Shown here piece after piece: positions 1 through 64,000 of a stretch of DNA of 64,000 nucleotides. The stretch comes from Paraburkholderia sp. (GTDB taxonomy: Bacteria > Pseudomonadota > Gammaproteobacteria > Burkholderiales > Burkholderiaceae): positions 111,211-175,210 of the forward strand of contig NZ_JAPWKB010000003.1 of NCBI RefSeq assembly GCF_028283785.1, in the 5' to 3' direction. The notes beneath the pieces were generated by a model that was given only the letters and a program-made list of their open reading frames with translations, did not search any database and was not told the origin of the DNA. How positions within the stretch are numbered: the stretch's first letter is position 1; each line of letters opens with the position of its first letter. Position numbers and translations under genes: made by a program.

Positions 1-165
1 GATTCGATGTCGAAAGATTCGATGGCCAAGGACACAATGTCGAAAGACAGCATGTCGAAGGACTCGATGAGCAAGGACGGTGGCAAGATGAAGCACGACA
101 CGATGAAAAAAGGCGCGACCGGCGCCGCGATGCAGCACGACGATGCCAACGGCATGAGCAAGTAG
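1..165 (+). CDS. C-terminal fragment of an MXKDX-type pentapeptide-repeat protein (5' end outside window)
   Basis: Frame 1 is open from base 1 to TAG at 163-165. Translation DSMSKDSMAKDTMSKDSMSKDSMSKDGGKMKHDTMKK... is a run of M-x-K-D-x units. Confidence 0.5.
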   Translation, partial: DSMSKDSMAKDTMSKDSMSKDSMSKDGGKMKHDTMKKGATGAAMQHDDANGMSK

Positions 166-267
166 ACGCGTTCGGCGCGCGCGTGAGGGCGGCCCTGCAT
201 CGCAGCACCCCGATGCCGGCCGACCCGCATCGTGCCCGACGGGCCACGCGACATACGGAGTTCGACG

Positions 268-906
268 ATGAATGCGATTCCCAAACCGGACACGCCGCAC
301 GCCAGTCCGCAGCCGCTGTCACGCACCATTCAGCCCGCGTGGGTGCGCATCTCGCACTGGCTCAACGCGCTCGCGGCCGTACTGATGATGCTGTCGGGCT
401 GGCGCATCTACGACGCGTCGCCGGTGTTTCACGGCTTCAGGTTTCCTCCCGGCATCACGCTGGGCGGATGGCTCGGCGGCGCACTGCAATGGCATTTCGC
501 GGCCATGTGGCTGCTGTTTTTCAACGCCCTCTTCTATCTGGCGATGAATCTGGTCACAGGCCGGATCGCGTCGAAATTCTTTCCGCTGTCGCCGCGTGCC
601 ATTGTTCACGATCTGGGCGAAGCGCTTAAAGGTCATCTGTCGCACGCGGACCCGAGCCGCTACAACGCGGTCCAGAAATTCGCGTATCTGTTCGTGATGC
701 TCGATATCGCCGTGCTGATCGTATCCGGCCTCGCGATCTGGAAGTCCGTGCAGTTTCCGCTGCTGCGCGAACTGATGGGCGGCTACGACTTCGCGCGCGT
801 CGTCCACTTCTGCGCAATGGCGTTGCTGGCCGGTTTTATCGTCGTGCATGTGACGATGGTTGCGCTCGTGCCGCGCTCGCTGCTCACGATGATTCGTGGA
901 CGCTAA
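268..906 (+). CDS. cytochrome b561/b-type membrane subunit, partner of the downstream molybdoenzyme
   Basis: ORF 232..906; the internal ATG at 268 (MNAIPKPD) is preferred. Four hydrophobic helices with conserved His residues (WVRISHWLNA, WHFAAMW, VVHFCAM, VVHVTMV). Lies 15 nt upstream of a Mo-oxidoreductase gene. Confidence 0.7.
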   Translation: MNAIPKPDTPHASPQPLSRTIQPAWVRISHWLNALAAVLMMLSGWRIYDASPVFHGFRFPPGITLGGWLGGALQWHFAAMWLLFFNALFYLAMNLVTGRIASKFFPLSPRAIVHDLGEALKGHLSHADPSRYNAVQKFAYLFVMLDIAVLIVSGLAIWKSVQFPLLRELMGGYDFARVVHFCAMALLAGFIVVHVTMVALVPRSLLTMIRGR

Positions 907-921
907 AGGGAGAATCCAGCT

Positions 922-1698
922 GTGAAGCCATCCAGACCTTCTCAATCGAACCTCGACCGGGCGTCGCTGGAAATAGATGTGCGTCGCGAACTCGATATGC
1001 CGTCGCGGCGGCTGTTCGGCAAACGCATCCTGACGCTCGGCGGACTCGCGATGCTGACCGGTTGCAGCCTGTCGGACGACAAATCGGTCGAAACCTTCCT
1101 GTCGCGCGTGTCGAGACTCAACGACAGTGTGCAAGGCTGGCTGTTCGATCCGAACCGCCTCGCGCCGACCTACACCGAAGCCGAGATCACGCGTCCTTTC
1201 CCGTTCAATGCGTTCTACGGCATCGACGATGTGCCGCACGTCGACGGCAACGATTTCCGGCTGCAGGTCAGCGGTCTCGTGCAGGACAAAAAGACGTGGA
1301 CGATCGCCGAACTCGACGCGCTGCCGAAGGCCGAACAGATCACGCGGCATATCTGCGTGGAAGGATGGAGCGCGATCGGCCGATGGGGCGGCACGCCGTT
1401 TTCGACGTTCCTGAAGCGCGTCGGTGCGGACACGTCGGCGAAATACATCGGTTTCAAATGCGCGGACGACTACTACGAAAGCATCGACATGCCGACCGCG
1501 CTGCATCCGCAAACCCTGCTGACCTTCACCTTCGACGGCGAGCGTTTGCCACCCCGTTACGGCTATCCGATGAAGCTCAGAATGCCGACCAAACTCGGTT
1601 ACAAGAATCCGAAGCACATCATGGAGATCTTCGTGACCAATACGTTTCCGGGCGGCTACTGGGTCGATCAGGGTTACAACTGGTTTGGCGGCTCCTGA
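922..1698 (+). CDS. molybdopterin-dependent oxidoreductase (sulfite-oxidase/YedY fold), exported
   Basis: 258-aa ORF with a Tat/lipoprotein-like leader (MPSRRLFGKRILTLGGLAMLTGCS; alternative start 997). Has the HICVEGWS Mo-cofactor cysteine motif and a PxxYGYPxKLRxP tail. Confidence 0.75.
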   Translation: MKPSRPSQSNLDRASLEIDVRRELDMPSRRLFGKRILTLGGLAMLTGCSLSDDKSVETFLSRVSRLNDSVQGWLFDPNRLAPTYTEAEITRPFPFNAFYGIDDVPHVDGNDFRLQVSGLVQDKKTWTIAELDALPKAEQITRHICVEGWSAIGRWGGTPFSTFLKRVGADTSAKYIGFKCADDYYESIDMPTALHPQTLLTFTFDGERLPPRYGYPMKLRMPTKLGYKNPKHIMEIFVTNTFPGGYWVDQGYNWFGGS

Positions 1699-1730
1699 GT
1701 TTTCACGCCACCGCAACCCGATCGTCTCGA

Positions 1731-1750
1731 CGTGACGTGACGTGACGTGA
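1731..1750. repeat. pentanucleotide microsatellite (CGTGA)x4 between convergent genes
   Basis: cgtgacgtgacgtgacgtga read directly at 1731-1750. Confidence 0.8.
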
Positions 1751-1757
1751 CGCGGCG

Positions 1758-2297
1758 CTACGGCCGCGCGCCCGCGAACGTGCTGAACGACGCGAGGCCG
1801 TCCGGCCAGTCGCCCAACCCGCTTGCCGCATTCAGATGCCCGCGCGCGCCGACGTCGTGCAGCTCGCTACCCCATGCGTCCGCGCAGTCGCGAGCGTGCG
1901 CCGCGCTGCCGTACGGGTCGTCCGTGCTCGCGACGATCACGCCCGGAAACGGCAGACGCCCGCGCGGCAACGGCGCGAAGCCGCTCGCCGCCGACGGGAA
2001 CGCCGGACCTTCCGGATCGGGCACCGCGACCAGCCATGCGCCGCGAACCGGCGTTGCGTGACGCGCGCCCCAGTGCGCCACCGCGAGGCATCCGAGGCTA
2101 TGCGCGACGATCACCGTGTCCGGGCCGCTGTCGCGCACCTGCCGGTCGATTGCCGCGACCCAGTCGTCGCAGACCACGCGATCCCAATCGTCCACGGCAA
2201 GCCGCTGCCATGTCGGATGCGTCGATTGCCACCGCGTTTGCCAGTGTGCCGGTCCCGAATTGCCAATGCCAGGTACGACCAGAACGGGAAAATCCAT
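1758..2297 (-). CDS. alpha/beta serine hydrolase (YdeN/RBBP9-like)
   Basis: ORF 1758..2378, with the start moved to MDFPVLVVPGIGNSG (2297). Nucleophile elbow AHSLGC; short ~180-aa single-domain hydrolase. Confidence 0.7.
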   Translation of the reverse strand: MDFPVLVVPGIGNSGPAHWQTRWQSTHPTWQRLAVDDWDRVVCDDWVAAIDRQVRDSGPDTVIVAHSLGCLAVAHWGARHATPVRGAWLVAVPDPEGPAFPSAASGFAPLPRGRLPFPGVIVASTDDPYGSAAHARDCADAWGSELHDVGARGHLNAASGLGDWPDGLASFSTFAGARP

Positions 2298-2431
2298 GTG
2301 CCAGTTTCTCCATCGGTAAATAGCGTGAATAGAGAACCAGTGTAAAAGCGCGCGATCTCTGGCACCATCGTGTGACAAATGAAATCACGGTCGATCACGA
2401 ATGAATCGACGGAATCTTCGGTCACACACAA

Positions 2432-2887
2432 ATGAATTCAATGCAGATCGCGTTAGACCGGTTGGACTGGCGAATTCTGGAGATGCTCCAGTCGAATGCG
2501 CGCATCACCAATACGGAACTCGGCAAGCAGATCGGACTGTCGCAACCGGCGGTGACGGCGCGCATCAAACGGCTCGAAGAGCAAGGCGTGATCGAAGGCT
2601 ACGCCGCGCGGATCAATCCGCGTCTGGCCGGGCGCGGGATTGCCGCATTTATCCGGATTCGCACGAGTCATGCGGAAATCGAGCGTTGCCTGAGCGCGTT
2701 CGCCGCGATGCCCGAGGTGCTGGAGGCGCACCGCATTACCGGCGACGATTGCTTCGTGGTGCGGGTGGTGGTCGAGGACATGTCGCAACTGGAAGCGGCA
2801 ATCGATGCCCTCGCGCGGTTCGGGCCGGTGACGACTTCGGTGGTGCTGGCGAGCTATCCGCCCAAGTCGATCCGGCAGTCGCTTTAG
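2432..2887 (+). CDS. Lrp/AsnC family transcriptional regulator
   Basis: 151 aa. N-terminal AsnC-type HTH (LDRLDWRILEMLQSNARITNTELGKQIGLSQPAVTARIKRLE) plus a C-terminal RAM domain. Confidence 0.9.
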   Translation: MNSMQIALDRLDWRILEMLQSNARITNTELGKQIGLSQPAVTARIKRLEEQGVIEGYAARINPRLAGRGIAAFIRIRTSHAEIERCLSAFAAMPEVLEAHRITGDDCFVVRVVVEDMSQLEAAIDALARFGPVTTSVVLASYPPKSIRQSL

Positions 2888-3366
2888 CCTGGTTCGCGCT
2901 GCACCTGCGCGTCGCAGCGGATCGGGAAATTGACCGAGTTCGCGATATAGCACTGCCGGTGCGCGTCGTGATGCAGCGACGCCGCGCGTTCGATGTCGTC
3001 GCCCGCGCGAATCGTCACGCGCGGTTTCAGCACGATTTCCTTGAAACGCCCCTGCTCCGGACTGTCCAGCATCGTGCCTTCGGCGTCGTCCACATAGGCG
3101 AGCACGGCAATGCCCGCATCCGAGCACAGATGCAGATACCACAGCTTGTGGCATGCCGACGCCGACGCCACCAGAAGATCTTCCGGATTCCAGCGCGCCG
3201 CGTCGCCGCGAAACGCCGGGTCGGATGAACCGGCAATCTCCGGCTTGGTTCCCGCGCGAATCGTGTGTTCGCGGCCGTAGTCGCGATACCCGGATGTGCC
3301 GGTCCCCTTGTTGCCGTCCCACTGCACGGTCACCCGATACTTGTGCTCACCGTAAGCCACGCCCAC
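2884..3366 (-). CDS. OsmC family peroxiredoxin-like protein
   Basis: 160 aa. The two OsmC cysteines are in typical context (ASASACHKLWYL ... HRQCYIANS). Converges with the Lrp gene with a 4-nt overlap. Confidence 0.85.
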   Translation of the reverse strand: MGVAYGEHKYRVTVQWDGNKGTGTSGYRDYGREHTIRAGTKPEIAGSSDPAFRGDAARWNPEDLLVASASACHKLWYLHLCSDAGIAVLAYVDDAEGTMLDSPEQGRFKEIVLKPRVTIRAGDDIERAASLHHDAHRQCYIANSVNFPIRCDAQVQREPG

Positions 3367-3424
3367 TCTCCTTGAAGTAATACGCCCCGATCCGGACTTC
3401 GCCCCGCCATTGTGACATTACCGC

Positions 3425-3504
3425 AATGCCGCTAAGCCGGAATGCCGCTAAGCCGGAATGCCGCTAAGCCGGAATGCCGCTAAGCCGGAATGCCGCTAAG
3501 CCGC
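3425..3504. repeat. 16-bp tandem repeat (AATGCCGCTAAGCCGG) x5, last copy degenerate
   Basis: Head-to-tail copies read directly in the intergenic region upstream of the FeeM-like gene. No spacers, so not a CRISPR array. Confidence 0.9.
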
Positions 3505-3749
3505 GTACATCGCGCAATTCGCCCCGCTTGCGGATTTCCCCAATGGCGCGCATTGGCTTTTATTCCACGCGATTGCCGCAGACATGCGAATCCGGCGGAA
3601 ATGATTGTCCATTAAATCATCGCATTACTTTAAATAACGTCGCCCCTTGGCTTCGTGAGAATCTAGCTTGTCGTGCTTTTGCTTTTGGCATTGCACATCC
3701 TCGCCATTGCGGGCACGACGCCATTTCCACAAACCAAAAGGGGTAAAAA

Positions 3750-4481
3750 ATGGACCGCGTTGATCCGGCCGTTCTGGCCGCAAGTATTCCCACGATCGCC
3801 ACTCAAAATTTCGGACCGTCCACATGGCAAGGTCAGCATGAACTTCAGAAGCGCGAAGGACTGCCGTTTACCATACGTATCGTCAGCGACGATGCCGGCT
3901 TGCAAAAGGCCGTGCAGATGCGTCAGGCTGCGTATCGTCGTCATCTGCCCGAGTTCGCGGAGACGATGACGGTCGAAGCCAACGATCGCGCGCCGGGCTT
4001 CGCCGTCCTGCTCGCGGAGTCGCGGCTCGACGGCGGCGCGTTGGGTACGATGCGCATCCAGACCAATGCGCACGCGCCGCTGGCGGTCGAGCAGTCGGTT
4101 CAGCTGCCGGACTGGCTCGCTTGCGGCAGTCTCGCGGAGGCGACCCGTCTGGGTGTCGCGGGCGGTACGATCGGACGGATGGTGAAGGTGGCGTTGTGCA
4201 AGGCGCTGTTCATGTATTGCGCCGCGCACCGGATCGACTGGATGGTGATTACGGCGCGTTCGCCGCTGGATCGCGAATACGAAGCCATGCTGTTTGGCGA
4301 TATCTTCGGCGAAAAAGAGTTCTTGCCGATGGCGCACGTGGGCGGCTTGCCGCATCGCGTGCTGGCCAAGCCGGTGATTGCGGCGCAGCGGCGTTGGGGC
4401 GAGGCGAACCATCCGCTATACCGGTTCGTATTCGAGACCTTCCATCCGGATATCGATGTTGTAAGCTCTCGTCTCGCCTGA
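3750..4481 (+). CDS. GNAT-fold N-acyltransferase resembling FeeM-type N-acyl amino acid synthases / exosortase-associated acyltransferases
   Basis: 243 aa with SD-like aaaagggg upstream. Layout is F-x-IR-x-A...Q-x-R...Y, then GT-x-R, then EA-x-RL-x-V, then a W-x-V-x-ARSP...Y core as in the FeeM/LuxI-like fold. Assignment is by recollection only. Confidence 0.5.
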   Translation: MDRVDPAVLAASIPTIATQNFGPSTWQGQHELQKREGLPFTIRIVSDDAGLQKAVQMRQAAYRRHLPEFAETMTVEANDRAPGFAVLLAESRLDGGALGTMRIQTNAHAPLAVEQSVQLPDWLACGSLAEATRLGVAGGTIGRMVKVALCKALFMYCAAHRIDWMVITARSPLDREYEAMLFGDIFGEKEFLPMAHVGGLPHRVLAKPVIAAQRRWGEANHPLYRFVFETFHPDIDVVSSRLA

Positions 4482-4689
4482 CGGTGCAAGCCGGATGCAA
4501 GCCGGTGCAATCAGACCGGGTAACAACGCAAGCAATTAAAGGTAATGAATTTAAATGCCTGGAAATAAAGGGCTGGTAAATTGACGGATGCCCGGATGTC
4601 CGGCCGCGAGGCCGGACTCCAGCACAGGTCGAACGGGGATAGCAACACCACGGCGCATCGGCGTATGGCCGGCACGCCAATCGAGGAAA

Positions 4690-7600
4690 ATGTCCAATAT
4701 GAAGTGGGTCAGGCTGTTTCCGCTATCGGGCGCCGCGTCCGTTGGTCGTTGCGTTGACTGGCTGCTCAGCCGCTTTGCGATCTACCTCGTGCCTGGCGCG
4801 ATCACGCTCGGCACGCTGGCCGTGCTGCTCTGGGCGCCGCCCGAGCTCGGCACCGCCGACTTCACCACGCTCGAATTCCGCGCGCTGCAGGATCGCCCCG
4901 GCACATTGCAACCCGACGACGCGCTGCGCGCGCTGCAAGCCGCCCCATCGCTGAAAAAATTCAGTACGCATCTGTCCGAAACGCCGGTCTGGTTCGTGTT
5001 CAACCCGCCCGCCGTCAGCGCAGGCACCACCACCTATATCGAGTTCCCCTCCCGGCACGCGCAGACGCTCGCCTGCTGGTCGCAGTCGCGCCATGAACTG
5101 CTCGGCAGCATCGACCGCGCGGTGCGCACCGACCGGGTTCGCGAGACCGGCATCCTGCGGCCGGTCAAGGCCGGCTTCGCGTTCGAACTCGACGCGCGCA
5201 CGGGCGGCGCGCCGCTGCTGTGCAAAGGCTCCTTCTCCGGTCCCGCGTACCTGACCGTCGTCGCCCGCGACGAGCGCAGCCTCCTGGTGTCCGCGCGCGA
5301 CTTCGAGCAGCGTGCGTCGCTGATTACCGGCGGCCTGTTCACGCTGGCGATCTTCGTGTTCGTCACCGCGCTGATCAACCGCGAATGGACCTATGTGATT
5401 TTCGCGGTCTGGCTGATCGGCAACTTGCGGCTGACCGCCAATTCGCTCGGCTTCGATACCGAATGGGTCGGCCGTCTGGTGCCGCCCGACCATCTCGCGC
5501 TGATCCGTCAGCTGACCTTCGCGTCTTACTATCTGGTCACGGTCACGCTGTTCCAGCAACTGTTTCGCCGCGAACTGAAAGTCGTGAAAGTGGGCTGGGT
5601 CGTGCGCGGCGTGCAGGCGGGCGGCTGTCTGCTGATGATCGTCGCGCTGACCGCGTCGTACGAACACTTCATTCCGGTGCTGTGGGGCGTCAGCAGTTTC
5701 GGCATGCTCGCGCTGATCTTCCTGCTGGTTCAACTGGTCACGAAGGCGCGCTCGCGGACCGTGCTGTGGTACGTGTCGTCGATGGCGGTGGTGCTGTTCT
5801 CGATTCTCTCCGAAGTGATTTCCGCGGCGTTCGGCATCCGGATGCTGTTCGGCGGCGTCAATCCGGTCGTCACGGCGCTGCTGTCCAGCATGATGGCGGC
5901 GTTCGCGATCGCCGAGCAGATGCGCGCGGAGCGCGAGCGTCGGCGGCGCATGCAGATCGCATTACGAAATACCTACGACGTCACGCCGATCGGCCTGTTC
6001 ACGCTCGACAGCGACGGTCACCTGGTCCGCGCGAACCCGGCCTTGCACGCGATGCTCGGCCTGAACGGCGCCGATCCGCAACGGCGCCACTGGCGCGATT
6101 TCTTCGGCGACGACGCATGGGACGCGTTGCATCGCCTCGCCGATCAGGAAAGCCCGGCGTCGATCGAAATCGAGAGCCGGCGCGACGACGGCAGCGCATC
6201 GCGCCGTTATTCGCTGAAAGCGCGCCGATCGTACGGCACGCACGGCACGATCGAAGGATCGCTCGAAGACGTGACCGACCGCTCGCGCGCAATCGACCGG
6301 CTGCATTTCCTCGTCGATCACGATCCGCTGACCGGCTCGCTGAACCGTCGCGGCATCGAAAAGGCGATCAACCGGCTGCGCGCCGAAAACCGCTCGTGGG
6401 CGCTCGCGTATATCGACCTCGACCGCTTCAAGCTGATCAACGATCTGTTCGGCCACGCGGCCGGCGACGACGTGCTGAAGCTGGTCGCGAACCGGCTCGC
6501 GCTGAAACTCGACGCGCGCTATCCGGTTGGACGGATCGGCGGCGACGAGTTCGTCTGCGTGTTCGAAGATGTGTCGATCGGACAGGCCACCGCGCAGTGC
6601 CGCGATCTGGTCGCCGCGTTGAGTGCGACGCCCTACCAGGTCGGCATGCGCTCGTTCCAGGTGAAGGCGTCGATCGGTCTGGTCGAATGCACGCCGCGCG
6701 ACGAAGTGCACGCCGCGCGACGAAGTGCTCGACGCGCTCGCGCACGCCGACCGCGCGTGCCGCGAAGCCAAACGGACCGCGCACGGGCATCTGGTCACCT
6801 ACGCGCGCGGCGCGCCCGCGTTCGAGGAACGCGCGCGCGAGATCGGTCTGGTCGAAAGTCTCGGTCAGCATCGGCTGCCCGACGGCCTGTTCCTCGTGAT
6901 GCAACCGATCATGTCGATGACCGACCCGCACGGCTCGCTCGACTTCGAAGTGCTGTTGCGCCTGCGCAAACCCGACGGCTCGGTCACGCCCGCCGGTCCG
7001 CTGATCGCGGCCGCCGAAAGCTCCGGCAATACCGCGTCGATCGATCGCTGGGTGCTGTCCACGGTGCTCGAATGGATCACGACCCACCGCGAGCGGCTCG
7101 ACCATACGCGCTTTGTCTGCGTCAACCTGAGCGGCGGTTCGTTGAACGACGAGCAGTTCATGGAAGAGATTTTCGGGCTGCTCGAACGGTATCGGGCGGT
7201 GGCGCGCTACCTGTGCCTCGAAATCACCGAAAGCGTCGCGCTGCACGATCTGGAAAACACCCAGCGCTTTATCGCGCGCGCGCACGAGATGGGCGCACGC
7301 ATCGCGCTCGACGATTTCGGTGCCGGTCAAACCTCGTTCAAGTATCTGAAAGAGCTGTCCGCCGACGCGTTGAAGATCGACGGCGCGTTCGTGCGCACGA
7401 TGTGCCAGCATCCAGCCGACACCGCGATCGTCGAGGCGATCGTTGCGCTCGCACGCAATCTCGGCATGCGCAGCGTCGCGGAATGGGTCGAGGATGTCGA
7501 CACCCTGCGCGCGCTGAAGGACATCGGCGTCGATTACGTACAGGGCTTCGTGATCGGCAAGCCGCAGGAAAGCGAGGCGCTGCTTGCCGCGCAATCGGCG

Positions 7601-7696
7601 GCGAGCTTTATCGAACGCGCCGAAGTGCGGGAATTCGTCGATACCGAATGCAAGGCACCACGCCCGCTTTCAATCGAATCCGGCGTGCCGGGTTAA
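4690..7696 (+). pseudogene. 7TMR-DISM-type membrane sensor-PAS-GGDEF-EAL c-di-GMP enzyme, frameshifted by a 19-bp tandem duplication
   Basis: Frame 1 (ATG 4690, SD gagga) encodes a periplasmic domain, 7 TM helices, PAS and GGDEF (RIGGDEFVCVF). After 6709 the sensible continuation (LDALAHADRACREAKR ... EAL: CLEITES, DDFGAGQTSF) is in frame 2, ending at 7696. Frame 1 past the repeat is Arg/Ala-rich nonsense. Confidence 0.8.
6691..6728. repeat. perfect direct tandem duplication, 2 x 19 bp (ACGCCGCGCGACGAAGTGC)
   Basis: Bases 6691-6709 are identical to 6710-6728. 19 is not a multiple of 3, giving a +1 frame change exactly at the GGDEF/EAL linker. Confidence 0.95.
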
Positions 7697-7906
7697 CCGT
7701 AAAAAGCGCGCTGAAGCGACATTGAAAAAGACGGCTAACGGACCATTATCGTGACTCCGTTATCCGGCGCACGCACGAGATTGCGTGTTGTGCCCGGTAG
7801 CCAATACCCACTTAACGCATAACGCCAACAGAATACGGTGTGCGTCCCGTTCAGGGATGCATGCGCGGCTGCCGCAAGCAGCCATTCCTTTTTCAAGGAA
7901 AATCGT

Positions 7907-8407
7907 ATGTTGATGCGTGATGCTATCCCCAATGTCCTGTCCCGCAGCCCGGCCATGTCTGTTTCCGGCGAGCCGTTGACGATGCTGTCCCCGAAGACAT
8001 TTCATCACTCGTTCGATATTTATCTGAAAGACTCGAACGCGTTTATGAACACGTACTTCTCGCGTTATTTCGAATGGCAAGGCGTGTGCCGTGAGCGCTG
8101 GTTCCATGAGTGCATTCACAACGATCTGCTCGGCTCCGACGGTATGTTCGTGACCAAGCGTGCGCACCAGGAATACGTGCATGAAACCTTTCCGTTCCAG
8201 CGCGTGGATTGCTATCTGAATACGGTGCAGGTCCGACAGTGTTCGGCGTATCTGCTGTTCCGTTTCTACGTGGACGGACGCCAGGTTTCGCAGGGGTATC
8301 AGCAGATCCTGTTTGCAGGCCGCGACCGGAAAATCCGCCGTTTTCCGGAAGGCATCATCGACCGTGTGAAGGAATATGAATTGCCGGTATCGGCGCTGAC
8401 GATCTGA
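7907..8407 (+). CDS. hotdog-fold acyl-CoA thioesterase-like protein
   Basis: ORF 7838..8407; ATG 7907 is preceded by aagga. Size and the pattern (NTYFSRYFEWQGVCRERWF ... HQEYVHE) resemble 4HBT-type thioesterases. Confidence 0.5.
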   Translation: MLMRDAIPNVLSRSPAMSVSGEPLTMLSPKTFHHSFDIYLKDSNAFMNTYFSRYFEWQGVCRERWFHECIHNDLLGSDGMFVTKRAHQEYVHETFPFQRVDCYLNTVQVRQCSAYLLFRFYVDGRQVSQGYQQILFAGRDRKIRRFPEGIIDRVKEYELPVSALTI

Positions 8408-8423
8408 CCATGACCGTTATCGC

Positions 8424-9944
8424 CTAGCCTTCACCACCACCCCGACGCTGGGAACGCTCTTGCGGGTTCCGTACCGCCCGGTCCGCTGGCGAACCTGGCG
8501 TCGGCAGGCGCACGATAAACGTCGTGTGGACGCCGCGCGCCGACGTGCATTCGATGCTGCCGCCCAGCATTTCCGTGGCCCGCCGGCAGAACGCGAGGCC
8601 CATGCCCGCGCCGCTGCCGTGGCGCTTGGTCGAAAAGAACGGATCGAAGATATGCGGCAATACGTCGGGCGTGATGCCCGGGCCCGTGTCGTGAAACCGC
8701 AGTACGCAGAAGTCGCGCTCCTGCGACGCGCTGATCGAAATCTGCCCGTCGCCGCCGACGCGAATCGCATGCAACGCATTTTTCAGCAGGTTGAACAGCA
8801 CGAACACCACCAGCGTATCCGAGCCGGAAAAGCTGAGCGCCGGGTCGATCGGCGCGACGTCGATACGCGCGCGTTCGTCGCTGCGAAACGGATAGCGTTC
8901 GAGCGCCGAGCTGACGCACGGCTGCACGGCATACGTGCTGAAGCGGCTGCGATCGAGTCGGTCGAGCGTGAACGACGCCAGCGCCATCTCGATCACCGCG
9001 CTGGTACCCGACACTTCGCGTCGGATCGCCGTCGCCAGCTGGCTGATGCGCTCGGACTGGCCGGAATGCGAATGGTCGTCGTACAGGCCGTGCGCGACCG
9101 CCAGCCGGTAACCCTTGAAGACGTCGCCCCACACCGTGGCGATCTCGTCCGCGTGCATCGCAATGGTGGCGAGCGGCGTGGCGACTTCGTGCGCAATGCT
9201 CGCGGCCAGCGCATACGGATGAATCAGGTGATAGCGCACGATCGTGATGGCCAGCAGCCCCAGACTCAGCGCGATAAACAGCACGCCCGGCGGATAAAAC
9301 GAAAAGCCGTAGTTGACCGCGTAATCGACGGCGGCGAACGAGTACAGGCCGAGGCTCGCCACGCACAGATCGAGTCGCCGCCGCGCTTCGCCGCCCGCTT
9401 TCCGGCGCGCGTCGAGCAGCAGATAGCCGCTGCGCGCCGCCAGCAACACCGTCTGCACGACGTGCAACGGATGCAGATGCCCGGCCAGCGGATAGAAGCC
9501 GAAGAAATAGCGCCGGTAACCCGCGATCACCTCAGTGCCCGGCAGCAGCACCGCCAGCAGAAAACACAGCCCGTACGATGCCAGCAGCCACGGTCGCTCG
9601 CGCCGCCGCGCCGAGACTTCGGTGACGAAGTGATAGAACGTGGTCGGCAGAAACAGAATGAACAGATAGCCGAGCCGCACCAGCCAGCCCGCCATCTGCG
9701 GATCGTCGGTCTGGAACAGCAGGGTCCAGGTCGCCTGCCACGCGAAGGTGGTCGCGCACATCAGCAGGAACGGCACCGACAGCCGCGTCAGTCCTTGCGT
9801 GATCAGCACATAAAGGCCGAACACGATGAACATCGCGGACACGAAGGCCGTCGGGATGGCGTACATATGACTCAGCGCGTCGAACACGGCAATCCAGCGA
9901 TCATGCAGACGCCCGTGGCTTCTGGTCTTTGCGCCAGTCGGCAA
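8424..9944 (-). CDS. sensor histidine kinase with a multi-pass (6-7 TM) N-terminal sensor
   Basis: H-box SIAHEVATPLATI, N-box LFNLLKNALHA, G-boxes DTGPGI and GSGAGMGLAFC. The N-terminal ~240 aa are almost entirely hydrophobic helices. Alternative start at 9866 (MYAIPT). Confidence 0.8.
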   Translation of the reverse strand: MPTGAKTRSHGRLHDRWIAVFDALSHMYAIPTAFVSAMFIVFGLYVLITQGLTRLSVPFLLMCATTFAWQATWTLLFQTDDPQMAGWLVRLGYLFILFLPTTFYHFVTEVSARRRERPWLLASYGLCFLLAVLLPGTEVIAGYRRYFFGFYPLAGHLHPLHVVQTVLLAARSGYLLLDARRKAGGEARRRLDLCVASLGLYSFAAVDYAVNYGFSFYPPGVLFIALSLGLLAITIVRYHLIHPYALAASIAHEVATPLATIAMHADEIATVWGDVFKGYRLAVAHGLYDDHSHSGQSERISQLATAIRREVSGTSAVIEMALASFTLDRLDRSRFSTYAVQPCVSSALERYPFRSDERARIDVAPIDPALSFSGSDTLVVFVLFNLLKNALHAIRVGGDGQISISASQERDFCVLRFHDTGPGITPDVLPHIFDPFFSTKRHGSGAGMGLAFCRRATEMLGGSIECTSARGVHTTFIVRLPTPGSPADRAVRNPQERSQRRGGGEG

Positions 9945-10872
9945 AGCTCAGCGGGCTGACATCGAGCTGCGCGGGATCGAGCGGCATCCAGCAATAGTAC
10001 GCACCGTCGAAATCCGGAATGGCGCGCGGCGTCAGCGCCCTGAATTCCGCGTCCGGCTGGAAGGTTTCGTGCGGCCAGAACACCGGCATCGCTTCGCGGC
10101 GATCCATCACGTTGCGCAATTCCGCCGAACCGCCATTCGCGGTGACGGTTTCAGCGTGAAACGCCCAATCGTCGGCGCGCCACGCGACAAAAACGCTGGG
10201 CTTGCCGGCACGGTCGAACATCAGTACCGCATTCTGTTTGGGCCGCCAGTAATATTCGACAATATTCTCCGTTGCGATCAACGTGTCGATCACATTCCGG
10301 GTACGCGGATCGGAATAGGTCACGGCCTTTTCGACCGAGCCGAGACCGTTTTGCGAGCAATGCCAGCCAATCGCTTCTTTCAGAAAATGCGTCAACCGGC
10401 TGGCGGAATCGAGATCGCTTTTTCTCAGATATAAATCGACAATGCCGGCATTAAAAGCCTGCATCGCGATCCGCTCGTCGGCGACACCGGTCAACAGCAC
10501 TTTCGCGCATTGCAGATTGGGAATCGACGACAGGAATTCGACACCGCTCATTTCCGGCATGTCGTAATCGACGACGATTGCCGCGACTTCGGAAAAGCGC
10601 GCATGACGGGCCAGAATGTCCCGTTCGGCAAGGCTCTCGACGCTGCGGGCGGTGCGCTCGCGCACGTGCTCGCGAATGAAGGCAAGCGCATGTTGCGGAC
10701 GCGTGAAAAACAGATCGGCTGACATATCCGGGAAGTAACGCCGCAGTGCGCCAAGATAGCTGTCGCTGTCGTCGACGAAAACGACGGCTGCCGGATAGTA
10801 AACAGGGGGCCGCATAAAGTTGTTCATATTTTCATGTGCTGTGTCTTGCGCGACAGTCTCCATCCAACTCAA
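9901..10872 (-). CDS. atypical response regulator: receiver domain with N-terminal extension plus ~190-aa uncharacterised C-terminal domain
   Basis: Acidic pocket VVFVDDSD, phospho-acceptor context AAIVVDYDMPEMSG, and KVLLTG...A. No recognisable DNA-binding or enzymatic output motif in the C-terminal half. Lies directly upstream of the kinase. Confidence 0.7.
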   Translation of the reverse strand: MSWMETVAQDTAHENMNNFMRPPVYYPAAVVFVDDSDSYLGALRRYFPDMSADLFFTRPQHALAFIREHVRERTARSVESLAERDILARHARFSEVAAIVVDYDMPEMSGVEFLSSIPNLQCAKVLLTGVADERIAMQAFNAGIVDLYLRKSDLDSASRLTHFLKEAIGWHCSQNGLGSVEKAVTYSDPRTRNVIDTLIATENIVEYYWRPKQNAVLMFDRAGKPSVFVAWRADDWAFHAETVTANGGSAELRNVMDRREAMPVFWPHETFQPDAEFRALTPRAIPDFDGAYYCWMPLDPAQLDVSPLSFADWRKDQKPRASA

Positions 10873-11203
10873 GCGAGCGTCTGCTGTTTTTGAATTGCCC
10901 TGTAATATTTTGTATTGCCGCTTTCAAAGAGACGGTGAATGTCTATTAGCGATCTATATACGGGACGGCCCTGACCCGCTTACATAGCTGCTTACATTCC
11001 CACTCTCTTTCTACTGCCCGCGAACGCCACAACCGTAACGATTCCCGATGATTCGTATAGTACCGGGACTTTGCATTTTCAGGACACACTTCAATGGCAT
11101 TTTTGCAGCCCGTGCGAAATGAATCAGATCATCTGAATCCGAAAGCGGCAAATAATGCCGACGCGATCCGGCGCGCAACTTAATCCCAAACCTGATTCAC
11201 GAT

Positions 11204-12100
11204 TCACGCCGCGCGCCGCTCTGGCGACAGCAGGTCCTGAAGCATATCCATAAACGCCCGCACCTTCGCGCCCAGCAATCGGCGCGAGCGATAAAGCGCC
11301 CATATTTCGACCGGCGGCCCGCCGTCCACGCCCCATTGCACGAGCCGCCCCGCCGCCACGTCGCGCTCGACCAGCAGCTTCGGCAACAGCGCCGCGCCGA
11401 CGCCCGCGACCGCCGCGTCGCGCACCATCAGCAACGACGACAAACGCAACACCGGCGTCGGCGCGAGCGAGCGGGTCTCGCCCGCCGTCGTGCGCACGGT
11501 CCAATACGGCTCGGACGCGGCCGCAGCGGGCGACATCACGCTCGGCACCGGCAGGTGCGCCGGGTCCGACGCGCGGGCGGCCGGAATCGACATCGTCGGC
11601 GCCGCGACCACCCAGCGCTCGTCGCTGAGAATGCGTCGTCCGATCAGCCGTTCGTCTTCCGACGGATTGATCCGGATCACCATGTCGTAGCCGTCCTCGG
11701 CGGGATCGACGATGCGATCTTCCGCGACCACTTCGACCTCGACCTGCGGATACGCCAGTGCAAAGCGCGCGGCAATGCCGCCCAGCACCACATGCGAAAA
11801 CACCACCGGCGCGCTGATCCGCAAGCGTCCGCGCGGCACCGGCGCACCCGACGCCAGCGCCGCGCCCGCCTCCTGAATCTCGGCCATCAGGCCGCGCGTG
11901 CGTTCGTGCAGCTCCAAGCCCTCCCCGGTGAGACGCAAACGCCGCGAGCCGCGCTCGATCAGCCGCACGCCCAACGCGTCCTCCAGATCCGCGACCCGTC
12001 GCGAGAGGGTTGCCTTGGGCCGGTCGAGCGCGCGGGCGGCCGGTCCGAAGCCGCCGTATTGCGCAACCGCATTGAAATCGGCCAGCGAGGTCAAATCCAT
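11204..12100 (-). CDS. LysR family transcriptional regulator
   Basis: 298 aa. N-terminal LysR HTH (FNAVAQYGGFGPAARALDRPKATLSRRVADLE). Divergent from the NmrA-like gene. Confidence 0.9.
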   Translation of the reverse strand: MDLTSLADFNAVAQYGGFGPAARALDRPKATLSRRVADLEDALGVRLIERGSRRLRLTGEGLELHERTRGLMAEIQEAGAALASGAPVPRGRLRISAPVVFSHVVLGGIAARFALAYPQVEVEVVAEDRIVDPAEDGYDMVIRINPSEDERLIGRRILSDERWVVAAPTMSIPAARASDPAHLPVPSVMSPAAAASEPYWTVRTTAGETRSLAPTPVLRLSSLLMVRDAAVAGVGAALLPKLLVERDVAAGRLVQWGVDGGPPVEIWALYRSRRLLGAKVRAFMDMLQDLLSPERRAA

Positions 12101-12216
12101 GATCGTTCCGTTGATGAGACGAGATGTCTCGATTCTGGCACTTTCAATGCTTTGGTGGAACGAATAATCTGTTTCTCACGGGCTGACCGCAGTCCACATC
12201 AATCAAGGAGAGGATC

Positions 12217-13095
12217 ATGGCCATTCTGGTCACGGGTAGCACGGGCGTCGTCGGCAAGCAGGTTCTCGATCATTTGCGCGATAGCGGCGCGGAAATCCGG
12301 GCGCTGACGCGCTCGCCGGAAAAAGCGCAGTTCGATGCGGGCATCACCGCCGTCAAAGGCGAACTCGCCGACATCGACGCGATGCGCGCCGCGATGAAAG
12401 GCGTCAGCACGCTGTTCCTGCTCGCGCCGAACGCCGCCGACGAACTGACGCAGGCGCTGCAGGCGATGAGCATCGCGCGGGACGCGGGCGTCAAAGGCAT
12501 CGTCTATCTGTCGGTATTCAAGGGCGCCGAGTATGTGGACGTGCCGCATTTCACCGGCAAATACACGGTCGAACGGATGATCGAGCACGACGATCTGCCC
12601 GCCACCGCGCTGCGTCCCGCGTACTTCATGCAGAACGACGAGCGTCAGAAAGAGCCGCTGACGACGCATGGCGTGTATGGGATGCCGATCGGCAGCAAGG
12701 GGATTTCGATGGTGGATGTGCGCGATATCGGCGATGCGGCCGCGCGTGAGTTGCTGCGTCGCGAGCGGGCAAGCGGAGCGTTGCCGCGCGAAAGCTACGA
12801 CGTGGTCGGGCCGGATGCGATCACAGCCGAAAGTGTCGCGTCGATCTGGGCCGAAGCATTGGGCCGTCCGGTCCGCTATGGCGGCGACGACCTCGATCTG
12901 CTCGAACAGCGGCTGAAGGCCGCCGCACCGCCGTGGCTCGCCTACGATATGCGCCTGATGATGCAACGCTATCAGCAGGAAGGCGCGGTGGCGTCGAGCG
13001 ACGACGTCGCGCGTCTTGCCGGACTGCTGGGCCGCCCGCCGCGCTCGTATCGCGACTTCGCGATGGCCGCTGCGGCCGCGTGGTCGAAAGCATAA
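12217..13095 (+). CDS. NmrA-family NAD(P)-binding oxidoreductase
   Basis: Rossmann motif ILVTGSTGVVG at the N-terminus; 292 aa; SD aaggagagg upstream. Confidence 0.85.
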   Translation: MAILVTGSTGVVGKQVLDHLRDSGAEIRALTRSPEKAQFDAGITAVKGELADIDAMRAAMKGVSTLFLLAPNAADELTQALQAMSIARDAGVKGIVYLSVFKGAEYVDVPHFTGKYTVERMIEHDDLPATALRPAYFMQNDERQKEPLTTHGVYGMPIGSKGISMVDVRDIGDAAARELLRRERASGALPRESYDVVGPDAITAESVASIWAEALGRPVRYGGDDLDLLEQRLKAAAPPWLAYDMRLMMQRYQQEGAVASSDDVARLAGLLGRPPRSYRDFAMAAAAAWSKA

Positions 13096-13355
13096 CGTCC
13101 GAACCGTCCGAACCGTCCGTGCCCGCGTGAGTTCGACGCGGGCCCGTGGCGGCTCTGTTCAGAAACTGGACACTTCCACGCGCGCGCCCCCGTCGCGCTG
13201 TCGGTCCCAGCGGCAGGAAGAAATACCGATAGCACGCGCGCGGCCTCGCTTCTATGCTCGGCAACCTCAGGCCGTGCCACGACGCGCTTCGATCTTCGAC
13301 GTGTCACGGCCTTATTGCGCAGCGCCGTCGCGCAGCCACACCGTCAGGAGAATCC

Positions 13356-14828
13356 ATGAGCGTCACCCCCGCTTCGCGCCTACTCGATACCGACATCTGG
13401 CAAGCCCGCCTGTTTACCGGCGAATGGCGGCCCGGCAGCCACACGTCGGACGTGATGGAACCGGCGACCGGCCAGCGGCTGGGACGCATCGGCATGGCTG
13501 ACGCGGACCTGATCGCGCAATCCGCCGCGAGCGCCAGCGGCGCGCAACCGGCATGGGCCGCGCTGCCGTACGACGAGCGCGCGAGCGTGCTGCGTCGTGC
13601 GGCGCGTCTGGGCGAAACGCACTTCGACGAGATCGTCGAATGGGTGGTCCGCGAAAGCGGCTCGACGCGCGCGAAGGCCGGGTTCGAAACCTCGGTCACG
13701 ATCAAGGCGCTGCATGAAGCGACCGGCCTGCCGTCGCGCTCGGCGGGCGAAGTGCTGCCGTCGGTGCCGGGCCGTCTGTCGCTGGCGCGCCGCCGTCCGC
13801 TCGGCGTGATCGGCGTGATTTCGCCGTTCAACTTCCCGCTCTATCTGGCGATGCGCGCGGTCGCCCCGGCGCTCGCGCTGGGCAACGCGGTCGTGTTGAA
13901 GCCGGACCCGCGCACGTCCGTGTGCGGCGGCTTCGTGATCGCTCGGCTGTTCGAACTGGCCGGTCTGCCGAACGGCGTGCTGCACGTCGTGCCCGGCGAC
14001 GGCGCGGCAGGCGCAGCGCTCACCAGCGATCCGCATATCGCGATGATCCAGTTCACCGGATCGACCGCAGCAGGACGCAAGGTCGGAGAAACGGCCGGGC
14101 GTCATCTGAAGAAGGTGTCGCTGGAACTGGGCGGCAAGAATTCGCTGATCGTGCTCGACGACGCCGACCTCGAACTCGCCGTCGCCAACACCGCATGGGG
14201 CGTCTATCTGCATCAGGGACAAATCTGCATGGCGACCGGCCGCGTGCTGGTGCAGCGGAAAATCTACGACCGCTTCGTCGAGAAACTGGTGGATAAAGCG
14301 GCCAGCCTGACCGTCGGCGATCCGGCCGCAGGCGACGTCGCGCTCGGACCGCTGATCAACGCGGCGCAACGCGATCACGCCGCGCGCGTGGTGGCCGATG
14401 CGCAGCAGGCCGGCGCGACGCTCGAAACGGGCGGCCATTTCCGCGACCTGTTCTTCGAACCGACCGTGCTGAGCGGCGTCACGCCCGACAACCCCGCGTT
14501 CAACGAAGAAATCTTCGGACCGGTTGCAGTGGTCGTGCCGTTCGACAGCGACGAAGACGCGATCGCGCTCGCCAATCGCACCGAATATGGTTTGTCGATG
14601 GCGATCGTCACGTCGAACGTGGGCCGCGCGCTGCGGATGGGCGAACGGCTGCGTACCGGCCTGCTCCACATCAACGATCAAACCGTCAACGACGAAGTGA
14701 TCAACCCGTTCGGCGGCGTCGGCGCGTCGGGCAACGGCACCAGTATCGGCGGCCCGGCGAACTGGGAAGAATTCACCCAATGGCAATGGATGACCGTCAA
14801 GGGCGAAGCCCCGCTCTATCCGCTCTGA
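13356..14828 (+). CDS. NAD-dependent (benz)aldehyde dehydrogenase
   Basis: ORF 13254..14828; ATG 13356 is preceded by aggag. Has the ALDH signatures ELGGKN and GQICMATGR (catalytic Cys). Confidence 0.9.
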   Translation: MSVTPASRLLDTDIWQARLFTGEWRPGSHTSDVMEPATGQRLGRIGMADADLIAQSAASASGAQPAWAALPYDERASVLRRAARLGETHFDEIVEWVVRESGSTRAKAGFETSVTIKALHEATGLPSRSAGEVLPSVPGRLSLARRRPLGVIGVISPFNFPLYLAMRAVAPALALGNAVVLKPDPRTSVCGGFVIARLFELAGLPNGVLHVVPGDGAAGAALTSDPHIAMIQFTGSTAAGRKVGETAGRHLKKVSLELGGKNSLIVLDDADLELAVANTAWGVYLHQGQICMATGRVLVQRKIYDRFVEKLVDKAASLTVGDPAAGDVALGPLINAAQRDHAARVVADAQQAGATLETGGHFRDLFFEPTVLSGVTPDNPAFNEEIFGPVAVVVPFDSDEDAIALANRTEYGLSMAIVTSNVGRALRMGERLRTGLLHINDQTVNDEVINPFGGVGASGNGTSIGGPANWEEFTQWQWMTVKGEAPLYPL

Positions 14829-14844
14829 TCGCGCAAGGACAACC

Positions 14845-15972
14845 ATGAGCACACTCACACCGTTTCGCAAGATAACCGCCGCCGTCGCACGGGCGAAGGG
14901 CGAGCCGTTCTCGATTCAACAGGCACGCATCCGGGCTCCGCAAGACGACGAAGTGCTGGTACGCGTGGTCGCGACCGGCTTGTGTCACACCGATCTGATC
15001 GTGCGCGACCAGTACTATCCGGTGCCGCTGCCGGCCGTGCTCGGCCACGAAGGCGCGGGCATCGTCGAGGAAGTCGGGCCGTCGGTGAAGGGCCTGAAAC
15101 CCGGCGACCACGTGGTGCTGACCTACGGCGCATGCGGCCACTGCCAGCCGTGCAGCGGCGGCCACGGCGCGTACTGCAAGCACTTCTTCGGTCTGAACTT
15201 CGGCGGCGGCGATCTCGAAGGCCGTACCGCGATCGAGGACGAAGAAGGCCGTCCGCTTCACGATCATTTTTTCGCGCAATCGTCGTTCGCGAGCTTTGCG
15301 CTGGCGCGTGAGAACAACGCGATCAAGGTCCCGCACGACGCGCCGCTCGACCTGCTCGGACCGCTCGGCTGCGGAATCCAGACCGGCGCGGGCGCGGTGA
15401 TCAACTCGCTGAAGGTCACGCCGGGCAGCAGCTTCGCCAGCCTCGGCGCGGGCGCGGTCGGCTTGAGCGCGGTGATGGCCGCGCGCGTCGCGGGCGCGAC
15501 CACCATCATCGCCGTCGATGTCGTGCCGTCGCGACTCGCGCTGGCGAAAGAACTCGGCGCAACGCACGTGGTGAACAGCCGCGAAGTGGACATGATCGAG
15601 ACGATCCGCGAGATCACCGGCGGCGGCGTCGATTTCGCGCTCGAATCCACCGGCCGCGCCGAAGTGCTGTCGCAAGGCATCGAAGCGCTCGGCACACGCG
15701 GCGCGATGGGCGTGGTCGGCGCGCCGCCGCTAGGCACGCTGGCGCAGTTCGACATCAACAGCCTGCTGCTGAACGGCCGCACGATTCGCGGCATCGTCGA
15801 AGGCGACAGCGTGCCGCAAACCTTCATTCCGCAACTCGTTCAGCTGTATCAGCAAGGCCGTTTTCCGTTCGACAGGCTGGTGCGGTTCTATCCGCTCGAA
15901 CAGATCAACGAAGCCGCGCAGGACAGCATCAGCGGCGTCACGTTGAAGCCGGTGTTGCGCATTTCGCACTGA
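14845..15972 (+). CDS. zinc-dependent aryl-alcohol (benzyl alcohol-type) dehydrogenase
   Basis: GLCHTDL and GHEGAG zinc-ligand motifs, a structural-zinc Cys cluster ([15 protein letters not shown]) and a GAGAVG Rossmann motif. Lies 16 nt after the ALDH gene. Confidence 0.9.
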
Positions 15973-16098
15973 CGCACGCACGCGCATGGTCCGTCAGCCG
16001 GTCTGCCCGGCTGACGGCGCTTCGCGGCATGCGTGAGGTATTCTGTGGACGGAACAGCGCGGCGCCGCGTACGGGCGTCGCGCCGCACAGGAGACAGC

Positions 16099-17298
16099 GT
16101 GGACAAGATCGATTCGACGGCGTCGCGGCAACAGCGTCTGAACGCCGCGCGCGTGCAGTTCAGCGGCGGCGAGCAGTTGCCTGCGGCATTGCTGTCCGCG
16201 CCGGTCGCGCGGTCATGGGAGCGTTCGCGGACTGCCGGTCTGCTGCCGTCGCAAGCGCCGCAATACGAATTGCTCGACACCTCGCGCCACGGTTCTGATT
16301 CGCGAGCGGACCGCCGCCTCTATAGCTGCGTCGTCGATGAAATCGAGCAGTTGTGGGAAGCATTCGGCGGCGCCGACTGGACCATCTTCTGCGTCAATAC
16401 GCAAGGCACGGTGGTCCACGCGCGCCACAGTCCCGCCTGCACCGACGACCTGCTGCTGCCCATCACGTCCGGCCGACGCATCCTCGAATCGCATATCGGC
16501 ACGACCGCGCCGAGTTGCGTGATCCACGACGGCTCGGAAGTCGTGGTCGCGCGCGGCGAGCATTATCTGCAGGAGTTCGAGCGCGCGTTCTGCGTTGCCG
16601 TGCCGCTGTTCGGTTTTCATGGCGAGGTCATCGGCGCGCTGGACATCACCGGCACCGGCGAGCGCGACGCGGCCCAGGTTCAGGAGCAATTCCGGCTCGC
16701 CGCGCTGGCCGCCGAGCAGCGCATGTTCGCGACCTTGCGCGGCTGTCATCTGTTGCGTCTGCAACATGATCCGCGCTGGCTGAACACGCCGCTCGCGGGC
16801 ATTCTCGCAGTCGAAGAAGATGGTTTCGTACGGGCCGCCAGCCGGATGGCGCGACGGATGCTGTCGTTATCGCCGGGCGCGCCGTTGCCCGCGCTGCATC
16901 TGCGACAACTCTTCGACGCGGCCACGCCCGCGCAACTGAACCGGATGCTGCAAACCGGCCGCAATCCGCAACGGGTGCCGCGCACGGACGGCAGTCATCT
17001 GTGGGTGAGTCATGCGCGCGCGCCACAAAGCCGCAGCACCGCGCGGCGTGAAGCAGCGGGTCTCGCGGCAGCCGTTGGCGAAGCCGCTGCATCGCCCATC
17101 GTCAACACGTCCACGGCCAACGCCGTAGCCAACGCCAGCTTGCGGGAGCAGACGCTCAGCGCGATCCAGAACGCGATCCGCGAGCATGAGGGCAATATCG
17201 CGGCGGCCGCGCGGCAACTCGGGCTGTCGCGCACCACGCTCTATGCCAAGCTCAGGCAGCTTCGTCAAACGGGCATGCTCGATCGCGACGGCGCATGA
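16099..17298 (+). CDS. AcoR-like GAF-domain regulator with C-terminal Fis-type HTH but no AAA+ sigma-54 module
   Basis: ORF 16033..17298; GTG 16099 is preceded by aggag. N-terminal VARSWERSRTAGL motif typical of the AcoR/XylR-type sensor region; C-terminal HEGNIAAAARQLGLSRTTLYAKL. No Walker A or GAFTGA seen. Confidence 0.7.
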   Translation: MDKIDSTASRQQRLNAARVQFSGGEQLPAALLSAPVARSWERSRTAGLLPSQAPQYELLDTSRHGSDSRADRRLYSCVVDEIEQLWEAFGGADWTIFCVNTQGTVVHARHSPACTDDLLLPITSGRRILESHIGTTAPSCVIHDGSEVVVARGEHYLQEFERAFCVAVPLFGFHGEVIGALDITGTGERDAAQVQEQFRLAALAAEQRMFATLRGCHLLRLQHDPRWLNTPLAGILAVEEDGFVRAASRMARRMLSLSPGAPLPALHLRQLFDAATPAQLNRMLQTGRNPQRVPRTDGSHLWVSHARAPQSRSTARREAAGLAAAVGEAAASPIVNTSTANAVANASLREQTLSAIQNAIREHEGNIAAAARQLGLSRTTLYAKLRQLRQTGMLDRDGA

Positions 17299-17355
17299 GC
17301 GGCGCGCCGTTCGTGCATTGACGCGGCGCACGCTTCAAGCCGCAAACATCAAGCC

Positions 17356-18891
17356 TCAAGCCAGCCGGAACTGCGCGACCGTCGCGCGCAAACTGGCCGC
17401 CTGATCGTCGAGCGACGCCGCTGCTGCGGCCGCCTGTTCGACCAGCGCGGCATTCTGCTGGGTCACCTGATCCATCTGCGATACCGCCAGATTCACCTGC
17501 GCGATACCCGTGCTTTGCTCGCCGTTCGCCGCCGCGATTTCGCCCATGATGTCGCTGACGCGTCCGATCGCGCGGACGATCTCGCGCATCTGCTCGCCCG
17601 CTTTCGCGACCTGCTGCGTGCCGGCATCCACCTGCATGACCGAGCTTTCGATCAAACCCTTGATGTCCTTCGCCGCCGACGCACTGCGCTGCGCCAGCGT
17701 TCGCACTTCGCCTGCCACCACCGCGAACCCGCGCCCTTCCTCGCCTGCGCGCGCGGCTTCGACGGCAGCATTCAACGCCAGAATATTGGTCTGAAACGCA
17801 ATGCCTTCGATCAGGCCGGTGATCTGCGCAATCTCGCGCGATTGCCCCGCGATCCCTTCGATCGTGCCGATCACCTGCTGGATCACCGCGCCGCCGTTGC
17901 GGCTTGCGTCGAGTGCGTGGACCGCCATCTGGCTCGCCTGACGCGCGTTGTCGGCGTTCTGCTGAACCGCAGTCGACAGTTGCTCCATGCTCGCGGCGGT
18001 TTCCTGTAGCGACGCCGCCTGTTCCTCGGTGCGTTGCGACAGATCGGTATTGCCCTGCGCGATCTCGCCCGAACCGGTCGCAATCGATTCGCTCGACTGC
18101 TGGATGCCGCGCACCAGGTCGCGCAGCTTCAGACGCATCTCGTGCAGCGCGTACATCAGGCTGGTGCGATCCGACGCTTGCAGACGAATCTCCGCGCCCA
18201 GATCGCCCGCGGCGATCTTCGCGGCAAAGGCCGCCGCATCCGACGGCTCGCCGCCGAGCGCACGACGCACGCTGCGCGTCATCAGCCATGCGGTCGCACA
18301 GACTGCCGCGATAATCGCGATGGAAATGGCGATCAACGTGGTGGCGAGTCGCCAGAACGCGGCGTTGATGTCGTCGTAGAAGAAGCCGGTGCCGATCCAC
18401 CAGTTCCATTCGGGCACACCGACCACGCCTTGCAGTTTTTTCTCCAGCGGACCGTTCGGCGAACGCTTGATCAGCACATCGACCAGCGCGACATGCGTCC
18501 GCGCAAGGCCATCGCGATACGCTTCGAGGTCGGTTTGTCCGGGCAACGCGCCCTTGCCGACCATGTTTCTGCCGACCAGATCCGCAACCGGATGAACCAG
18601 CATGAAACCGTCCGGCCGCATCACGAAGAAATAGCTGTTCTTGCTGGCGTTCAGCGCGGTCAGCGCCTGCTTCGCGGCGGCTTGCGCATCGTCGTGGCTC
18701 AGCTTGCCCGCACGCTCCTGCTCGCGATAGAACGCCACCAGATGTTCCGCCTTGCCCAGCAGATTGACGATCTCGGCCTGCCGGTTGTCTTTCAGCGTAT
18801 GACCCAACGAATAGAGCGCGACTGCGACCACGCACGCGAGGCCCAACAGTGCCGCGCCGACGAGGAGGATCAATCGGGTGGAAATCTTCAT
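17356..18891 (-). CDS. methyl-accepting chemotaxis protein with periplasmic Cache-like sensor
   Basis: Two TM segments flank a ~170-aa periplasmic domain, followed by HAMP. Has the invariant signalling hairpin [40 protein letters not shown]. Confidence 0.9.
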
Positions 18892-19197
18892 GCTCGTGCC
18901 TTGTCTCGTCGTAATAGTATTGAAAGACCATAACGGCGAACGGCTACAGAACTTTAGGCGCGGGCCGCCGAAAACCGCGCAAACCGGCGAACGAAGCCAT
19001 GCGTCGTGTCGAATCGGGGATCTGTTCTGTTTATCGGTGCGGGCCGCGTGCGCGGCGGCGGGAATGCTGGCTGCGCGCGGCTCCCGCGTGGCGCGGCGAT
19101 ACGTGTGCAGGTCGTTCGAACGTCGAAAGTCGCGCGGAAGCGCCGTCCGCGACAGGGAATGCGATCGATCTGTGAGCCGGCGCTTAAAAATCGCGGC

Positions 19198-20118
19198 TCA
19201 ACGGGCGTGCCGTTCGATCACGCTGGAAGCGGATGCCGATTCGCGCAGCATCGCGATCAACGCGCGCAAACCGGCCGGGACGTTGCGCCGCCCCGGATAG
19301 TAGAGACACAGCCCGTCGAGCGGCGGTGTCCAGTCGTCGAGCACACGCACCAGCGTGCCCGCGTCGAGATCCGCCGCGACGCTCCATTCGGTCAGATACG
19401 TCAGCCCCAGACCGGCGCGCGCGGCCGCCAGCATCAGGCCCGACTCGTCGAGCGTGATCGCGCCTTTGCCGTCGATCCGGATCGTCTCGCCGTGCCGCTC
19501 GAATTCCCAGTGATAGATCGTCCCGCCCGGCATCCGCGTGCGGATGCAGCGATGCGCGGTCAGGTCGGCGGGCGTTTGCGGCGGCGCATGCTGCGCGAAA
19601 TACGCGGGGCTGCCGACCACCGCGAAACGCTGACGCTCACCGAAGGGCACCGCGATCATGTCCTGCGGCACGGTATCGGCGAGACGAATGCCCGCATCGA
19701 AGCCTTCGACGACGATATCGATCAGCCGCCCTTCGGTGACGATGTCGAGCTTCATCTCCGGATAGCGTTGCAGGAACGCGATAAACAGCGGCATCGCCTG
19801 CTTCGCCGCGCCGACCGACGTATTGATGCGCAGCGTGCCCGACGGCGTATCGCGGAAGCTGCCGGCTTGCTCGATCGCGGCGCGAATCGTGGACAGCGCG
19901 GGCGACACGCTCTCGACAAACTGCTCGCCCGCTTCGGACAAGGACACGCTGCGCGTCGTGCGATTGAACAGCCGCACGCCGATCCGCGCTTCGAGCGCAG
20001 CCACCGCGTGACTCAGCGCCGACGTCGATACCCCGAGTTCGACCGACGCCGCGCGGAAACTGCGATGCCTCGCCACCGCCAGCACAGCTTCGAGCTCACT
20101 CAGACCGGACGTTTTCAT
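19198..20118 (-). CDS. LysR family transcriptional regulator
   Basis: 306 aa with LysR HTH (FRAASVELGVSTSALSHAVAALE). Divergent from an aldehyde dehydrogenase gene. Confidence 0.9.
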   Translation of the reverse strand: MKTSGLSELEAVLAVARHRSFRAASVELGVSTSALSHAVAALEARIGVRLFNRTTRSVSLSEAGEQFVESVSPALSTIRAAIEQAGSFRDTPSGTLRINTSVGAAKQAMPLFIAFLQRYPEMKLDIVTEGRLIDIVVEGFDAGIRLADTVPQDMIAVPFGERQRFAVVGSPAYFAQHAPPQTPADLTAHRCIRTRMPGGTIYHWEFERHGETIRIDGKGAITLDESGLMLAAARAGLGLTYLTEWSVAADLDAGTLVRVLDDWTPPLDGLCLYYPGRRNVPAGLRALIAMLRESASASSVIERHAR

Positions 20119-20216
20119 TATCCCAAATCGTTCAATACAACATGCCGGATTGTACGGCTAGTCAACGCAATCGGTGCGGCCTATCGTGTTCTTCAAACCC
20201 GATCCGGAGCCACGCA

Positions 20217-21644
20217 ATGAAAATCATCGACACGATCTACCTCGACGGCGCATTCGTCACGCCGCATGGCGACGAGATGTTCGACCTGTTCAATCCCGCG
20301 ACGGAGCAGGTGATCGGCCGCGTGCGCCTCGCCGACGCGCAGGATGCCCGCGACGCGATTGCCTCAGCGAAGCGCGCTTTCCCGGCGTTTTCGCGCACCG
20401 GCCGACACGAGCGGATCGACATGCTGAAACGCATGCATGCAGCCGTGGTCGCGCGCGAAGACGCGCTCTACGAAGCGATCACCGAAGAGTACGGCGCGCC
20501 CGTGTCGCGCGGCCGCTGGATGGCGCAGCACGCGAGCAGCGTGCTGCTCGAAGCGGCCAAAGTCTTGCAGGATTACCCGTTCACACGACGTATCGGTATC
20601 GCCGAGGTCGTGATGCAACCGCTGGGCGTGGCCGGTCTGATTACGCCGTGGAACAGCGACGCGGGATTTATTTGCGGAAAGCTGGCGGCCGCGCTCGCCG
20701 CAGGTTGCACCGCCGTGATCAAGCCGAGCGAGATGAGCGCGATCCAGACGCGGATCGTCACCGAAGCGCTGCACGACGCCGGTTTGCCGCCCGGCGTGTT
20801 CAATATCGTCACCGGTCGCGGCGACACGGTCGGCGCGGAAATCGCGTCGCATCCGGACGTCGCGAAACTGTCGTTCACGGGTTCGACGGCGGTTGGCAAA
20901 AGCATTTTGCGCACGGCGGCGGAAACGCTGAAACGCGTGACGCTCGAACTCGGCGGCAAGTCGCCGGTGGTGATTCTCGACGATGCAAATTTCGACGAAG
21001 CCGTGCCGCTCGCGATTCAGGCGGGCTTGATGAACAGTGGTCAGGCGTGCATCGCCGGTACGCGGATTCTGGTGCCGCGCGCGCGGCTCGCCGAGTTCGA
21101 AGCGCATGTGAAGGACGCGCTGGCGCAGGTCCGCGCAGGCGACCCGCGCGATCCGCTGACGAGCGTGGGGCCGATGGTCAGCCGCAAGCAATGGGAGCGC
21201 GTGCAGCGCTATATCCGCGTTGGAATCGACGAAGGCGCGCGGCTGATAGCAGGCGGCGAAGGACGCCCGGACGGCGTCGACGCAGGCTGGTTCGTGCGTC
21301 CCACGGTGTTCAGCGACGTCGTCAACGATATGACGATCGCCCGCGAGGAAATCTTCGGACCGGTGCTGTCGATCATCGCGTACGACGACACGCCCGACGC
21401 GATCCGCATCGCCAACGACACGAATTACGGCTTGCAGGCCTACGTGATGTCGCGCGACATCGACCGCGCGCGGCAAGTCGCCGCGCAGATCGACGCCGGA
21501 CGCGTGCTGGTCAATACGCTGGCGCACGAACCCGCTGCGCCGTTCGGCGGCTTCAAGCAATCGGGCATCGGCCGCGAGTACGGCACCTTCGGGCTCGAAG
21601 CGTTTCTCGAACCGAAAGCGGTGCTCGGCGTGACCGGCGCGTGA
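20217..21644 (+). CDS. aldehyde dehydrogenase family protein
   Basis: ORF 20142..21644; ATG 20217 is preceded by ggag. Has ELGGKSP and GQACIAGTR motifs. Confidence 0.9.
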   Translation: MKIIDTIYLDGAFVTPHGDEMFDLFNPATEQVIGRVRLADAQDARDAIASAKRAFPAFSRTGRHERIDMLKRMHAAVVAREDALYEAITEEYGAPVSRGRWMAQHASSVLLEAAKVLQDYPFTRRIGIAEVVMQPLGVAGLITPWNSDAGFICGKLAAALAAGCTAVIKPSEMSAIQTRIVTEALHDAGLPPGVFNIVTGRGDTVGAEIASHPDVAKLSFTGSTAVGKSILRTAAETLKRVTLELGGKSPVVILDDANFDEAVPLAIQAGLMNSGQACIAGTRILVPRARLAEFEAHVKDALAQVRAGDPRDPLTSVGPMVSRKQWERVQRYIRVGIDEGARLIAGGEGRPDGVDAGWFVRPTVFSDVVNDMTIAREEIFGPVLSIIAYDDTPDAIRIANDTNYGLQAYVMSRDIDRARQVAAQIDAGRVLVNTLAHEPAAPFGGFKQSGIGREYGTFGLEAFLEPKAVLGVTGA

Positions 21645-21843
21645 TGCGGACGCGTCGGCGCGGCCCGCCGCAATCGAACGGACGCTGACGCGCCCGTACC
21701 AGCGGCACGGCGTTTAGCTTCTAGCCGGTTCTATTTCCGGCTTGGTCTACTGCATGTCACGCCTGTCCCGCATGCCGCCCGCGCGGCCATGCGCGACGCG
21801 TCGATCAAAACGCCAAACCGCTCACCTGCATTGTGGAGACCGC

Positions 21844-22719
21844 ATGTCCGCCGATTCCCGTCCCGATCAACTCGTTCTTACCGTCGCCTGTCCGAGCGCC
21901 GCGGGCCAGGTGGCCGCCGTGGTCGGCTTTCTCGACCGGCATCGATGCTATATCGACGAACTGACTGTGTTCGACGACGACCTCAGCGAGCGATTTTTCG
22001 TTCGATGCGTCTTTCATGGCGTCGAACGCAACGAGACGCTGCAACTCGCCGCGTTGAAACGCGAATTCGAAAGTATCGCGGACCGCTTCCGGATGACGTG
22101 GTCGATTCACGACGTCAACGCACGACCGAAGGTGCTGATCCTCGTGTCGAAACTCGAACACTGTCTCGCGGATCTGTTGTTCCGCTGGCGCATGGGCGAA
22201 CTGAAAATGGATATCGTCGGAATCGGTTCGAATCACCGCGATTTCGAACCGCTGGCGCAACAGCATGGTCTGCCGTTCCATCATCTACCGATTACCGCCG
22301 ACACAAAGCCGCAACAGGAAGCGCGACTGCTCGACCTGTTCGACACATCGGGCGCGGAGCTGCTGATTCTCGCGCGCTACATGCAGATTTTGTCGGGCGA
22401 GACCAGCCGCAAGCTGGCGTCGCGCGCGATCAATATCCATCACTCGTTTCTGCCCGGCTTCAAGGGCGCGAAGCCGTATCACCAGGCGCATGCACGTGGC
22501 GTCAAACTGATCGGCGCGACCGCGCATTTCGTCACCGATGACCTCGACGAAGGCCCGATCATCGAGCAGGTGGTCGAGCGCGTGGACCATTCGTACAGTC
22601 CTGAGCGCCTGCTCGCAACGGGTCGCGATGTCGAGTGCATCACGCTCGCGCGTGCGGTGAAAGCGTTTATCGAACGACGCGTGTTTATCAATGGCGACCG
22701 GACGGTCGTGTTGCAGTAA
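21844..22719 (+). CDS. purU: formyltetrahydrofolate deformylase
   Basis: ATG 21844. ACT-like N-terminus (LVLTVACPSAAGQVAAVVGFL) and formyltransferase core (INIHHSFLPGFKGAKPYHQA ... GATAHFVT). Confidence 0.9.
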   Translation: MSADSRPDQLVLTVACPSAAGQVAAVVGFLDRHRCYIDELTVFDDDLSERFFVRCVFHGVERNETLQLAALKREFESIADRFRMTWSIHDVNARPKVLILVSKLEHCLADLLFRWRMGELKMDIVGIGSNHRDFEPLAQQHGLPFHHLPITADTKPQQEARLLDLFDTSGAELLILARYMQILSGETSRKLASRAINIHHSFLPGFKGAKPYHQAHARGVKLIGATAHFVTDDLDEGPIIEQVVERVDHSYSPERLLATGRDVECITLARAVKAFIERRVFINGDRTVVLQ

Positions 22720-22745
22720 CGCGTGGCGAGAAACCCGATGCAATG

Positions 22746-22775
22746 AAAAACGCCGCTGAAAAGCGGCGTTTTCTT
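22746..22775. terminator. bidirectional rho-independent terminator between purU and the betaine-binding protein gene
   Basis: gaaaaACGCCGCTgaaaAGCGGCGTtttc: 9-bp GC-rich stem with an A-run before and a T-run after. Confidence 0.65.
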
Positions 22776-22834
22776 GTGGTGCGTCTTGTGGTGCGACGAC
22801 TGGCGACGCTCGCACGAGCGTCACCTCGCGCGGC

Positions 22835-23689
22835 TTACTTGACCCAGCTGTCCACGCGATCCGCATGCGCGCCGATCCACGCGTCAGCGGCAGCGGTCGG
22901 CTTTTCACCGCCTTGCGTGGCGAGCATCACGCTGTCGATTTCACCCGGTTTCCACTGGAACTTCTTCAGGAACGCGACCACCGGCGGCGCCTTCTTTTCC
23001 AGCTCGGGATTGACCACGCTATCCACGTGCTCCGATTCGCCGAACACCTTCTTCGGATCGTCGAGGAATTTGAGTTTGTACTTCGCGAACATCCAGTGCG
23101 GCTTCCAGCCCGTCACGATGATCGGCTTGCTGGCCGCTTCGGAGCGCGCCAGTTCCGCTGTCATCGCACTGCCCGAACTCGGCATCAACTGATAGTCGAG
23201 GCCGTACGCCTTGATCGCTTCACTGGTTTTCTGCATCACGCCCGCGCCCGCATCGATACCGACGATGCGCGAACCGAACTCGGACTTCTTCGCTTCGAGA
23301 TCGCCGACCGTCGTGACGTCCGCGTTTTCAGGGACGATCAGACCGATCTTCGCGTCGTTGAAGTTCGGGCCCAGATCGACCACCTTGCTCTTGAAGTTGG
23401 TCCAGTACGCACCGTGCGTCACCGGCAGCCACGCGGACAGCGTCGCGTCGAGGTCGCCGCGCGCCACGCCCTGCCACATCACACCGGCCGCGACCGGCAC
23501 CAGTTGGACCTGATAGCCGAGCCGTTTTTCGATCACGCGCGCAGCGACATTCGACGTCGCGACACTGTCGTCCCAGCCTTCCACGTAACCGATCTTGATG
23601 GTCGGTTTCGTGTCGGCCGACACGCCGCCGCTGACTGCGGCCACTGCGCCAAATGCGCTTAAAACAAGTAGTTTTCTGATCAGTCTCAT
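22835..23689 (-). CDS. glycine betaine/choline ABC-type substrate-binding protein (OpuAC/ProX-like)
   Basis: ATG 23689 (aggag N7 ATG). Signal peptide MRLIRKLLVLSAFGAVAAVSGGVSA; OpuAC-type fold signature (GYVEGWDDS ... WLPVTHG). Adjacent to the gbc genes. Confidence 0.85.
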   Translation of the reverse strand: MRLIRKLLVLSAFGAVAAVSGGVSADTKPTIKIGYVEGWDDSVATSNVAARVIEKRLGYQVQLVPVAAGVMWQGVARGDLDATLSAWLPVTHGAYWTNFKSKVVDLGPNFNDAKIGLIVPENADVTTVGDLEAKKSEFGSRIVGIDAGAGVMQKTSEAIKAYGLDYQLMPSSGSAMTAELARSEAASKPIIVTGWKPHWMFAKYKLKFLDDPKKVFGESEHVDSVVNPELEKKAPPVVAFLKKFQWKPGEIDSVMLATQGGEKPTAAADAWIGAHADRVDSWVK

Positions 23690-23844
23690 CGCCATTCTCC
23701 TTTCGCGGTCCAAGCCACAGAGCACCCAGAATCACCAGCCAGAATTGACCGGTAGCGTTCATTTCCGACATCCAGTTGTCTGGATGCGACTTGCCTCGCT
23801 GCATTCGCTTCTTTGCTGCTTTTCACTTCCGTACGACGTATCGC

Positions 23845-25062
23845 TTACTTGTCGACGACGAGATCGGTCAACGGCTTGCTACAGCACAACAGCACCATGC
23901 CTTGATCGATTTCCCGCTGACGGATGCCGCCCGCGTGTTTCATCGCGACTTCGCCCGAAACCAGTTTCACCTTGCACGTGCCGCACATGCCTTGCGTACA
24001 CGACGCGGGCAGGCGCACGCCCGCTTTCTTCGCCGCGTCGAGCACATGCTGGCCGCTGCCGCATTCGATCTGACGATTGCTCTTCGCAAAGCTCACGGTG
24101 AAGGTTTGCGCGACTTCCGGCTCGACGGTGGCAGGCGAAAAACCCGCCGCCTGCTCGCGCAATACCGCAAACGACACGTCGCCCTCCAATGCGTCGGCGA
24201 CATGCGCGGTGGTCAGTTGCGCCGCGACGTCCGGGATCGTGTCGAACGAGAAACTCTCTTCGTGATAGTGCGACCGTTCGAAGCCGCCTTCGTCCAGAAG
24301 ATCGCGCACGGCCTTCATATACGGCGCCGGCCCGCACGTGAAAATTTCGCGTTCCATGAAGTCAGGCGCAATCAGCTTCAATAGCGGCAGACTCAGAAAA
24401 CCGGTCACACCTGGCCAGTTCGTGCGCGTGCCGACACGTTCACACACGAAAGCCGTCCGGAACCGCGTCTGGTTCGACGCAATCAGATCGAGTTCGCGCG
24501 CGAAAATAATGTCGTCCGGCGTGCGGGCGCTATGGACGAACACGATATCGCGGTCCTCGCCGAGTTCGTGATGCGCGCGTGTCATCGACATCAACGGCGT
24601 CACGCCCGACCCCGCCGACAAAAACAGATACTTGCGCGCCGGATGCCGTGCGCACGTAAACTCACCTGACGGCCCGAGCACGCGCACCGTCGAGCCGACC
24701 TGCAAGCTGTCGTGCAGCCAGTTCGACACCTTGCCGCCCGGCACGCGTTTGACCGTAATCGAAATCGTATGCGGGCGCGTGGGCGGCGATGAAATCGTGT
24801 AGCAGCGGTTCACCGCTTCGCCGTCGATCTCCAGTTCCAGCGTCACGAACTGTCCCGGCTCGAACACGAACGCGCGCTCGTCGGGGGCGCGAAAGAAAAA
24901 ACTCTTCACGTCATGCGTTTCCTGACGGATCTGGCAGCACACCAGCGTGTCGTCGGTATCGCTGTTCCAGCGCGCGGGCAGCGTTCCCCAGAAAGCAGGC
25001 TGGGTCACGCGGCTCGCCGCCGTCTCCGGATTAGGCTGGAAATTCGCCTGATCGCGCATCAT
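23845..25062 (-). CDS. gbcB: glycine betaine monooxygenase reductase component (FNR-like flavodoxin reductase + plant-type 2Fe-2S)
   Basis: ATG 25062 (ggag upstream). RCYTISS FAD motif, GSGVTP NAD motif, and C-terminal CTQGMCGTCKV ferredoxin cluster. Confidence 0.85.
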   Translation of the reverse strand: MMRDQANFQPNPETAASRVTQPAFWGTLPARWNSDTDDTLVCCQIRQETHDVKSFFFRAPDERAFVFEPGQFVTLELEIDGEAVNRCYTISSPPTRPHTISITVKRVPGGKVSNWLHDSLQVGSTVRVLGPSGEFTCARHPARKYLFLSAGSGVTPLMSMTRAHHELGEDRDIVFVHSARTPDDIIFARELDLIASNQTRFRTAFVCERVGTRTNWPGVTGFLSLPLLKLIAPDFMEREIFTCGPAPYMKAVRDLLDEGGFERSHYHEESFSFDTIPDVAAQLTTAHVADALEGDVSFAVLREQAAGFSPATVEPEVAQTFTVSFAKSNRQIECGSGQHVLDAAKKAGVRLPASCTQGMCGTCKVKLVSGEVAMKHAGGIRQREIDQGMVLLCCSKPLTDLVVDK

Positions 25063-25106
25063 GGTTATCTCCGGATCCTGGTAGCAATGGCGGGTTTCGC
25101 TGATCG

Positions 25107-26399
25107 TCAGCGCATGAACGACACGACTTTTTCGTCGTGCACGATTGACGCATCCGGCGCGTTCGCGTAGTCGGCCAGACGGCCGATATACCACGCGCAG
25201 AACTTCTCCACGAGCCCTTCCGTGAACGGCGAATACGGACCCGGTTCGTACGCGCTGCTCGACGCGCCACGCTGCGAGTACTCGACCAGCGCGCGATCCT
25301 GATCGTTGGTCGCGCGCCATACGGCGGTCAGGTTGTTGACGTCGTAATCGATGCCTTCGCGTGCATCCTTGTGAACCAGCCACTTGGTGCGAACCAGCGT
25401 CTTGCCGGCCGAAAGCGGAATCACCGAGAACGTGACGATGTGATCGCTCATGAAGTGATGCCACGAATTAGGCTGCGTCCAGAACGACAGACCGCCAAGA
25501 TCGGCCTGCTCGAAGCCACCCAGCAACTTCTTCGATGCGACGCGCGCATCGAGCGTTTGCGATTCGCCGTCGCGATCGAGCGGCAGGCGCTGCGTGCGAA
25601 AACCAGTGACGAGATCGGCGAGCCGTTCGATTTCCGCCGACGGCAGATTCAGCGCTTCCCATTGCGCGGTGCGCCGGGCCACCGTCGCTTCGAATGCGGC
25701 CATGCCCTCTTCGTTATCCGGCGTGCGCTGATAGCCGAAGCCGTATTCGTACAGCGAAATTGTGAGTTCCGGATGGTTCGCGACGCAGTGATAGCACTCG
25801 CGATTGTTCTCCATCGTGAGCTTCCAGTTACCTTCCTCGACCAGATCGATCGACGCGGCGATCTTGCAATCGGCCAGTCCGTGCGGCAGCAGGTACGGCT
25901 CCATCGACGCGCGCATCACCGCGAAATCGGTGGGCGGTTCGTCGGCGAGACAGATGAAAATCAACCCGGCCAGATTCTCCAGATGCACCGGTTTCAGGCT
26001 ATGTTTACAGCGGTCGAACTGCTCGCCCATATGCTCGGCGAACATCAGCTCGCCGGTCAGGTTGTAGGTCCAGCTATGGTACGGACAGACGATATTACCC
26101 AGCGAGCCTTTGTCCGAATTGCACAGCCGCGCGCCGCGATGGCGGCATACGTTATGAAACGCGCGCACCTGCATATCGTCGTCGCGAACGATCAGCACCG
26201 AGTCGTTGCCAATCTCCACGGTCACGTAATCGCCCGGCTCCGGCACGTCCGGTTCGACTGCAACCTGAATCCAGTGACGCCGGAAAATCACATCGAGATC
26301 GAGCGCGTGAATCGCCTCGCTCGTATAGAACGGCGCTTCCAGTGTGTAGCCCTGCTTGCGGCGTTCGATCATTGCGCGAACGTCTGCCGAAACTTTCAT
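25107..26399 (-). CDS. gbcA: glycine betaine monooxygenase Rieske oxygenase component
   Basis: Rieske CRHRGARLC...CPYHSW motif plus mononuclear-iron ligands (NNRECYHC). 430 aa, directly upstream of gbcB. Confidence 0.85.
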   Translation of the reverse strand: MKVSADVRAMIERRKQGYTLEAPFYTSEAIHALDLDVIFRRHWIQVAVEPDVPEPGDYVTVEIGNDSVLIVRDDDMQVRAFHNVCRHRGARLCNSDKGSLGNIVCPYHSWTYNLTGELMFAEHMGEQFDRCKHSLKPVHLENLAGLIFICLADEPPTDFAVMRASMEPYLLPHGLADCKIAASIDLVEEGNWKLTMENNRECYHCVANHPELTISLYEYGFGYQRTPDNEEGMAAFEATVARRTAQWEALNLPSAEIERLADLVTGFRTQRLPLDRDGESQTLDARVASKKLLGGFEQADLGGLSFWTQPNSWHHFMSDHIVTFSVIPLSAGKTLVRTKWLVHKDAREGIDYDVNNLTAVWRATNDQDRALVEYSQRGASSSAYEPGPYSPFTEGLVEKFCAWYIGRLADYANAPDASIVHDEKVVSFMR

Positions 26400-26482
26400 T
26401 GTGTGCTCCGTATTGCGTCTATTGCGTCATGTCTGCCGCTTTACCAGGCTCGCCTGGCCGCGCGTGGGGTCGATGCGGATGC

Positions 26483-27250
26483 CTAGTAATCCACGAGTTG
26501 ATGCTCGCGCAAATACGCCAGAATCACTTGTGCTTTTTCGACGGAACTCCCTTCAATTACGACGCTGCCGCCGCGACTTTCCGACGACGTCGCGGACAGC
26601 ATCCGCGCGTGTCCCGAGCGTTTTTCCGCAGCGGCGAGCCGCACCGGTTTGGCGCTTGCGGGCTTGACGGTCCACGCCTTGTGTTCGGCGTCGTTGGGCG
26701 CGTAGGCGGCGACCTGACGGATCGACCCGGCGCGCAGACGCGCATACGCGTAAGTCGGCGAAGCCGTGGCGAGCGGATGCACGGCGATCACCGCCGGCAA
26801 GCGCACGGCCACGCGGCGTCGCAAGCCTTTCGGCATGAACTGGCGCACGTCGACGCTGTCGCCGGACGGCGTGAGATCGACGGCCGCGCCGACGAACGGC
26901 ATACCGAGCGCGTCGGCGATCCGGTACGGCAGCGTGCCGCTGTCGAATCCGCCTTCGGCGCGCGTGCCGGTCAGCACGAGGTCGTAGCCTTCGAGCCGCG
27001 CGGCAAGCGCGCCCACCGGATCGCCGTTCGTGTCGCCCAATGCCAGCACTTCCACCGACCCCGCGCCGAGCGCGAGATACTCGGGCAACGCGGGGTTCGC
27101 CGGGTCGCCGGCATGCAACACGTCGAGCGTCGCGCGCTGCGACTCCACCAGCGACAACGCAATCGTCAACGCCGCGGCATCGTTGCGGCTATACCGCGCG
27201 ACGCCGCTGACCGGATGACGTCCAACCGACACCAGAACGGCGATCTTCAT
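26483..27250 (-). CDS. etfB: electron transfer flavoprotein beta-subunit-like protein of the dimethylglycine demethylase cluster
   Basis: ATG 27250 (MKIAVLVSVGRHPVSG...). ATGA overlap with the upstream etfA-like stop. ETF beta fold pattern. Confidence 0.8.
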   Translation of the reverse strand: MKIAVLVSVGRHPVSGVARYSRNDAAALTIALSLVESQRATLDVLHAGDPANPALPEYLALGAGSVEVLALGDTNGDPVGALAARLEGYDLVLTGTRAEGGFDSGTLPYRIADALGMPFVGAAVDLTPSGDSVDVRQFMPKGLRRRVAVRLPAVIAVHPLATASPTYAYARLRAGSIRQVAAYAPNDAEHKAWTVKPASAKPVRLAAAEKRSGHARMLSATSSESRGGSVVIEGSSVEKAQVILAYLREHQLVDY

Positions 27251-28434
27251 ACCAGGGCTCCTTCGCTCGCGACGACCGTATCCGCTGCGTCGCCGGCCTC
27301 CCGATGGGCGCGGGCGATGCGCGCGGCGGTGGCCGCGTCGGTCAGCGCCGCGATGGTTTCCTGCGCGTCCGCCACGATGGTCAGATTCGCGCGTTTGGCG
27401 ATCGGCGCACTCGCGTCGAGATTCACCGCAATCACGTGACGGCAATCCTTGATGCCCTGCAAATGCTGAACCGCACCCGAAATGCCGAACGCGATATAGA
27501 CGCTGGCTTCGACGGTTTTGCCGGTCGCGCCGATCTGCTTGTCGCGCGTGAACTTGCCGTCGTCGACCGCGACGCGGCTCGCGCCGATGGCCGCGCCCAA
27601 CGTGCGGGCGAGCTCTTCGAACGCACGCACATCGGACACGCCATTGCCCGCCGACACGATGAAATCCGCCTCTTCCAGCGCGACTTGCGCGGCGTCCGCG
27701 GCTTCGACGCCGAGATCGCGATACGACGGTGCCGCCGTCGTATCAGCCATCGCGGGCCATCCGGGCAAACCGTCGACGCGTTCGCCCGCGCCGACGAACG
27801 GCAACTTCGGATCGACTGCGCCGGGTGCAAGCAGAATCACATCGGGCAGCGCGCGCGACGCGAGCGCCCGATTCGATTGCACGTAACTCGCCACGTGCGT
27901 CGCATCGATTTCGACGACATGCGTGGCGATACTCGCGTTGGCGCGCGCCGCATAGCGACGGCCTAGATCGCCGTCGCCGGTGGCGTTGTCGGGCAAAAAC
28001 AGATGCGCCGGCGAATACGCCGCGACGCATGCGAGCAGCGCATGCAACGCCGCTGCGGGATCGAATTCACGCCGGTCGATCTCGCGCAATACCACGACCG
28101 TGTCCGCGCCGAGCGTCGCCGCGTCTTCGTTGAATTCGCCGAGCGCCAGCAAGACGACCTGCGTAGCGGCGTCCGCGATCAGCGCGGCGGCGGCAAGCAC
28201 CTGATGCGCGTGATCGTCGAGCGTGCCGCGATCGGTGTGCGCGGCGACCACGAACGTGCGTTGCGGCGCGGTTGTGGTGCGACGCGCTTTCGCATGCGTG
28301 TGGCGCATGGCTGTCATGCTCGCATGCGTCTGCGTCATGCCTGACTGAGCAAGCGCGCCGAGCGTGATGCGTTTCAGTCCTTCGGCCGTGATCGTGAACG
28401 GACGGCGCGGGTCGATTCGTTTGATGTCGTTCAT
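27247..28434 (-). CDS. etfA: electron transfer flavoprotein alpha-subunit-like protein
   Basis: ATG 28434. C-terminal FAD-binding signature YIAFGISGAVQHLQGIKD. Confidence 0.8.
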   Translation of the reverse strand: MNDIKRIDPRRPFTITAEGLKRITLGALAQSGMTQTHASMTAMRHTHAKARRTTTAPQRTFVVAAHTDRGTLDDHAHQVLAAAALIADAATQVVLLALGEFNEDAATLGADTVVVLREIDRREFDPAAALHALLACVAAYSPAHLFLPDNATGDGDLGRRYAARANASIATHVVEIDATHVASYVQSNRALASRALPDVILLAPGAVDPKLPFVGAGERVDGLPGWPAMADTTAAPSYRDLGVEAADAAQVALEEADFIVSAGNGVSDVRAFEELARTLGAAIGASRVAVDDGKFTRDKQIGATGKTVEASVYIAFGISGAVQHLQGIKDCRHVIAVNLDASAPIAKRANLTIVADAQETIAALTDAATAARIARAHREAGDAADTVVASEGALV

Positions 28435-28438
28435 CGCG

Positions 28439-30352
28439 TCACTCCAGCGCAGCGGCGACCAGTTCGGCCACGTCGAGCACGTCCGGACGCGGGCCGACCA
28501 CGCCTTCGAGCATCGCCGTGCAGTTCGGGCATCCGACCGCGACGATGTCGGCGTCGATCGTGCGCGCATCGGCGATGCGGATATCGGGAATGCGTTGCTT
28601 GCCGGGAATATCGGTCAGCGGCGCACCGCCGCCACCGCCGCAGCAGCGGCCGCGCATGCCGTGGCGCTCCATTTCGACCACCTTGATGCCGATCGACTTC
28701 AGCAGCTGGCGCGGTGCTTCGATCTCGCCGTTGTAGCGGCCCAGGTAGCACGGATCGTGATACGTGATGCGCTTGTCGGCGAGCGCTGCCGCCGCTTTCG
28801 GCGACAGCTTGCCGCTCGCGACGATCTCCGCGATCAGCGACGTGTGATGCTGCACCACGTAGTAGCCGCCGAGCGCCCGGTATTCGTTGCGCAAGCTGTG
28901 CATCACGTGAGGGTCGGCGGTGACGATACGCTTGAAATCGTAGTGCGCCAGCGTGCCTATCAACTGCGTCGCCAGTTGCTGAAACGTCGCTTCGTCACCG
29001 AGACGGCGAGCGGTGTCGCCGGTATCCGTTTCGACTCCGCCGAGCACCGCGTAGTCGATACCCGCACGATTCAGCACGGTGACGAGCGCGCGCAGCGTGC
29101 GTTGATAGCGCATATCGAACGCGCCTTCACCGGCGATCAGCAGCACATCGACCGGACGGCCGGGTTGCGCGACCTGCACCTGCAAATCCACCGACCAGTC
29201 GTAGCGCGCGGCGATATCGAAACCGTTCGCGCTGCCGGTCTCGCGCAGATTCGCGAGCGTCAGCGGACCCTTGCCAGGCACGATGCCTTCGACCAGGGTT
29301 TGATTGCGCCGCATATCGACGATCGCATCGACGTGCTCGATCAGCATCGGGCACTCCTGCACGCACGCGCGGCAGGTCGTGCACGACCACAGCGTGTCCG
29401 CTTCGATCAGGCTCGACACCAGCGGTTTGCCGGGCGCGCCGCCGTGCTTGCCGACCGGAATGCCGGGCGTCGGACTGCCGGCGTAGTCGGCATCGGTCCC
29501 GCCGACCATACCCGTCACGAGATCCTGGATCAGCTTCTTCGGGTTCAGCGGCTGGCCGGATGCGAAAGCGGGACACGCGGCTTCGCACTTGCCGCACTGG
29601 ACGCACGCATCGAAGCTCAGCAACTGGTTCCAGCGAAACTCCACCGGCTTGCCGACGCCGTATTCCTTCGCGTCGAGCACGGGCATTTTGAGTGCGGTCG
29701 GCGGTACGAGATCGTTGTCATGGCGCGCGGAAAAGCGTTCCTGGCGCGGATGAAACGCGAGATGCAGCAAGCCGGCCAGCGCGTGTTTCATCGGACCGCC
29801 GCGCGCCGCGCCGAAGGTCATCGTCCACGCACCCGCCGCAATCAGCAACGCGACGATGATTGCCAGCGCGCCGGACATCGCGCCCGCCGGCAACGCGATA
29901 AACAGCGCGAGACCGGCCGCGAACGCGCCGAGCAGCACGGGTAAACTGTCCCACGGGCCGCGCGACAAACGCGCGGGCGTCGCTTTTGCGCCGTGCCGAC
30001 GACGCCATACGAACACCGCGCCCGTCAGCATCACCAGCGCCGCGACGAAGATCAGCCGGTCGAGCCATATCGAGTAGATCGCGAGACCGTAGTTCACGAA
30101 CACCAGCGCCATCGCGAGGATCGCGCCGCCGGCCGTTGCCACGTGCGTCTTCGCGATGTACGGATCGCGCGCGACCACGTGATGCAGATCGACGAAATAG
30201 CGCTTGGGAATCGCGAGCAGGTTGGTCCATCCGTATGCGCCCGCCGCCGTCGCGCGACCTTCGCGCCAGTAGGTTGCGCGCTTCGCGACCGCAAACGCGA
30301 GACCCGCCACCGACGCCCACAACAAGACCGTGATGACAAATACGGCGCTCAT
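28439..30352 (-). CDS. dgcB: dimethylglycine demethylase Fe-S subunit (membrane N-terminus, 2x4Fe-4S, CCG domains)
   Basis: ATG 30352. Five or six N-terminal TM helices. CVQCGKCEAACP and CTTCRACVQECP ferredoxin motifs; C-terminal Cys-rich CCGGGGG domain. Confidence 0.85.
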   Translation of the reverse strand: MSAVFVITVLLWASVAGLAFAVAKRATYWREGRATAAGAYGWTNLLAIPKRYFVDLHHVVARDPYIAKTHVATAGGAILAMALVFVNYGLAIYSIWLDRLIFVAALVMLTGAVFVWRRRHGAKATPARLSRGPWDSLPVLLGAFAAGLALFIALPAGAMSGALAIIVALLIAAGAWTMTFGAARGGPMKHALAGLLHLAFHPRQERFSARHDNDLVPPTALKMPVLDAKEYGVGKPVEFRWNQLLSFDACVQCGKCEAACPAFASGQPLNPKKLIQDLVTGMVGGTDADYAGSPTPGIPVGKHGGAPGKPLVSSLIEADTLWSCTTCRACVQECPMLIEHVDAIVDMRRNQTLVEGIVPGKGPLTLANLRETGSANGFDIAARYDWSVDLQVQVAQPGRPVDVLLIAGEGAFDMRYQRTLRALVTVLNRAGIDYAVLGGVETDTGDTARRLGDEATFQQLATQLIGTLAHYDFKRIVTADPHVMHSLRNEYRALGGYYVVQHHTSLIAEIVASGKLSPKAAAALADKRITYHDPCYLGRYNGEIEAPRQLLKSIGIKVVEMERHGMRGRCCGGGGGAPLTDIPGKQRIPDIRIADARTIDADIVAVGCPNCTAMLEGVVGPRPDVLDVAELVAAALE

Positions 30353-30354
30353 CG

Positions 30355-32418
30355 TCAAAAGTCCTTGCAAAGCCGCAGCGCATCGTAAATCGCGCCGTGG
30401 ATGTTGTGCATCGAAATGCAATCGCCGACACGGAACAGCAGGAAGCGGCCATCGCCGAGCGTTTCGCCCAGACACGGTTGCGGCTCGGATGCGAACAGCT
30501 TGTGCACGTCCACCTGACCGCGATTGACCGACTCCGGCTTCAGCGACCAGTACAGCGCGTCGTTCGGCGTGCTGCCGTTTTCGATCACGACCTGATCGAC
30601 CGCGCGCTCTTCCTGCTCCTCGGTGTATTCGTTGCGGATCACGGCGATCTTCTTGCCGTCTTCGTCATAGACCTTGTCGAGCCAGTAGTTCGGCGTGTGG
30701 ACGACGCCCAGCGCATAGAGACGCCGGTAAAATATCGGGAACGTGGTGCCGCCGACGTCGTCCGCGACCTTGACGTCGGGCGTGACGACTTCGACGGTTG
30801 CGCCACGGCTTGCCAGAAAATCCGCGACGCCCGCACCGGCATGCGTGCTGACGCCGTCGTAGACGAGCACGTTCTTGCCGGGCTCGACCTTGCCCGACAG
30901 CACGTCCCACGCGCTCACGGCAAGGCCGTCGGCGACGCCCCAAGCCGGCACTTGCGACGTGAACGACGAACCGCCGGTGGCGAGCACCACGATGTCCGGC
31001 TTCTCGGCCATGATGGTTTTCTCGTCGGCGGCGACGCCCAGACGACGATCGACACCCAGGCGTTTCGTCTCCATATCGAACCAGCGGACGATCCCCGCCA
31101 TCTGTTCGCGCTGCGGCGCTTTTGCGGCCAGCATGATCTGTCCGCCGACGTAATCGTTTTTCTCGAACAGCACGACATCGTGACCGCGCGATTTCGCCAC
31201 GCGCGCCGCCTCGAGTCCGGCCGGCCCCGCGCCGACCACGACGACCTTGCGCTTCGGTCCGCGCGTCCTCGCGATCACGTGCGGCATCGTCGCTTCACGC
31301 GAGGTCGCCGCGTTTTGCACGCACAGCACGTCGAGCCCGTTGTACTGACGGTCGATGCAATAGTTCGCGCCGACGCATTGCTTGATCTCGTCCTCGCGGC
31401 CGTCGCGAATCTTGATGACCATATGCGGATCGGCAATCTGCGCGCGCGTCATGCCGACCAGATCGATCATTCCCGACGCCAGCAGACGCTCGGCTTGCCC
31501 CGCGTCGCGGATGCTTTGCGCGTGCATCACCGGCAGCTTCACCACCGACTTGATGCCTGCCGCGAGGTGAACGAAGGGCTCGGGCGGCAAAGCCATAGGC
31601 GGCATGCAGTTGGCGAGCGTGTTGTGCGTGTCCGCGCCCGATCCGATCACGCCGACGTAATCGATCAGACCCGACTCCGACATCACCTGCGCGATCTCTT
31701 TCAGTTGCTCGTGATCGAGACCGTCTTCGTGGAATTCGTCGCCGCACATCCGCAAGCCGACCGCGAAATCCGCGCCGACTGCTTCGCGCACTGCGTTGAG
31801 CACTTCGGTGCCGAAGCGCAGACGATTGGTCAGCGAGCCGCCCCATTCGTCCGTGCGAAAGTTGGTGCGTGGACTCCAGAACTGATCGATCAGATGCTGA
31901 TGCGCCGCCGAGATTTCGATGCCGTCCATTCCCGCATCTTTCACGCGCTTCGCGGCAGCCGCGAAGTCGGTGATGATGCGGCGAATCTCCTCGACTTCGA
32001 TGATCTTCGCGTTGCCGCGATGCACCGGTTCGCGCACGCCGGACGGCGACATCAGATGCGGCCAGTGCTCGCCGTGAAACGCGTTGCGGCGTCCCATATG
32101 CGTGGCCTGAATCATGATCTTCGCGCCATGCCGATGCATCGCTTCGGCGAGCCGCGACAACGGATCGACGATCGCATCGGTGGACAGGTTGACCGACTTC
32201 CACCAGCCCTGCGGACTATCGATCGACACCGGACTCGATCCGCCGCAAATCGCCAGTCCCACGCCGCCTTTCGCTTTCTCTTCGTAGTAACGGATATAAC
32301 GGTCGCCGGGCAGGCCGTTCGGCTCCGCATAGACCTCCGCGTGCGCCGTGCTGACGATGCGGTTGCGCAGCGTCAGCGTGTTGAGCGTAAGTGGCTTGAA
32401 CAGGTTGGGGTAACGCAT
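30355..32418 (-). CDS. dgcA: dimethylglycine demethylase flavoprotein subunit (OYE-like FMN domain + FAD/NAD(P) domain)
   Basis: 687 aa. N-terminal old-yellow-enzyme TIM barrel ([10 protein letters not shown] ... [14 protein letters not shown]), a Cys cluster, then [14 protein letters not shown] Rossmann motif. Confidence 0.85.
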
Positions 32419-32481
32419 CGCAATCGACCTCGGAATGGGGAGCTATGTGCGTTTTATGGTCGTGGTCTGCCGGCAATCCGC

Positions 32482-33042
32482 TCAGGCGGCCAGCGGCGAC
32501 ACTTCGAATACGCAGTGATGGTGCGCATGATCGTGGCCGTGCGCGTGACCGGCGCCTGCGCATTGCACTTCCCGGGAGAACGAAGGCGGTCCTTTCTTTG
32601 CGGTATCCGGCGCGGTGTCGTTGACCCAGTCCATTGCACCGGCGAACCAGCCGGCGAACATGTAGCAGAGCTTGCCCGCCTTGTCCGGTTGCGCGAGAAC
32701 GAACGACGAATTACGCAATTCGATCTGCGCATGCGCGGTAGCAGGATCGGACTCGCGAATCGTGAATTGCCCCCAGCCGCGTTGCGACAGCCGGTTCAGA
32801 TAATGTTCGAACACGGCCATGCCGCTGATGCCGTGCTGCTTCGCTTCCTTGTCGCACCAGAAATACGCGGACTTGTAGCCCGCTTTATAAAGAATCGCGG
32901 CATACGCATCGAGGCCGAGCGCTTCTTCGACGGCTGCGTGATTGTTCGTGAAGAAATGGCGCGGCACGTACAGCATCGGCAGCGCGTCGGTGGTCCAGAC
33001 GCCGGTTTCCGGATCGACTTCGATGGGCAGTTGCGGTTGCAT
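32482..33042 (-). CDS. conserved protein of unknown function in the dgc cluster, with His-rich C-terminus
   Basis: ATG 33042 (MQPQLPIEV). 186 aa ending in AGAGHAHGHDHAHHHCVFEVSPLAA. Sits between the dipeptidase gene and dgcA. Confidence 0.6.
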   Translation of the reverse strand: MQPQLPIEVDPETGVWTTDALPMLYVPRHFFTNNHAAVEEALGLDAYAAILYKAGYKSAYFWCDKEAKQHGISGMAVFEHYLNRLSQRGWGQFTIRESDPATAHAQIELRNSSFVLAQPDKAGKLCYMFAGWFAGAMDWVNDTAPDTAKKGPPSFSREVQCAGAGHAHGHDHAHHHCVFEVSPLAA

Positions 33043-33104
33043 GTGGGACGTTTTCCGTAGATGAGTCGAGCGATATCGAAGCAAGGAGAAAGAAGCGAAG
33101 ACCG

Positions 33105-34076
33105 TCAGACGTTCCACACCGAGCCGAACACGCGCACCCAGTTTTCGCCCATGATCTTTTTGATCCGCGATTCGCTCCAGCCTGCCCGTTCCATCGCAGC
33201 GGTCAGGTTCGGGAACTCGCCGATCGTGCGAATGCCTTCCGGATTCACGACCTTGCCGAAGTTCGTCAACTGACGATAACGGCCCTTGTCATGCGTGATC
33301 CAGTCGAAGAATTCGGTGCTGTAGCCTTGCGTGAAGTCGGTGCCGATCCCCACCTGATCTTCGCCGATCAGGTCGACCACGTATTCGATCGCCTCGATGT
33401 AGTCGTCGACGGTCGCGTCGGCGCCGCGCTTCAGGAACGGCGCGAACATCGTCACGCCGACGAAGCCGCCCGCGTCCGCGATCTCTTTCAGTTGCTCGTC
33501 GGTCTTGTTGCGCGGATGTTCCTTCAGCCCCGACGGACAGCAATGCGAATAGCAGACCGGCTGCTTCGACGCCGCGATCGCTTCCGACGATGTCTTGCCG
33601 CCCACATGCGACAGATCGACCATGATGCCGACGCGGTTCATTTCCTGGATCACTTCGCGGCCGTAGCCCGACAGCCCGCCGTCGCGTTCGTAGCAACCGG
33701 TACCGACCAGGTTTTGGGTGTTGTAGCAAAGCTGGACCACGTTGACGCCGAGATCCTTGAACGCTTCGATATAGCCGAGGTTGTCTTCGAATGCATGCGC
33801 ATTCTGAAAGCCGAAAATGATGCCGGTCTTGTTCTCTTTCTTCGCGCGATAGATGTCGTCGGTGGTGCGCACGAGCGTCAGGATCTCGCCGTACTCGCGA
33901 ATCTGCTGCTTCATTTCCGCAATGTTATCGACGGTCTTCTGAAAGCTTTCCCAGACCGACACCGTACAGTTCACTGCGGTCACGCCGCCCTTGCGCATGT
34001 CCTCGAACACCGAACGCTCGAACTTCGAAATGTTCAGACCATCGATGATGATGCTGTTGTCGTGCAAGGTGCTCAT
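33105..34076 (-). CDS. membrane-dipeptidase (peptidase M19) family protein
   Basis: 323 aa. IIDGLN, VDLSHVG and GIGTDF motifs of the renal-dipeptidase fold. Confidence 0.9.
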   Translation of the reverse strand: MSTLHDNSIIIDGLNISKFERSVFEDMRKGGVTAVNCTVSVWESFQKTVDNIAEMKQQIREYGEILTLVRTTDDIYRAKKENKTGIIFGFQNAHAFEDNLGYIEAFKDLGVNVVQLCYNTQNLVGTGCYERDGGLSGYGREVIQEMNRVGIMVDLSHVGGKTSSEAIAASKQPVCYSHCCPSGLKEHPRNKTDEQLKEIADAGGFVGVTMFAPFLKRGADATVDDYIEAIEYVVDLIGEDQVGIGTDFTQGYSTEFFDWITHDKGRYRQLTNFGKVVNPEGIRTIGEFPNLTAAMERAGWSESRIKKIMGENWVRVFGSVWNV

Positions 34077-34513
34077 CTGTCGCTCCAGGAGTTCTCAAAG
34101 GATGGGAAGGCGCGGGCCAGCCGACGTTGCGTGTGCTGTGGGGCATCGCTGGCGTTGGATCTATTCTTGACGCTCGCCCTCCGCGTCAATTTATGAATTC
34201 AGACGCGTTCTTTGCCTTTTCCGCCATGCGCGACTCTTTTCCTCAAGTCGCACGACACTTGCTTGCAGTGCGCCGACGGTATTGCACCGTCGCGGCGTGA
34301 ACATGCGTGTTCGCGGTGCGTGCATCCGCGGCCTGGCTCCGTGCTGGTGCCGCGCCGGTCGCCGTTTGCAGAAAGATATTTAGTGATCCATGATTGATCG
34401 GCCTCATTCAGGGTTTAGCCTGATGGCATGGTAGTTGCCTTAGAAACAAGAATGAGATGAGGCGGCACCCCACGCCGCCGCGACACGACAGATTCCAAGG
34501 AATCAATTCCAAT

Positions 34514-35509
34514 ATGTCACCCGACCGCACTGCGTCGCTATCGCACTTCGCGTTCATGCCGCTGCCGAACTTCACGATGATCGCGTTCACCAATGCGATC
34601 GAAGTGCTGCGCATGGCGAACTACCTGTCGGGCCAAACGCTGTATCGATGGTCGATCGTGAGTCCCGATGGCGGACCTGTTACCGCCAGTAATGGCTTGT
34701 CGGTGGACACCGGGCCGATCGAATGCGTCGGTCAGCCGGATATCGTGTTCGTGGTCGGCGGCATCGACGTGCAACGTGCGACGACGCCCGCGCATCTCGC
34801 CGGCCTGCGTCGTTTCGCGCGGCTCGGCAGTGTGCTGGGGAGTCTGTGCACCGGCACCTATGCACTCGCGCGCGCGGGTCTGCTGGCCGGATATGCGTGT
34901 GCGATTCACTGGGAGAACATGTCGGCGCTGAAGGAAGAGTTTCCCGACACGCGTTTCCTGAAAGAACTGTTTGTCATCGACCGGGATCGGGTCACGTGCA
35001 CTGGCGGCGTCGCGCCGCTCGACATGATGCTGAACCTGATTGCCGCGCGCATCGGCACGGCCCGCGTCACGCAGATCGCGGAACAGTTCATCGTCGATCA
35101 TGTACGCGATACGAGCGCGCAGCAGCGCATGCCGCTGGTGGCCCGTTTGGGATCGGCGAACAAGTCGCTGTTCGAAGTGATCTCGCTGATGGAAAACAAT
35201 ATCGAAGAGCCGTTGTCGCGCGAAGAGCTGGCGCGCCTCGCGGGGATGTCGCAACGCCAGTTGCAGCGGCTTTTTCGCGAGCATCTCGGCATGACGCCGA
35301 CCCATTACTATCTGACGCTGCGCTTGCGTCGCGCGCGTGAGTTGCTGCTGCAAACCGATATGTCGATCATGCATATCACGATGGCATGCGGTTTCCAGTC
35401 CGCGTGTCATTTTTCGAAGAGCTATCGCGATGCGTTCGGCACCGCGCCGACGCGCGAGCGTCGTCGCCAGGCGCCGTCGCTGGCTGCGATGCCGGCGATG
35501 GTCGCCTGA
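34514..35509 (+). CDS. gbdR: GlxA/AraC-family activator of betaine catabolism (DJ-1/PfpI-like domain + AraC HTH)
   Basis: ATG 34514. FAFMPLPNFTMIAFTNAIEVLRMAN N-terminus; C-terminal AraC HTH (ACGFQSACHFSKSYRDAFG). Divergent from the dgc operon. Confidence 0.85.
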   Translation: MSPDRTASLSHFAFMPLPNFTMIAFTNAIEVLRMANYLSGQTLYRWSIVSPDGGPVTASNGLSVDTGPIECVGQPDIVFVVGGIDVQRATTPAHLAGLRRFARLGSVLGSLCTGTYALARAGLLAGYACAIHWENMSALKEEFPDTRFLKELFVIDRDRVTCTGGVAPLDMMLNLIAARIGTARVTQIAEQFIVDHVRDTSAQQRMPLVARLGSANKSLFEVISLMENNIEEPLSREELARLAGMSQRQLQRLFREHLGMTPTHYYLTLRLRRARELLLQTDMSIMHITMACGFQSACHFSKSYRDAFGTAPTRERRRQAPSLAAMPAMVA

Positions 35510-35547
35510 ACCGCTCAACGCTCGCCTCTCACGGCTGCCCGCATAAA

Positions 35548-35587
35548 CGAAAAGCCCGTCTCGCGTATCCGCGAGACGGGCTTTTTG
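35548..35587. terminator. bidirectional rho-independent terminator
   Basis: gaaaAGCCCGTCTCGCGtatcCGCGAGACGGGCTtttt: 13-bp perfect stem with A-run and T-run flanks, between convergent gbdR and the MFS remnant. Confidence 0.8.
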
Positions 35588-35601
35588 ATTGTGCTAACCG
35601 A

Positions 35602-36729
35602 TCATTCGCGCACGGGTCGCAAGCCGAGCGAGGTCTCGCTATCCACCGCTTCCGACACGAGCGTTTCGAGCGCGAGTCCACGTGTCTCGATGCCGAGCAC
35701 CCACACGGCAAGCGCCGCAATCACGAAGCACATCGCCCCGAGCGAGAACACGCCGCCCTGTCCGAACATCGGCAACACCACGCCGACGACGTACGGTCCG
35801 ATCAGCGAACCGACCCGCCCGATCGTCGACGCGAATCCCGAACCCGTCGCGCGCGCGCCGGTGCCGTAGAGTTCCGGCGTGTATGTGTAAAGCACCGCCC
35901 ACATCGCGAACAGGAAGAATTGCATCGCCAGACCCGCGCAGATCAGCAGGGTCGGCGTGTCCGCATGCAATGCCGTCTGTCCGTACACATAGGCCATCAC
36001 GCCGCTACCGACCAGCGATGCGATACACGTCGGCTTGCGTCCCCAGCGTTCGACGAGCCACGCCGCGCACAGAAAACCGGGAATGCCGCCGAGCGAAATC
36101 AACACGGTATACAGCACCGATTTGGTGACGGCGAAACCCGCCTGCTGCATCAGCGCGCCGAGCCACGACGTCAATCCGTAGAAGCCGAGCAGCGCGAAGA
36201 ACCACAGCGTCCAGACCATGATCGTGCGGCGGCGATAGGCGGCGCTCCAGATTTCGCGGAAGGCGCTGCTGCCCGTCGACACCGGCGCTTCGGCAAGCAT
36301 CACCGGTACGGGCAGGCTCTTCAGCCCGGTCGACTTCATCACGCGTGCTTCGACTGCGGTGAGTACGGCGTCGGCATCTGCGTGGCGGCCGCGATGTTCG
36401 AGCCAGCGTGGCGACTCCGGCACGACCCGACGCACGATCAGCACGAACACGGCGGGAATCGCGAGTAACGCGAACTCGGTGCGCCAGCCGAATTGCGGCA
36501 GCACGAAGTACGACACGACGCCGGAGGCGATAAAACCGAGCGGCCAGAAACCGTCCATCAATGCGATCAGACGGCCGCGCGACGCCGTCGGAACGAATTC
36601 CGACAACAGCGTCTGCGCAATCGGAAACTCCATGCCCATGCCGAAGCCGAGCAGCACGCGAAACACGATCAACGCTTCGACGCTATGCGCGGTCGAGCAC
36701 AGGTAAGAGGCCACGCCCCACAACACCAT
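35602..36729 (-). pseudogene. MFS transporter lacking its 5' end (first ~80 codons, TM1-2), truncated by prophage insertion
   Basis: The 375-aa remnant begins inside TM3 (WSMVLWGVASYLC...LLGFGMGMEFP). The upstream in-frame sequence (...DEDTKSHIFHGLTPTTPYQ) is non-hydrophobic and has no start codon. The integrase gene begins ~130 bp away. Confidence 0.8.
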
Positions 36730-36856
36730 GCTCCACTGGTATGGAGTTGTGGGCGTAAGCCCATGAAAAATATGTGATTTTGTATCTTCGTCAAATATTA
36801 GTCCAATTCCTGTCCAATAAGGCTTAAGCGGCCAGTCGATCTTTTTGGTTTTCGTT

Positions 36857-38035
36857 TCATCGCGGCTGACTCCTGACCTTCACCTCCGTCCATTCCCTGC
36901 CCCGATTGTCGCGATAGAGCGCGGTCATTTCAGCGGATCTGTGACCTGCCAAAGCCTGAGCAAAATCAGGCCCGATCTCTTCTGAGTAGAGGCGAATCGC
37001 AAGCGATCGGATCTCATGGAAAGAAGGTGGATTCTTGCCTGCGCTTCCTTCGACTCCTGCAGCAGCACGTTGGGCCGCAAATTCGACGCTGATTCGATCG
37101 GGATATACCTTGTTGCCAGGCCGTGATGGCCCGCGCGCCCTGATGAAGTGGACCATGTGCTTCGACACCACGTCGTCGCGACACCGCTTGATCATCCCCT
37201 CAATGGTCAGGCCAAGGGCGGTCAGACCAATACTCGTAGGGATTTTCAACTTTACCTTCCCCTGCATCTTGATTGGCTCAACCCAAAGAAAACCATCCTT
37301 GACCTGATCGAATTGCATCGCTGCAATGTCTGACAGGCGCTGGCCCGTCAGCAACGCAAGCTCGAATGCGTTTGCCGCCCAGCACAAACCGGGGTCTTCG
37401 CGCGTTTTATTGACGATCTTGAGAAAGTCTTCCAACGTCAGACGATCGCGCGCCACTTCCACCTTCGGCGTGGCCACGGGCACGACAGGATTTTTCCCAA
37501 GATCAATATGCCCCTTCGCCTCGGCTGCCCGAAAGACATCGAGCATCCGGCTGCGAATCTTCGCCGTCATCGTCGCGCCGCGGCTCTCCGTAATCGTTTC
37601 GATGTAGGTGTCGACGTCTGAGGTAGACACGTTGCGCAAGGCCTGGTTGGCGAATGGCGCGGACTTGATTGCCCGTATCTGCGTCTGAACGGCCTTGACC
37701 GTATTCGCGGCCTTGCCGGACTCCTCGAATTTCTCGAGATATTTGTCGCACCAACCATCAAGCGTCAGGGTACCCCCGTCTATCCGATGGATGAGGCTGA
37801 CGTCGCCAGCGCGGCGAAGCAGCTCGGCGTTAGCTGCTTTTGCCTCTGCGGAGGCGACCTTAAAGTCGCGGCCCAAGCCATACGAGTTCCCGGTCGCCGG
37901 ATTCCTGAACCAGTAATAGCCGGCCGCATTCCTGTACAGGTTCGGCGGCCAGCCTCGCCTTTCGGCAATTCTTCGTCTAGCGGCCACGCGACATCCTCTC
38001 AATGCGGTCAACTCTCGGATCGACATACTCCGCAT
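36857..38035 (-). CDS. int: lambda-type tyrosine integrase
   Basis: The N-terminal arm-binding region matches the lambda Int pattern (PPNLYRNAAGYYWFRNPATGNSYGLGRD). C-terminal catalytic residues are in HEIRSLAIRL...HRSAEMTALY. Confidence 0.95.
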   Translation of the reverse strand: MRSMSIRELTALRGCRVAARRRIAERRGWPPNLYRNAAGYYWFRNPATGNSYGLGRDFKVASAEAKAANAELLRRAGDVSLIHRIDGGTLTLDGWCDKYLEKFEESGKAANTVKAVQTQIRAIKSAPFANQALRNVSTSDVDTYIETITESRGATMTAKIRSRMLDVFRAAEAKGHIDLGKNPVVPVATPKVEVARDRLTLEDFLKIVNKTREDPGLCWAANAFELALLTGQRLSDIAAMQFDQVKDGFLWVEPIKMQGKVKLKIPTSIGLTALGLTIEGMIKRCRDDVVSKHMVHFIRARGPSRPGNKVYPDRISVEFAAQRAAAGVEGSAGKNPPSFHEIRSLAIRLYSEEIGPDFAQALAGHRSAEMTALYRDNRGREWTEVKVRSQPR

Positions 38036-38186
38036 CAGGCCGGCAAAAATACTGGCGCCCGACCTTTCTCGGGAGCGGCCGGATTTTGCCGTTCTTGATC
38101 CAGTTCAGTAATGTGTTGGCGTGCGGAACCCGCTCGCCAAACATGCCCTCCGCCCACGTCCGGACGGGAATCAGTTGCGCTGCCAT
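37977..38186 (-). CDS. xis: excisionase (lambda Xis-like)
   Basis: 69 aa with gggagg SD. The TLLNWIKNGKIRPLPRKVGRQYF pattern resembles the lambda Xis winged helix. Overlaps the int start as in lambda. Confidence 0.75.
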   Translation of the reverse strand: MAAQLIPVRTWAEGMFGERVPHANTLLNWIKNGKIRPLPRKVGRQYFCRPDAEYVDPRVDRIERMSRGR

Positions 38187-38248
38187 TTACTACCTCCCAA
38201 ACCAATCTTTTCGGGTAACGGTCAAAATCCGCTCAAACGCTGTTTCCA

Positions 38249-38401
38249 TCACCCCTGTTCCTCAGTTAATTCGCGCACCGTCCGTTCTGCCTCATCCACG
38301 ACCGGCTTCCACCGGTTGATCGTGGCGATTGCGCCGATCAGGTCACATTTCACGCACTGGCATGACCACGGAATTCCGTGGCTGCATTGATTGTCAGGCA
38401 T
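38249..38401 (-). CDS. small Cys-rich hypothetical protein (50 aa)
   Basis: Hand-translated as MPDNQCSHGIPWSCQCVKCDLIGAIATINRWKPVVDEAERTVRELTEEQG. GGAG lies 8 nt upstream. Below the ORF-track size cutoff. Confidence 0.3.
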   Translation of the reverse strand: MPDNQCSHGIPWSCQCVKCDLIGAIATINRWKPVVDEAERTVRELTEEQG

Positions 38402-38509
38402 CGTGTTACTCCGTTGTTTCGATGATTCTTCGGTCAGCTTTTCAGCCTTCTTCGTGTGTTCGGGACTCGTATTCGGCTGTGTTAGGATGGCTGCAAATAG
38501 GAGATGACC

Positions 38510-38707
38510 ATGAGTTCCGCTCTAGCCCCTGATCTCAAAGCCTTCGGTCAAACCGCATCCCATGGAGATGCGTACGTTTGGGCTGTATGGGTCATCGACG
38601 TTTCGGCAGGACAGGTCCGCAAATTCATTCCATCGTCCGAAATCTATGCGACCGAAGCGGAGGCGCAGTCAGCGCTAGATGTCGTTCTTGCTGATTTAAC
38701 TTCCTAG
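38510..38707 (+). CDS. hypothetical protein, reverse-oriented relative to flanking phage genes (moron-like)
   Basis: ORF 38504..38707. The second ATG (38510) has aggag at a proper spacing. Confidence 0.45.
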   Translation: MSSALAPDLKAFGQTASHGDAYVWAVWVIDVSAGQVRKFIPSSEIYATEAEAQSALDVVLADLTS

Positions 38708-38752
38708 CGCCGCACCGCCTTTCTGTTCGGATAGCGCGCGCATTAACCATGA

Positions 38753-39082
38753 TCAAAGCTCCGGGTCATCGGCAAGCCAGTCAGGGTCTGTAGCGCGCTC
38801 TCGCCAGTTAACGGCGTCCTGCTGCGCCTGTCCAAGCTCCTTCGTCAGCACCGCTACCTGTTCCCGCAGCGCGCGGAGTTCGGCGTCGGGGTGCGCCAGC
38901 GTAACGCCCTGATTGCCCTGCATATCGGTTGCCCCTGTTCCCGTGACAGGTACGATGACCGCCACCGCGTCATTTACGGTCGGATTTTTATCGGCTTCGA
39001 GGGCGCGAAGGCGCTTATCCAGATCGTCAAGAATAGACTGCGGGAACCGGCGTCCGCCTTGATAGTTAAGGGGGTTAGTCAT
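38753..39082 (-). CDS. hypothetical phage protein
   Basis: ATG 39082 overlaps the upstream stop (ATGACTAA), with ggagg SD. Has a coiled-coil-like C-terminus. Confidence 0.6.
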   Translation of the reverse strand: MTNPLNYQGGRRFPQSILDDLDKRLRALEADKNPTVNDAVAVIVPVTGTGATDMQGNQGVTLAHPDAELRALREQVAVLTKELGQAQQDAVNWRERATDPDWLADDPEL

Positions 39083-39872
39083 TCGAACCTCCGGTGCGTG
39101 CGGCTTTGATGATCTGCCGGATGGCGTCTGCTTGCCGCGAGTAGCCGTCATTCGACAGCTTTTCCGCGATCTGTCGCGCCCATTCTTCGAACGTCAGCCC
39201 CTCGCGCTCGTTGCTCGCAACTGGCGATGCGGTACGGCCGAGACGAATGTCTCGCGGGCAACCGCGATTGCCACCCTCCGGAAAGGCGCACGGCAAGTCA
39301 GCATCATTTCCGTGGCAAGTTGGGCAAGCAGTTCTGCTGTCAGACGTAACGACAAGTGCGTACTCAGCCTGCTCACAATCGCCGATGCTGTCTTGGCACC
39401 AAGTATGCGATCCGTCGTCGCCCATGCCCCGCTGAAGCCAGATGCGTGGCGGTGCCCAGCCCACCGCCTCCGCTGCCTGTTCTTGCGCGACGGGTGATGT
39501 GGGCGGGGAAGCATAGAGGGGTATCTCCACGTAATCTACCCATCCACCTTTCGGCGCTTCTGCACGTTTTTCAATAAGACGAACGCCCGAAGTCCCCGGT
39601 TTGACGCACTTGTACATCCACGCGACCGCCTCTGCCTGTGCTTGCACCTTCGGCGTGCCGTCAGCGTTGAAGCAATAGTGGCCACCATCGCAGCCTATCG
39701 CAGCGCAACCACCCGGCTTACACGCTGCCTGTGCTTGCGATGGCTGGGCGGCGAGAAGGGCGCGTGCGAAGTCCATATCTTGCTCCGTGGCGCAGGTGCC
39801 ATAGACAGACTTCGCAATATCTTTGATGCGTTCATCCGTCATCGCGCTAGATGTGTTTGGGGTGGGGGTCAT
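39075..39872 (-). CDS. hypothetical phage protein (Cys-rich)
   Basis: 265-aa ORF with natural composition, coupled to its neighbours. Confidence 0.6.
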   Translation of the reverse strand: MTPTPNTSSAMTDERIKDIAKSVYGTCATEQDMDFARALLAAQPSQAQAACKPGGCAAIGCDGGHYCFNADGTPKVQAQAEAVAWMYKCVKPGTSGVRLIEKRAEAPKGGWVDYVEIPLYASPPTSPVAQEQAAEAVGWAPPRIWLQRGMGDDGSHTWCQDSIGDCEQAEYALVVTSDSRTACPTCHGNDADLPCAFPEGGNRGCPRDIRLGRTASPVASNEREGLTFEEWARQIAEKLSNDGYSRQADAIRQIIKAARTGGSND

Positions 39873-40066
39873 TTTGATTCCTCAGTGTTTGCCTGCCTCT
39901 CGACCCATGCATTGAACTCGTCGGTCAGCTTGTTGATGGGGTTGTCAGGACAGATGACTGGGTTGCGAGTGACCTGCAATTCCCGGATGTAATGCCCCGG
40001 CCCATTGAGTGCCACCAGAACCTCACGCAGCGCTTTTGCATCCACTTCGATGCGCTCATCAGCCAT
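39869..40066 (-). CDS. hypothetical phage protein (65 aa)
   Basis: MADERIEVDAKALREV... The ATG overlaps the upstream stop (ATGGCTGA). The rest of the 227-aa track ORF is an out-of-frame shadow of 40059..40634. Confidence 0.5.
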   Translation of the reverse strand: MADERIEVDAKALREVLVALNGPGHYIRELQVTRNPVICPDNPINKLTDEFNAWVERQANTEESK

Positions 40067-40634
40067 GATCCGCCTCTCCCTTAACCACGCCGGTAGCGTC
40101 GGCGCGGTTCTTCTCCCCCTCATCTTGAGCGGTAGCGGCGAGAGCGGATCTGGCTTCGTTCCAGACAGCGCACCATGCGCATTGCGTGCCAGACAGAGCG
40201 CCATTGTCGCCATCCCAAATTCCCGGGCGAGAATGCCCGTGGCCGGGCGCGTTCTGACTTTCGGGGCGCCAATGGCGTTGCGGTATTTCGCGGATGAGGA
40301 GTGCCAGAAGATTCCGCCATGTATCGGCGTCCCTCTTGTCCGTCTCGGGAGTGGGAGCGACGGGTGCGGCGTGGCGGATGATTTTGACGACCATTTCGAC
40401 GCAATCGACCGGCAGGCCAATGCCGTGCGCTTCGCAAATCTGCACAACGCGGTCATAGTCAACCGGCGCTTGCGCTGCGTCGGGGATAGCGGCGCGGGAT
40501 GCCAGGGCGGCATTCCACGCGAGCCGTGCGGCGCGAACTTCGGCTTGTGCATCAGGGTCGGTCGATCCGTAGTCGAACCCCTGCTCGTCGCAGAACAGTT
40601 CGAAAGCGGGATTGTTGGTAGTCGTTTCGGTCAT
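40059..40634 (-). CDS. hypothetical phage protein
   Basis: 191 aa, acidic and of natural composition. Its start overlaps the deaminase gene stop. Confidence 0.6.
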   Translation of the reverse strand: MTETTTNNPAFELFCDEQGFDYGSTDPDAQAEVRAARLAWNAALASRAAIPDAAQAPVDYDRVVQICEAHGIGLPVDCVEMVVKIIRHAAPVAPTPETDKRDADTWRNLLALLIREIPQRHWRPESQNAPGHGHSRPGIWDGDNGALSGTQCAWCAVWNEARSALAATAQDEGEKNRADATGVVKGEADHG

Positions 40635-41011
40635 GATTCCTCTGTGTGATTAGGCGGCATCAGCGCGGGCGGCGCACCGACAATCAGTTCAACAATTCCG
40701 GCTACTGCCGCGGTGGCCTGGCACGCGGCGCATGCATAGGTATGACCCTCGAGGTACAGCGTTGCGCCGCGTGCAGCGTTATCAGCGAGTCGCACCGCAT
40801 TCACCTCGGCATGCGCGGTCTGGTGACACACGGACCGGCACAACTCGTAACCGACGCCGGTTTGCATGTCGGCCCGCGGACAGCTCGTCTGCGGCGTCAT
40901 GCAGTGATTCGTCGCGACGTATCGATCGCCGTTCTGTGCAACGACCGTCGCAGTTACCGTTTGCTTCACGCATGGGCCCGAGCCTTTTGGCGAGAGTCGA
41001 ATGGTTTTCAC
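40631..41011 (-). CDS. CDA-fold zinc deaminase, dCMP-deaminase-like
   Basis: GTG 41011 (ggggag SD) overlaps the methylase stop (GTGA). HAEVNA zinc/catalytic motif and a downstream C-A-A-C (CxxC) zinc pair, with a Cys-rich insert as in dCMP deaminases. Confidence 0.7.
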   Translation of the reverse strand: MKTIRLSPKGSGPCVKQTVTATVVAQNGDRYVATNHCMTPQTSCPRADMQTGVGYELCRSVCHQTAHAEVNAVRLADNAARGATLYLEGHTYACAACQATAAVAGIVELIVGAPPALMPPNHTEES

Positions 41012-42342
41012 AGGCTCCCCATATGCGATTCCACGAGTTCGATGCGGCGGCCGATCCACGCCATCACCGGAACCGCCATGCTGTTGCCGAGCGCCTTGTA
41101 GCGCGGCCCGTCAGCCGCCGGCTTGCCGCGAACGGTGACGCGCGTGTAGTCATCGGCAAAACCTTGAAGGCGTTCACACTCGCGTGGCGTCAGACGTCGC
41201 ACCGCTGATCCGTGTGCCACACCGATCTCGCTTCCTTTTGCCATCGTCGGCGACGGAGAGCCGGGCTCTAAGCGCGAGCGGTTGTGCGGGCTGGTTATCT
41301 GCTTTAGATCGAGCGCGACCGCCAGATGACCACCGCCGTTTTGATGCGAATTCGAGTGCCCCATACTTCGCATCGTTGATGCGATCTCGCCGACACCGAA
41401 GCCGTTTTGGCCTGACGCCTTGCAGTCGAACGCAATCGCCTGGACCTCGGCGCGCGCTTCAAGCGTGTAGGCAATGTCAGATTGGACGCCAATGCCATCG
41501 GGGCCGCTGTCCGGGTTCTCGCGTGTCGCACCCGCCGGGATGGCATATGAAACCGGAACATATGTGTCGCTGTCAGCGCGGTGTGATGGCTGCGACTGTG
41601 CTCGCAACGGGTGGGCGACAAGCAGCGTTTCGGTTTCTGCGTCAATGCGCTGATTGCTGGTGGTCAGCGCGCGTGCCACACCGGGGATCAATCCGCCGTC
41701 ACACTCGAAATCGGTGCCGAGTCCGCCACCGCCTTTAGTGCGCGCGCTAAGGGTCGGGGCAACTCCTTTCCCCGTTTCGCGGCGCGGCGCAGGATGCCCG
41801 AGCAGGCTTTCGCGCTCAAAAAGTACTGCGGCGGCACGTCGCCAGTCTCCAAGATGTCCGACAACGAACACACGGCGGCGTCGCTGGGCCACTCCGAAGA
41901 ACTGAGCGTCAAGAACGCGGTAGGCGAACCCATACCCGAGCTCTGCCAGCCCTCCGAGGAGGGTTCCAAAATCCCGTCCGCCGTTTGATGACAGGACGCC
42001 GGGGACGTTTTCCCAAACCAGCCAGCGGGGAGCGAAGCGCTCAGCAATGGCAAGATAGGTGAGCATGAGGTTGCCACGCGGATCAGCCAGTCCCTTTCGG
42101 AGTCCAGCGACGCTGAAGCTTTGGCAGGGAGTTCCGCCGACGAGAAGATCGAGAGTTGCATCGGGCCAATCCTTGAATTTGGTCATGTCGCCCAGGTTCG
42201 GGACGCTCGCATGGTGATGCGCTAGGACGGCGCACGGGAACGGCTCGATCTCGCTGACGAACTGAGCGCGCCAGCCGAGCGGGTTCCACGCGCAGCTCGC
42301 CGCTTCGATGCCGCTGCAAACCGATCCGAATTTCAATTCCAT
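41008..42342 (-). CDS. DNA (cytosine-5)-methyltransferase
   Basis: Motif I FGSVCSGIE, motif IV GGTPCQSFS, motif VI ENVPG, motif VIII QRRRRVF. C-terminal ECERLQGF and GNSMAVPV motifs. Confidence 0.95.
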   Translation of the reverse strand: MELKFGSVCSGIEAASCAWNPLGWRAQFVSEIEPFPCAVLAHHHASVPNLGDMTKFKDWPDATLDLLVGGTPCQSFSVAGLRKGLADPRGNLMLTYLAIAERFAPRWLVWENVPGVLSSNGGRDFGTLLGGLAELGYGFAYRVLDAQFFGVAQRRRRVFVVGHLGDWRRAAAVLFERESLLGHPAPRRETGKGVAPTLSARTKGGGGLGTDFECDGGLIPGVARALTTSNQRIDAETETLLVAHPLRAQSQPSHRADSDTYVPVSYAIPAGATRENPDSGPDGIGVQSDIAYTLEARAEVQAIAFDCKASGQNGFGVGEIASTMRSMGHSNSHQNGGGHLAVALDLKQITSPHNRSRLEPGSPSPTMAKGSEIGVAHGSAVRRLTPRECERLQGFADDYTRVTVRGKPAADGPRYKALGNSMAVPVMAWIGRRIELVESHMGSL

Positions 42343-42358
42343 GTTTGATCTCGTGCCG

Positions 42359-43303
42359 TCACGCGGCGGTGTTGTTCAAAACAGCAAGCACGCGTTCTCG
42401 TACTGCCTTCGCGGTCGTCTGCGACCTCCGGATGAAAACGCGGATGTCATTGATCGTCGGTTTCAGCGTCCCAGCGCGAACAGCGGCCAGCACGTCGGTC
42501 ACATAGGCGTCGGTAGGGTCAGTCGTGGTATCGACCGCGACTGCATCGCTACTGACCGGCGCTACTAGCACGACCGGGCACGCCTGACTGATGGGCGCGA
42601 CTGGCGTTACCGCCTTTACTGGCGCGGGTTCCGGGCGAACCGCGAGCAGCCAGCAGAAGCACGCGACTCCTTCCAGTACTGCCGCGAAAGCCAGTCCCGC
42701 GACTAGATCAACGTGACTTGCGGTAACGCCGAAAGCGGTCAGCATTCCCGCAACCGGGTCGGCTTTCGCTGCGGCGCGCGCGGCGTCGGCGCGGTCTGCT
42801 GCCAGTTCGCGGCGCGTGACTTCGTCCCGCTCGGCGTCGAGCGCATCGCGTTTTGCGGTCAGGCTGACTGACTCGATCCGTACCGGCGCGCACCGGTCGC
42901 GACAGTCACGCTCGGCGAGCCGGGCCAGTCGCGCCACGACCGGCGCACGGTAGGCGGCGATCTCGGCCAGGTTGCGGCGCGGCGCGTCGACGGTCGGCAC
43001 TGCTGCGGCGCGGACGTCACCGGCGTGCTGCTGGGCGAACATGAAAAACACCGCATGTCCGTAGCAGGTGGCCGCCATACAGCCGATCCAGAGCACGGCG
43101 CCGAGCATCCGAATCCGCGCTCCGAAGGGGCGAACCAGAGCAGGGAGCAGGTGAGCGGCGATGACCAGCACGACGCCGACGGAGATCATCAGCACGCGCT
43201 CGGTAACGAACCCGCCACGCTGCCAGCCAGCCATTACCGACAGACTGGCGGCAGTCACGGTCGCCGCGACTGCGAGTAACGCCGGTTGCGTTCTCATTGG
43301 CAT
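42359..43303 (-). CDS. hypothetical membrane protein with central coiled-coil
   Basis: 314 aa. Four N-terminal TM helices, then a charged helix (RDALDAERDEVTRRELAADRADAARAAAK), then another TM. Confidence 0.55.
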   Translation of the reverse strand: MPMRTQPALLAVAATVTAASLSVMAGWQRGGFVTERVLMISVGVVLVIAAHLLPALVRPFGARIRMLGAVLWIGCMAATCYGHAVFFMFAQQHAGDVRAAAVPTVDAPRRNLAEIAAYRAPVVARLARLAERDCRDRCAPVRIESVSLTAKRDALDAERDEVTRRELAADRADAARAAAKADPVAGMLTAFGVTASHVDLVAGLAFAAVLEGVACFCWLLAVRPEPAPVKAVTPVAPISQACPVVLVAPVSSDAVAVDTTTDPTDAYVTDVLAAVRAGTLKPTINDIRVFIRRSQTTAKAVRERVLAVLNNTAA

Positions 43304-43662
43304 AGCTGTCTCGACGCAACGGCAGCCCGCTTGATTTTGATCTGACGGCGGTAGGCTCCGAATAAGAGGCCTGGCCCTTCGTGCGCCCAGTGCCGGGCCG
43401 CTTCGATCGCGTCACCAACCATCGTGTCGTGGTACCAGCAGAAACACGGGATATGAGCCTTCACGAACTCGCGCAGATCGAGGCAATTGGCGCACGTCTT
43501 GTACGTTTCGACGCTGTCCGCGATGCCCACGACGTGCTCATATCGGTCACGAGGCTGAATGCGGGCATGGCACTCGTGGCACACATGCACCTTGCGGGCG
43601 GTGCGCATCGTCGCCGAATAGACTTTCCACGGCTCGTCGAAATCGCAATAACAGTCGCTCAC
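43294..43662 (-). CDS. Cys/His-rich hypothetical phage protein
   Basis: GTG 43662 with GGAG 6 nt upstream. Contains CHECH ... CANC ... CFC motifs. Confidence 0.5.
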   Translation of the reverse strand: MSDCYCDFDEPWKVYSATMRTARKVHVCHECHARIQPRDRYEHVVGIADSVETYKTCANCLDLREFVKAHIPCFCWYHDTMVGDAIEAARHWAHEGPGLLFGAYRRQIKIKRAAVASRQLCQ

Positions 43663-43751
43663 TTTTTTCTCCGTGCATGTAAAACACCCAGACCCACACC
43701 CACTGCGACCGCTCCCAATATGGAGAGAGCGAGCCATTCGATACCGGTCAT
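43659..43751 (-). CDS. 30-aa single-pass membrane peptide
   Basis: MTGIEWLALSILGAVAVGVGLGVLHARRKK. The ATG overlaps the HNH stop (ATGA) and the stop overlaps the next GTG start (GTGA). Confidence 0.4.
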   Translation of the reverse strand: MTGIEWLALSILGAVAVGVGLGVLHARRKK

Positions 43752-44326
43752 TCAGGTGACTCGGTTGAACTCGCGTCCGTCGAAACCGGCGACGGCCGGT
43801 ACGACTTTCCGTAAATCACGCTCTCGATCGTGCTAACGCTCACATCGAAGCGCTTCGCCAGAGCTTTCACTGGCTCTCCGAACCTCCGGGCGCGCCTGAT
43901 GGCAGCAGCGTGTCCGGGCTTGAGCTTCGCGCTGTGGTGGTTGCTTCCACCGAGATAGGTTCCGTGGCGTTGCCGGTCCTGCGCGTTGTCCAAAGCCGTC
44001 CCGTGCGCCAGATTCGTGTACCGGTTATCGGATGGCACTCCATTCAAGTGCCGAACTTGCGTTCCGTTTGGCGCTGGTCCGTGGAACGCATCGGCTACCA
44101 ACTGATGAACTCCGATGGGTCGCGATTTACCTGACGGCTGTACAACGCTGACGGTCAGATAACCCTTGGCGGTGCGCGTCCGTGCCAGCTCATAGCAATG
44201 AGTCCGATCAATACAGGTCACAGATCCACCCACGGCACCAAGGGTTCGCACCCCGCGACGGCGGTGCGAAATGATCCGGCCGTCTTCGGTTGCCGAGTAA
44301 CCGCGGAAGGAGGGGCACGGTCTCAT
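43748..44326 (-). CDS. NUMOD4/HNH homing-type endonuclease
   Basis: N-terminal GYSATEDGRIIS (NUMOD4-like), HNH_3 core (VRHLNGVPSDNRYTNLAHGTALDN) and a C-terminal HTH-like tail. Confidence 0.85.
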   Translation of the reverse strand: MRPCPSFRGYSATEDGRIISHRRRGVRTLGAVGGSVTCIDRTHCYELARTRTAKGYLTVSVVQPSGKSRPIGVHQLVADAFHGPAPNGTQVRHLNGVPSDNRYTNLAHGTALDNAQDRQRHGTYLGGSNHHSAKLKPGHAAAIRRARRFGEPVKALAKRFDVSVSTIESVIYGKSYRPSPVSTDASSTESPE

Positions 44327-45084
44327 CGCATCACCCGATCAAACGAAACGCACCATACCCATGGGTTTTTCGCCCAGGCGCCGTCGCCGTTGATGCCGTC
44401 CCAGAGGCAATGGAACAGGCCACGCGCATCAAGCGTTTCATCGGCGTCTGGCACGCTGCGCAGGAAGTTGACGCCCTCTGACTCGGCATCTGCTTCGCTG
44501 ATGTCGTGCAAACGCTCAACGCGCACACCTGTGACTTCGAGCGTGATGCGCGATGCGGCGCGCGGCATGTGGATGCTGGGAGTCCAGCGAACTGGCTGGC
44601 TGTCGCCTACGTGATGCCATTGCACATTAGGCATCTCGCCATCCGCCAAATAGACGTAGCGGCTCTTCCAATCGGGGCGCGCGGGCGATCCGGCGGTGCC
44701 GAGCGGCCCCGTCGTGCGTCCTGCGGGGATGTCGACCTCAAACACTTGGGCGTGCGTCTCGCGCACCCACAGACGATCGCCAATCTTCCCGAACGGGCTC
44801 GGCGTCCAGTACCAGTCGCCCGCCATTGGATGCTTTGCCGGCAAGATAGGCCATCTCCGCAGCGACTTGAGCGGTTGGCCGGGCCGAAGTTCCTCGGACC
44901 AGAAAAACGATCCGACTGGTCTCGGCGCGTTGTCTTGTGATAGCGAATGACCTTCCGATGCGAACGTCGCCCATGCCGGCGGCAATTCGTTTCGCACCTT
45001 CACGATACGTCGCGTCTGCGTCTTGCTGCCGTCGAGCAGAGCGCGCACCATCGGGCCGCTGAAGAGGATCGGACGTTCTTTCAT
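44323..45084 (-). CDS. conserved phage protein of unknown function (possibly ASCH/PUA-like)
   Basis: 253 aa. The ILFSGPMVRALLDGSKTQTRR N-terminus and IHMPRAASRITLEVTGVRVERL core recur in prophages. The fold guess is weak. Confidence 0.6.
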   Translation of the reverse strand: MKERPILFSGPMVRALLDGSKTQTRRIVKVRNELPPAWATFASEGHSLSQDNAPRPVGSFFWSEELRPGQPLKSLRRWPILPAKHPMAGDWYWTPSPFGKIGDRLWVRETHAQVFEVDIPAGRTTGPLGTAGSPARPDWKSRYVYLADGEMPNVQWHHVGDSQPVRWTPSIHMPRAASRITLEVTGVRVERLHDISEADAESEGVNFLRSVPDADETLDARGLFHCLWDGINGDGAWAKNPWVWCVSFDRVMR

Positions 45085-45174
45085 GCTCTACCCCGATAGG
45101 TTTTGGTAAGCGAGTGATTGACTGCATGACCACGCCTGCGCGCGGCGTTCGCCAGTTGTGCGCGATCGTGGTGG

Positions 45175-45693
45175 CTAAAGCGCGGGATTCGTGTCGAGCA
45201 AGTGCGACCACAACTTGCCGATCACGATGTAGTAAATGAGAGTCCCGGTAACGCCAAACTCGCGCGCCAAAGCGTCGGCGCCGTTGCGCCGGTCATAGCG
45301 TTTGAAACGTCGGCGAATTTCGAAAACCTGCGCTTCAGTCAGCTTCGCCTGATGATGTTTCTCGCCGCGGAGCTGAGTACCGTGTTCGATCTTGTCGAAC
45401 TCATTTTCGGTCGCTGTGCCGTACACAAGATTCGTATGTCGGTTATCGGCATTGATGCCGTTTCGATGACGGACTACCATGCCGTCTGGACGAGGGCCAA
45501 TGAATGCTGCTGCCACTAAGCGCTGCAAGGCACGTTTGGTGGGTTTCTGACGCGACCAAAGAGTCACGCTCAAATAGCCCTTGCGATCAGCGCGAGGCTT
45601 TTTGATGGACGCACCCCTTCGCACCCTTCCAAAACTACTAACCTCGTATTGAGGAAACTCTGCAATCACTCGCCATTCTTCAGCGCAGAGCAT
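45175..45693 (-). CDS. NUMOD4/HNH homing-type endonuclease (second copy)
   Basis: ATG 45693. EEWRVIAEFPQYEVSSFGRVRR (NUMOD4) and VRHRNGINADNRHTNLVYGTATEN (HNH_3). Confidence 0.85.
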   Translation of the reverse strand: MLCAEEWRVIAEFPQYEVSSFGRVRRGASIKKPRADRKGYLSVTLWSRQKPTKRALQRLVAAAFIGPRPDGMVVRHRNGINADNRHTNLVYGTATENEFDKIEHGTQLRGEKHHQAKLTEAQVFEIRRRFKRYDRRNGADALAREFGVTGTLIYYIVIGKLWSHLLDTNPAL

Positions 45694-45701
45694 GTCGGCC
45701 C

Positions 45702-46070
45702 TTAAATATGAGGCTGATGGGTTCTTCGGACGGCGCGAGCGCGAAACTCGGTGTCCTTGCGGTAGTAGTCCTGGTAGCCGTTGATGAAGACCTGAAACCA
45801 GGCCCAACCGCTCTCGCGGTGGTGCGTCTCGTTGCTCCAGTAATAGTCGCCCTTGAACTGATCTCGGAAACCGTCCCACAACATCACCTGCTCGATACGG
45901 TTCGGCAGATCACCGCCGATGCTCTTGGCCCATTCGAGTTGTTTCTCGAATGTGGCGTCGTCGTTGTCGCCCGGCAGCAGCACGACATGGTGGAAGTCGC
46001 CGTTCTTGTCGCCGATCGCACCGATGTAGATCTCACCTTCGGCGAGCGGGGGAAGCTGAAGCTGTTGCAT
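45702..46070 (-). CDS. DUF1566-like (Lcl C-terminal domain) protein
   Basis: GDLPNRIEQVMLW ... YYWSNE ... AWFQVFINGYQ ... RARAVRR matches the remembered DUF1566 pattern. Confidence 0.65.
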   Translation of the reverse strand: MQQLQLPPLAEGEIYIGAIGDKNGDFHHVVLLPGDNDDATFEKQLEWAKSIGGDLPNRIEQVMLWDGFRDQFKGDYYWSNETHHRESGWAWFQVFINGYQDYYRKDTEFRARAVRRTHQPHI

Positions 46071-46101
46071 TGATTGACTCCGTTTTGTGAAGGAACTGCG
46101 C

Positions 46102-46272
46102 TTAATCGCCAGCGCGCGGATAGGGCGCGCTAGAACTCTCCCCTCTCGCCATCCAGCCTTCGAAGCGCCAGCGCGTTTGCAGCCAGAGATATGTCCCGTC
46201 CGGTAACCGGTCGAGCGGCAATGCTTCGCTCCGTGCGTAGTGCTCGAAGGATTCGATGGGGTCGGGGGTCAT
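46102..46272 (-). CDS. possible 56-aa hypothetical protein
   Basis: Hand-translated as MTPDPIESFEHYARSEALPLDRLPDGTYLWLQTRWRFEGWMARGESSSAPYPRAGD. No convincing SD. Confidence 0.25.
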   Translation of the reverse strand: MTPDPIESFEHYARSEALPLDRLPDGTYLWLQTRWRFEGWMARGESSSAPYPRAGD

Positions 46273-46346
46273 CTGAGGAATAAAAAGAAGGGCTAGCTTC
46301 AGCCCTTGAAAGCAGACGCCGCCTTGGGCGTCCGCCTGAGAGTTGG

Positions 46347-46991
46347 TTAGGCGGCGACTACCTGAATCGGTACGTGCTTGCTGGGCTTACCGCATCCGAC
46401 GCTGGGTCTTGCCTGATCCGGATGACTTCGCATCCAGTCCTGGACCTTCCCGCACCAATCGAACAACTCTTCGTTGCTCATGACGTTTTTCATGATGTTG
46501 ACCTTCTTATGGACCCACTGAACATTGTTCTCGGTGTATCCAAAGCGACTGTCTTTTCGGTCAAGCGAGGCTGTCTGTGTCCCGCGCTGATCTCTGATAT
46601 TCGTGCTGAACTTGATCGGCTCTCCTGTTAGTGCACATAGGCCGCCTTGATCTAGATAAAGCTGCCAAGCAAATTCGCGTGTAACTTCGAAAGGGATTCC
46701 GCGGCGCACGGCTTGCCGAGTGATTGGAGTCCAGAAAGACAGCGTGATTTCTGCCACGGCATCCCGATTGTGTGCATTGCCCTTGTTGAAGCATCCGCAG
46801 GATTTGGTGTCGCCGTTTTGGAGGTATTTCCCGAGAACCGCGACGGTTTCTCCGCAGTCGCAATGGCATTCCCATATCGGGCGTCTTGATTTCCGCCGCC
46901 GCGTGTCAACTAGAACAAGCAGCTTGCCGAATTTCCGACCGCGCAAGTCGATGAGATTGTGGCCACCTCGATTCGTATGGCGATCAGTCAT
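46347..46991 (-). CDS. HNH-type endonuclease with one FGKL...CxCxCG...SCGC zinc-ribbon module
   Basis: ATG 46991 overlaps the radical-SAM stop (ATGACTGA). Contains GRKFGKLLVL...WECHCDCGETVAV...TKSCGC and ASLDRKDSRFGYTENNVQWVHKKVNIMK. Confidence 0.75.
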   Translation of the reverse strand: MTDRHTNRGGHNLIDLRGRKFGKLLVLVDTRRRKSRRPIWECHCDCGETVAVLGKYLQNGDTKSCGCFNKGNAHNRDAVAEITLSFWTPITRQAVRRGIPFEVTREFAWQLYLDQGGLCALTGEPIKFSTNIRDQRGTQTASLDRKDSRFGYTENNVQWVHKKVNIMKNVMSNEELFDWCGKVQDWMRSHPDQARPSVGCGKPSKHVPIQVVAA

Positions 46992-47940
46992 GCGCGCACT
47001 CCACGCGGATAGGGGTATGCACCTTCGGTTTCCCAAACCCGATGCTTTTGATCGTCTTGTCTGGGTTGCTTCGCATCCACTCTTGGGTCATCCACAATTG
47101 TCCGCATCCGCCGCCGATGGTGTCTTGCCCAGCTGGGTCAAACATCCTGGTGTCGTAGCCGCGCTCAACCAGTTTCGACGCGAAATCAGATGCCAGTCCG
47201 CGTTGATGGTCGTTCGATGTCGGAAGCCACTCCTGGCGCTCGCAGATCACACTGACCGTAGCGCACCAGATGATCGGATCAAAGAGAGCCAGAATCCTGT
47301 CTGCGTCGGCAGGCGTCGAATTGGCATCGTGAGCGCAGTAGTTGAAGAATGGCTTCCGGCCGGTATTGACGAACCATGCCGTGCCAGTCGATGCGATTTC
47401 CTCCAGCGTCAACTTCGCCTTGAACGGAATCAACTCGTTACGCGCTTCGTCCGTCGATTCGTGGACGGAGAATTGCAGACCAACGGTCGGCACATCCACG
47501 CTCAAATTGATGACTTGGCCGTAATCGACGCGCGGTGCCGATGTGGAGATCAGCAACGCGGCGTTCGGATAACGGCGGTGCAATTCGCGGATCGCCGGAT
47601 CGAGCGCCTTCATGTTCAGCATCGGTTCTCCCATGCTCATGAACATGATTTGCAGGCGCCCCATCGTTGCGGGGTCGACTCCGGTATCCTCGATGCATCG
47701 CACGGGCTGCGACACGATCTCTTCCGTGGTCAGCGATCGCACGAAATAATCGCCGGAACCACAGAACCGACATCCGATCGGACATCCTGATTGCGTCGAA
47801 CAGCAGATAACGGTTCGGGTTTGGTAATCAGGGTATCTGTACAGAACCGCCTCAACCACTGCGTCGTCGTGCGAGAATACGTACTTGGAAACGCTGGACG
47901 CGTCATCGCTCACGACCTTCACGTCGCTCCATTCGCTCAT
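46984..47940 (-). CDS. RlmN/Cfr-class radical SAM methyl synthase
   Basis: ATG 47940. CCSTQSGCPIGCRFCGSG (CxxxCxxC plus the upstream mechanistic Cys), MGEPMLN, LISTS, SVHES...R..L.P, and the C-terminal GGGCGQL second mechanistic Cys. Collinear with E. coli RlmN motifs as remembered. Confidence 0.85.
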   Translation of the reverse strand: MSEWSDVKVVSDDASSVSKYVFSHDDAVVEAVLYRYPDYQTRTVICCSTQSGCPIGCRFCGSGDYFVRSLTTEEIVSQPVRCIEDTGVDPATMGRLQIMFMSMGEPMLNMKALDPAIRELHRRYPNAALLISTSAPRVDYGQVINLSVDVPTVGLQFSVHESTDEARNELIPFKAKLTLEEIASTGTAWFVNTGRKPFFNYCAHDANSTPADADRILALFDPIIWCATVSVICERQEWLPTSNDHQRGLASDFASKLVERGYDTRMFDPAGQDTIGGGCGQLWMTQEWMRSNPDKTIKSIGFGKPKVHTPIRVECAHD

Positions 47941-48086
47941 TGTGGGGATCCAGAAAAAGACCGGCCCATACAGGCGCCGGCTAAACAGACGCCATGCGAG
48001 ACCAATCACATGGATTCCGGGGGGCCACTACACCGGCTTACCGGGAAACGCCGTAGCCAATCCGTGCGGTGTTGAGGCGGTAATGG

Positions 48087-49802
48087 TCAGGCCGCGTGTT
48101 CGAGCGCTACATGCGTGGAGATTGTCGCTGTCTCGATGTGTCGGATCAGCGCAGCGCAGATCTTCGGGAAGTCTTCTTCGTGATACAGCTTCGCCGACTT
48201 GTCCGTTGCTGCTGGTTTGAACCCCAGCGTCGCGAGGCCTTCGGCACTGAGCGCGACCGGCGCCAATCGTTCGTTGATCTGCCCGAGTCTTAGGGTTGGC
48301 GCGCTGGTCGGGGCCGAGCGCGTCTTAGCCATGGTCTCTGCGAACCCACTCCGCGTACCCACACCCTGATTCGCAACTCCAGCAGCCGTAGAAATCGTCG
48401 AGCCAGAGGTGACCTCCGCAGAGACACGCGCGTTTCCCGCCTCTTCCGCGATCTTCTGCCGCGCTTTGTCTTCTTCCTCGCGCCGGATGCGTTCGCGCTC
48501 GTCGTCGAGGCGCTTTTGTTCTGCGGCCTTGTGGGTCGCGATCCGCGTCGAGACGATCAGCTTCAAATCGTCCAGATGCTTTGCGATGAGCGCCGCTGTG
48601 TCATTGAACAGGAAGGCGTAGCCAGCGCCGTCTGTTGCGATGCACGCGAGGTTCTCGCGGACGCGCCTCGCGGAAGCATCGGCGTCGATCTTCGCGTTAG
48701 CCAGCACCGTGTTTACGGCATCCTGAATGCTAGCGACGGTGCGTTTTCCCTTGGCGGCAGCGCCGAAGTCGGGCTGAGACATGCTGACGAGATGACCGCC
48801 GGTCTCTTCACGCAGGACGGCGAGATGACGCTCATACGCGCGCTTTGCCTTGAGCAGGATCTCGTCCTTGATTTCGACCTTCCGCTTCGTGACGAGCTTG
48901 TCGAGAGCGAGGCGCGTGGAGCGGGCTTCGGCGGCGATATCGTCGATCGTCTTGAACAGCACATCGATGCTCTCGGTCTGGCTCAGTGCGTGCTGCTTTG
49001 CAGCCTCGAGGCGTGTCTCGACTTCACCGCACCACTTGACGGCCTTCTCAGCGTCAGCGAAATGCTGATCGGTCGTGAGTTCACGATTGATGCCACCAAA
49101 CACGGCCATCGCATGAGCGCGGAACTCGGTCAGGTTGCTGGCCGTCACCATGCCGGTCACTTCAATGCGTAGCGCGGGCAGGGCCTCAGGCGTGCGGCCA
49201 ACCGGCTTTGCTTCGATGACCTCCGGAGAGTAGGCTTCGGCGTCCCTCTCAAACTGGCTCCAGCCGGCCAAAATGCGGTCGCGCCAGACAGGATCAGGCA
49301 AGACTTCCATGCTTACCATGTTCTCGCGCGTGCCGTCCGACACGGTGAAAACCACTTTCTCTGCGCCTGTCACCAACATGATCTGTTGCGGTTGCGGTAT
49401 GTACTCCTCAGGGAGAACCCCCGCAGCGACCGACTTCGCGAGTGCGTCGTTCCATTGTTTGTGCTCCCAGGCGATCCGTTCGTCCATCGTCAGGCCGTCG
49501 CACGAAGCGGACAGGACGCCGAGCGAGCAGGTGACCGGATAGAGTTCTTCGCCGAGCATCTCTTCAGCGAGGGGTCGCGCCATCGCTTCGACTTCGTGAC
49601 CTTTATCGAGGATGCGCGTCTGCACGAACTCGCTGAATTCTTTGGCCGTTCCGACGACCTTCATGTGCAGAAGTTCGGTTCGCTTAATCTTCGTCGAGAC
49701 GCCGAGCATCGCGCCGGCTTCGCTCGCGCCGAAGTGGGTTAGGCGGAACTGCGCCCACTCTTCGCTACCCTGCGCGAGATCGTGAATGATGCGTTCAGTC
49801 AT
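48087..49802 (-). CDS. YqaJ/lambda-Exo-like recombination exonuclease with ~370-aa C-terminal extension
   Basis: N-terminal GSEEWAQFRLTHFGASEAGAMLG ... DGL ... EHK PD-(D/E)XK pattern. Residues ~200-571 are coiled-coil/low-complexity. Confidence 0.8.
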   Translation of the reverse strand: MTERIIHDLAQGSEEWAQFRLTHFGASEAGAMLGVSTKIKRTELLHMKVVGTAKEFSEFVQTRILDKGHEVEAMARPLAEEMLGEELYPVTCSLGVLSASCDGLTMDERIAWEHKQWNDALAKSVAAGVLPEEYIPQPQQIMLVTGAEKVVFTVSDGTRENMVSMEVLPDPVWRDRILAGWSQFERDAEAYSPEVIEAKPVGRTPEALPALRIEVTGMVTASNLTEFRAHAMAVFGGINRELTTDQHFADAEKAVKWCGEVETRLEAAKQHALSQTESIDVLFKTIDDIAAEARSTRLALDKLVTKRKVEIKDEILLKAKRAYERHLAVLREETGGHLVSMSQPDFGAAAKGKRTVASIQDAVNTVLANAKIDADASARRVRENLACIATDGAGYAFLFNDTAALIAKHLDDLKLIVSTRIATHKAAEQKRLDDERERIRREEEDKARQKIAEEAGNARVSAEVTSGSTISTAAGVANQGVGTRSGFAETMAKTRSAPTSAPTLRLGQINERLAPVALSAEGLATLGFKPAATDKSAKLYHEEDFPKICAALIRHIETATISTHVALEHAA

Positions 49803-50658
49803 TTTCGTGACTCCATGAATCGATAGTGGTTTTCTGGTCTTCGGTCAGCGCGGCACCGCGCGCTTCGATGAACGCGACCATTCCAGCGACCGTCTTGCGA
49901 CCTGACTTGACAATCTCGCGCCACGAAGCCTTGTTCTTGTCGAACGCCTCCTGGCTGTATTGCTGAGGCTCGGCTGACGACTTGGCACCCTTCTGGTTTG
50001 CGGGCGACTCACTGCGGTGACTTTCTTTCCCTGCGTCGCCGTCAGCGCCGCCAGCGCCGTCGTCGTCCTCTTCCTTCGTGGACATACCAGTGACGGACAG
50101 AAGCGTGTAGCGCTGGAGGTAGGTGATCGTGCTGGCGGCTTGCTGGATCGCATTCTTCTTGCCGCTCGAGTCGGGTGCGCCGCTCATGGTCACTTTCTTG
50201 GAGTAGCCAAGTTCATGCGTGACTACACAGTCGATCGTGATCGATCCCGCCGTCTGGTGAATATCCCAATCAAAGCTGAGACCGTGCCGCGCCATCGCAG
50301 GGGCTATTGCGTCAGTGATGTCTGCCAGCGTGGCGTGCTTGTAACCGACGAAATCGCCAGCGCCCGTCTTGTAGCCGACCTCTTTGCGCTTGAAGATTTC
50401 GATAGGCTCACGCTTGAAAGTCGCCATAGCCGACACGAATGCCTTGCGGGCCTCGTTCGCCTCCCAGCGCTCCTGAAGCTCCATCAGCTTTTCGAGCCGG
50501 TCGAGATCGGCATTTGACTCAACTGCAATGCGTAGTAGATCGGAGGGCGTCGTCGTCGCGATTGCCGTGCGTTGCTCTGGCTGCACAACTGGTCTGTTGG
50601 AAGAGGTAAATTCGGCGGATTCGACGTCGATCACGTCAGCCATCGTTGCTGTATTCAC
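49795..50658 (-). CDS. ERF-family single-strand annealing protein
   Basis: Core FVGYKHATLADITDAIAPAMARHGLSFDW ... ITYLQRYTLL. Lies directly upstream of the exonuclease gene. Confidence 0.8.
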   Translation of the reverse strand: MNTATMADVIDVESAEFTSSNRPVVQPEQRTAIATTTPSDLLRIAVESNADLDRLEKLMELQERWEANEARKAFVSAMATFKREPIEIFKRKEVGYKTGAGDFVGYKHATLADITDAIAPAMARHGLSFDWDIHQTAGSITIDCVVTHELGYSKKVTMSGAPDSSGKKNAIQQAASTITYLQRYTLLSVTGMSTKEEDDDGAGGADGDAGKESHRSESPANQKGAKSSAEPQQYSQEAFDKNKASWREIVKSGRKTVAGMVAFIEARGAALTEDQKTTIDSWSHEND

Positions 50659-50921
50659 GCTTGCTCCCCTTCTCCGGCCCTATCGATCCGCGTGTACGGA
50701 TATTTTTCAGGAAACGGCTTGATGAATTTGTAGAAGTGACTTCCGATCGACTCTGCGTCGCGGAACGACGCGAAGTCCTCGGGGGAAACGTTCGCATAGT
50801 GATAGAGCGAACCCGGACCGCGCCTGCTTGCGAATTGAATCGCGAGAGTGTTCGTCGCCGGGTCGTAACCGATAGCAGCTATCTGACTCGACTCGACAGA
50901 ATCCATAGCGATGATGGTCAT
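50655..50921 (-). CDS. KTSC domain protein
   Basis: SSQIAAIGYDPATNTLAIQFASRRGPGSLYHYANVSPEDFASFRDAESIGSHFYKFIK fits the KTSC pattern. Confidence 0.75.
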   Translation of the reverse strand: MTIIAMDSVESSQIAAIGYDPATNTLAIQFASRRGPGSLYHYANVSPEDFASFRDAESIGSHFYKFIKPFPEKYPYTRIDRAGEGEQA

Positions 50922-51112
50922 GCGACCTCCTTAGATAGTTGTTCTTGCCACTGCCTGAAACGCTTTTCGTAGCTATCGAAGTACGATTCGAACGCTTCCC
51001 GCAGCTTTGTTTTGTTGGTGGCGTCGGCTGCGTAGTAGCAGCCAGCCAGTGAGCGGACAAACGATCCGCCCTGCTCCTCCATCATGTGGAGGGCGTTGTC
51101 GAAGTGCGCCAT
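50918..51112 (-). CDS. hypothetical phage protein
   Basis: 64-aa ORF coupled to its neighbours. Confidence 0.55.
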   Translation of the reverse strand: MAHFDNALHMMEEQGGSFVRSLAGCYYAADATNKTKLREAFESYFDSYEKRFRQWQEQLSKEVA

Positions 51113-51121
51113 CGCGCCTCC

Positions 51122-51241
51122 CTAGTTCGAGCACGCCACAATCAGCACAGCCACGGCGGCCATCGCGAAAGCCGTCCGGACCGGGTAGCGGTGTCCGTAT
51201 GCGTCCAATTTGCGGATCCAGCGATCAATTTCGCGGTTCAT
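51122..51241 (-). CDS. 39-aa membrane peptide
   Basis: MNREIDRWIRKLDAYGHRYPVRTAFAMAAVAVLIVACSN. The ATG overlaps the upstream stop (ATGA). Confidence 0.4.
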   Translation of the reverse strand: MNREIDRWIRKLDAYGHRYPVRTAFAMAAVAVLIVACSN

Positions 51242-51495
51242 GCGGAGAGCACCTTGAAAGCTGCGTAGCCGATTGCGGTGCCGAGCGCGCAGCAAGATGC
51301 CTTGGCGATCAATTCGTGCAGCCTCGCCGTCGCCAGAAGCCGCTCGTTCTTCGCGGCCTCACGCAATAGCGCGTTGTCCTGCTCGGCGCGAAGCTGGCGG
51401 AATGCTTCAGGGGTGATCGCTACAACGAAGTGATTGGCGTCGTCGGCCGGCGCCTCAGCGGGGAGGATTTCCCAAATGGCGTGCGTCATTACCAA
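51238..51495 (-). CDS. hypothetical phage protein
   Basis: 85-aa ORF in the coupled gene chain. Confidence 0.5.
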   Translation of the reverse strand: MVMTHAIWEILPAEAPADDANHFVVAITPEAFRQLRAEQDNALLREAAKNERLLATARLHELIAKASCCALGTAIGYAAFKVLSA

Positions 51496-51803
51496 CCTCC
51501 CGTACCGTCTTGACCGTGACTCGTCGTCGATTCGTGCAGGTCGCGTTCGTGCTGAATCTCGCGACGCTCCCAGTCCGACATATCGCGGTCATAGCGACCG
51601 TCAGGGAAACTCGATTCGTGTTGCAAATTCTTGAACTGGTGAGTGCGCTTTTCCTGCTTCATCGCCTTGCACGACTTCGAGCAGAACAGGCCCCATCCGC
51701 GCTTTACATCGACTGCACGTGCCTGGAATGGCTTGCGGCACCACTTACATTTGCGGTCAACCATCTTCGGAGGTGGGTAGACTTTTGGCTCGGTCATCGC
51801 CAC
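51489..51803 (-). CDS. hypothetical zinc-ribbon-like phage protein
   Basis: Contains CKWCRKPF ... CSKSC. Confidence 0.55.
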   Translation of the reverse strand: MAMTEPKVYPPPKMVDRKCKWCRKPFQARAVDVKRGWGLFCSKSCKAMKQEKRTHQFKNLQHESSFPDGRYDRDMSDWERREIQHERDLHESTTSHGQDGTGGW

Positions 51804-52033
51804 GCCCCCGCCTCATCGCCCAGCCGGATATGCCCCACCGGCACCGCATACCGCTGTACCGCATACATCCGATCCATATGCAGGCGCTCAAGGTCGTCCG
51901 CTTCGATCTGCTCGATCTGCTCCGGCGTCAGGACTGGTTCGTCGCCGAAGGCCTCGTCAAGGCCCGCTGTCAGTGTGTCGTCGTAGTACTGCCAGAGCAT
52001 GGCATTGTTGGCTTTTCCCATGATTTGCTCCAT
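51794..52033 (-). CDS. hypothetical phage protein
   Basis: 79-aa acidic ORF. Confidence 0.55.
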   Translation of the reverse strand: MEQIMGKANNAMLWQYYDDTLTAGLDEAFGDEPVLTPEQIEQIEADDLERLHMDRMYAVQRYAVPVGHIRLGDEAGAWR

Positions 52034-52158
52034 AGGACTGCGTATTAATGTGGATTTGGCGCTGGCGACAGGCGACTTTTTAGATGCCTCGCGTCAGGGC
52101 GCCAGGCTTCCCACCTGACTTGACGCTCTTGTGAGCCGCGCTGGCTTGGGGGAATCAG

Positions 52159-52467
52159 TCAGGCCCTTTCCCATTCGACGTCTGCGAAGTACTTGCTCAT
52201 CAGGTAAGCGACCCCCGCTTCCTTGTGCTCGTGCTTCGGCTCCCAAGACGCCATCAATGCCTTGATGTGCTTGAGTGCGGCCGCCTTGTCTACGCCTTCA
52301 TGTGGCGCTATCTTCAGAGATTTGAGGCCGCCGTAAAACCACGCGCTGAATAACTTGTTCCACTTGGTGTTGCCGCGCTTGAATTCTTCGGGGATGGATG
52401 CGTAATCAGGAAGACCCTTTACCGTTCCAAACGCGACGTCAAGGTCCGAGATATTTGGAGTCTTCAC
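52159..52467 (-). CDS. hypothetical phage protein
   Basis: 102 aa. The GTG start overlaps the upstream stop (GTGA). Confidence 0.6.
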   Translation of the reverse strand: MKTPNISDLDVAFGTVKGLPDYASIPEEFKRGNTKWNKLFSAWFYGGLKSLKIAPHEGVDKAAALKHIKALMASWEPKHEHKEAGVAYLMSKYFADVEWERA

Positions 52468-52601
52468 GCTTTCACCCCCGTTAAGCCGCCTTGCTCCATG
52501 CGCTCCGCCGACTCGCGCTGCTTCCTGGCGCCGTGGATGAAGAGGACTGCGCAGATTGCTAGCCCCGTCCAGACGCCAATTCCGATTCCGAGATAAAACA
52601 T
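52464..52601 (-). CDS. 45-aa single-pass membrane peptide
   Basis: MFYLGIGIGVWTGLAICAVLFIHGARKQRESAERMEQGGLTGVKA, with GGAG 6 nt upstream of the ATG. Confidence 0.45.
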   Translation of the reverse strand: MFYLGIGIGVWTGLAICAVLFIHGARKQRESAERMEQGGLTGVKA

Positions 52602-52761
52602 GTTGGTCTCCGTTAGCACCAGACGATCAATTCGAACGAGACCGTTCGGGCAAAGATCGAATTCAGGTACTGGTCGAAATGTCTTGTGAACACCACGCAG
52701 TGATGCGTTGTGCGTACCAGGCGTAGGCCGGTGAAATCGCTGTAAAACACGGTGGTCTCCG

Positions 52762-52989
52762 CTATGGGCAGCATCGAGGCGAGCCGCCGCAGTAATGCAC
52801 ATAGTCGATGTCGATCTCTTCCGGTCCGCAGTACAGTTCTCGCCACTCACCGCACCGGCAACACATCGCCTCGTAGCCGCCCTGCACGTCCCGCAGAACG
52901 TCCTCGTCAAGCAACTCTTGAACGTGGCGATCGGCGTCGCTCTGAACTGGAATCGGCGCTTGCTGGTTTAGCCAGCGACTGAAGTCCAT
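52762..52989 (-). CDS. Cys-rich hypothetical phage protein
   Basis: 75 aa ending in CCRCGEWRELYCGPEEIDIDYVHYCGGSPRCCP. Confidence 0.55.
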   Translation of the reverse strand: MDFSRWLNQQAPIPVQSDADRHVQELLDEDVLRDVQGGYEAMCCRCGEWRELYCGPEEIDIDYVHYCGGSPRCCP

Positions 52990-53743
52990 AACTTGCTCCT
53001 GTAGCAGTCCTAATCCGTGAATCTACAATTCCATCAACCACGCTTCTAGCTGCTCACTCAGCGAATGGGCATCTGGTAGCGTGGTTTGAACAATCTCAGT
53101 GGAGCGCCCTATACCCCGATCGCCATTTCGGGATGCAACACAGGGAGGTTAGGTTCACCAACCCTGCCACCGGAGTTCGCACCGGTTCGCTCGTTGTGCG
53201 TTTTTGAATTGAGTGCGCCACCACTCATGTCGCCGTAGAGAGGATTTGCCCCTCAGTCGGCCGCGCCCACTGGATCACTAGGACGCTCCACTGAAACTGC
53301 ATCCCGAACCCTTCCGGCTACACCCAGCGATGCTGGCTCCGGCCTGAGTTCGGGCGGTACTACTCAATCAAGCATCCGTTCTATAACCACTCTGGCGGCC
53401 AGGCGGATGACTGATAGGTCCCGATCTTTTCAGCGGTAGGACGTTGAGCGCTCCCTTTCGGGTATCTCTTCTGTTGCAACCCACCCCAACTCCTATTGTT
53501 CGACAGGTAGCGGATAACCGCCCTAAGTCCGGCTCAAGCTAGTGGGTCGCGTTGTTAAAGATCACTTGCCCCACCAGGCGACGCTATGCGCCTGTGTTCC
53601 TCTACTGCGGTGATTCACGGTCTCGTCAGTGAGCGCGTTACGCTCAGACCGGCTGCATCTATTGCGGCCGGTTTCGACCTTTTATCTCTATCCAGTTTCC
53701 GTTTTCGGCGTCACTCCGATGTGCGTACCGGGTGACGCACCAG
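52990..53743 (-). ncRNA. candidate large structured non-coding segment of the pL transcript (ORF-free, hairpin-dense); function unknown
   Basis: No ORF of 60 aa or more in any of six frames across ~750 bp, unlike everything around it. Several perfect stems and two 10-nt long-range complementarities (see findings). Strand is inferred only from the surrounding operon. Confidence 0.25.
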
Positions 53744-53869
53744 TTAGCCGTAATCCAGCTTTGCCAACTGGTGGTGCGCACGCTGCTCGCGATACGCCTT
53801 AGTCGGGTTAGGCCGCCACTTCCGAAGTACGCACACTACGATCAGAGGCAGCAGGAGAAAGATCAGCAT
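53744..53869 (-). CDS. 41-aa single-pass membrane peptide
   Basis: MLIFLLLPLIVVCVLRKWRPNPTKAYREQRAHHQLAKLDYG. The ATG abuts the upstream stop (TGAATG). Confidence 0.4.
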   Translation of the reverse strand: MLIFLLLPLIVVCVLRKWRPNPTKAYREQRAHHQLAKLDYG

Positions 53870-54046
53870 TCAATACCCAAGCACTTCGCGAGCTGCCTGC
53901 ATCGTCGCCGGGATCGTTTCGTACTCGATGAAGTGACGGCGATCGGCGGCAACGCACATCGTCGCGATGGTCAGCGTGCCGTTGCCGTTGTCGATCGTCG
54001 GTTCCGGTCGGTCGTGGCTGTCAATCCATGCGATCAGTCCGTTCAT
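53870..54046 (-). CDS. first gene of the leftward early operon, hypothetical (58 aa)
   Basis: ATG 54046 is preceded by gaggag. The longer track ORF (to 54121) would run through the operator/promoter sequence. Confidence 0.5.
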   Translation of the reverse strand: MNGLIAWIDSHDRPEPTIDNGNGTLTIATMCVAADRRHFIEYETIPATMQAAREVLGY

Positions 54047-54091
54047 CTCGCTCTCCTCGGCTTGGGTTCGTTGCTGCTTGGTATGGACTCT

Positions 54092-54181
54092 ATTAAACAC
54101 CACGTTTAAACGTGTTGTCAAACACGATGTTTAAACTTCGCGAAGAAATTTGTAACAGACGGAGTCGTGGCGTTTAAACGC
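54092..54181 (-). promoter_or_regulatory. putative pL/OL: sigma70-like promoter with three GTTTAAAC-core palindromic operators
   Basis: On the minus strand, TTGACA (54116-54121), an 18-nt spacer, then TTTAAT (54092-54097). The 14-bp palindrome CACGTTTAAACGTG (54101-54114) lies in the spacer. Further sites: GTTTAAAC at 54129-54136 and GCGTTTAAACGC at 54170-54181. Confidence 0.55.
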
Positions 54182-54231
54182 TCGGTGCTGGCGGCATCGA
54201 CTAGACTAAAAGTCTCGTTTGGAGGTGCGCT

Positions 54232-54432
54232 ATGACAGCGGACGATGTGCTGACAGTGTTTGAGCGCTTGAATGTCGAAGGACGCGCGGATGTGCCGCTC
54301 GATGACGCATGTGCGGGGTTCGCCGGCTGGCTAGCGGAGAACTGGGAGAGATTCGAGGGTGACGACCTGGCGATGCTCACATCGGTTGGCGCCACGCTCT
54401 GGAGGGAGGGATTCGCGCAGAGGCGGAAATGA
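54232..54432 (+). CDS. hypothetical protein, rightward-oriented between OL and the TA pair
   Basis: 66 aa, with ggagg 6 nt upstream of the ATG. Confidence 0.5.
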   Translation: MTADDVLTVFERLNVEGRADVPLDDACAGFAGWLAENWERFEGDDLAMLTSVGATLWREGFAQRRK

Positions 54433-54454
54433 AAAAGCCCGCGCGCGGCGGGCT
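54431..54454 (-). terminator. rho-independent terminator after the TA operon (minus strand)
   Basis: AGCCCGC-gcgcg-GCGGGCT hairpin. The A-run on the plus strand reads as a U-run after the hairpin on the minus strand. Confidence 0.5.
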
Positions 54455-54535
54455 GAGGCGATCGGTACTAAGGTTATGACTTTAAAAATTAAAAACCCGG
54501 CTCGGCGCGAAGTTCCTATGTTGCTGGGCGAATCT

Positions 54536-54844
54536 TTACGCTGGCTTGTGGTCGGCCACCGCCGAAAAGCGGATCCCGAGCGCGTGCATTAACTTGTTGA
54601 TCGTTTCGAATTTAGGGCTGGCGCCAGGTTTGAGGGTCTTGTAGAGACTCTCACGCCCCAGTCCAGCGTCTGCCGCGACTTTAGCCATGCCACGAGCCTT
54701 TGCTACGTCAGCAAGGGCGAGAAGCAGTACATCTTGGTCGTCAGCTTCCATTGCCGCGCTGATGTAGCTGGCGATGGTTTCTTCGTCATCAAGGTATTCG
54801 GATGCGTCGAACGGCGTGACTTTGATTGCTTCGACCGTGTTCAT
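54536..54844 (-). CDS. HigA-type addiction-module antidote protein (HTH)
   Basis: ATG 54844. PFDASEYLDDEETIASYISAAME ... AKARGMAKVAADAGLGRESLYKTLKPGASPKFETINKLMHALG matches the remembered antidote family pattern. Confidence 0.8.
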   Translation of the reverse strand: MNTVEAIKVTPFDASEYLDDEETIASYISAAMEADDQDVLLLALADVAKARGMAKVAADAGLGRESLYKTLKPGASPKFETINKLMHALGIRFSAVADHKPA

Positions 54845-55146
54845 GGCTGCTCCTTCTTGTACTGCGCCCAGACTGCCTTTGCGTGTTTGACGTCCCTGTC
54901 TTGCGTGGACTTGTCTCCACCACAAATCAACAGGTACACAATCCGGCCTTCGCGGGCGTAGTAGACCCTATAACCTTGGCCGACATCGACCTTCATTTCG
55001 GAGACGCCATCGCCCAAGTCTTTGTGATCACCAAAATTGCCGAGCCGCGCACGGTTAATCCTGTTGAGGATCGCGCCCTTTGCCGTCTTGTCTTTCAGGT
55101 TAGCGAACCAGTCCTGAAAGTTGCCCGTTTGGTTGATCGTGTTCAT
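54841..55146 (-). CDS. RelE/HigB-type addiction-module killer protein
   Basis: ATG 55146. FQDWFANLKDKTAKGAILNRINRARLGNFGDHKDLGDGVSEMKVDVGQGYRVYY...LLICGGDKSTQDRDV. ATGA overlap with the antitoxin gene. Confidence 0.8.
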   Translation of the reverse strand: MNTINQTGNFQDWFANLKDKTAKGAILNRINRARLGNFGDHKDLGDGVSEMKVDVGQGYRVYYAREGRIVYLLICGGDKSTQDRDVKHAKAVWAQYKKEQP

Positions 55147-55291
55147 GCAAACAATGTATCCTGCAAGATACTTATCGGCCAATTGTTTAAATTAATTGAG
55201 TGCGATAGCCCACAATATTCGCGGTCAATAGTTCGGCTTGCAACCGTCAAATAGCCCGCACTGCGGCGGCCTTCTGGTCCAAAGATGGACT

Positions 55292-55819
55292 TTATTTCGG
55301 CAAGCGTCCTTCGTGCACTCGGGCATCCAGCACGGTCTTGTTGTCGCGCGCGAGGTCGCATTCGTACGTGACCGGCGAATAGGCGCCGAACCCGTTCTGG
55401 AACTCAGCCTTGTCGCCAATGTAGGTGATGGTGCCGGCGTTCTTATCTGCCCAGCGGAAGCGGCTGAACTTCGTTTCAAACGTGCCGTCTGTCCACTTCA
55501 CGCTGTGCGTTGCTAGTCGCTCAACATCATCTTTGCAATAGACGCCAGCTGCGACTACGCCTTTATCGCCCAAGCATTGCAAGTCATCAGCATTGCAGGC
55601 AGCCTCGGTTTGCGTGGGCTTCTCCGCGGCGCCAGTATGGCCCGAGCCGCCGCCAAATATCTCGACCAGGATCCAGCCGATAAGGCCGAACACGACGAGC
55701 CCCGCAGCAGTCTCAGCGCCCTTCGACATCTGCTTCTTGACCGGCGCGCCACATTTCACGCACGCAGGCGCCTTGCTGCTGACTTCCGTGCCGCATTCTC
55801 GACACTTTATTAGGGCCAT
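55292..55819 (-). CDS. zinc-ribbon membrane protein just downstream of cI (lysogen-expressed cargo candidate)
   Basis: MALIKCRECGTEVSSKAPACVKCGAPV zinc ribbon, one TM helix (AAGLVVFGLIGWILVEIF), then a ~110-aa extracytoplasmic domain with Cys pairs. Confidence 0.65.
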   Translation of the reverse strand: MALIKCRECGTEVSSKAPACVKCGAPVKKQMSKGAETAAGLVVFGLIGWILVEIFGGGSGHTGAAEKPTQTEAACNADDLQCLGDKGVVAAGVYCKDDVERLATHSVKWTDGTFETKFSRFRWADKNAGTITYIGDKAEFQNGFGAYSPVTYECDLARDNKTVLDARVHEGRLPK

Positions 55820-55855
55820 TATGGTCTCTTTCGCCGCTCGGACGGCATGGTGATT

Positions 55856-56650
55856 TTAGTTTCCGCCAGCCAGGCCGGACCCCGACCGGTACACGACCTC
55901 ACCTGCGATCTGCAGCCCCTCGAGCTGCTCGGCAGAGATGATCTTGTCCGGATACTCAGAGTTGTAGGAATGAAGGCGCAAAGCGCCCTCGGGTTCCTTG
56001 AAGATCTGTTTCACAAGCGGCTCGTCTTCGAATGTCACCGCATAGATTAGGCCGTCTTTGACCCGGGTTTTCGCCGTGCAGATCATCATCATGTCTCGAT
56101 TGAACAAGTAGGGCTCCATGCTCCGGCCATGAACCTGAGCCAACTTGCAATCCTGCGGGCGCACACCGAGCGCCTTGAAAAACCCGATATCAAACGGCAG
56201 CGCTTTTTTCTGTCGCACTTCCCACTGAATCACGCCGTTCCCCGCTGAATAACGATAGTCATACCGGTCGATCCATACCCGATCGCTGTCGGGCTCCAGG
56301 TCGTCCGGCTTCTCCCAGGTAACCAAGTTACCTTTGTCTGAAGGGAGTAATTCAGCGATTACACGCTTTGTTTGGTCGTTTATCTCCGCACTCTCAAGCG
56401 GAGATTCGTGTTTAAGACCGCTCGGGACCATCTCTCCGACGCCCGTTAGCAACCATGTTGCGTCACATCCAATAAGGGCCTGCGCCTTCAGCGCGCCCTC
56501 TCTTGACACGCCCCGGCTCGACCAGTTGGTGATCGACTGAGGCACCACATCAAGCAGACGAGCGACATCCGAAGGGCCTTCAACACCCTTCATTTCTTTG
56601 GCAGCCAGGAACAACCGTGCGGCTGTTCCGTGAATAACGCGTTCTTTCAT
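55856..56650 (-). CDS. cI: CI-like repressor (XRE HTH + S24 LexA-type autopeptidase)
   Basis: ATG 56650. HTH DVARLLDVVPQSITNWSSRG. S24 motifs GRSMEP and VKQI (Ser/Lys dyad region). Confidence 0.9.
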   Translation of the reverse strand: MKERVIHGTAARLFLAAKEMKGVEGPSDVARLLDVVPQSITNWSSRGVSREGALKAQALIGCDATWLLTGVGEMVPSGLKHESPLESAEINDQTKRVIAELLPSDKGNLVTWEKPDDLEPDSDRVWIDRYDYRYSAGNGVIQWEVRQKKALPFDIGFFKALGVRPQDCKLAQVHGRSMEPYLFNRDMMMICTAKTRVKDGLIYAVTFEDEPLVKQIFKEPEGALRLHSYNSEYPDKIISAEQLEGLQIAGEVVYRSGSGLAGGN

Positions 56651-56668
56651 GGCCGCGATCTTTGCACA

Positions 56669-56747
56669 AGTAAACGGAATGTTGTTACACGCGGCGTTTG
56701 TAAAATCTGTTGACGGTGGTTTAAACATAGTGTGTAATGTACTCACC
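56669..56747 (+). promoter_or_regulatory. putative pR/OR (and pRM region) between cI and cro
   Basis: TTGACG (56710-56715), a 17-nt spacer, then TGTAAT (56733-56738), with GTTTAAAC (56719-56726) in the spacer. Degenerate half-sites at CGTTTGTAAAA (~56695) and GTAAACGG (~56670). Confidence 0.55.
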
Positions 56748-57020
56748 ATGATTAAACACACCGACCTTCACCCCGACAGCCAGCTCATCGAAGAGCTGGG
56801 CGGTGCCACCAAGTTGGCCGAACGGCTTGGCTACCAGGCGCGCGGCGGCATTCAGCGGATCCAGAACTGGAAGACGCGCGGAATACCAGCCGAAGTCAAG
56901 CTGGAGCACCCCGAGCTGTTCCTGACCGATCTTATTGATCGCGCCAGGGCGACAGACGATACCCAGCCGCCAGTCGGGACAGTAAAGGGATCGGACAAGC
57001 TCTCGAAGATGGTCGCGTAG
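56748..57020 (+). CDS. cro: Cro/YdaS-like HTH regulator
   Basis: ATG 56748. LIEELGGATKLAERLGYQARGGIQRIQNWKTRGIPAEV. Divergent from cI. No SD; the ATG lies ~10 nt after the -10 element. Confidence 0.6.
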   Translation: MIKHTDLHPDSQLIEELGGATKLAERLGYQARGGIQRIQNWKTRGIPAEVKLEHPELFLTDLIDRARATDDTQPPVGTVKGSDKLSKMVA

Positions 57021-57143
57021 CGGTTTCATAGTTTTTCGTTTTTCTAGGGTGCCTGAGTGGTGCCCTTATTTTGCAGTGCAGCGCAACTGGGGAACAAAGA
57101 GGGGCATCAATTGGGTCTCGATGAAATTTAACTAGAGGACGAA

Positions 57144-57512
57144 ATGGATCAGTTTGAGATGCGGATGTTCGCGATGTACCAGGAGCCAGCCAAGCTCCCC
57201 GAGTCGCAAATTGACGCGATGACGTTTGAGAACACGCTTTCGCTCGCGTTAGAGCTTGGCCTCAAGCGCTTTGATCGCAAGTCACTCGCCAAGCTGTGCG
57301 GCATTCACTATCCGCACTTCGGTGATCTGGTTGCGGGCAAACGGCCCTTCCCGGCTGTGAAGCTGTCGAAGTTTTGCATCCTGACGGCGTGCGATTACCC
57401 GCGCCAATGGATCGCAGTTCAGGAGCGCAAGGAAGTGGAGAAATACAAGGCGGCAAGCGCGCAGATGCTCGGCGAATTCATTCAACAGGCGATGCAAAAA
57501 GTGGCCGCCTGA
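57144..57512 (+). CDS. hypothetical regulatory protein in the cII position
   Basis: 122 aa with gaggacga SD. HTH-like SLAKLCGIHYPHFGDLVAGKR. Function guessed from position only. Confidence 0.4.
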   Translation: MDQFEMRMFAMYQEPAKLPESQIDAMTFENTLSLALELGLKRFDRKSLAKLCGIHYPHFGDLVAGKRPFPAVKLSKFCILTACDYPRQWIAVQERKEVEKYKAASAQMLGEFIQQAMQKVAA

Positions 57513-57597
57513 AGAGCGCTGGGCCGGTCGAAAACCAAGGCGCTTTCGAGCGTCTTTTGTTGACTCTGGAGCAGGTAAAAACTCCCGGGCCTAAAAA

Positions 57598-57828
57598 ATG
57601 AGCAACTTGGAACGCGAAGTAATGGTTTCTACCAAGACGAATTACGACGAGTTTGGACCGGTTGAGGCAGCACATCGTGCGTATCTCGAGGCCGCGAGTG
57701 GCAATCGTGACCGGTCGCTGTTGTGGAAGGTCACAAGGCATCACGCGACGTTCTTTGGCGCCCTTGGACTGCTTGTGTTGCTCGCGCTCCTGCCGGCCGC
57801 TGGACTTCTTTGTGGGTGGTTCAAATGA
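57598..57828 (+). CDS. hypothetical protein with C-terminal TM helix
   Basis: 76 aa, ending FFGALGLLVLLALLPAAGLLCGWFK. Confidence 0.5.
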   Translation: MSNLEREVMVSTKTNYDEFGPVEAAHRAYLEAASGNRDRSLLWKVTRHHATFFGALGLLVLLALLPAAGLLCGWFK

Positions 57829-58007
57829 ATGGATTCGAATCTCGAGCTTTGGACGTATCGCTGTTCGCTATCAACGAACTGGTTGCTCGCATCACGGTCG
57901 CCCAAACGGTCGAGGTTCGCATGCAACTGGCGAATGAACTCAAGGCCGAGATCGGCGCGTATCTCCGCGATATGACGGCTACGGCTTGTGTTGGCAAGGG
58001 GAAGTGA
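57825..58007 (+). CDS. hypothetical protein (60 aa)
   Basis: ATG 57825 overlaps the upstream stop (ATGA). Confidence 0.45.
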   Translation: MNGFESRALDVSLFAINELVARITVAQTVEVRMQLANELKAEIGAYLRDMTATACVGKGK

Positions 58008-58337
58008 ATGAGTTACGGATTTGTGTACGTTCTGGGCCACCGCTGCATGCCTGGTGTCTACAAGGTGGGCTACACCGAGCGTAGCCCCCGTGCGCGCGTT
58101 GAAGAGCTGAACAAGAGCACGTCGATACCAGGTGATTTCGACCTGATCTGTTATGCGGAGTATGAGAATCCGCGTGATCGAGAGCAAGAAATTCATAGGC
58201 TCCTCGATGCTTTCAGAGTTACGCGGGACCGCGAGTTCTTCAAATGCGACCTGATCCATATAACCAGCCTTGTGATGGAGAGGAAGAGGCCTGTTCGCTG
58301 GCGAGCATCAAAAGGATGCGTTTCTATACAGCGATAG
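58008..58337 (+). CDS. GIY-YIG/T5orf172-type nuclease domain protein
   Basis: GFVYVLGHRCMPGVYKVGYTERSPRARVEELN ... REQEIHRLL ... REFF. Confidence 0.7.
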   Translation: MSYGFVYVLGHRCMPGVYKVGYTERSPRARVEELNKSTSIPGDFDLICYAEYENPRDREQEIHRLLDAFRVTRDREFFKCDLIHITSLVMERKRPVRWRASKGCVSIQR

Positions 58338-58431
58338 CCCGAAATTCCGGGAGCGCCTCCGCGTAGCTGAGCAAATGTCCCGCGATGTCGGGATCGAGCC
58401 AACAAAGAACTGTGCTGGCGCAGGAGCGTAA

Positions 58432-58920
58432 ATGGAATGGTTCCGCTGGTGGCACGGCACCCTGACCGATCCGAAGTTCCAATGGGTCGCGCGGAAGTCT
58501 GGCCAATCGTTTACCTCGGTGATCGCACTTTGGGTCGCGTTGCTCGAACGAGCCAGCAGTGTGACGCAAGGTGACGCAGATGTGACGCGCGGTGACGTCG
58601 CAGGATTTGACTGTGACGACCATGATGTTTTGTTCGGCCTAGATGATGGTTGTTGCGCCCGGATTCTGGATGCTTTTGTTGCCAAGGGGATGATCGCCAA
58701 CGGCGTGATCACGAACTGGGAAAAGCGCCAGCCTAAGCGCGAAGACTCAAGCGCAGCAAGGACTCGCGCGTATCGTGAGCGCAAAGCACAGGAGTCCTCT
58801 GTGACCACCGGTGACGCTGCTGTGACGCACGGTGACGATAAGAAGAGAGAAGAGAAGAGCAGAGAAAACCCAGAGCCTAACGGCTCTGTCGACAGCGGCG
58901 CAAAGGGCAGCGCCGACTGA
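58432..58920 (+). CDS. putative replication-origin-associated protein (contains iteron arrays)
   Basis: 162-aa ORF immediately upstream of the helicase-loader-like and dnaB genes. Carries two arrays of GTGACGC repeats. Function inferred from position and the iterons. Confidence 0.55.
   Translation: MEWFRWWHGTLTDPKFQWVARKSGQSFTSVIALWVALLERASSVTQGDADVTRGDVAGFDCDDHDVLFGLDDGCCARILDAFVAKGMIANGVITNWEKRQPKREDSSAARTRAYRERKAQESSVTTGDAAVTHGDDKKREEKSRENPEPNGSVDSGAKGSAD
58561..58619. repeat. iteron array 1: five GTGACG(C/T/A) heptamers, first four phased 10-11-10 bp
   Basis: Copies at 58561, 58571, 58582, 58592 and 58613, read directly. Confidence 0.8.
58801..58838. repeat. iteron array 2: four GTGAC(C/G) heptamers phased 10-11-10 bp
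   Basis: Copies at 58801, 58811, 58822 and 58832. Same spacing as array 1. Confidence 0.8.
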
Positions 58921-58927
58921 CGACCTG

Positions 58928-59328
58928 TTGGCGGCAGAGATCGGAAAGGTAACGGCTGAGACCGGGGAGTCCGACAACGCTTCACTGCACTGCCCCGTCT
59001 CCCGAATCGTTAGCGCATATCACGAGTTGATGCCCCTGAATCCGAGGGTCAAGGTTTTGAATGACAAGCGCAGGAAGTCTATTTCTGCGCGCTGGCGTGA
59101 GGCTGCAAGGTTGGATTTCAAGCCATTCGGTTATGCGACGGTTCAGCAGGGCCTGGATGCGTGGAGAGAGTTTTTCACAGTCTGCGCAGGCTCAGATTTC
59201 CTGACTGGCAAAGGAAAGCCCAAGCCAGGGCTGGGGCCGTTCTCTTGGCTGACATCGACTTCCTGATGTCGCCGGAAGGCTTTGCGAAGTGCTTTGAGAA
59301 CAAGTACCACCGTGAGGTTAAAGAATGA
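58928..59328 (+). pseudogene. replication accessory protein with a reading-frame break near 59235-59245
   Basis: Frame 2 gives CPVSRIVSAYHELMPLNPRVKVLNDKRRKSISARWREA...FFTVCAGSDFLTGKGKPKPG. The family-typical ending ADIDFLMSPEGFAKCFENKYHREVKE is in frame 1 and overlaps the dnaB start by ATGA. The start codon (TTG 58928) is uncertain. Confidence 0.45.
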
Positions 59329-60734
59329 ATGCCCCCGACCGATTTATCGAAGGCCGCAGCTTGAACGTACCGCCGCACAGCGCTGAAGCCGAGCAATCCG
59401 TTCTCGGCGCGCTGATGTTCGACAACGACGCGATGGACCGGATCGCCGATCTCCGCGCGACGCACTTTTACCGCTACGACCACCGCATCATTTTCGATTG
59501 CATCGCGAAGCTGATCGTCTCCGGTCGCAACGCCGACGTCATCACGGTTTATGAATCGCTTGGTACGGCTGGCAAGGCTGACGAGATCGGCGGTCTTGCG
59601 TACCTGAACACGCTCGTGCAGAACACGCCGGGAAGCAGTGGCATCCGTCGCTGGGCGGAGATTGTGATCAACCGCGCGAAGCTGCGCGGCCTGATTTCGG
59701 CTGCCGACGAAATCTCCGCAATGGCGTTTCAGCCGGAGGGTCGCGAAGTGTCCGAGATCATCGCCCACGCGCAAGCGAAGCTCGAGCCGCTGGCCGATGC
59801 GGGTGCTCGCGAACCGGCGTTCATCGCCACGTTCCTGACGCCGATCATTGAACGCATCGACCAGGAGTTTCACGGCAGCACGGAAGTCAAGACATCGTAT
59901 TCGACCGGACTTCGGGACCTCGACGAGAAGCTGGGCGGCGGCATGAAAGGCGGTCAACTGATCATCGTTGCTGGGCGCCCGGCAATGGGAAAAAGCGCGA
60001 TCGCACTCGGCGTGTCTGAGTCTGTAGCCGATGCTGGCGCGACGGCTATGTTTTTCACGCAGGAAATGACTGGGTCAGAGTTGACGTCACGTTCGCTCTC
60101 CCGGAAGTCGGGGCTTGCACTGGACAAGATCCTGAACGGCGCGAAGATCGGCCAACAAACCGACGCCGACTGGTCAATGCTGACGCTGGGCGTTCAGCGG
60201 CTGTCTGAATTGCCGCTTCTGATCGACGAGACGGCCGGCATTTCATTGCCAGAGATTCAGGCTCGTGCTCGCGCGGCGAAGCGCAAGCATGGCTTGGGGC
60301 TGATCGTCGTCGACTATCTTGGGCTGATGGCGGCATCGCAGGGTGCGAACCGGACTGAGCAGGTCGGCGCGAACAGTCGCGGTCTGAAGACGTTAGCGAA
60401 GCAGCTCGACATTCCGATCCTGTTGCTGGCCCAGCTCAACCGGAAGCTCGAGGAGAGAAACAACAAGCGCCCGATGCTTTCCGACCTCCGTGACTCTGGA
60501 GAAATTGAACAGGATGCGGACGTGGTTCTGTTCCTGTATCGCGACGAAGTCTACAACCCGGATTCGCCCGAGCGCGGTACCGCCGAGATCAATGTGGCTA
60601 AGCAGCGTAACGGCCCGACCGGGATCGTCCGAGCAGCCTACTTTGGCGAGCGAACTACGTTTTCGGACATGGAGCCGGGTTATATGCCGGAACTGCGCAA
60701 AGCGCCAGAGAAAGCACGGCGCGGTTTCGAGTAA
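59325..60734 (+). CDS. dnaB: replicative DNA helicase
   Basis: 469 aa. N-terminal PPHSAEAEQSVLGALM, Walker A GRPAMGKS, DYLGLM, and SLKTLAKQLDIPILLLAQLNR motifs. Confidence 0.95.
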   Translation: MNAPDRFIEGRSLNVPPHSAEAEQSVLGALMFDNDAMDRIADLRATHFYRYDHRIIFDCIAKLIVSGRNADVITVYESLGTAGKADEIGGLAYLNTLVQNTPGSSGIRRWAEIVINRAKLRGLISAADEISAMAFQPEGREVSEIIAHAQAKLEPLADAGAREPAFIATFLTPIIERIDQEFHGSTEVKTSYSTGLRDLDEKLGGGMKGGQLIIVAGRPAMGKSAIALGVSESVADAGATAMFFTQEMTGSELTSRSLSRKSGLALDKILNGAKIGQQTDADWSMLTLGVQRLSELPLLIDETAGISLPEIQARARAAKRKHGLGLIVVDYLGLMAASQGANRTEQVGANSRGLKTLAKQLDIPILLLAQLNRKLEERNNKRPMLSDLRDSGEIEQDADVVLFLYRDEVYNPDSPERGTAEINVAKQRNGPTGIVRAAYFGERTTFSDMEPGYMPELRKAPEKARRGFE

Positions 60735-60797
60735 GGAGATCGGGAAGATGGAGCGAGTTGTCAAGTATGCATGTAGGACTACTGATGAGGAATCCGC

Positions 60798-61088
60798 ATG
60801 AGGCGCGCAGCACGAGTTGACGGTAATCAGGCAGAAATCGTCAGTGCCTTACGTGCAGTCGGGGCTAGCGTTACGCCAACGCACCAACTAGGCGGCGGAT
60901 TTCCCGATCTGGTTGTCGGCTTCCGAAGGCGCTCGATTCTGTTTGAAGTGAAAGATCCCAAGCAACCGCTCAGCAAGCGAAAGCTGACGGACGACGAAGC
61001 GATCTGGTTTGGGAATTGGAAGGGCGAAGCACACATCGTTGAGACGGCGGAACAAGCGATCGCCATTTTATTGAAGGAGCCGTCGTGA
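60798..61088 (+). CDS. VRR-NUC / PD-(D/E)XK nuclease-like protein
   Basis: GGFPDLVVGF...ILFEVK motif; 96 aa; gaggaa SD. Confidence 0.55.
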   Translation: MRRAARVDGNQAEIVSALRAVGASVTPTHQLGGGFPDLVVGFRRRSILFEVKDPKQPLSKRKLTDDEAIWFGNWKGEAHIVETAEQAIAILLKEPS

Positions 61089-61294
61089 GTGATCTGAACA
61101 TCGAGGTCGGTTGTGGTTACCTGTGGGTATCGGCTTACCGCCATGAGGCGCCACGGCCAGTCCAGTGTGTCGGCGAGCGGAAAGGCGGATTCAAGTTGAG
61201 CAACGGATGGGTGGTCGACCAGATGGGCGTTGCTGAGGGAACTAACCGCCAGCGCGGCGGCAGGATCGAAAGCCTAGAGAAGGAGAACCAGTGA
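61085..61294 (+). CDS. hypothetical phage protein
   Basis: 69-aa ORF coupled to its neighbours. Confidence 0.45.
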   Translation: MSDLNIEVGCGYLWVSAYRHEAPRPVQCVGERKGGFKLSNGWVVDQMGVAEGTNRQRGGRIESLEKENQ

Positions 61295-61806
61295 TGGGAC
61301 GCACATCCAAGCCCCGCAAGCCTTTCAAGCGCCGCCCAGTCCAGACGGACGCCGTCATGTTCCTCATGAACGGCGACGAGCCCCTCGACGCATCGCTGCG
61401 CATGACGATCCTGACGACCGTTCATGCATCGGCCGCTAGCCTTGCTCGAGGATCGGGTGACAAGGAATCGTGGAACGTGATCGTCAACGCACTGAACATC
61501 GCGCTTGTCCTGAGTGAGGACGCCGGTAACAACGCGTTGGGACTCGAAGTGGTCTATGCCGGGCAGAACGCGATGATCGCGGTCGCCGAGCGGTTCCACC
61601 GTACAGAGCGACTGGTGTTCGCTGGCGGGGAATTGCAGGCGCTCAATAGCGCGCTTGCCCTCTTTGAGCAGATGGTCGATACGGTCACGAAGCGCCAGTA
61701 CACGCGTGCGGCGGGCGAGACGGTGCGCCGCAAGAATGCTGGCGACGTTGTGCGGATCAGGAAGGAAGGCACGACCAAGCGGTTTGAGCTGGTGGAGGTC
61801 GCATAA
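61291..61806 (+). CDS. hypothetical phage protein
   Basis: 171-aa ORF with natural composition. Confidence 0.55.
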   Translation: MMGRTSKPRKPFKRRPVQTDAVMFLMNGDEPLDASLRMTILTTVHASAASLARGSGDKESWNVIVNALNIALVLSEDAGNNALGLEVVYAGQNAMIAVAERFHRTERLVFAGGELQALNSALALFEQMVDTVTKRQYTRAAGETVRRKNAGDVVRIRKEGTTKRFELVEVA

Positions 61807-62166
61807 ATGCCGCAGCCGCCCAAAACCCGCGACGCCATCACTCTCGTTCTGAAAGAGATGGGCCCGATGACGGCCGAGGAAATTGCCCAAGAGTTGGGCA
61901 TGAAGCTGAAGACTGTTCAATCCGCGATCTGCATTGCTCGAAAGAAACCGCAGAAGTATTTCTACATCGTCGACTTCGTTTTCACGCCAGGGCTCAATGG
62001 TGTTCCAGCCATCTATGCGGCCGGCAACAAGCGAGACGCGTTGCGCATGACGCGGCGCGAGCGTTCGAAAGAGCGTTACGAACGGAACAGGCCAACGCGA
62101 GAGCTGATGCATCAGGTGATGCCGGGCAACCCGTTCGGCGTATTGATCGCTCAGGTGACGCAATGA
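61807..62166 (+). CDS. hypothetical winged-helix-like protein
   Basis: 119 aa, with MTAEEIAQELGMKLKTVQSAICIARKK. Confidence 0.5.
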   Translation: MPQPPKTRDAITLVLKEMGPMTAEEIAQELGMKLKTVQSAICIARKKPQKYFYIVDFVFTPGLNGVPAIYAAGNKRDALRMTRRERSKERYERNRPTRELMHQVMPGNPFGVLIAQVTQ

Positions 62167-62495
62167 CAGCCGCCGACAAGATTTTCGCTCACATCACGGC
62201 CAACGGAAGCGCGACGCGGCCCGCGATGGAAAAGAAGTTCGACCTCTGCGAAAAAACCGTCGACGCGGCATTTCGCAAGCTTGAGCGACTTGGCTACATC
62301 AAACGCGACGGGCTAACGCCGAAGATCCGCCACCGGAAAAGCGCGGTCATCTTCGTGCTGGCCAGCGCGGAACCGGATCTGAAACTGATCGCCGACACGC
62401 GTGGCAGGCCAAGCGTGAAAGCGACAAAAGCCGGGCCAACGTTTGACGCGCTTGGCGCCGCGATGAACGCTCTATTTCAACGGAGAGTCGCATGA
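62163..62495 (+). CDS. hypothetical MarR-like winged-helix protein
   Basis: 110 aa, with ATRPAMEKKFDLCEKTVDAAFRKLERLGYIKRDG. Confidence 0.5.
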   Translation: MTAADKIFAHITANGSATRPAMEKKFDLCEKTVDAAFRKLERLGYIKRDGLTPKIRHRKSAVIFVLASAEPDLKLIADTRGRPSVKATKAGPTFDALGAAMNALFQRRVA

Positions 62496-63404
62496 AGAGC
62501 GCATACGTACACCGCTACGAAAAGAATTCAACGGGAACCGATTGGTGCGTTGGCGACAAGTTTGGCCGACTGACGTTGCTAGTAATTCATAAGGGAAGTA
62601 GGGGTCAATCAGTTAAGTGGGACATGGTTTGCGATTGCGGAAAGCAAACCACCAAGAACAAGAGTGATGTCGTCTATGGAAGATCGAGAAGTTGCGGGTG
62701 CCTGAGACATGAAACGGCAGGGTTACACATACGACCGATAGACTTGACGGGTCATAAGTTTGGTCGTTTGACGGCACTGAAATTGATGCCTAAGACGACC
62801 ACTCGGAGAAGTTGGGAATGTCTTTGCGACTGCGGCACAACGACAATCGTTGATGTAGGCGACCTGCGCGGAGGGACGACGGTGAGTTGCGGGTGCTATA
62901 GGGCCCAGCGGGCAGCTAAAGATAACGCAAAGGACATAGCCGGGAAGAAATTTGGGCGCCTCAGGGCTATCACTCCAATTAGCGCGTCGCACAGGGGCGT
63001 CCTTTGGAATTGCTTGTGCGAATGCGGAAGATCCCATGAGTGCTTGGCCACCAACCTGATAGGCGGCCGAGTAGGATCCTGCGGCTGCGCGGTAATTGAT
63101 AAGCCGGGGATTCTTTCTGGATCAGTACTAGCTAGGTTTCACACTCGACGCGCAAAAAAAAGGGGCTGCTGGAGGGCGATTCACTCACGATCAGGTAACG
63201 AATCTCTACGCAAAGCAGCGTGGGCGATGCGCTTGGTGCCGGGATAAATTGGGCAAAAAATTCCATCGCGATCATCGTACGCCATTAGCCTTGGGCGGCA
63301 CCAATTACATTGAGAACATTGAATTGCTGTGCCCTCCGTGCAATCTCAAGAAGGGCCATAAACACCCAGACGATTGGGCACAACAGAATGGGAGACTTTT
63401 ATGA
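62492..63404 (+). pseudogene. HNH endonuclease with three tandem FGRL...CxCxCG...SCGC zinc-ribbon modules, frame broken at an A8 tract
   Basis: Frame 2 carries three modules and stops at 63247. Frame 3 from the A8 run (63154-63161) reads KKGAAGGRFTHDQVTNLYAKQRGRCAWCRDKLGKKFHRDHRTPLALGGTNYIENIELLCPPCNLKKGH..., a canonical CxxC-HxxH-N-CxxC HNH, ending at 63404. Confidence 0.7.
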
Positions 63405-63450
63405 GACCGCTCGTGAAGCCGGCGACGCAAAAGCTGCAGTGGGAGGAAGC

Positions 63451-63716
63451 GTGAATTGCAAACCCGGTGATTTGGCTTACATCGTCCGCGACGGCGGATC
63501 CGACTGTCTCGGACTCGTCGTTGAGGTAATTCGACGCAGTGCCCGACATGACGGAACGCCATGTTGGTTGGTCGGTGTTCGGAGGGGTATCACCTCGAAC
63601 ATCGCGAAACCGGCAAACCTATCGAGGGGCGCGAGTTCCGAATTCCGGACTCATGGCTGCGCCCGATCGGCGGCGTTCCCATCCACGATGAAGCAACCGA
63701 CGAGGTGACGGCATGA
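63451..63716 (+). pseudogene. hypothetical phage protein with a probable reading-frame break near 63565-63580
   Basis: GTG 63451 (gggagga SD) opens frame 1 (VNCKPGDLAYIVRDGGSDCLGLVVEVIRR...PCWLV). The plausible C-terminus (CSEGYHLEHRETGKPIEGREFRIPDSWLRPIGGVPIHDEATDEVTA) is in frame 3 and ends with an ATGA overlap onto the next gene. Confidence 0.4.
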
Positions 63717-63931
63717 GCGCCTACTCAGTAATCGGCTTCGACAAAAGCGGCCTGTACGAATACGCCACGCGCCAAGGGATGCATCCGGCGTCGGCAAACA
63801 AGCTGATGGAGTTCGCGATCGAGATTCAGCGGCGGGCGCTCTCCCACGCCGCGCTCGACCGGATGCAGCGCAATGCGGAAGAGTTGGGATTCGCGGTGGA
63901 GATGCGGGTTATTGAACCGGAGGGAGTGTGA
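63713..63931 (+). CDS. hypothetical phage protein
   Basis: 72-aa ORF. Confidence 0.5.
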   Translation: MSAYSVIGFDKSGLYEYATRQGMHPASANKLMEFAIEIQRRALSHAALDRMQRNAEELGFAVEMRVIEPEGV

Positions 63932-64000
63932 CCTACCACGAAATGGGCCTGTTCCTCACCATCATCGGCGTCATCGAAGTCGGTTTATGCCTAGGGGCTT
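63928..64000 (+). CDS. 5' fragment of a hydrophobic protein (continues past the window)
   Basis: GTG 63928 overlaps the upstream stop (GTGA). Translation VTYHEMGLFLTIIGVIEVGLCLGA. Confidence 0.25.
   Translation, partial: MTYHEMGLFLTIIGVIEVGLCLGA

What the first reader, a model, noticed from the sequence alone, without database searches (positions are those of the whole stretch)
46984..47940. Prophage-encoded RlmN/Cfr-class radical SAM methyl synthase
The 318-aa product aligns motif-for-motif with what I recall of RlmN/Cfr. It has the radical SAM cluster GCPIGCRFC preceded by the mechanistic Cys (ICCSTQ), plus MGEPMLN, LISTS and SVHES..R..L.P. The second mechanistic Cys is in GGGCGQL near the C-terminus. 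The N-terminal accessory domain of RlmN is much shorter here. RlmN methylates C2 of A2503 in 23S rRNA and of tRNA A37. Cfr methylates C8 of A2503 and confers multidrug (PhLOPSA) resistance. A phage early-operon copy could remodel host ribosomes or tRNA, modify phage nucleic acid, or act as a mobile resistance-like determinant. I am not aware of a described role for this class in temperate phages.
Basis: partly seen in the sequence, partly recalled or inferred. Interest (0 to 1): 0.7.

Follow-up and report, generated by a model that had tools for sequence, protein, structure and literature searches.

The report
NAD-linked phage radical SAM methylase
This prophage gene encodes an intact RlmN/Cfr-type radical SAM methylating enzyme, but it belongs to a separate phage-spread branch that lacks the RNA-docking domain and elsewhere sits inside NAD-salvage operons, so its target is probably not the ribosome site the name suggests.

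Summary
Window 46984-47940 (minus strand) encodes a 318-aa protein with every catalytic motif of class A radical SAM methyl synthases: C46 = RlmN C118, C53/57/60 = the cluster, C279 = RlmN C355. RlmN and Cfr are its closest sequence and fold relatives. It lies in the early-left operon of a lambdoid prophage and is under purifying selection (dN/dS 0.07-0.13).

The protein fails every RlmN and Cfr equivalog cutoff (93.7 vs 290 bits; 71 vs 530). It lacks the ~75-aa N-terminal domain, has its own conserved C-terminal tail, is acidic, and forms a separate clade (100/100 bootstraps; ~25% identity to both RlmN and Cfr).

The new result is a genomic link to NAD+ salvage.
- In 32 of 115 non-redundant family loci, and in 5 of 14 replication groups, the gene sits among NrtR, NAMPT, Prs, PncA, PncB, NadD and NadE genes. 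None of 23 canonical rlmN loci does.
- The link also holds in a chromosomal Saccharibacteria NAD locus, where NrtR-type operators lie upstream of the gene.
- One family member is fused to a Nudix domain.

The window copy stands alone and carries an HNH endonuclease insertion that duplicated its 3' end. The substrate is unknown. I favour an NAD/ADP-ribose-related adenine nucleotide over RNA, and think Cfr-like resistance is unlikely.

The parts
46984..47940 (-). CDS of the 318-aa class A radical SAM methyl synthase-like protein (the target), including its stop codon
   Evidence: ORF and translation. RlmN/Cfr are the nearest profiles, all below cutoff. PDB matches. AF2 model and Foldseek. dN/dS 0.07-0.13 against three relatives.
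47803..47805 (-). Codon of Cys46, the counterpart of RlmN Cys118 (the resolving cysteine)
   Evidence: Aligns with RlmN C118. Invariant in the family.
47761..47784 (-). CX3CX2C motif (C53, C57, C60) that binds the [4Fe-4S] cluster and SAM
   Evidence: Aligns with RlmN C125/C129/C132. Pfam Radical_SAM match over residues 49-167.
47095..47115 (-). GGGCGQL motif holding Cys279, the counterpart of RlmN Cys355 (the methyl-carrying cysteine)
   Evidence: Alignment. Invariant G276, G278, C279, G280, Q281, L282.
46987..47094 (-). Family-specific C-terminal tail (W-x-x-Q-x-W-M...P...G-x-G-x-P-x-V-H-x-P), absent from RlmN and Cfr
   Evidence: Conserved positions W283, Q286, W288, P293, G301, G303, H308 and P310. 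Low model confidence in this stretch.
46984..47056 (-). Replacement 3' end of the rSAM gene, brought in with the HNH cassette. It shows no blastn-level DNA similarity to the P. tropica allele, but its protein tail resembles the Cupriavidus P0015 tail.
   Evidence: DNA similarity to the P. tropica gene stops at 47056. Tail comparison.
46347..46991 (-). HNH-type endonuclease ORF (214 aa from the ATG at 46991). It overlaps the rSAM stop codon by 8 nt and reads in frame into the displaced ancestral rSAM tail.
   Evidence: PHROG 3322 endonuclease 1e-20, PHROG 374 HNH 6e-19, PHROG 1035 endonuclease VII 2e-15. Absent at the same position in the P. tropica prophage.
46347..46445 (-). Displaced ancestral 3' end of the rSAM gene (...VQDWMRSHPDQARPSVGCGKPSKHVPIQVVAA*), now the C-terminus of the HNH ORF
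   Evidence: 84% DNA identity to codons ~283-303 of the P. tropica gene over 46445-46384. Protein comparison.
48087..50658 (-). Context: the RecE-like/YqaJ exonuclease (48087-49802) and Erf single-strand annealing protein (49795-50658) immediately upstream in the same early-left operon
   Evidence: Pfam YqaJ and ERF. PHROG 7655 RecE-like 3e-180. Same order RecT-YqaJ-rSAM in P. tropica and SSAP-YqaJ-rSAM-PncA in L006.

Best explanation
The gene encodes a functional class A radical SAM methyl synthase. It should work chemically like RlmN and Cfr. One SAM methylates Cys279. A second SAM is cleaved at the C53/C57/C60 [4Fe-4S] cluster to give a 5'-deoxyadenosyl radical. That radical abstracts a hydrogen from the methyl-cysteine, the resulting methylene radical adds to an sp2 (amidine-type) carbon of the substrate, and Cys46 resolves the covalent adduct.

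The protein is not an RlmN or Cfr ortholog. It belongs to a third clade that is spread by phages across many phyla. This clade has lost the N-terminal domain that is the RNA-docking element in RlmN and Cfr (established knowledge, not tested here), has gained its own C-terminal tail, and is repeatedly built into NAD+ salvage/reconstitution operons and predicted NrtR (ADP-ribose-responsive) regulons.

My committed reading is that it is a single-gene accessory or counter-defence module expressed early from the prophage pL-type operon. I think it C-methylates an adenine-containing target belonging to the NAD+/ADP-ribose economy of the infected cell, more likely a nucleotide-level substrate (an NAD+/ADPR-derived molecule) than 23S rRNA A2503.

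Shown here: the motifs, the fold, clade separation, purifying selection, the genomic coupling and the operator motif.
Inferred: the chemistry, early expression, the counter-defence role and the nature of the substrate.

Approximate likelihoods: class A methyl synthase chemistry 0.9; distinct from RlmN/Cfr orthologs 0.85; functional tie to NAD/ADPR metabolism 0.65; small-molecule rather than RNA substrate 0.4.
For: Catalytic apparatus and fold
- C46, C53/57/60, C279 and E30 (= RlmN E105) align with RlmN and are invariant.
- AF2 model pLDDT 87. Foldseek gives RlmN 2.6e-17 and Cfr 1e-11, and other radical SAM folds at 1e-5 or worse.
- dN/dS is 0.07-0.13.

Separate clade
- Below all RlmN and Cfr cutoffs.
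- Bimodal gap: family members score 235 bits or more, canonical RlmN about 100 bits.
- Monophyletic in 100/100 bootstraps. Mean identity is 25.9% to RlmN and 25.1% to Cfr, against 35.2% between RlmN and Cfr.
- No N-terminal domain.
- Median pI 5.7 against 8.6 for the RlmN control set.

NAD coupling
- 32/115 non-redundant loci have NAD genes within 6 kb, 22 within 400 bp, and 11 in operonic arrangement with 4-bp overlaps.
- Pfam/NCBIfam identify the neighbours as NrtR, NAMPT, nicotinamidase-type, NAPRTase, Prs and NadD-type proteins; NadE-like was assigned from its sequence only.
- 0/23 canonical rlmN loci carry such genes.
- Replicated in 5/14 independent groups.
- NAD-linked members are scattered over the whole family tree. 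They include L006, 78% identical to the target and in the same SSAP-YqaJ-rSAM layout, with a nicotinamidase-type gene directly downstream.
- The Saccharibacteria locus L101 is chromosomal, flanked by MetRS, TatD and ATP synthase genes, with the gene inside pncB-pncA / nrtR-nadE.
- The 21-bp palindrome TTAGTGT-N7-ACACTAA (the NrtR core GT-N7-AC of PMC2330246) occurs 20 times against 0.27 expected, including upstream of the rSAM gene.
- The core member P0142 is an rSAM-Nudix fusion with all motifs intact.
- Published background: NARP1 ~4.3% and NARP2 ~1.1% of phage genomes (PMC13464706).
- Precedent: a gene inserted in a NARP1 operon proved to be an ADPR-signal-degrading evasion enzyme.
Against: - The window itself has no NAD-salvage gene, and about 70% of family loci show none within 6 kb. 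The enzyme therefore does not need phage-encoded NAD enzymes, and the link could be indirect (shared regulation, or accessory-gene islands).
- To my knowledge, every characterised class A enzyme acts on RNA, and their turnover is slow. That argues against modifying an abundant metabolite pool.
- tRNA genes lie within 8 kb in 21/116 loci, and the ANB28 homolog sits inside a tRNA cluster. RtcB recurs in 6 loci.
- The Nudix fusion was seen only once, and its Nudix domain is generic, MutT/NudI/RppH-like.
- E. coli RlmN itself has a pI of 6.6, so charge is weak evidence.
- In L101 and L103 the operator boxes lie in an intergenic region shared with divergent pncA, so they might regulate pncA only.
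- No biochemical data exist.
Confidence: 0.5

Rival explanations
1. It is an RNA adenine C-methylase with a new specificity. For example, it could methylate A37 or a neighbouring anticodon-loop adenine of host or phage tRNAs, to tune translation or to protect tRNAs against anticodon nucleases, much as Hen1 protects repaired RNA. On this view the NAD genes are only co-resident accessory genes.
For: - To my knowledge, all characterised relatives act on RNA, and RlmN itself has dual rRNA/tRNA specificity.
- tRNA genes lie in 21/116 loci, and the ANB28 homolog is inside the phage tRNA cluster.
- RtcB RNA ligase recurs in 6 loci, and an RNA ligase lies near the Arash homolog.
- A single-gene module is typical of nucleic-acid modifiers.
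Against: - The family lacks the N-terminal accessory domain kept by both RNA enzymes.
- It is mostly acidic.
- RNA modification does not explain operonic placement inside NAD operons of several architectures and phyla, the chromosomal Saccharibacteria locus with NrtR boxes, or the Nudix fusion.
- tRNA regions of large phages are general accessory-gene hotspots (my own knowledge, not tested here), so that proximity is not specific.
Confidence: 0.3
2. One reading: it is a phage-borne RlmN or Cfr equivalent that methylates 23S rRNA A2503 (C2 or C8). It would remodel host ribosomes or confer PhLOPSA-type antibiotic resistance on lysogens.
For: - The best profile and structure matches are RlmN and Cfr.
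- Both mechanistic cysteines are conserved.
- Automatic annotations call relatives '23S rRNA (adenine2503-C2)-methyltransferase'.
- A sister position to Cfr is not excluded (48/100 bootstraps).
Against: - Scores are 3-8 times below all curated cutoffs (93.7 vs 290; 71.1 vs 530; 64.6 vs 550).
- It forms a separate clade on a long stem.
- It lacks the N-terminal domain.
- It lies in the early lytic-type operon next to recombination genes, not in a lysogeny-expressed moron position.
- Nearly all bacteria already carry RlmN (my own knowledge, not tested here), so an m2A2503 activity would be redundant.
- The NAD/NrtR/Nudix coupling is unexplained.
Confidence: 0.1
3. The NAD association is not functional. 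The gene is a generic phage accessory gene that travels in the same variable islands as NAD-salvage modules, and its real target (RNA, DNA or protein) has nothing to do with NAD. This overlaps with the first rival.
For: - About 70% of loci lack NAD genes nearby, and the window has none.
- Many loci come from large phages, where auxiliary genes cluster.
Against: - Overlapping start and stop codons with pncA, nrtR, NAMPT and nadE.
- Several unrelated NAD architectures across distant phyla.
- A non-phage chromosomal locus.
- Shared operator motif, 20 sites against 0.27 expected.
- The Nudix fusion.
- 0/23 in the control set.
Confidence: 0.15
4. It C-methylates adenine in phage DNA, as a new anti-restriction base modification.
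For: - It lies in the same early operon as a DNA methyltransferase (41008-42342) and recombination genes.
- Phages often carry orphan DNA methylases in this position (my own knowledge, not tested here).
Against: - No DNA-recognition domain.
- No recurrent association with DNA-modification genes in the neighbour clustering.
- A slow, stoichiometrically costly mechanism is ill-suited to genome-wide modification.
- The chromosomal NAD-operon context is unexplained.
Confidence: 0.04

Closest known systems
RlmN (dual-specificity 23S rRNA m2A2503 / tRNA m2A37 methyl synthase; TIGR00048; PDB 3RFA, 5HR7, 6FZ6)
   Same: - Radical SAM core fold (Foldseek E 2.6e-17 to 1e-13, TM about 0.7).
- CX3CX2C cluster.
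- Both mechanistic cysteines and Glu105 equivalent.
- MGEP, STSG and SxH..R..L/I-P motifs, and the CGQL motif.
   Different: - Only about 26% identity; 93.7 bits against a cutoff of 290.
- No N-terminal HhH2-type domain (about 75 aa).
- Different strand motifs (FFNYCAHD, ATVSVICE in place of IEYVMLD, INLIPWNP).
- Own conserved C-terminal tail.
- Acidic.
- Phage-borne, and linked to NAD operons rather than the housekeeping ndk-rlmN-rodZ-ispG-hisS type context seen in E. coli.
Cfr (23S rRNA m8A2503 methyl synthase, PhLOPSA resistance; NF000424, TIGR04432; PDB 9P0P)
   Same: - Same class A chemistry motifs and fold (Foldseek 1e-11; phmmer 3e-14).
- Also mobile.
- A sister-group relation is not excluded (48/100 bootstraps).
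   Different: - About 25% identity; 64.6-71.1 bits against cutoffs of 530-550.
- No N-terminal domain.
- Found in phages of many phyla rather than on resistance plasmids or transposons.
- No resistance-gene neighbours.

Phage NAD+ reconstitution and salvage modules (NARP1 Adps-Namat, NARP2 Nampt-Nmnat, NARP3 NadR-PnuC) and their inserted accessory genes such as RyDEP
   Same: - Family members sit between or next to Prs/Adps-type and NAMPT-type genes, or next to PncA-PncB-NadD-NadE sets, in phage genomes.
- RyDEP is a precedent for an unrelated enzyme inserted into a NARP1 operon that acts on ADPR-derived molecules.
   Different: - None of the NARP, RyDEP or viral NAD-ADPr survey papers mentions a radical SAM partner.
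- The window's copy has no NAD genes around it.
- No NAD-related activity has been shown for this enzyme.
NrtR regulons (ADP-ribose-responsive Nudix-wHTH repressors of NAD metabolism; Rodionov et al. 2008, PMC2330246)
   Same: - NrtR-type genes are the commonest neighbour (26 loci).
- 21-bp GT-N7-AC palindromes precede the NAD genes and the rSAM gene in CPR/DPANN loci.
   Different: - The published regulons list no radical SAM gene. The unknown members nrtX and nrtY are not described there.
- Operator function was not tested here.
Integrating or homing elements that supply a substitute 3' end for the gene they interrupt (for example e14 and phage 21 in icd; free-standing HNH homing endonucleases in phage genes). 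Recalled from my own knowledge.
   Same: The HNH cassette sits at the end of the rSAM gene, just after the most conserved codons (GGGCGQL...). The gene's 3' end is present twice, so the enzyme stays intact.
   Different: Here the displaced ancestral tail is fused in frame to the endonuclease ORF. Mobility was not shown.

Membership tests
Class A radical SAM methyl synthases (RlmN/Cfr superfamily) | CX3CX2C motif binding the [4Fe-4S]/SAM site | tested here: met
   C53, C57 and C60 align with RlmN C125/C129/C132 and are invariant. Pfam Radical_SAM scores 27.4 bits, just under the gathering score of 29.5.
Class A radical SAM methyl synthases (RlmN/Cfr superfamily) | Two mechanistic cysteines: the methyl carrier in the C-terminal CGQL motif, and the resolving Cys upstream of the cluster | tested here: met
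   C279 = RlmN C355 and C46 = RlmN C118. Both are invariant in the family.
Class A radical SAM methyl synthases (RlmN/Cfr superfamily) | Core fold closest to RlmN/Cfr among solved structures | tested here: met
   Foldseek on the AF2 model (pLDDT 87): the top 11 hits are RlmN and Cfr (2.6e-17 to 1e-11). The next fold is at 1e-5 or worse.
Class A radical SAM methyl synthases (RlmN/Cfr superfamily) | Methyl transfer to an sp2 carbon through a methyl-cysteine / methylene-radical intermediate | not testable with these tools
   Needs anaerobic reconstitution and product analysis.
RlmN (TIGR00048, NF008396) | Score at or above the curated equivalog cutoff | tested here: not met
   93.7 bits against 290; 64.9 against 633.
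RlmN (TIGR00048, NF008396) | N-terminal HhH2-type accessory domain (about 60-75 aa) | tested here: not met
   The match starts at profile position 73. RlmN residues 1 to ~75 are unaligned.
RlmN (TIGR00048, NF008396) | Groups phylogenetically with RlmN | tested here: not met
   The family is a separate clade in 100/100 bootstraps. Mean identity to RlmN is 25.9%. There is a bimodal score gap.
RlmN (TIGR00048, NF008396) | Forms m2A at 23S A2503 and tRNA A37 | not testable with these tools
   Biochemical assay needed.
Cfr (NF000424, TIGR04432, NF011024) | Score at or above the curated cutoff | tested here: not met
   71.1 against 530; 64.6 against 550; 66.1 against 468.
Cfr (NF000424, TIGR04432, NF011024) | Falls inside the Cfr clade | tested here: not met
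   Cfr and Cfr(D) are monophyletic without the family (100/100). A sister relation is unresolved at 48/100.
Cfr (NF000424, TIGR04432, NF011024) | m8A2503 formation and PhLOPSA resistance | not testable with these tools
   MIC tests and primer extension or MS needed.
Accessory genes of NAD+ salvage / NARP operons and NrtR regulons | Operonic adjacency to NAD-salvage genes | tested here: inconclusive
   Met for the family: 32/115 loci within 6 kb, 11 operonic, 5/14 replication groups, and 0/23 controls. Not met in the window itself, which has no NAD genes in 64 kb.
Accessory genes of NAD+ salvage / NARP operons and NrtR regulons | NrtR-type operator upstream of the gene | tested here: inconclusive
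   Present in the CPR/DPANN loci: 20 sites against 0.27 expected, with sites at -82 to -211 from the rSAM start. Not examined for other lineages, whose NrtR motifs differ. Binding was not tested.

The most novel reading that the evidence does not exclude
This clade is the first class A radical SAM methyl synthase that acts on a free adenine nucleotide of the NAD+/ADP-ribose network rather than on RNA. The substrate could be NAD+, ADPR, a cyclic-ADPR immune signal, or an ATP-derived molecule. Phages would use it, alone or together with NARP/Preiss-Handler modules under NrtR control, to blunt NAD+-depleting or ADPR-signalling defence. Some reduced-genome bacteria would have fixed it in their own NAD operons.
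Probability: 0.3. Interest if true: 0.9.

Novelty: new variant of a known kind. Interest (0 to 1): 0.7.

Why it matters
To my knowledge, RlmN and Cfr are the only characterised class A radical SAM methyl synthases, and both act on RNA. This work points to a third lineage. It is spread by phages across many phyla, lacks the RNA-docking domain, and is built into NAD+ salvage/reconstitution operons and ADP-ribose-responsive regulons. That would widen the chemistry and biology of the class. It would also add an unrecognised player to the NAD+-centred conflict between phages and bacterial immunity, where NARP1-3 and RyDEP were found only recently.

There is also a practical point. Relatives of this gene are routinely auto-annotated as '23S rRNA (adenine2503-C2)-methyltransferase'. 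That label is probably wrong and could be misread as a Cfr-like resistance determinant on mobile elements.

The hypothesis can be tested directly with a C46A substrate-trapping variant and with metabolite and nucleoside mass spectrometry.

Tried and rejected
- DNA similarity of the 8-kb region to deposited phages: only a 157-bp match to Burkholderia phage Magia, which was uninformative.
- The look-up of encoding contigs for the exact window protein: nothing on record.
- PADLOC defence models: no hit for the target, the HNH ORF or the 253-aa neighbour.
- NAD-salvage homologs in the window: none. tRNA genes in the window: none.
- Literature searches for a phage RlmN-like enzyme, a radical SAM partner of NARP or NrtR systems, or a class A survey: nothing relevant. 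The viral NAD-ADPr survey and the NARP1, NARP3 and RyDEP papers do not mention it.
- The rSAM-Nudix fusion was not found again in IMG/VR, and its Nudix domain could not be assigned a specific substrate.
- The C-terminal extension of the L133 fusion, the P0109 and P0119 extensions, and neighbour cluster c10 (which I suspected to be a macro domain) gave no Pfam or NCBIfam hit. I make no claim about them.
- Promoter and terminator scans around the gene were at chance level.
The first tree script timed out. Both were redone.
- I dropped the idea that the family is unusually conserved. Within-family mean identity (52.7%) is about the same as among the RlmN controls (52.6%).
- I rejected the 'decaying remnant' reading because dN/dS is 0.07-0.13.
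Full report
OBSERVATION

The ORF is real. It lies on the minus strand at 46984-47940, with an ATG at 47940, and encodes 318 aa. In an alignment with E. coli RlmN taken from NC_000913, the residues correspond as claimed:
- C46 (the first Cys of ICCSTQ) aligns with RlmN C118.
- C53/C57/C60 align with the cluster cysteines C125/C129/C132.
- C279 in GGGCGQL aligns with C355.
- E30 aligns with E105.

These residues are invariant in 35-40 homologs. The similarity is not chance: TIGR00048 E = 1e-26 and PDB RlmN 6fz6 E = 7e-20. An AlphaFold2 model (pLDDT 87, pTM 0.88) finds RlmN (2.6e-17 to 1e-13) and Cfr (1e-11) as its top eleven PDB matches, while the next radical SAM folds score 1e-5 or worse. The N-terminal truncation is also real, because the match begins at profile position 73 of 355 and RlmN residues 1 to ~75 have no partner.

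PROPHAGE CONTEXT

The window holds the following genes:
- integrase, 36857-38035 (-)
- DNA methyltransferase, 41008-42342 (-)
- three HNH-type genes
- the target
- RecE-like/YqaJ exonuclease, 48087-49802 (-)
- Erf, 49795-50658 (-)
- KTSC protein, 50655-50921 (-)
- CI-like repressor, 55856-56761 (-)
- DnaB, 59325-60734 (+)

This is a lambdoid early-left operon. The closest relative (84% identity, Paraburkholderia tropica) has the same slot: repressor ... RecT-YqaJ-rSAM ... integrase. dN/dS against three relatives is 0.07-0.13, so the gene is maintained by selection.

NOT AN RlmN OR CFR ORTHOLOG

- Every curated model is missed by a wide margin: RlmN 93.7 vs 290 bits; Cfr 71.1 vs 530 and 64.6 vs 550.
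- Among 164 loci recovered from IMG/VR and GTDB genomes, scores are bimodal. Family members score 235 bits or more (44% identity or more). Canonical RlmN-type proteins score about 100 bits (about 31% identity).
- I built a neighbour-joining tree with S. aureus Cfr, Cfr(D), a Firmicute RlmN, E. coli RlmN and 22 other RlmN-type proteins. The family is monophyletic in 100/100 bootstraps on a long stem. Mean identity is 25.9% to RlmN and 25.1% to Cfr, whereas RlmN and Cfr share 35.2%. A sister relation to Cfr is unresolved at 48/100.
- The family has its own conserved C-terminal tail.
- It is mostly acidic. Median pI is 5.7 and the target's is 5.1, against 8.6 for the RlmN controls. E. coli RlmN itself is 6.6, so this is weak evidence.
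- An exhaustive search finds 78 representatives at E <= 1e-30. It also finds many other short class A relatives that lack the N-terminal domain.

DISTRIBUTION

The family occurs in at least 226 IMG/VR contigs and in lytic phages: Stenotrophomonas ANB28 and BUCTxx99, Xanthomonas JGB6, ~130-kb Vibrio phages, Aeromonas Ahp1 and Salmonella Arash. It is also found in genomes or MAGs of Proteobacteria, Actinobacteria, Saccharibacteria, Bacteroidota, Firmicutes and some archaeal bins. Sources label it 'rRNA methyltransferase', 'radical SAM protein', 'hypothetical' or, wrongly, 'prohibitin'.

THE UNEXPECTED RESULT: A LINK TO NAD+ SALVAGE

I clustered all ORFs within 6 kb of the gene in 115 non-redundant loci. 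The recurrent genuine neighbours are:
- NrtR (NUDIX + NrtR_WHD), 26 loci
- NAMPT, 15 loci
- nicotinamidase-type isochorismatase, 11 loci
- NadE-like, 11 loci (identified from its sequence only)
- two NAPRTase types, 6 and 5 loci
- PRPP-synthetase/Adps-type, 5 loci
- NadD-type adenylyltransferase

Pfam and NCBIfam support all of these assignments except NadE-like.

The numbers are as follows. Thirty-two of 115 loci have at least one such gene within 6 kb. Twenty-two have one within 400 bp. Eleven are operonic, several with 4-bp overlaps, for example pncA-rSAM-nrtR in L104. The architectures differ: NrtR-rSAM-NAMPT, NrtR-NAMPT-rSAM, Prs-rSAM-NAMPT, and PncB-PncA<>rSAM-NrtR-NadE.

Several checks support a real association:
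- None of 23 canonical rlmN loci (306 kb) has an NAD homolog.
- In an independent set of 29 loci (14 groups), 5 groups carry rSAM ... PncA-PncB-NadE-NadD-NrtR or Prs-rSAM-NAMPT.
- Published background frequencies are about 4.3% (NARP1) and 1.1% (NARP2) of phage genomes.
- NAD-linked members are scattered over the whole family tree.
- L006 is 78% identical to the target. It has the same SSAP-YqaJ-rSAM layout, with a nicotinamidase-type gene starting at the rSAM stop codon.

The link is not only a phage-island effect. In Saccharibacteria locus L101 the flanks are ordinary chromosomal genes (ABC transporter, FKBP, MetRS, TatD, cysteine desulfurase, ATP synthase subunits). The gene sits between pncB-pncA and nrtR-nadE.

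In these CPR/DPANN loci a 21-bp palindrome, TTAGTGT-N7-ACACTAA, has the GT-N7-AC core published for NrtR operators. It occurs 20 times against 0.27 expected. It lies upstream of pncA, nadE, nadD, nrtR and pncB, and also upstream of the rSAM gene, at -82/-133, -83/-134 and -170/-211.

A core family member, P0142, is fused to a Nudix domain with all catalytic motifs intact. A more distant relative without the N-terminal domain, P0207, is fused to an HD/HD_assoc module of the dNTPase type.

None of the papers on viral NAD-ADPr systems, NARP1, NARP3, RyDEP or NrtR regulons mentions a radical SAM partner. RyDEP is a precedent for an unrelated enzyme inserted into a NARP1 operon that acts on ADPR-derived molecules.

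COUNTER-EVIDENCE

- The window has no NAD genes, and about 70% of family loci have none nearby.
- tRNA genes are within 8 kb in 21/116 loci, and the ANB28 copy lies in a tRNA cluster.
- RtcB recurs in 6 loci.
- To my knowledge, all characterised class A enzymes act on RNA and are slow. That argues against bulk modification of a metabolite pool.
- The Nudix fusion is a single case, and its Nudix domain is generic.

INTERPRETATION

The chemistry is almost certainly that of RlmN and Cfr: a methyl-cysteine ping-pong followed by radical addition to an amidine-type carbon. This is inferred from conserved residues and fold. The biological role is probably not that of RlmN or Cfr.

I commit to the following reading. 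This is a stand-alone early phage accessory enzyme, and its target belongs to the NAD+/ADP-ribose economy. As a single hypothesis, a nucleotide-level substrate (about 0.4) is slightly favoured over a new RNA target (about 0.3). A2503 methylation or Cfr-like resistance is unlikely (about 0.1), and DNA modification is very unlikely.

SIDE FINDING

The P. tropica 3' end matches the window twice: at 47200-47056 inside the target, and at 46445-46384 at the end of the following ORF. Between the two matches lie a substitute 3' end for the rSAM gene and an HNH-type endonuclease ORF (46347-46991; PHROG endonuclease/HNH families, E = 1e-20). The P. tropica prophage has no such ORF at this position.

This looks like a homing-type insertion just downstream of the GGGCGQL codons. 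It duplicated the tail, so the enzyme stays whole. The conserved tail positions W283, Q286, W288, P293, G301, G303, H308 and P310 are all kept.

Noticed in passing
window 46347-47056 (-): An HNH-type endonuclease cassette is inserted at the 3' end of the rSAM gene. It brings a substitute tail for the enzyme and reads in frame into the displaced ancestral tail. The gene's codons ~283-294 are present twice as an imperfect ~35-bp direct repeat.
   Followed up: yes
window 43748-44326 (-) and 45175-45879 (-): There are two further NUMOD4/HNH_3 endonuclease genes. That makes three HNH-type genes within about 3.3 kb of this early operon, an unusual density of putative homing endonucleases for a temperate phage.
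   Followed up: partly
window 44323-45084 (-): A 253-aa protein matches PHROG 874 (unknown function, E = 6e-73). It has no Pfam or PADLOC hit and recurs near the rSAM gene in 4 loci (cluster 33).
   Followed up: partly
window 41008-42342 (-): A 444-aa DNA methyltransferase (PHROG 116, E = 3e-91), with additional matches to a primase-annotated PHROG, lies in the same early-left operon.
   Followed up: no
window 13254-14828 (+) and 20142-21644 (+): Two paralogous ~500-aa ORFs both match PHROG 15577 (unknown function; E = 1e-99 and 2e-117). They lie left of the integrase, outside the prophage arm studied here. This part of the window may be another mobile element.
   Followed up: no
L094, L098, L100, L101, L103 (Saccharibacteria MAGs) and L135 (Woesearchaeota MAG): A 21-bp palindrome, TTAGTGT-N7-ACACTAA, occurs 20 times against 0.27 expected, in front of pncA, pncB, nadD, nadE, nrtR and the rSAM gene. 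It is a candidate NrtR operator for CPR/DPANN lineages, which the 2008 regulon paper does not list among its lineage groups in the passages I read.
   Followed up: partly
P0207 (759 aa) and L133:1720-3357: Other class A relatives without the N-terminal domain carry C-terminal fusions. P0207 has an HD + HD_assoc module (dNTP triphosphohydrolase type). L133 has a ~250-aa Rossmann-like extension with no Pfam hit.
   Followed up: partly
L180:6414-6998, L189:6416-7000, L180:9245-9937: In gut-phage loci, ORFs I judged to be metallophosphoesterases from their sequence motifs flank the rSAM gene, and one ends 1-3 nt before the rSAM start. NCBIfam gave no hit for L180:6414-6998 and only a marginal phosphoesterase-family hit for L180:9245-9937. 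They may relate to the phage phosphatases reported to counter RES-type NAD+ degradation (bioRxiv 10.64898/2026.01.28.702374).
   Followed up: no
L001 (Stenotrophomonas phage ANB28) 3669-8987: The homolog lies inside the phage tRNA gene cluster (Ile, Pro, Leu, Thr upstream; Ser downstream). In the related records OR529408 and OQ436456 the homolog is mis-annotated as 'prohibitin family protein'.
   Followed up: partly
phage records MT835834, MK416010, OR602862 and others: Many human-gut and other phage records encode more distant RlmN-like proteins (26-32% identity). Class A radical SAM methylases in phages appear more diverse than this one clade.
   Followed up: no

Follow-up and report, generated by a model that had tools for sequence, protein, structure and literature searches.

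A large structured RNA, headed by a hammerhead ribozyme, is encoded in a gene-free stretch of the leftward early operon of Paraburkholderia sp., within the 64-kb stretch of DNA that was analysed as a whole (hereafter the window). This is the main reading of the original prediction, and it is borne out by compensatory base-pair changes in homologous loci and by strand-specific folding. The body of the RNA belongs to a family that is absent from Rfam 15; the claim of novelty concerns the RNA itself and does not extend to its mechanism.

Genomic context

The segment 52990-53743 had been singled out as free of open reading frames (ORFs), and this holds: no other part of the 64-kb window goes as long without ORFs of at least 60 aa in any of the six frames as 52990-53731, whose 742 nt compare with 273 nt for the runner-up. 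The gap 52990-53743 coincides exactly with an intergenic interval on the minus strand, from the stop codon of a 41-aa ORF to the ATG of a 75-aa ORF. The minus strand is the sense strand of the leftward early operon, and the genes downstream of the RNA run from the 75-aa ORF through Erf and exonuclease. A candidate promoter lies about 340 nt upstream of the RNA, with two small ORFs in between. It is part of the context and outside the RNA proper, and is missing from our consensus scan because the scan demands an A at position 2 of the -10 hexamer. In a scan of the operon, nothing terminator-like was found between the RNA and the next gene, and no strong intrinsic terminator was found within the leftward operon before 46307->46288. 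The features of the region, as read along the minus strand, are the following.

54170-54181, 54126-54139 and 54101-54114: GTTTAAAC-type operator palindromes overlapping the candidate promoter
54088..54121, minus strand: candidate early leftward promoter, found by eye (-35 TTGACA, 54121->54116; 18-nt spacer; -10 TTTAAT, 54097->54092)
53870-54046, minus strand: 58-aa ORF upstream of the RNA (phrog_31662)
53744-53869, minus strand: 41-aa hydrophobic ORF upstream of the RNA
53708..53738, minus strand: hairpin GCGUCAC-N17-GUGACGC, just past the stop of the 41-aa ORF and upstream of the ribozyme
53619..53679, minus strand: predicted type II hammerhead ribozyme, GGUC-GAA-stem III (53672->53648)-C17-stem I (53646->53630)-CUGACGA (53629->53623)-GACC
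53554..53618, minus strand: 5' domain, with tail GUGAAUCACCGCAGUAGAGGAAC (53618->53596), hairpin CAGGCG-N8-CGCCUG (53594->53575) and box GAUCUUUAAC (53563->53554)
53476..53550, minus strand: window-specific inserted hairpin domain, closed by GCGACCCAC/GUGGGUUGC
53364..53472, minus strand: conserved family core of 109 nt (RNAalifold consensus; covariance model R1, 123 bits at 53362-53476)
53303..53354, minus strand: three-tier hairpin with an asymmetric internal loop G(U/A)GUAG
53090..53300, minus strand: long-stem module, a 22-bp stem GCAGUUUCAGUGGAGCGUCCUA (53300->53279) / UAGGGCGCUCCACUGAGAUUGU (53111->53090) enclosing five hairpins
53007..53086, minus strand: 3' element, with an imperfect hairpin (53086->53036) and box UUAGGAC (53013->53007), followed by AGGAG and the ATG at 52989
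ATG at 52989, minus strand: 75-aa ORF downstream of the gap, with an AGGAG Shine-Dalgarno sequence

A type II hammerhead at the head of the RNA

Judged from its sequence, the 61-nt element 53679->53619 is a canonical type II hammerhead, and self-cleavage is predicted between 53647 (C17) and 53646. The catalytic core is complete (C3 U4 G5 A6 N7 G8 A9, G12 A13 A14, A15.1-U16.1 and H17), with CUGACGA at 53629->53623, GAA at 53675->53673, A15.1 (53672) paired with U16.1 (53648) and C17 at 53647. Stems I, II and III have 7, 4 (GGUC/GACC) and 6 bp; only stem II is open, the other two being capped. Published acceptance criteria for hammerheads concern the core and helices free of mispairs next to it (Perreault et al., 2011, PMC3088659); here all three helices are formed and no mispair adjoins the core. 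Two of the stems had been listed previously as simple hairpins (TGAGCG..CGCTCA and ACCGGC..GCCGGT). Both hairpins are real, as stems I and III of the hammerhead, which had gone unrecognised.

The core is invariant across four aligned homologues (position 17 is C, A, C and C), in which 14/14 pairs hold everywhere and six show double changes, while slid controls gave 25-46%. Among seven homologous copies that were read, six distinct stem I sequences occur and in one copy stem II changes from GGUC/GACC to GAUC/GAUC; six homologous copies combine an unchanged core with compensatory changes in the stems. Further homologous copies were identified in the related loci L151, L155 and L157. The element was recovered by our own descriptor scan and also matches the Rfam Hammerhead_II model (RF02276) over its full length (positions 1-66 of 66) with 22.3 bits and E = 0.0088, a score below the gathering score of 37 that appears only when 116 nt are searched and is missed in the 64-kb and 1.8-kb Rfam scans. 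In most type II hammerheads a pseudoknot of at least 4 bp joins loop I to the tail 3' of stem II (Perreault et al., 2011, PMC3088659). By eye, such a pairing could form with 4 bp in L020 (GUAA/UUAC) and 3 bp in L091, with none in the window or L096, and is not conserved. Since the pseudoknot is not evident, the ribozyme could be slow.

Hammerheads of the same subtype (GGUC...GACC) have 93 distinct occurrences in viral contigs, 57 of them (61%) at most 40 nt upstream of a Shine-Dalgarno sequence and start codon. Thus the subtype is a common intercistronic element of phage contigs. By itself, the window hammerhead adds one more ordinary example to a known class. A hammerhead is present in only 4 of the first 12 family members; of the others, some carry another kind of 5' element and some begin directly behind a promoter. 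The alternative 5' element, CUGUUC-hairpin-CAGUGCGAAUAGCAC, is found in L087, L088, L094, L100 and L158, just upstream of the family 5' tail, the place that the hammerhead takes elsewhere. No second hammerhead flanking the RNA (circle formation) was found by descriptor scan in the window and L001-L149.

Upstream of the ribozyme, the arms of the hairpin at 53708..53738 (GCGTCAC-N17-GTGACGC in the DNA) had been equated with the replication iterons. The heptamer does match an iteron-like cluster (58561-58822), but it occurs 24 times in the window, so a link between the hairpin and the iterons is not supported. The hairpin is identical in L218 and thus carries no covariation information; it lies outside the conserved family and would stay on the upstream cleavage product.

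A conserved scaffold downstream of the ribozyme

The whole gap folds with -307 kcal/mol on the minus strand (z = -4.7 relative to shuffled sequence) and with -274 kcal/mol on the plus strand (z = -3.8). The 211-nt 3' module alone folds with -101.3 kcal/mol, with z = -5.5 on the minus and z = -2.8 on the plus strand. Downstream of the ribozyme the order is 5' hairpin, insert, 109-nt core, three-tier hairpin, long stem with its five-hairpin module, and 3' hairpin by the ribosome-binding site. A search for covariation in homologous regions had been proposed as a check, and compensatory pair changes were found in the hammerhead, the core and the three-tier hairpin.

The 5' hairpin (CAGGCG..CGCCTG), one of those listed before, is seen by eye to recur in the 5' domains of further members, where the stem sequences are altered yet stay paired (CAGGCG/CGCCUG, CAGGUA/UACCUG and CGGGUA/UAUCCCG). 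In L261, L218 and L198 the 5' domain is near-identical. Box GAUCUUUAAC is complementary to AAAGAUC in a core loop, an unproven candidate pseudoknot; both strands are nearly invariant and, by eye, the sole variable position is uncompensated. The insert that follows has nothing at its place in most members and a different insert in L261, and the GCGG-ataa-CCGC hairpin noted earlier sits within it.

In the core, 97.1% of cells are paired in an alignment of 12 sequences and 96.6% in one of 15. In the latter, double changes occur in 21/32 pairs, which 0/500 shuffles reach (slid controls 32-45%), although the family is small (about 15 core loci) and its members are related, so that these counts are not of independent events. 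One helix (GRG/CYC) surrounds a CCC-GNRA-GGG hairpin, and another (GYCC..GGRC) surrounds a near-invariant loop, CUGAAAAGAU, that is unchanged in 12/15 members. The core also holds a long hairpin, CUAUC...GAUUG. The diverged cores of L154, L158 and L261 show compensatory changes in helices that were previously invariant. Strand-specific G.U pairs are present as well: in the 15-sequence alignment, columns 126-143 are GU in 15/15 and columns 83-104 are UG in 13/15. We also considered whether the UUAGGAC box might pair with the core sequence GUCCUA and rejected this, as no covariation is seen by eye and the core nucleotides are already part of a supported helix.

The three-tier helix (53303-53354) had been predicted correctly and is conserved, with double changes in 13/18 pairs in 7 sequences. 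Two perfect complementarities of 10 nt had also been reported, and both are present (53096/53285 and 53127/53299). The earlier estimate of about 0.3 such pairs by chance was about right, since dinucleotide shuffles give a mean of 0.18, and the probability of two or more is 0.016. The first is part of the 22-position helix of the long stem, which is at the same position in 12/12 members examined. The second (53127-37 with 53298-308) had been proposed to cross the first as a pseudoknot. It is present in the window but has no counterpart in any of the 11 other members, and it competes with the conserved three-tier hairpin. We therefore rejected it as a conserved pseudoknot; it is an unsupported pairing that may be window-specific or due to chance.

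In the long stem, 22/22 positions are paired, including four G.U pairs. Its position and the GCAG-UUU junction are conserved, while the interior of the module is unique to the window. No relatives of this interior were found by blastn, so its internal fold is a thermodynamic prediction. A long helix occurs at the junction in 12/12 members, 11 of which score 21-27 pairs over 22-29 positions; for L089 our script finds only 10/12, and a stem of about 25 bp with an internal loop is seen by eye. In L198 a compensatory change by eye converts GUGAAUGGCG/CGCCAUUCAC to GUGAGUGGCG/CGCCACUCAC. The stem has the length of an RNase III substrate (at least 20 bp of nearly uninterrupted dsRNA), and cleavage is predicted. 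In L020, L088, L089, L090, L094 and L100, genes that are not homologous follow a comparable 3' hairpin (of the CUGCCGAUUC-nnn-GAGUCGGCAG type) and a UUAG(G/U)AC box. The unit seems to bring its own translation-initiation context.

The family and its mosaicism

Window-type cores were identified at 15 loci in Paraburkholderia and Caballeronia prophages and viral contigs, and about 15 further loci keep the scaffold with other cores or modules, some of them tRNA-like. The loci were retrieved by exact patterns, an 18-mer and a second pattern that gave the same loci; an initial 25-mer pattern gave no matches. The RNA is found only in Burkholderiaceae prophages (Paraburkholderia, Caballeronia) and unassigned viral contigs. 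The genomes of P. dilworthii WSM3556, P. phenoliruptrix LMG 22037 and C. glathei DSM 50014 carry members. L218 is 91% identical to the window over the end of the 41-aa ORF, the upstream hairpin, the ribozyme and the 5' hairpin, and then continues with a different core. Other core types are those of L151/L155/L157 and of L198/L218. Modules resembling tRNA occur in L155 (10291-10388, with an 8-nt anticodon loop) and L088 (9299-9392, with 19.8 bits to tRNA-Sec), and no tRNA or tRNA-like element was found in the window by ARAGORN or the Rfam tRNA models. The module-A stem pattern identifies 14 loci which, L153 being left out of the check, are by reading known members or have the same RNA scaffold.

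No partner protein was identified, since no protein cluster occurs in more than 6/12 loci. The RNA is absent from the loci of homologues of the 58-aa and 75-aa flanking proteins, and exact look-ups of the flanking proteins gave only short Logan contigs of the same phage. Among 80 Erf-linked loci, L020 alone carries the RNA. A covariance-model match in L068 (21 bits) lies within a 622-aa ORF and was taken as chance.

The Rfam/Infernal scan that had been suggested for the gap returned no family at or above the gathering score of Rfam 15, in the window or in 19 related loci, the hammerhead match being sub-threshold. GOLLD, ROOL, HEARO, OLE, raiA, group I/II introns, RNase P, tmRNA, 6S and C4 gave no covariance-model match. 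With E-values up to 10, the region 52500-54300 yielded only a microRNA match and the hammerhead clan; in the same mode the gap, L088 and the alternative 5' element of L094 yielded only the sub-threshold hammerhead and noise. Lacking too are DNA similarities of the window gap and the L090 RNA to GenBank phages and plasmids, and no prior description of the RNA family was found in the searchable literature.

Proposed mechanism

We lean towards a structured RNA that is cut by the hammerhead, processed by RNase III, released from the early transcript and active in trans on the host, and we hold this with rather modest confidence. The RNA would be transcribed together with the leftward early operon, after the two small ORFs. 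The hammerhead (53679->53619), evident from sequence and covariation, would then cut between 53647 and 53646 and detach the mRNA of the two ORFs, leaving a downstream RNA with a 5'-OH and, at its 5' end, the stem I hairpin. About 560 nt (53646->~53090) fold into the conserved scaffold, with its covarying structure of 5' hairpin, optional insert, core, three-tier hairpin and long stem with an exchangeable distal module, and the 3' hairpin and UUAGGAC box adjoin the ribosome-binding site of the next gene. The suggestion of a processing element is thus apt for the 5' 61 nt, the type II hammerhead, whereas a large non-coding RNA, also among the options offered, fits the remaining ~560 nt.

RNase III would probably cut the long stem, of at least 21 bp and retained whatever its sequence, so that the core RNA (about 350 nt), the module and the mRNA of the downstream recombination genes would come apart. 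In the last and weakest step, the released core and modules may serve as stable non-coding RNAs when lytic growth begins. Since the RNA is not accompanied by any phage protein, they would target some component of the host. Cores and modules are swapped even between close phages, as is usual for host-facing loci.

A wider proposal, which we put forward as doubtful, is that these RNAs form an undescribed superfamily: ribozyme-led modular RNAs of 0.55-1.2 kb in the early operons of Burkholderiaceae temperate phages, in which one scaffold is shared by at least three alternative cores and the long-stem modules (some of them tRNA mimics) are swappable. They would be cut out by hammerhead and RNase III and act in trans against the host. 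Possible roles would be as decoys for tRNA- or RNA-targeting defence nucleases, as determinants of immunity specificity between related phages, or as self-assembling RNA-only particles like ROOL and GOLLD.

Alternative explanations

We regard as a real though lesser prospect that the RNA is a purely cis-acting giant leader, which after the hammerhead cut remains the 5' UTR of the downstream early genes and gives no product acting in trans. Its job might then be mRNA protection (by the 5'-OH end, 5' hairpin and compact fold), the setting of translation of the first gene, or both. The passage from the RNA to the next gene without a terminator-like site and the conserved 3' box by the ribosome-binding site fit a leader as well as a released RNA; in at least 7 members the 3' hairpin and UUAG(G/U)AC box abut the Shine-Dalgarno sequence of non-homologous genes. 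On this reading, the nearness of most hammerheads of the subtype to a start codon would point to mRNA processing as their usual role (see also PMC3088659). Yet known 5' stabilisers need far less than a 109-nt core in which loops are near-invariant, a GNRA hairpin is present and 21 pairs covary, joined by exchangeable tRNA-like modules, and the core is conserved though the genes downstream are unrelated. Stems of 21-29 bp are, moreover, normally cut by RNase III, so that the leader would part from its mRNA. RNA-based processive antitermination (put-like, an option offered originally, or EAR-like), in which the nascent RNA binds the polymerase, permits terminator read-through and replaces an N-type protein, is in our view improbable. 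The RNA is among the first elements past the early promoter, a hammerhead cut on its 5' side would leave the tether to the polymerase intact, and N proteins are arginine-rich, which neither small upstream ORF resembles. But HK022 has both putL and putR, whereas model R1 detects the core once in the window, with no copy in the rightward operon; the leftward operon offers no strong intrinsic terminator to read through before 46307->46288; and known antiterminator RNAs measure 70-130 nt, compared with 560-1200 nt and swappable modules here.

An element acting at the DNA level would be a palindromic cassette (a MITE-like insertion, a recombination hot spot or a protein-binding site) with hairpins that have no function as RNA. 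The modules are indeed bounded by a repeated junction (GCAGTTTT ... CTGCA) and terminal inverted repeats, they are shuffled among phages, and the arms of the upstream hairpin share their heptamer with the iteron-like repeats. This explanation, one of those offered originally, is nonetheless contradicted by conserved G.U pairs that would turn into A.C mismatches on the opposite strand. The ribozyme's orientation contradicts it as well: the unit is headed by a complete hammerhead that reads in the sense direction. The compensatory changes, too, work only on the operon-sense strand, the folding energy is strongly strand-asymmetric, and the loci with the module-A pattern, apart from L153, are by reading members or share the scaffold. 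We therefore rate it as very improbable. Least of all do we credit a decayed protein-coding gene, the chance of which we take to be negligible. The gap has about the length of a 250-aa gene in an otherwise tightly packed operon, but every frame contains at least 10 stop codons (10-14 per frame), and a search with the translations gave no Pfam or PHROGs match in any of the six frames at E up to 1, beyond one noise match of 0.26. The homologous loci carry the same non-coding elements and no intact gene, and substitutions keep base pairs, not codons.

Comparison with known systems

Several known systems share features with the RNA. Like the type II hammerheads of prophages (RF02276; PMC3088659), the one in the window has a full core and lies about 60 nt past the stop of the upstream gene in a phage polycistronic transcript, a placement that matches the published description of clustered prophage hammerheads. 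Unlike the 61% of its subtype found just before the next ribosome-binding site, it heads a 630-nt non-coding stretch, and unlike RF02276 members it scores below the gathering threshold and has no convincing loop I/3'-tail pseudoknot. With GOLLD and ROOL, ornate large RNAs that prophages often carry (PMC5737381; PMC12286853), the RNA shares a length of several hundred nucleotides, many helices, a location in prophages, the absence of an obligatory protein partner nearby and, in some relatives, an association with tRNA or tRNA-like elements. Neither covariance model matches it, even with E-values up to 10, and it differs further in lying within the sense strand of an early operon with a ribozyme at its head and interchangeable cores and modules, and in being known only from Burkholderiaceae prophages and unassigned viral contigs.

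RNase III processing stems are found in the early region of T7, the N leader of lambda and the flanks of 16S and 23S rRNA. As in these, the sequences flanking a folded domain in a polycistronic transcript form a stem, of 22 bp in the window and 21-29 positions in relatives; in contrast to them, the stem sequences vary by module type. The site feature compared is helix length. The put RNAs of HK022 are RNA-only antiterminators that lie immediately after pL and pR; each has two stem-loops in about 70 nt. The window RNA resembles them in being structured and in its early transcription from the leftward promoter, in a temperate phage with no obvious N protein, but it departs from the put type in copy number, size and architecture, having a single-copy core, a length 8-15 times greater and a modular build. 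The CI RNA of P4 and the C4 RNA of P1/P7 are immunity RNAs of 70-80 nt that are matured by RNase P and pair with nearby target sites. Like them, the window RNA may give rise to a stable RNA from the leader of an early transcript in an immunity region, and its variable parts could set specificity; they differ in that the window has no curated Rfam match and no target sites were identified in it.

Significance

To our knowledge, large and intricately folded bacterial RNAs are rare, and nearly every one that has been characterised (the ribosome, RNase P, group I/II introns, tmRNA, OLE and ROOL/GOLLD) has taught new biochemistry. The present RNA brings together an unusual set of features: it is delimited by a ribozyme, lies in the first kilobase of the early transcript of a temperate phage, has swappable cores and modules that include tRNA mimics, and has no protein partner. 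Experiments are feasible, as members are carried by three cultured, publicly available strains (WSM3556, LMG 22037 and DSM 50014). Were the RNA only a long leader, it would still be a new kind of 5' UTR, of narrower interest. For hammerheads in phage operons, the proposed mechanism would provide a concrete, testable job: setting the 5' end of a non-coding RNA.

A structured RNA in the leftward early operon

The window is a lambdoid-type prophage, and the gap at 52990-53743 encodes, in the sense orientation of the leftward early operon, an RNA fold of several domains that is supported by covariation, specific to one strand and bordered at its 5' edge by a complete hammerhead. A large structured RNA had been predicted here from the sequence by itself, and that prediction holds. 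The surrounding features, in window positions, are:

48087-49802, minus: RecE-like exonuclease
49795-50658, minus: Erf
ATG at 52989, minus: 75-aa ORF downstream of the gap, with AGGAG preceding the ATG
53744-53869, minus: 41-aa hydrophobic ORF upstream of the gap, which its stop codon bounds
54121->54092, minus: candidate early leftward promoter, TTGACA-18 nt-TTTAAT, recognized by eye
54101-54114, 54126-54139 and 54170-54181: three palindromes centred on GTTTAAAC, overlapping the candidate promoter
54454->54436, minus: strong terminator-like hairpin, AGCCCGCCGCGCGCGGGCT then TTTTCATTTC, a short way upstream of the candidate promoter
55856-56761, minus: CI-like repressor
59325-60734, plus: DnaB-like helicase

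The terminator-like hairpin probably ends the repressor transcription unit, and the palindromes are probable operators within a divergent control region (54088-54181). The candidate promoter was absent from the output of a consensus promoter scan. The operon appears to end, probably, at 46307->46288. GTGACGC heptamers at 58561, 58571, 58582, 58811 and 58822 (spacing ~10-11 nt), upstream of the DnaB-like helicase gene, are iteron-like repeats of a probable replication origin. The arms of a hairpin at 53708-53738 are indeed the same heptamer, as had been pointed out, but it is present 24 times in the window.

The gap is the exact minus-strand interval between the two ORFs and lies ~340 nt downstream of the candidate promoter, in agreement with the position originally proposed. 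When ORFs of 60 aa or more were counted in all six frames of the whole window, 52990-53731 (742 nt) was the longest uncovered stretch, as claimed. The runner-up (46074-46346, 273 nt) holds the minus-strand terminator-like hairpin 46307->46288. A protein-coding reading of the gap was rejected, with 10-14 stops in each of the six frames and no Pfam or PHROGs match. Both strands fold better than shuffled sequence (minus, -307 kcal/mol, z = -4.7; plus, -274 kcal/mol, z = -3.8), and the 211-nt 3' module alone shows a clear strand asymmetry (z = -5.5 minus vs -2.8 plus). No Rfam 15 family at gathering score and no tRNA were found in the window, and the gap has no DNA similarity among GenBank phages or plasmids.

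A type II hammerhead ribozyme

53679->53619, minus: type II hammerhead, GGUC-GAA-[ACCGGC..GCCGGU]-C-[UGAGCGU..GCGCUCA]-CUGACGA-GACC

By its sequence, this segment is a type II hammerhead and a new member of that known class, with cleavage predicted between 53647 and 53646 (triplet GUC). Two hairpins of the original prediction, ACCGGC..GCCGGU and UGAGCG..CGCUCA, proved to be its stems III and I; stem II is open. It conforms to all sequence criteria of Perreault et al. 2011 (PMC3088659); the loop I/tail pseudoknot common among type II hammerheads (PMC3088659) is not evident in this one. The Rfam Hammerhead_II model aligns full-length (22.3 bits, E = 0.0088, 116 nt searched), and the wider Rfam scans missed the ribozyme because this score is under the gathering threshold of 37. 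A descriptor scan of the window plus 1.58 Mb of comparison loci (L001-L149) gave type II hammerheads at the homologous position only, whereas shuffled sequence gave 1.3 hits, all types counted, for each full set. Across four aligned hammerheads the core is invariant and all 14 counted pairs are kept in every sequence, 6 of them changed on both sides; slid controls reach 25-46%. The ribozyme is present in only 4 of the first 12 members (loci with the family RNA), and further stem I variants occur in L151, L155 and L157.

The subtype is frequent in phage contigs, where 57 of its 93 distinct copies are followed within 40 nt by a Shine-Dalgarno sequence and a start codon, an intercistronic placement that agrees with prophage hammerheads already described. 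Unlike most of the subtype, the window hammerhead precedes 629 gene-free nt.

Type II hammerheads of the form GGUCGAAACC...CUGACGAGACC were seen in 114 viral-contig stretches (L159-L267; G+C 41% to 72%), typically with a stop codon (UAACA or UGACA) directly before them and the next Shine-Dalgarno sequence and start codon no more than 40 nt beyond; several contigs hold two copies. Locus L087 carries, ~400 nt upstream of its core in the sense direction, a hammerhead 5' half (CAGGUCGAAACCGCCGC..GCGGCA) without the remainder of the ribozyme. An ORF lies between this remnant and the RNA, and its ribosome-binding site comes directly after the remnant, which looks like a recombination scar within a former hammerhead.

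Conserved architecture of the RNA body

Loci reached via the flanking small proteins lack the RNA element. Of the 80 viral contigs whose Erf is related, only L020 has two blocks in common with the gap. An 18-mer from the better-conserved block, TACCGCTGAAAAGATCGG, identified 11 distinct viral contigs, and a second independent pattern returned the same set of loci. True hits in species-representative genomes were confined to Paraburkholderia dilworthii WSM3556, P. phenoliruptrix LMG 22037 and Caballeronia glathei DSM 50014; the remaining pattern hits there were judged chance matches. A metagenome scan gave nothing beyond loci matching contigs already collected. Later scans, with a gapped hammerhead pattern and a pattern for one module stem (modules are exchangeable long-stem units), added three diverged same-core members (L154, L158, L261) and ~15 further loci that, by reading of the sequences, have the common scaffold with other cores. 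This family-wide scaffold follows the ribozyme; its parts in the window, all minus strand, are:

After the ribozyme, before the 5' hairpin: tail G(U/C)GAAU..ACCGCAGUAGA
53594->53575: 5' hairpin, stem sequence varying among members (by eye)
53563->53554: GAUCUUUAAC box
53550->53476: inserted hairpin of 75 nt, window only (another insert occupies this place in L261)
53472->53364: core, 109 nt, 32 pairs predicted by RNAalifold
53354->53303: three-tier hairpin, 18 pairs
53300->53279 with 53111->53090: junction GCAG-UUU(U) and long helix, 22/22 positions in the window
53086->53036: 3' hairpin with box UUAG(G/U)AC, adjoining the next gene's ribosome-binding site

In 12 core sequences, the paired cells amount to 97.1% (shuffles, 85%), with double changes in 14 pairs. 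Adding the three diverged members gives 96.6% paired cells, with double changes in 21 of the 32 pairs; 0/500 shuffles match this, and slid controls reach 32-45%. These three were aligned by the covariance model of the core (R1), which leans towards structure. Conserved G.U pairs in the core fix the strand of the RNA. The three-tier hairpin, already recognized in the original prediction, has double changes in 13 of its 18 pairs (7 sequences).

The two perfect 10-nt complementarities reported earlier are both found in the gap, for which dinucleotide shuffles contain a mean of 0.18 perfect 10-nt pairs (P of two or more = 0.016). The first is contained in the long helix, which recurs in the other members with sequence differing by module type; ten score 21-27 pairs over 22-29 positions. 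In L089 a script finds 10/12, and a longer interrupted stem is seen by eye; the module-A stem of L198 has a compensatory A-U to G-C change (by eye). The second (53308->53298 with 53137->53127) is unsupported, since other members have no counterpart and it competes with the conserved three-tier hairpin.

No homologue was found for the window's five-hairpin distal module. The genes that follow the 3' hairpin and its box are mutually unrelated in at least 7 members.

Mosaic relatives

In some members, two to four modules follow one another, and the same junction opens each of them. In L155 (10291-10388, minus) a 98-nt tRNA-like gene occupies a module slot between two GCAGUUUUU junctions. Its variable arm is long, and its anticodon has 4 bases within an 8-nt loop; ARAGORN labels it 'tRNA-???', and it falls short of the gathering score for Rfam tRNA. 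In L088 the first long-stem module (9299-9392) combines an acceptor-like stem with two T-arm mimics (GUGGUUCGACUCCAC, GAGGUUCGACUCCUC), and matches the tRNA-Sec model weakly (19.8 bits, E = 0.66).

At 91% identity, L218 (9637-9825 and downstream) follows the window over the end of the 41-aa ORF, the upstream hairpin, the hammerhead and the 5' hairpin; beyond these its central core is a different one, and so are its modules. L198 has an alternative core similar to that of L218, and a third core type occurs in L151, L155 and L157. The L092 RNA starts directly after a promoter-operator region. L087, L088, L094, L100 and L158 carry a different element of ~55 nt, about 90-150 nt upstream of the core and just upstream of the 5' tail, the position of the hammerhead elsewhere in the family. 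This element, (stop codon)-CUGUUC-N5-hairpin-YAGUGCGAAUAGCAC, directly follows the upstream ORF's stop codon and has no Rfam match even with 126 nt searched; it might be self-cleaving in its turn, or be recognized by a nuclease. No protein cluster lies beside the RNA in more than 6 of the 12 loci.

Possible function and novelty

We lean towards an RNA that is processed. On established knowledge, the hammerhead would cleave, leaving the large RNA with a 5'-OH and the stem I hairpin. The stem of at least 21 bp would form a duplex of RNase III size, and once it was cut, core, module and downstream mRNA would come apart. Duplexes of this kind are cleaved to release RNAs in the T7 early region and in rRNA precursors. 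The freed RNAs might act in trans on a host component. Weak hints of this are that the core is complex and conserved, that no phage protein partner goes with the RNA and that modules are swapped; the tRNA mimicry of relatives is consistent with it.

The main rival is that the RNA is purely a cis-acting leader, a reading favoured by two features: a conserved box adjoins the ribosome-binding site, and no terminator-like site stands between the gap and the genes downstream of it. We consider this leader possible, if doubtful. That the segment provides put-like antitermination, works as a DNA-level element or is a pseudogene is, in each case, well below both the processed RNA and the leader in probability.

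The RNA body has no Rfam family match in the window or 19 related loci, no match to sequenced phages or plasmids in the collections searched, and no description that we found in the searchable literature. GOLLD and ROOL are likewise large, ornate and prophage-borne, and sometimes near tRNAs, but the RNA body differs from them in its fold, its embedding in an operon, its predicted ribozyme-defined 5' end and its modular exchange. On these grounds we rate it as a new RNA family, small and taxonomically narrow.
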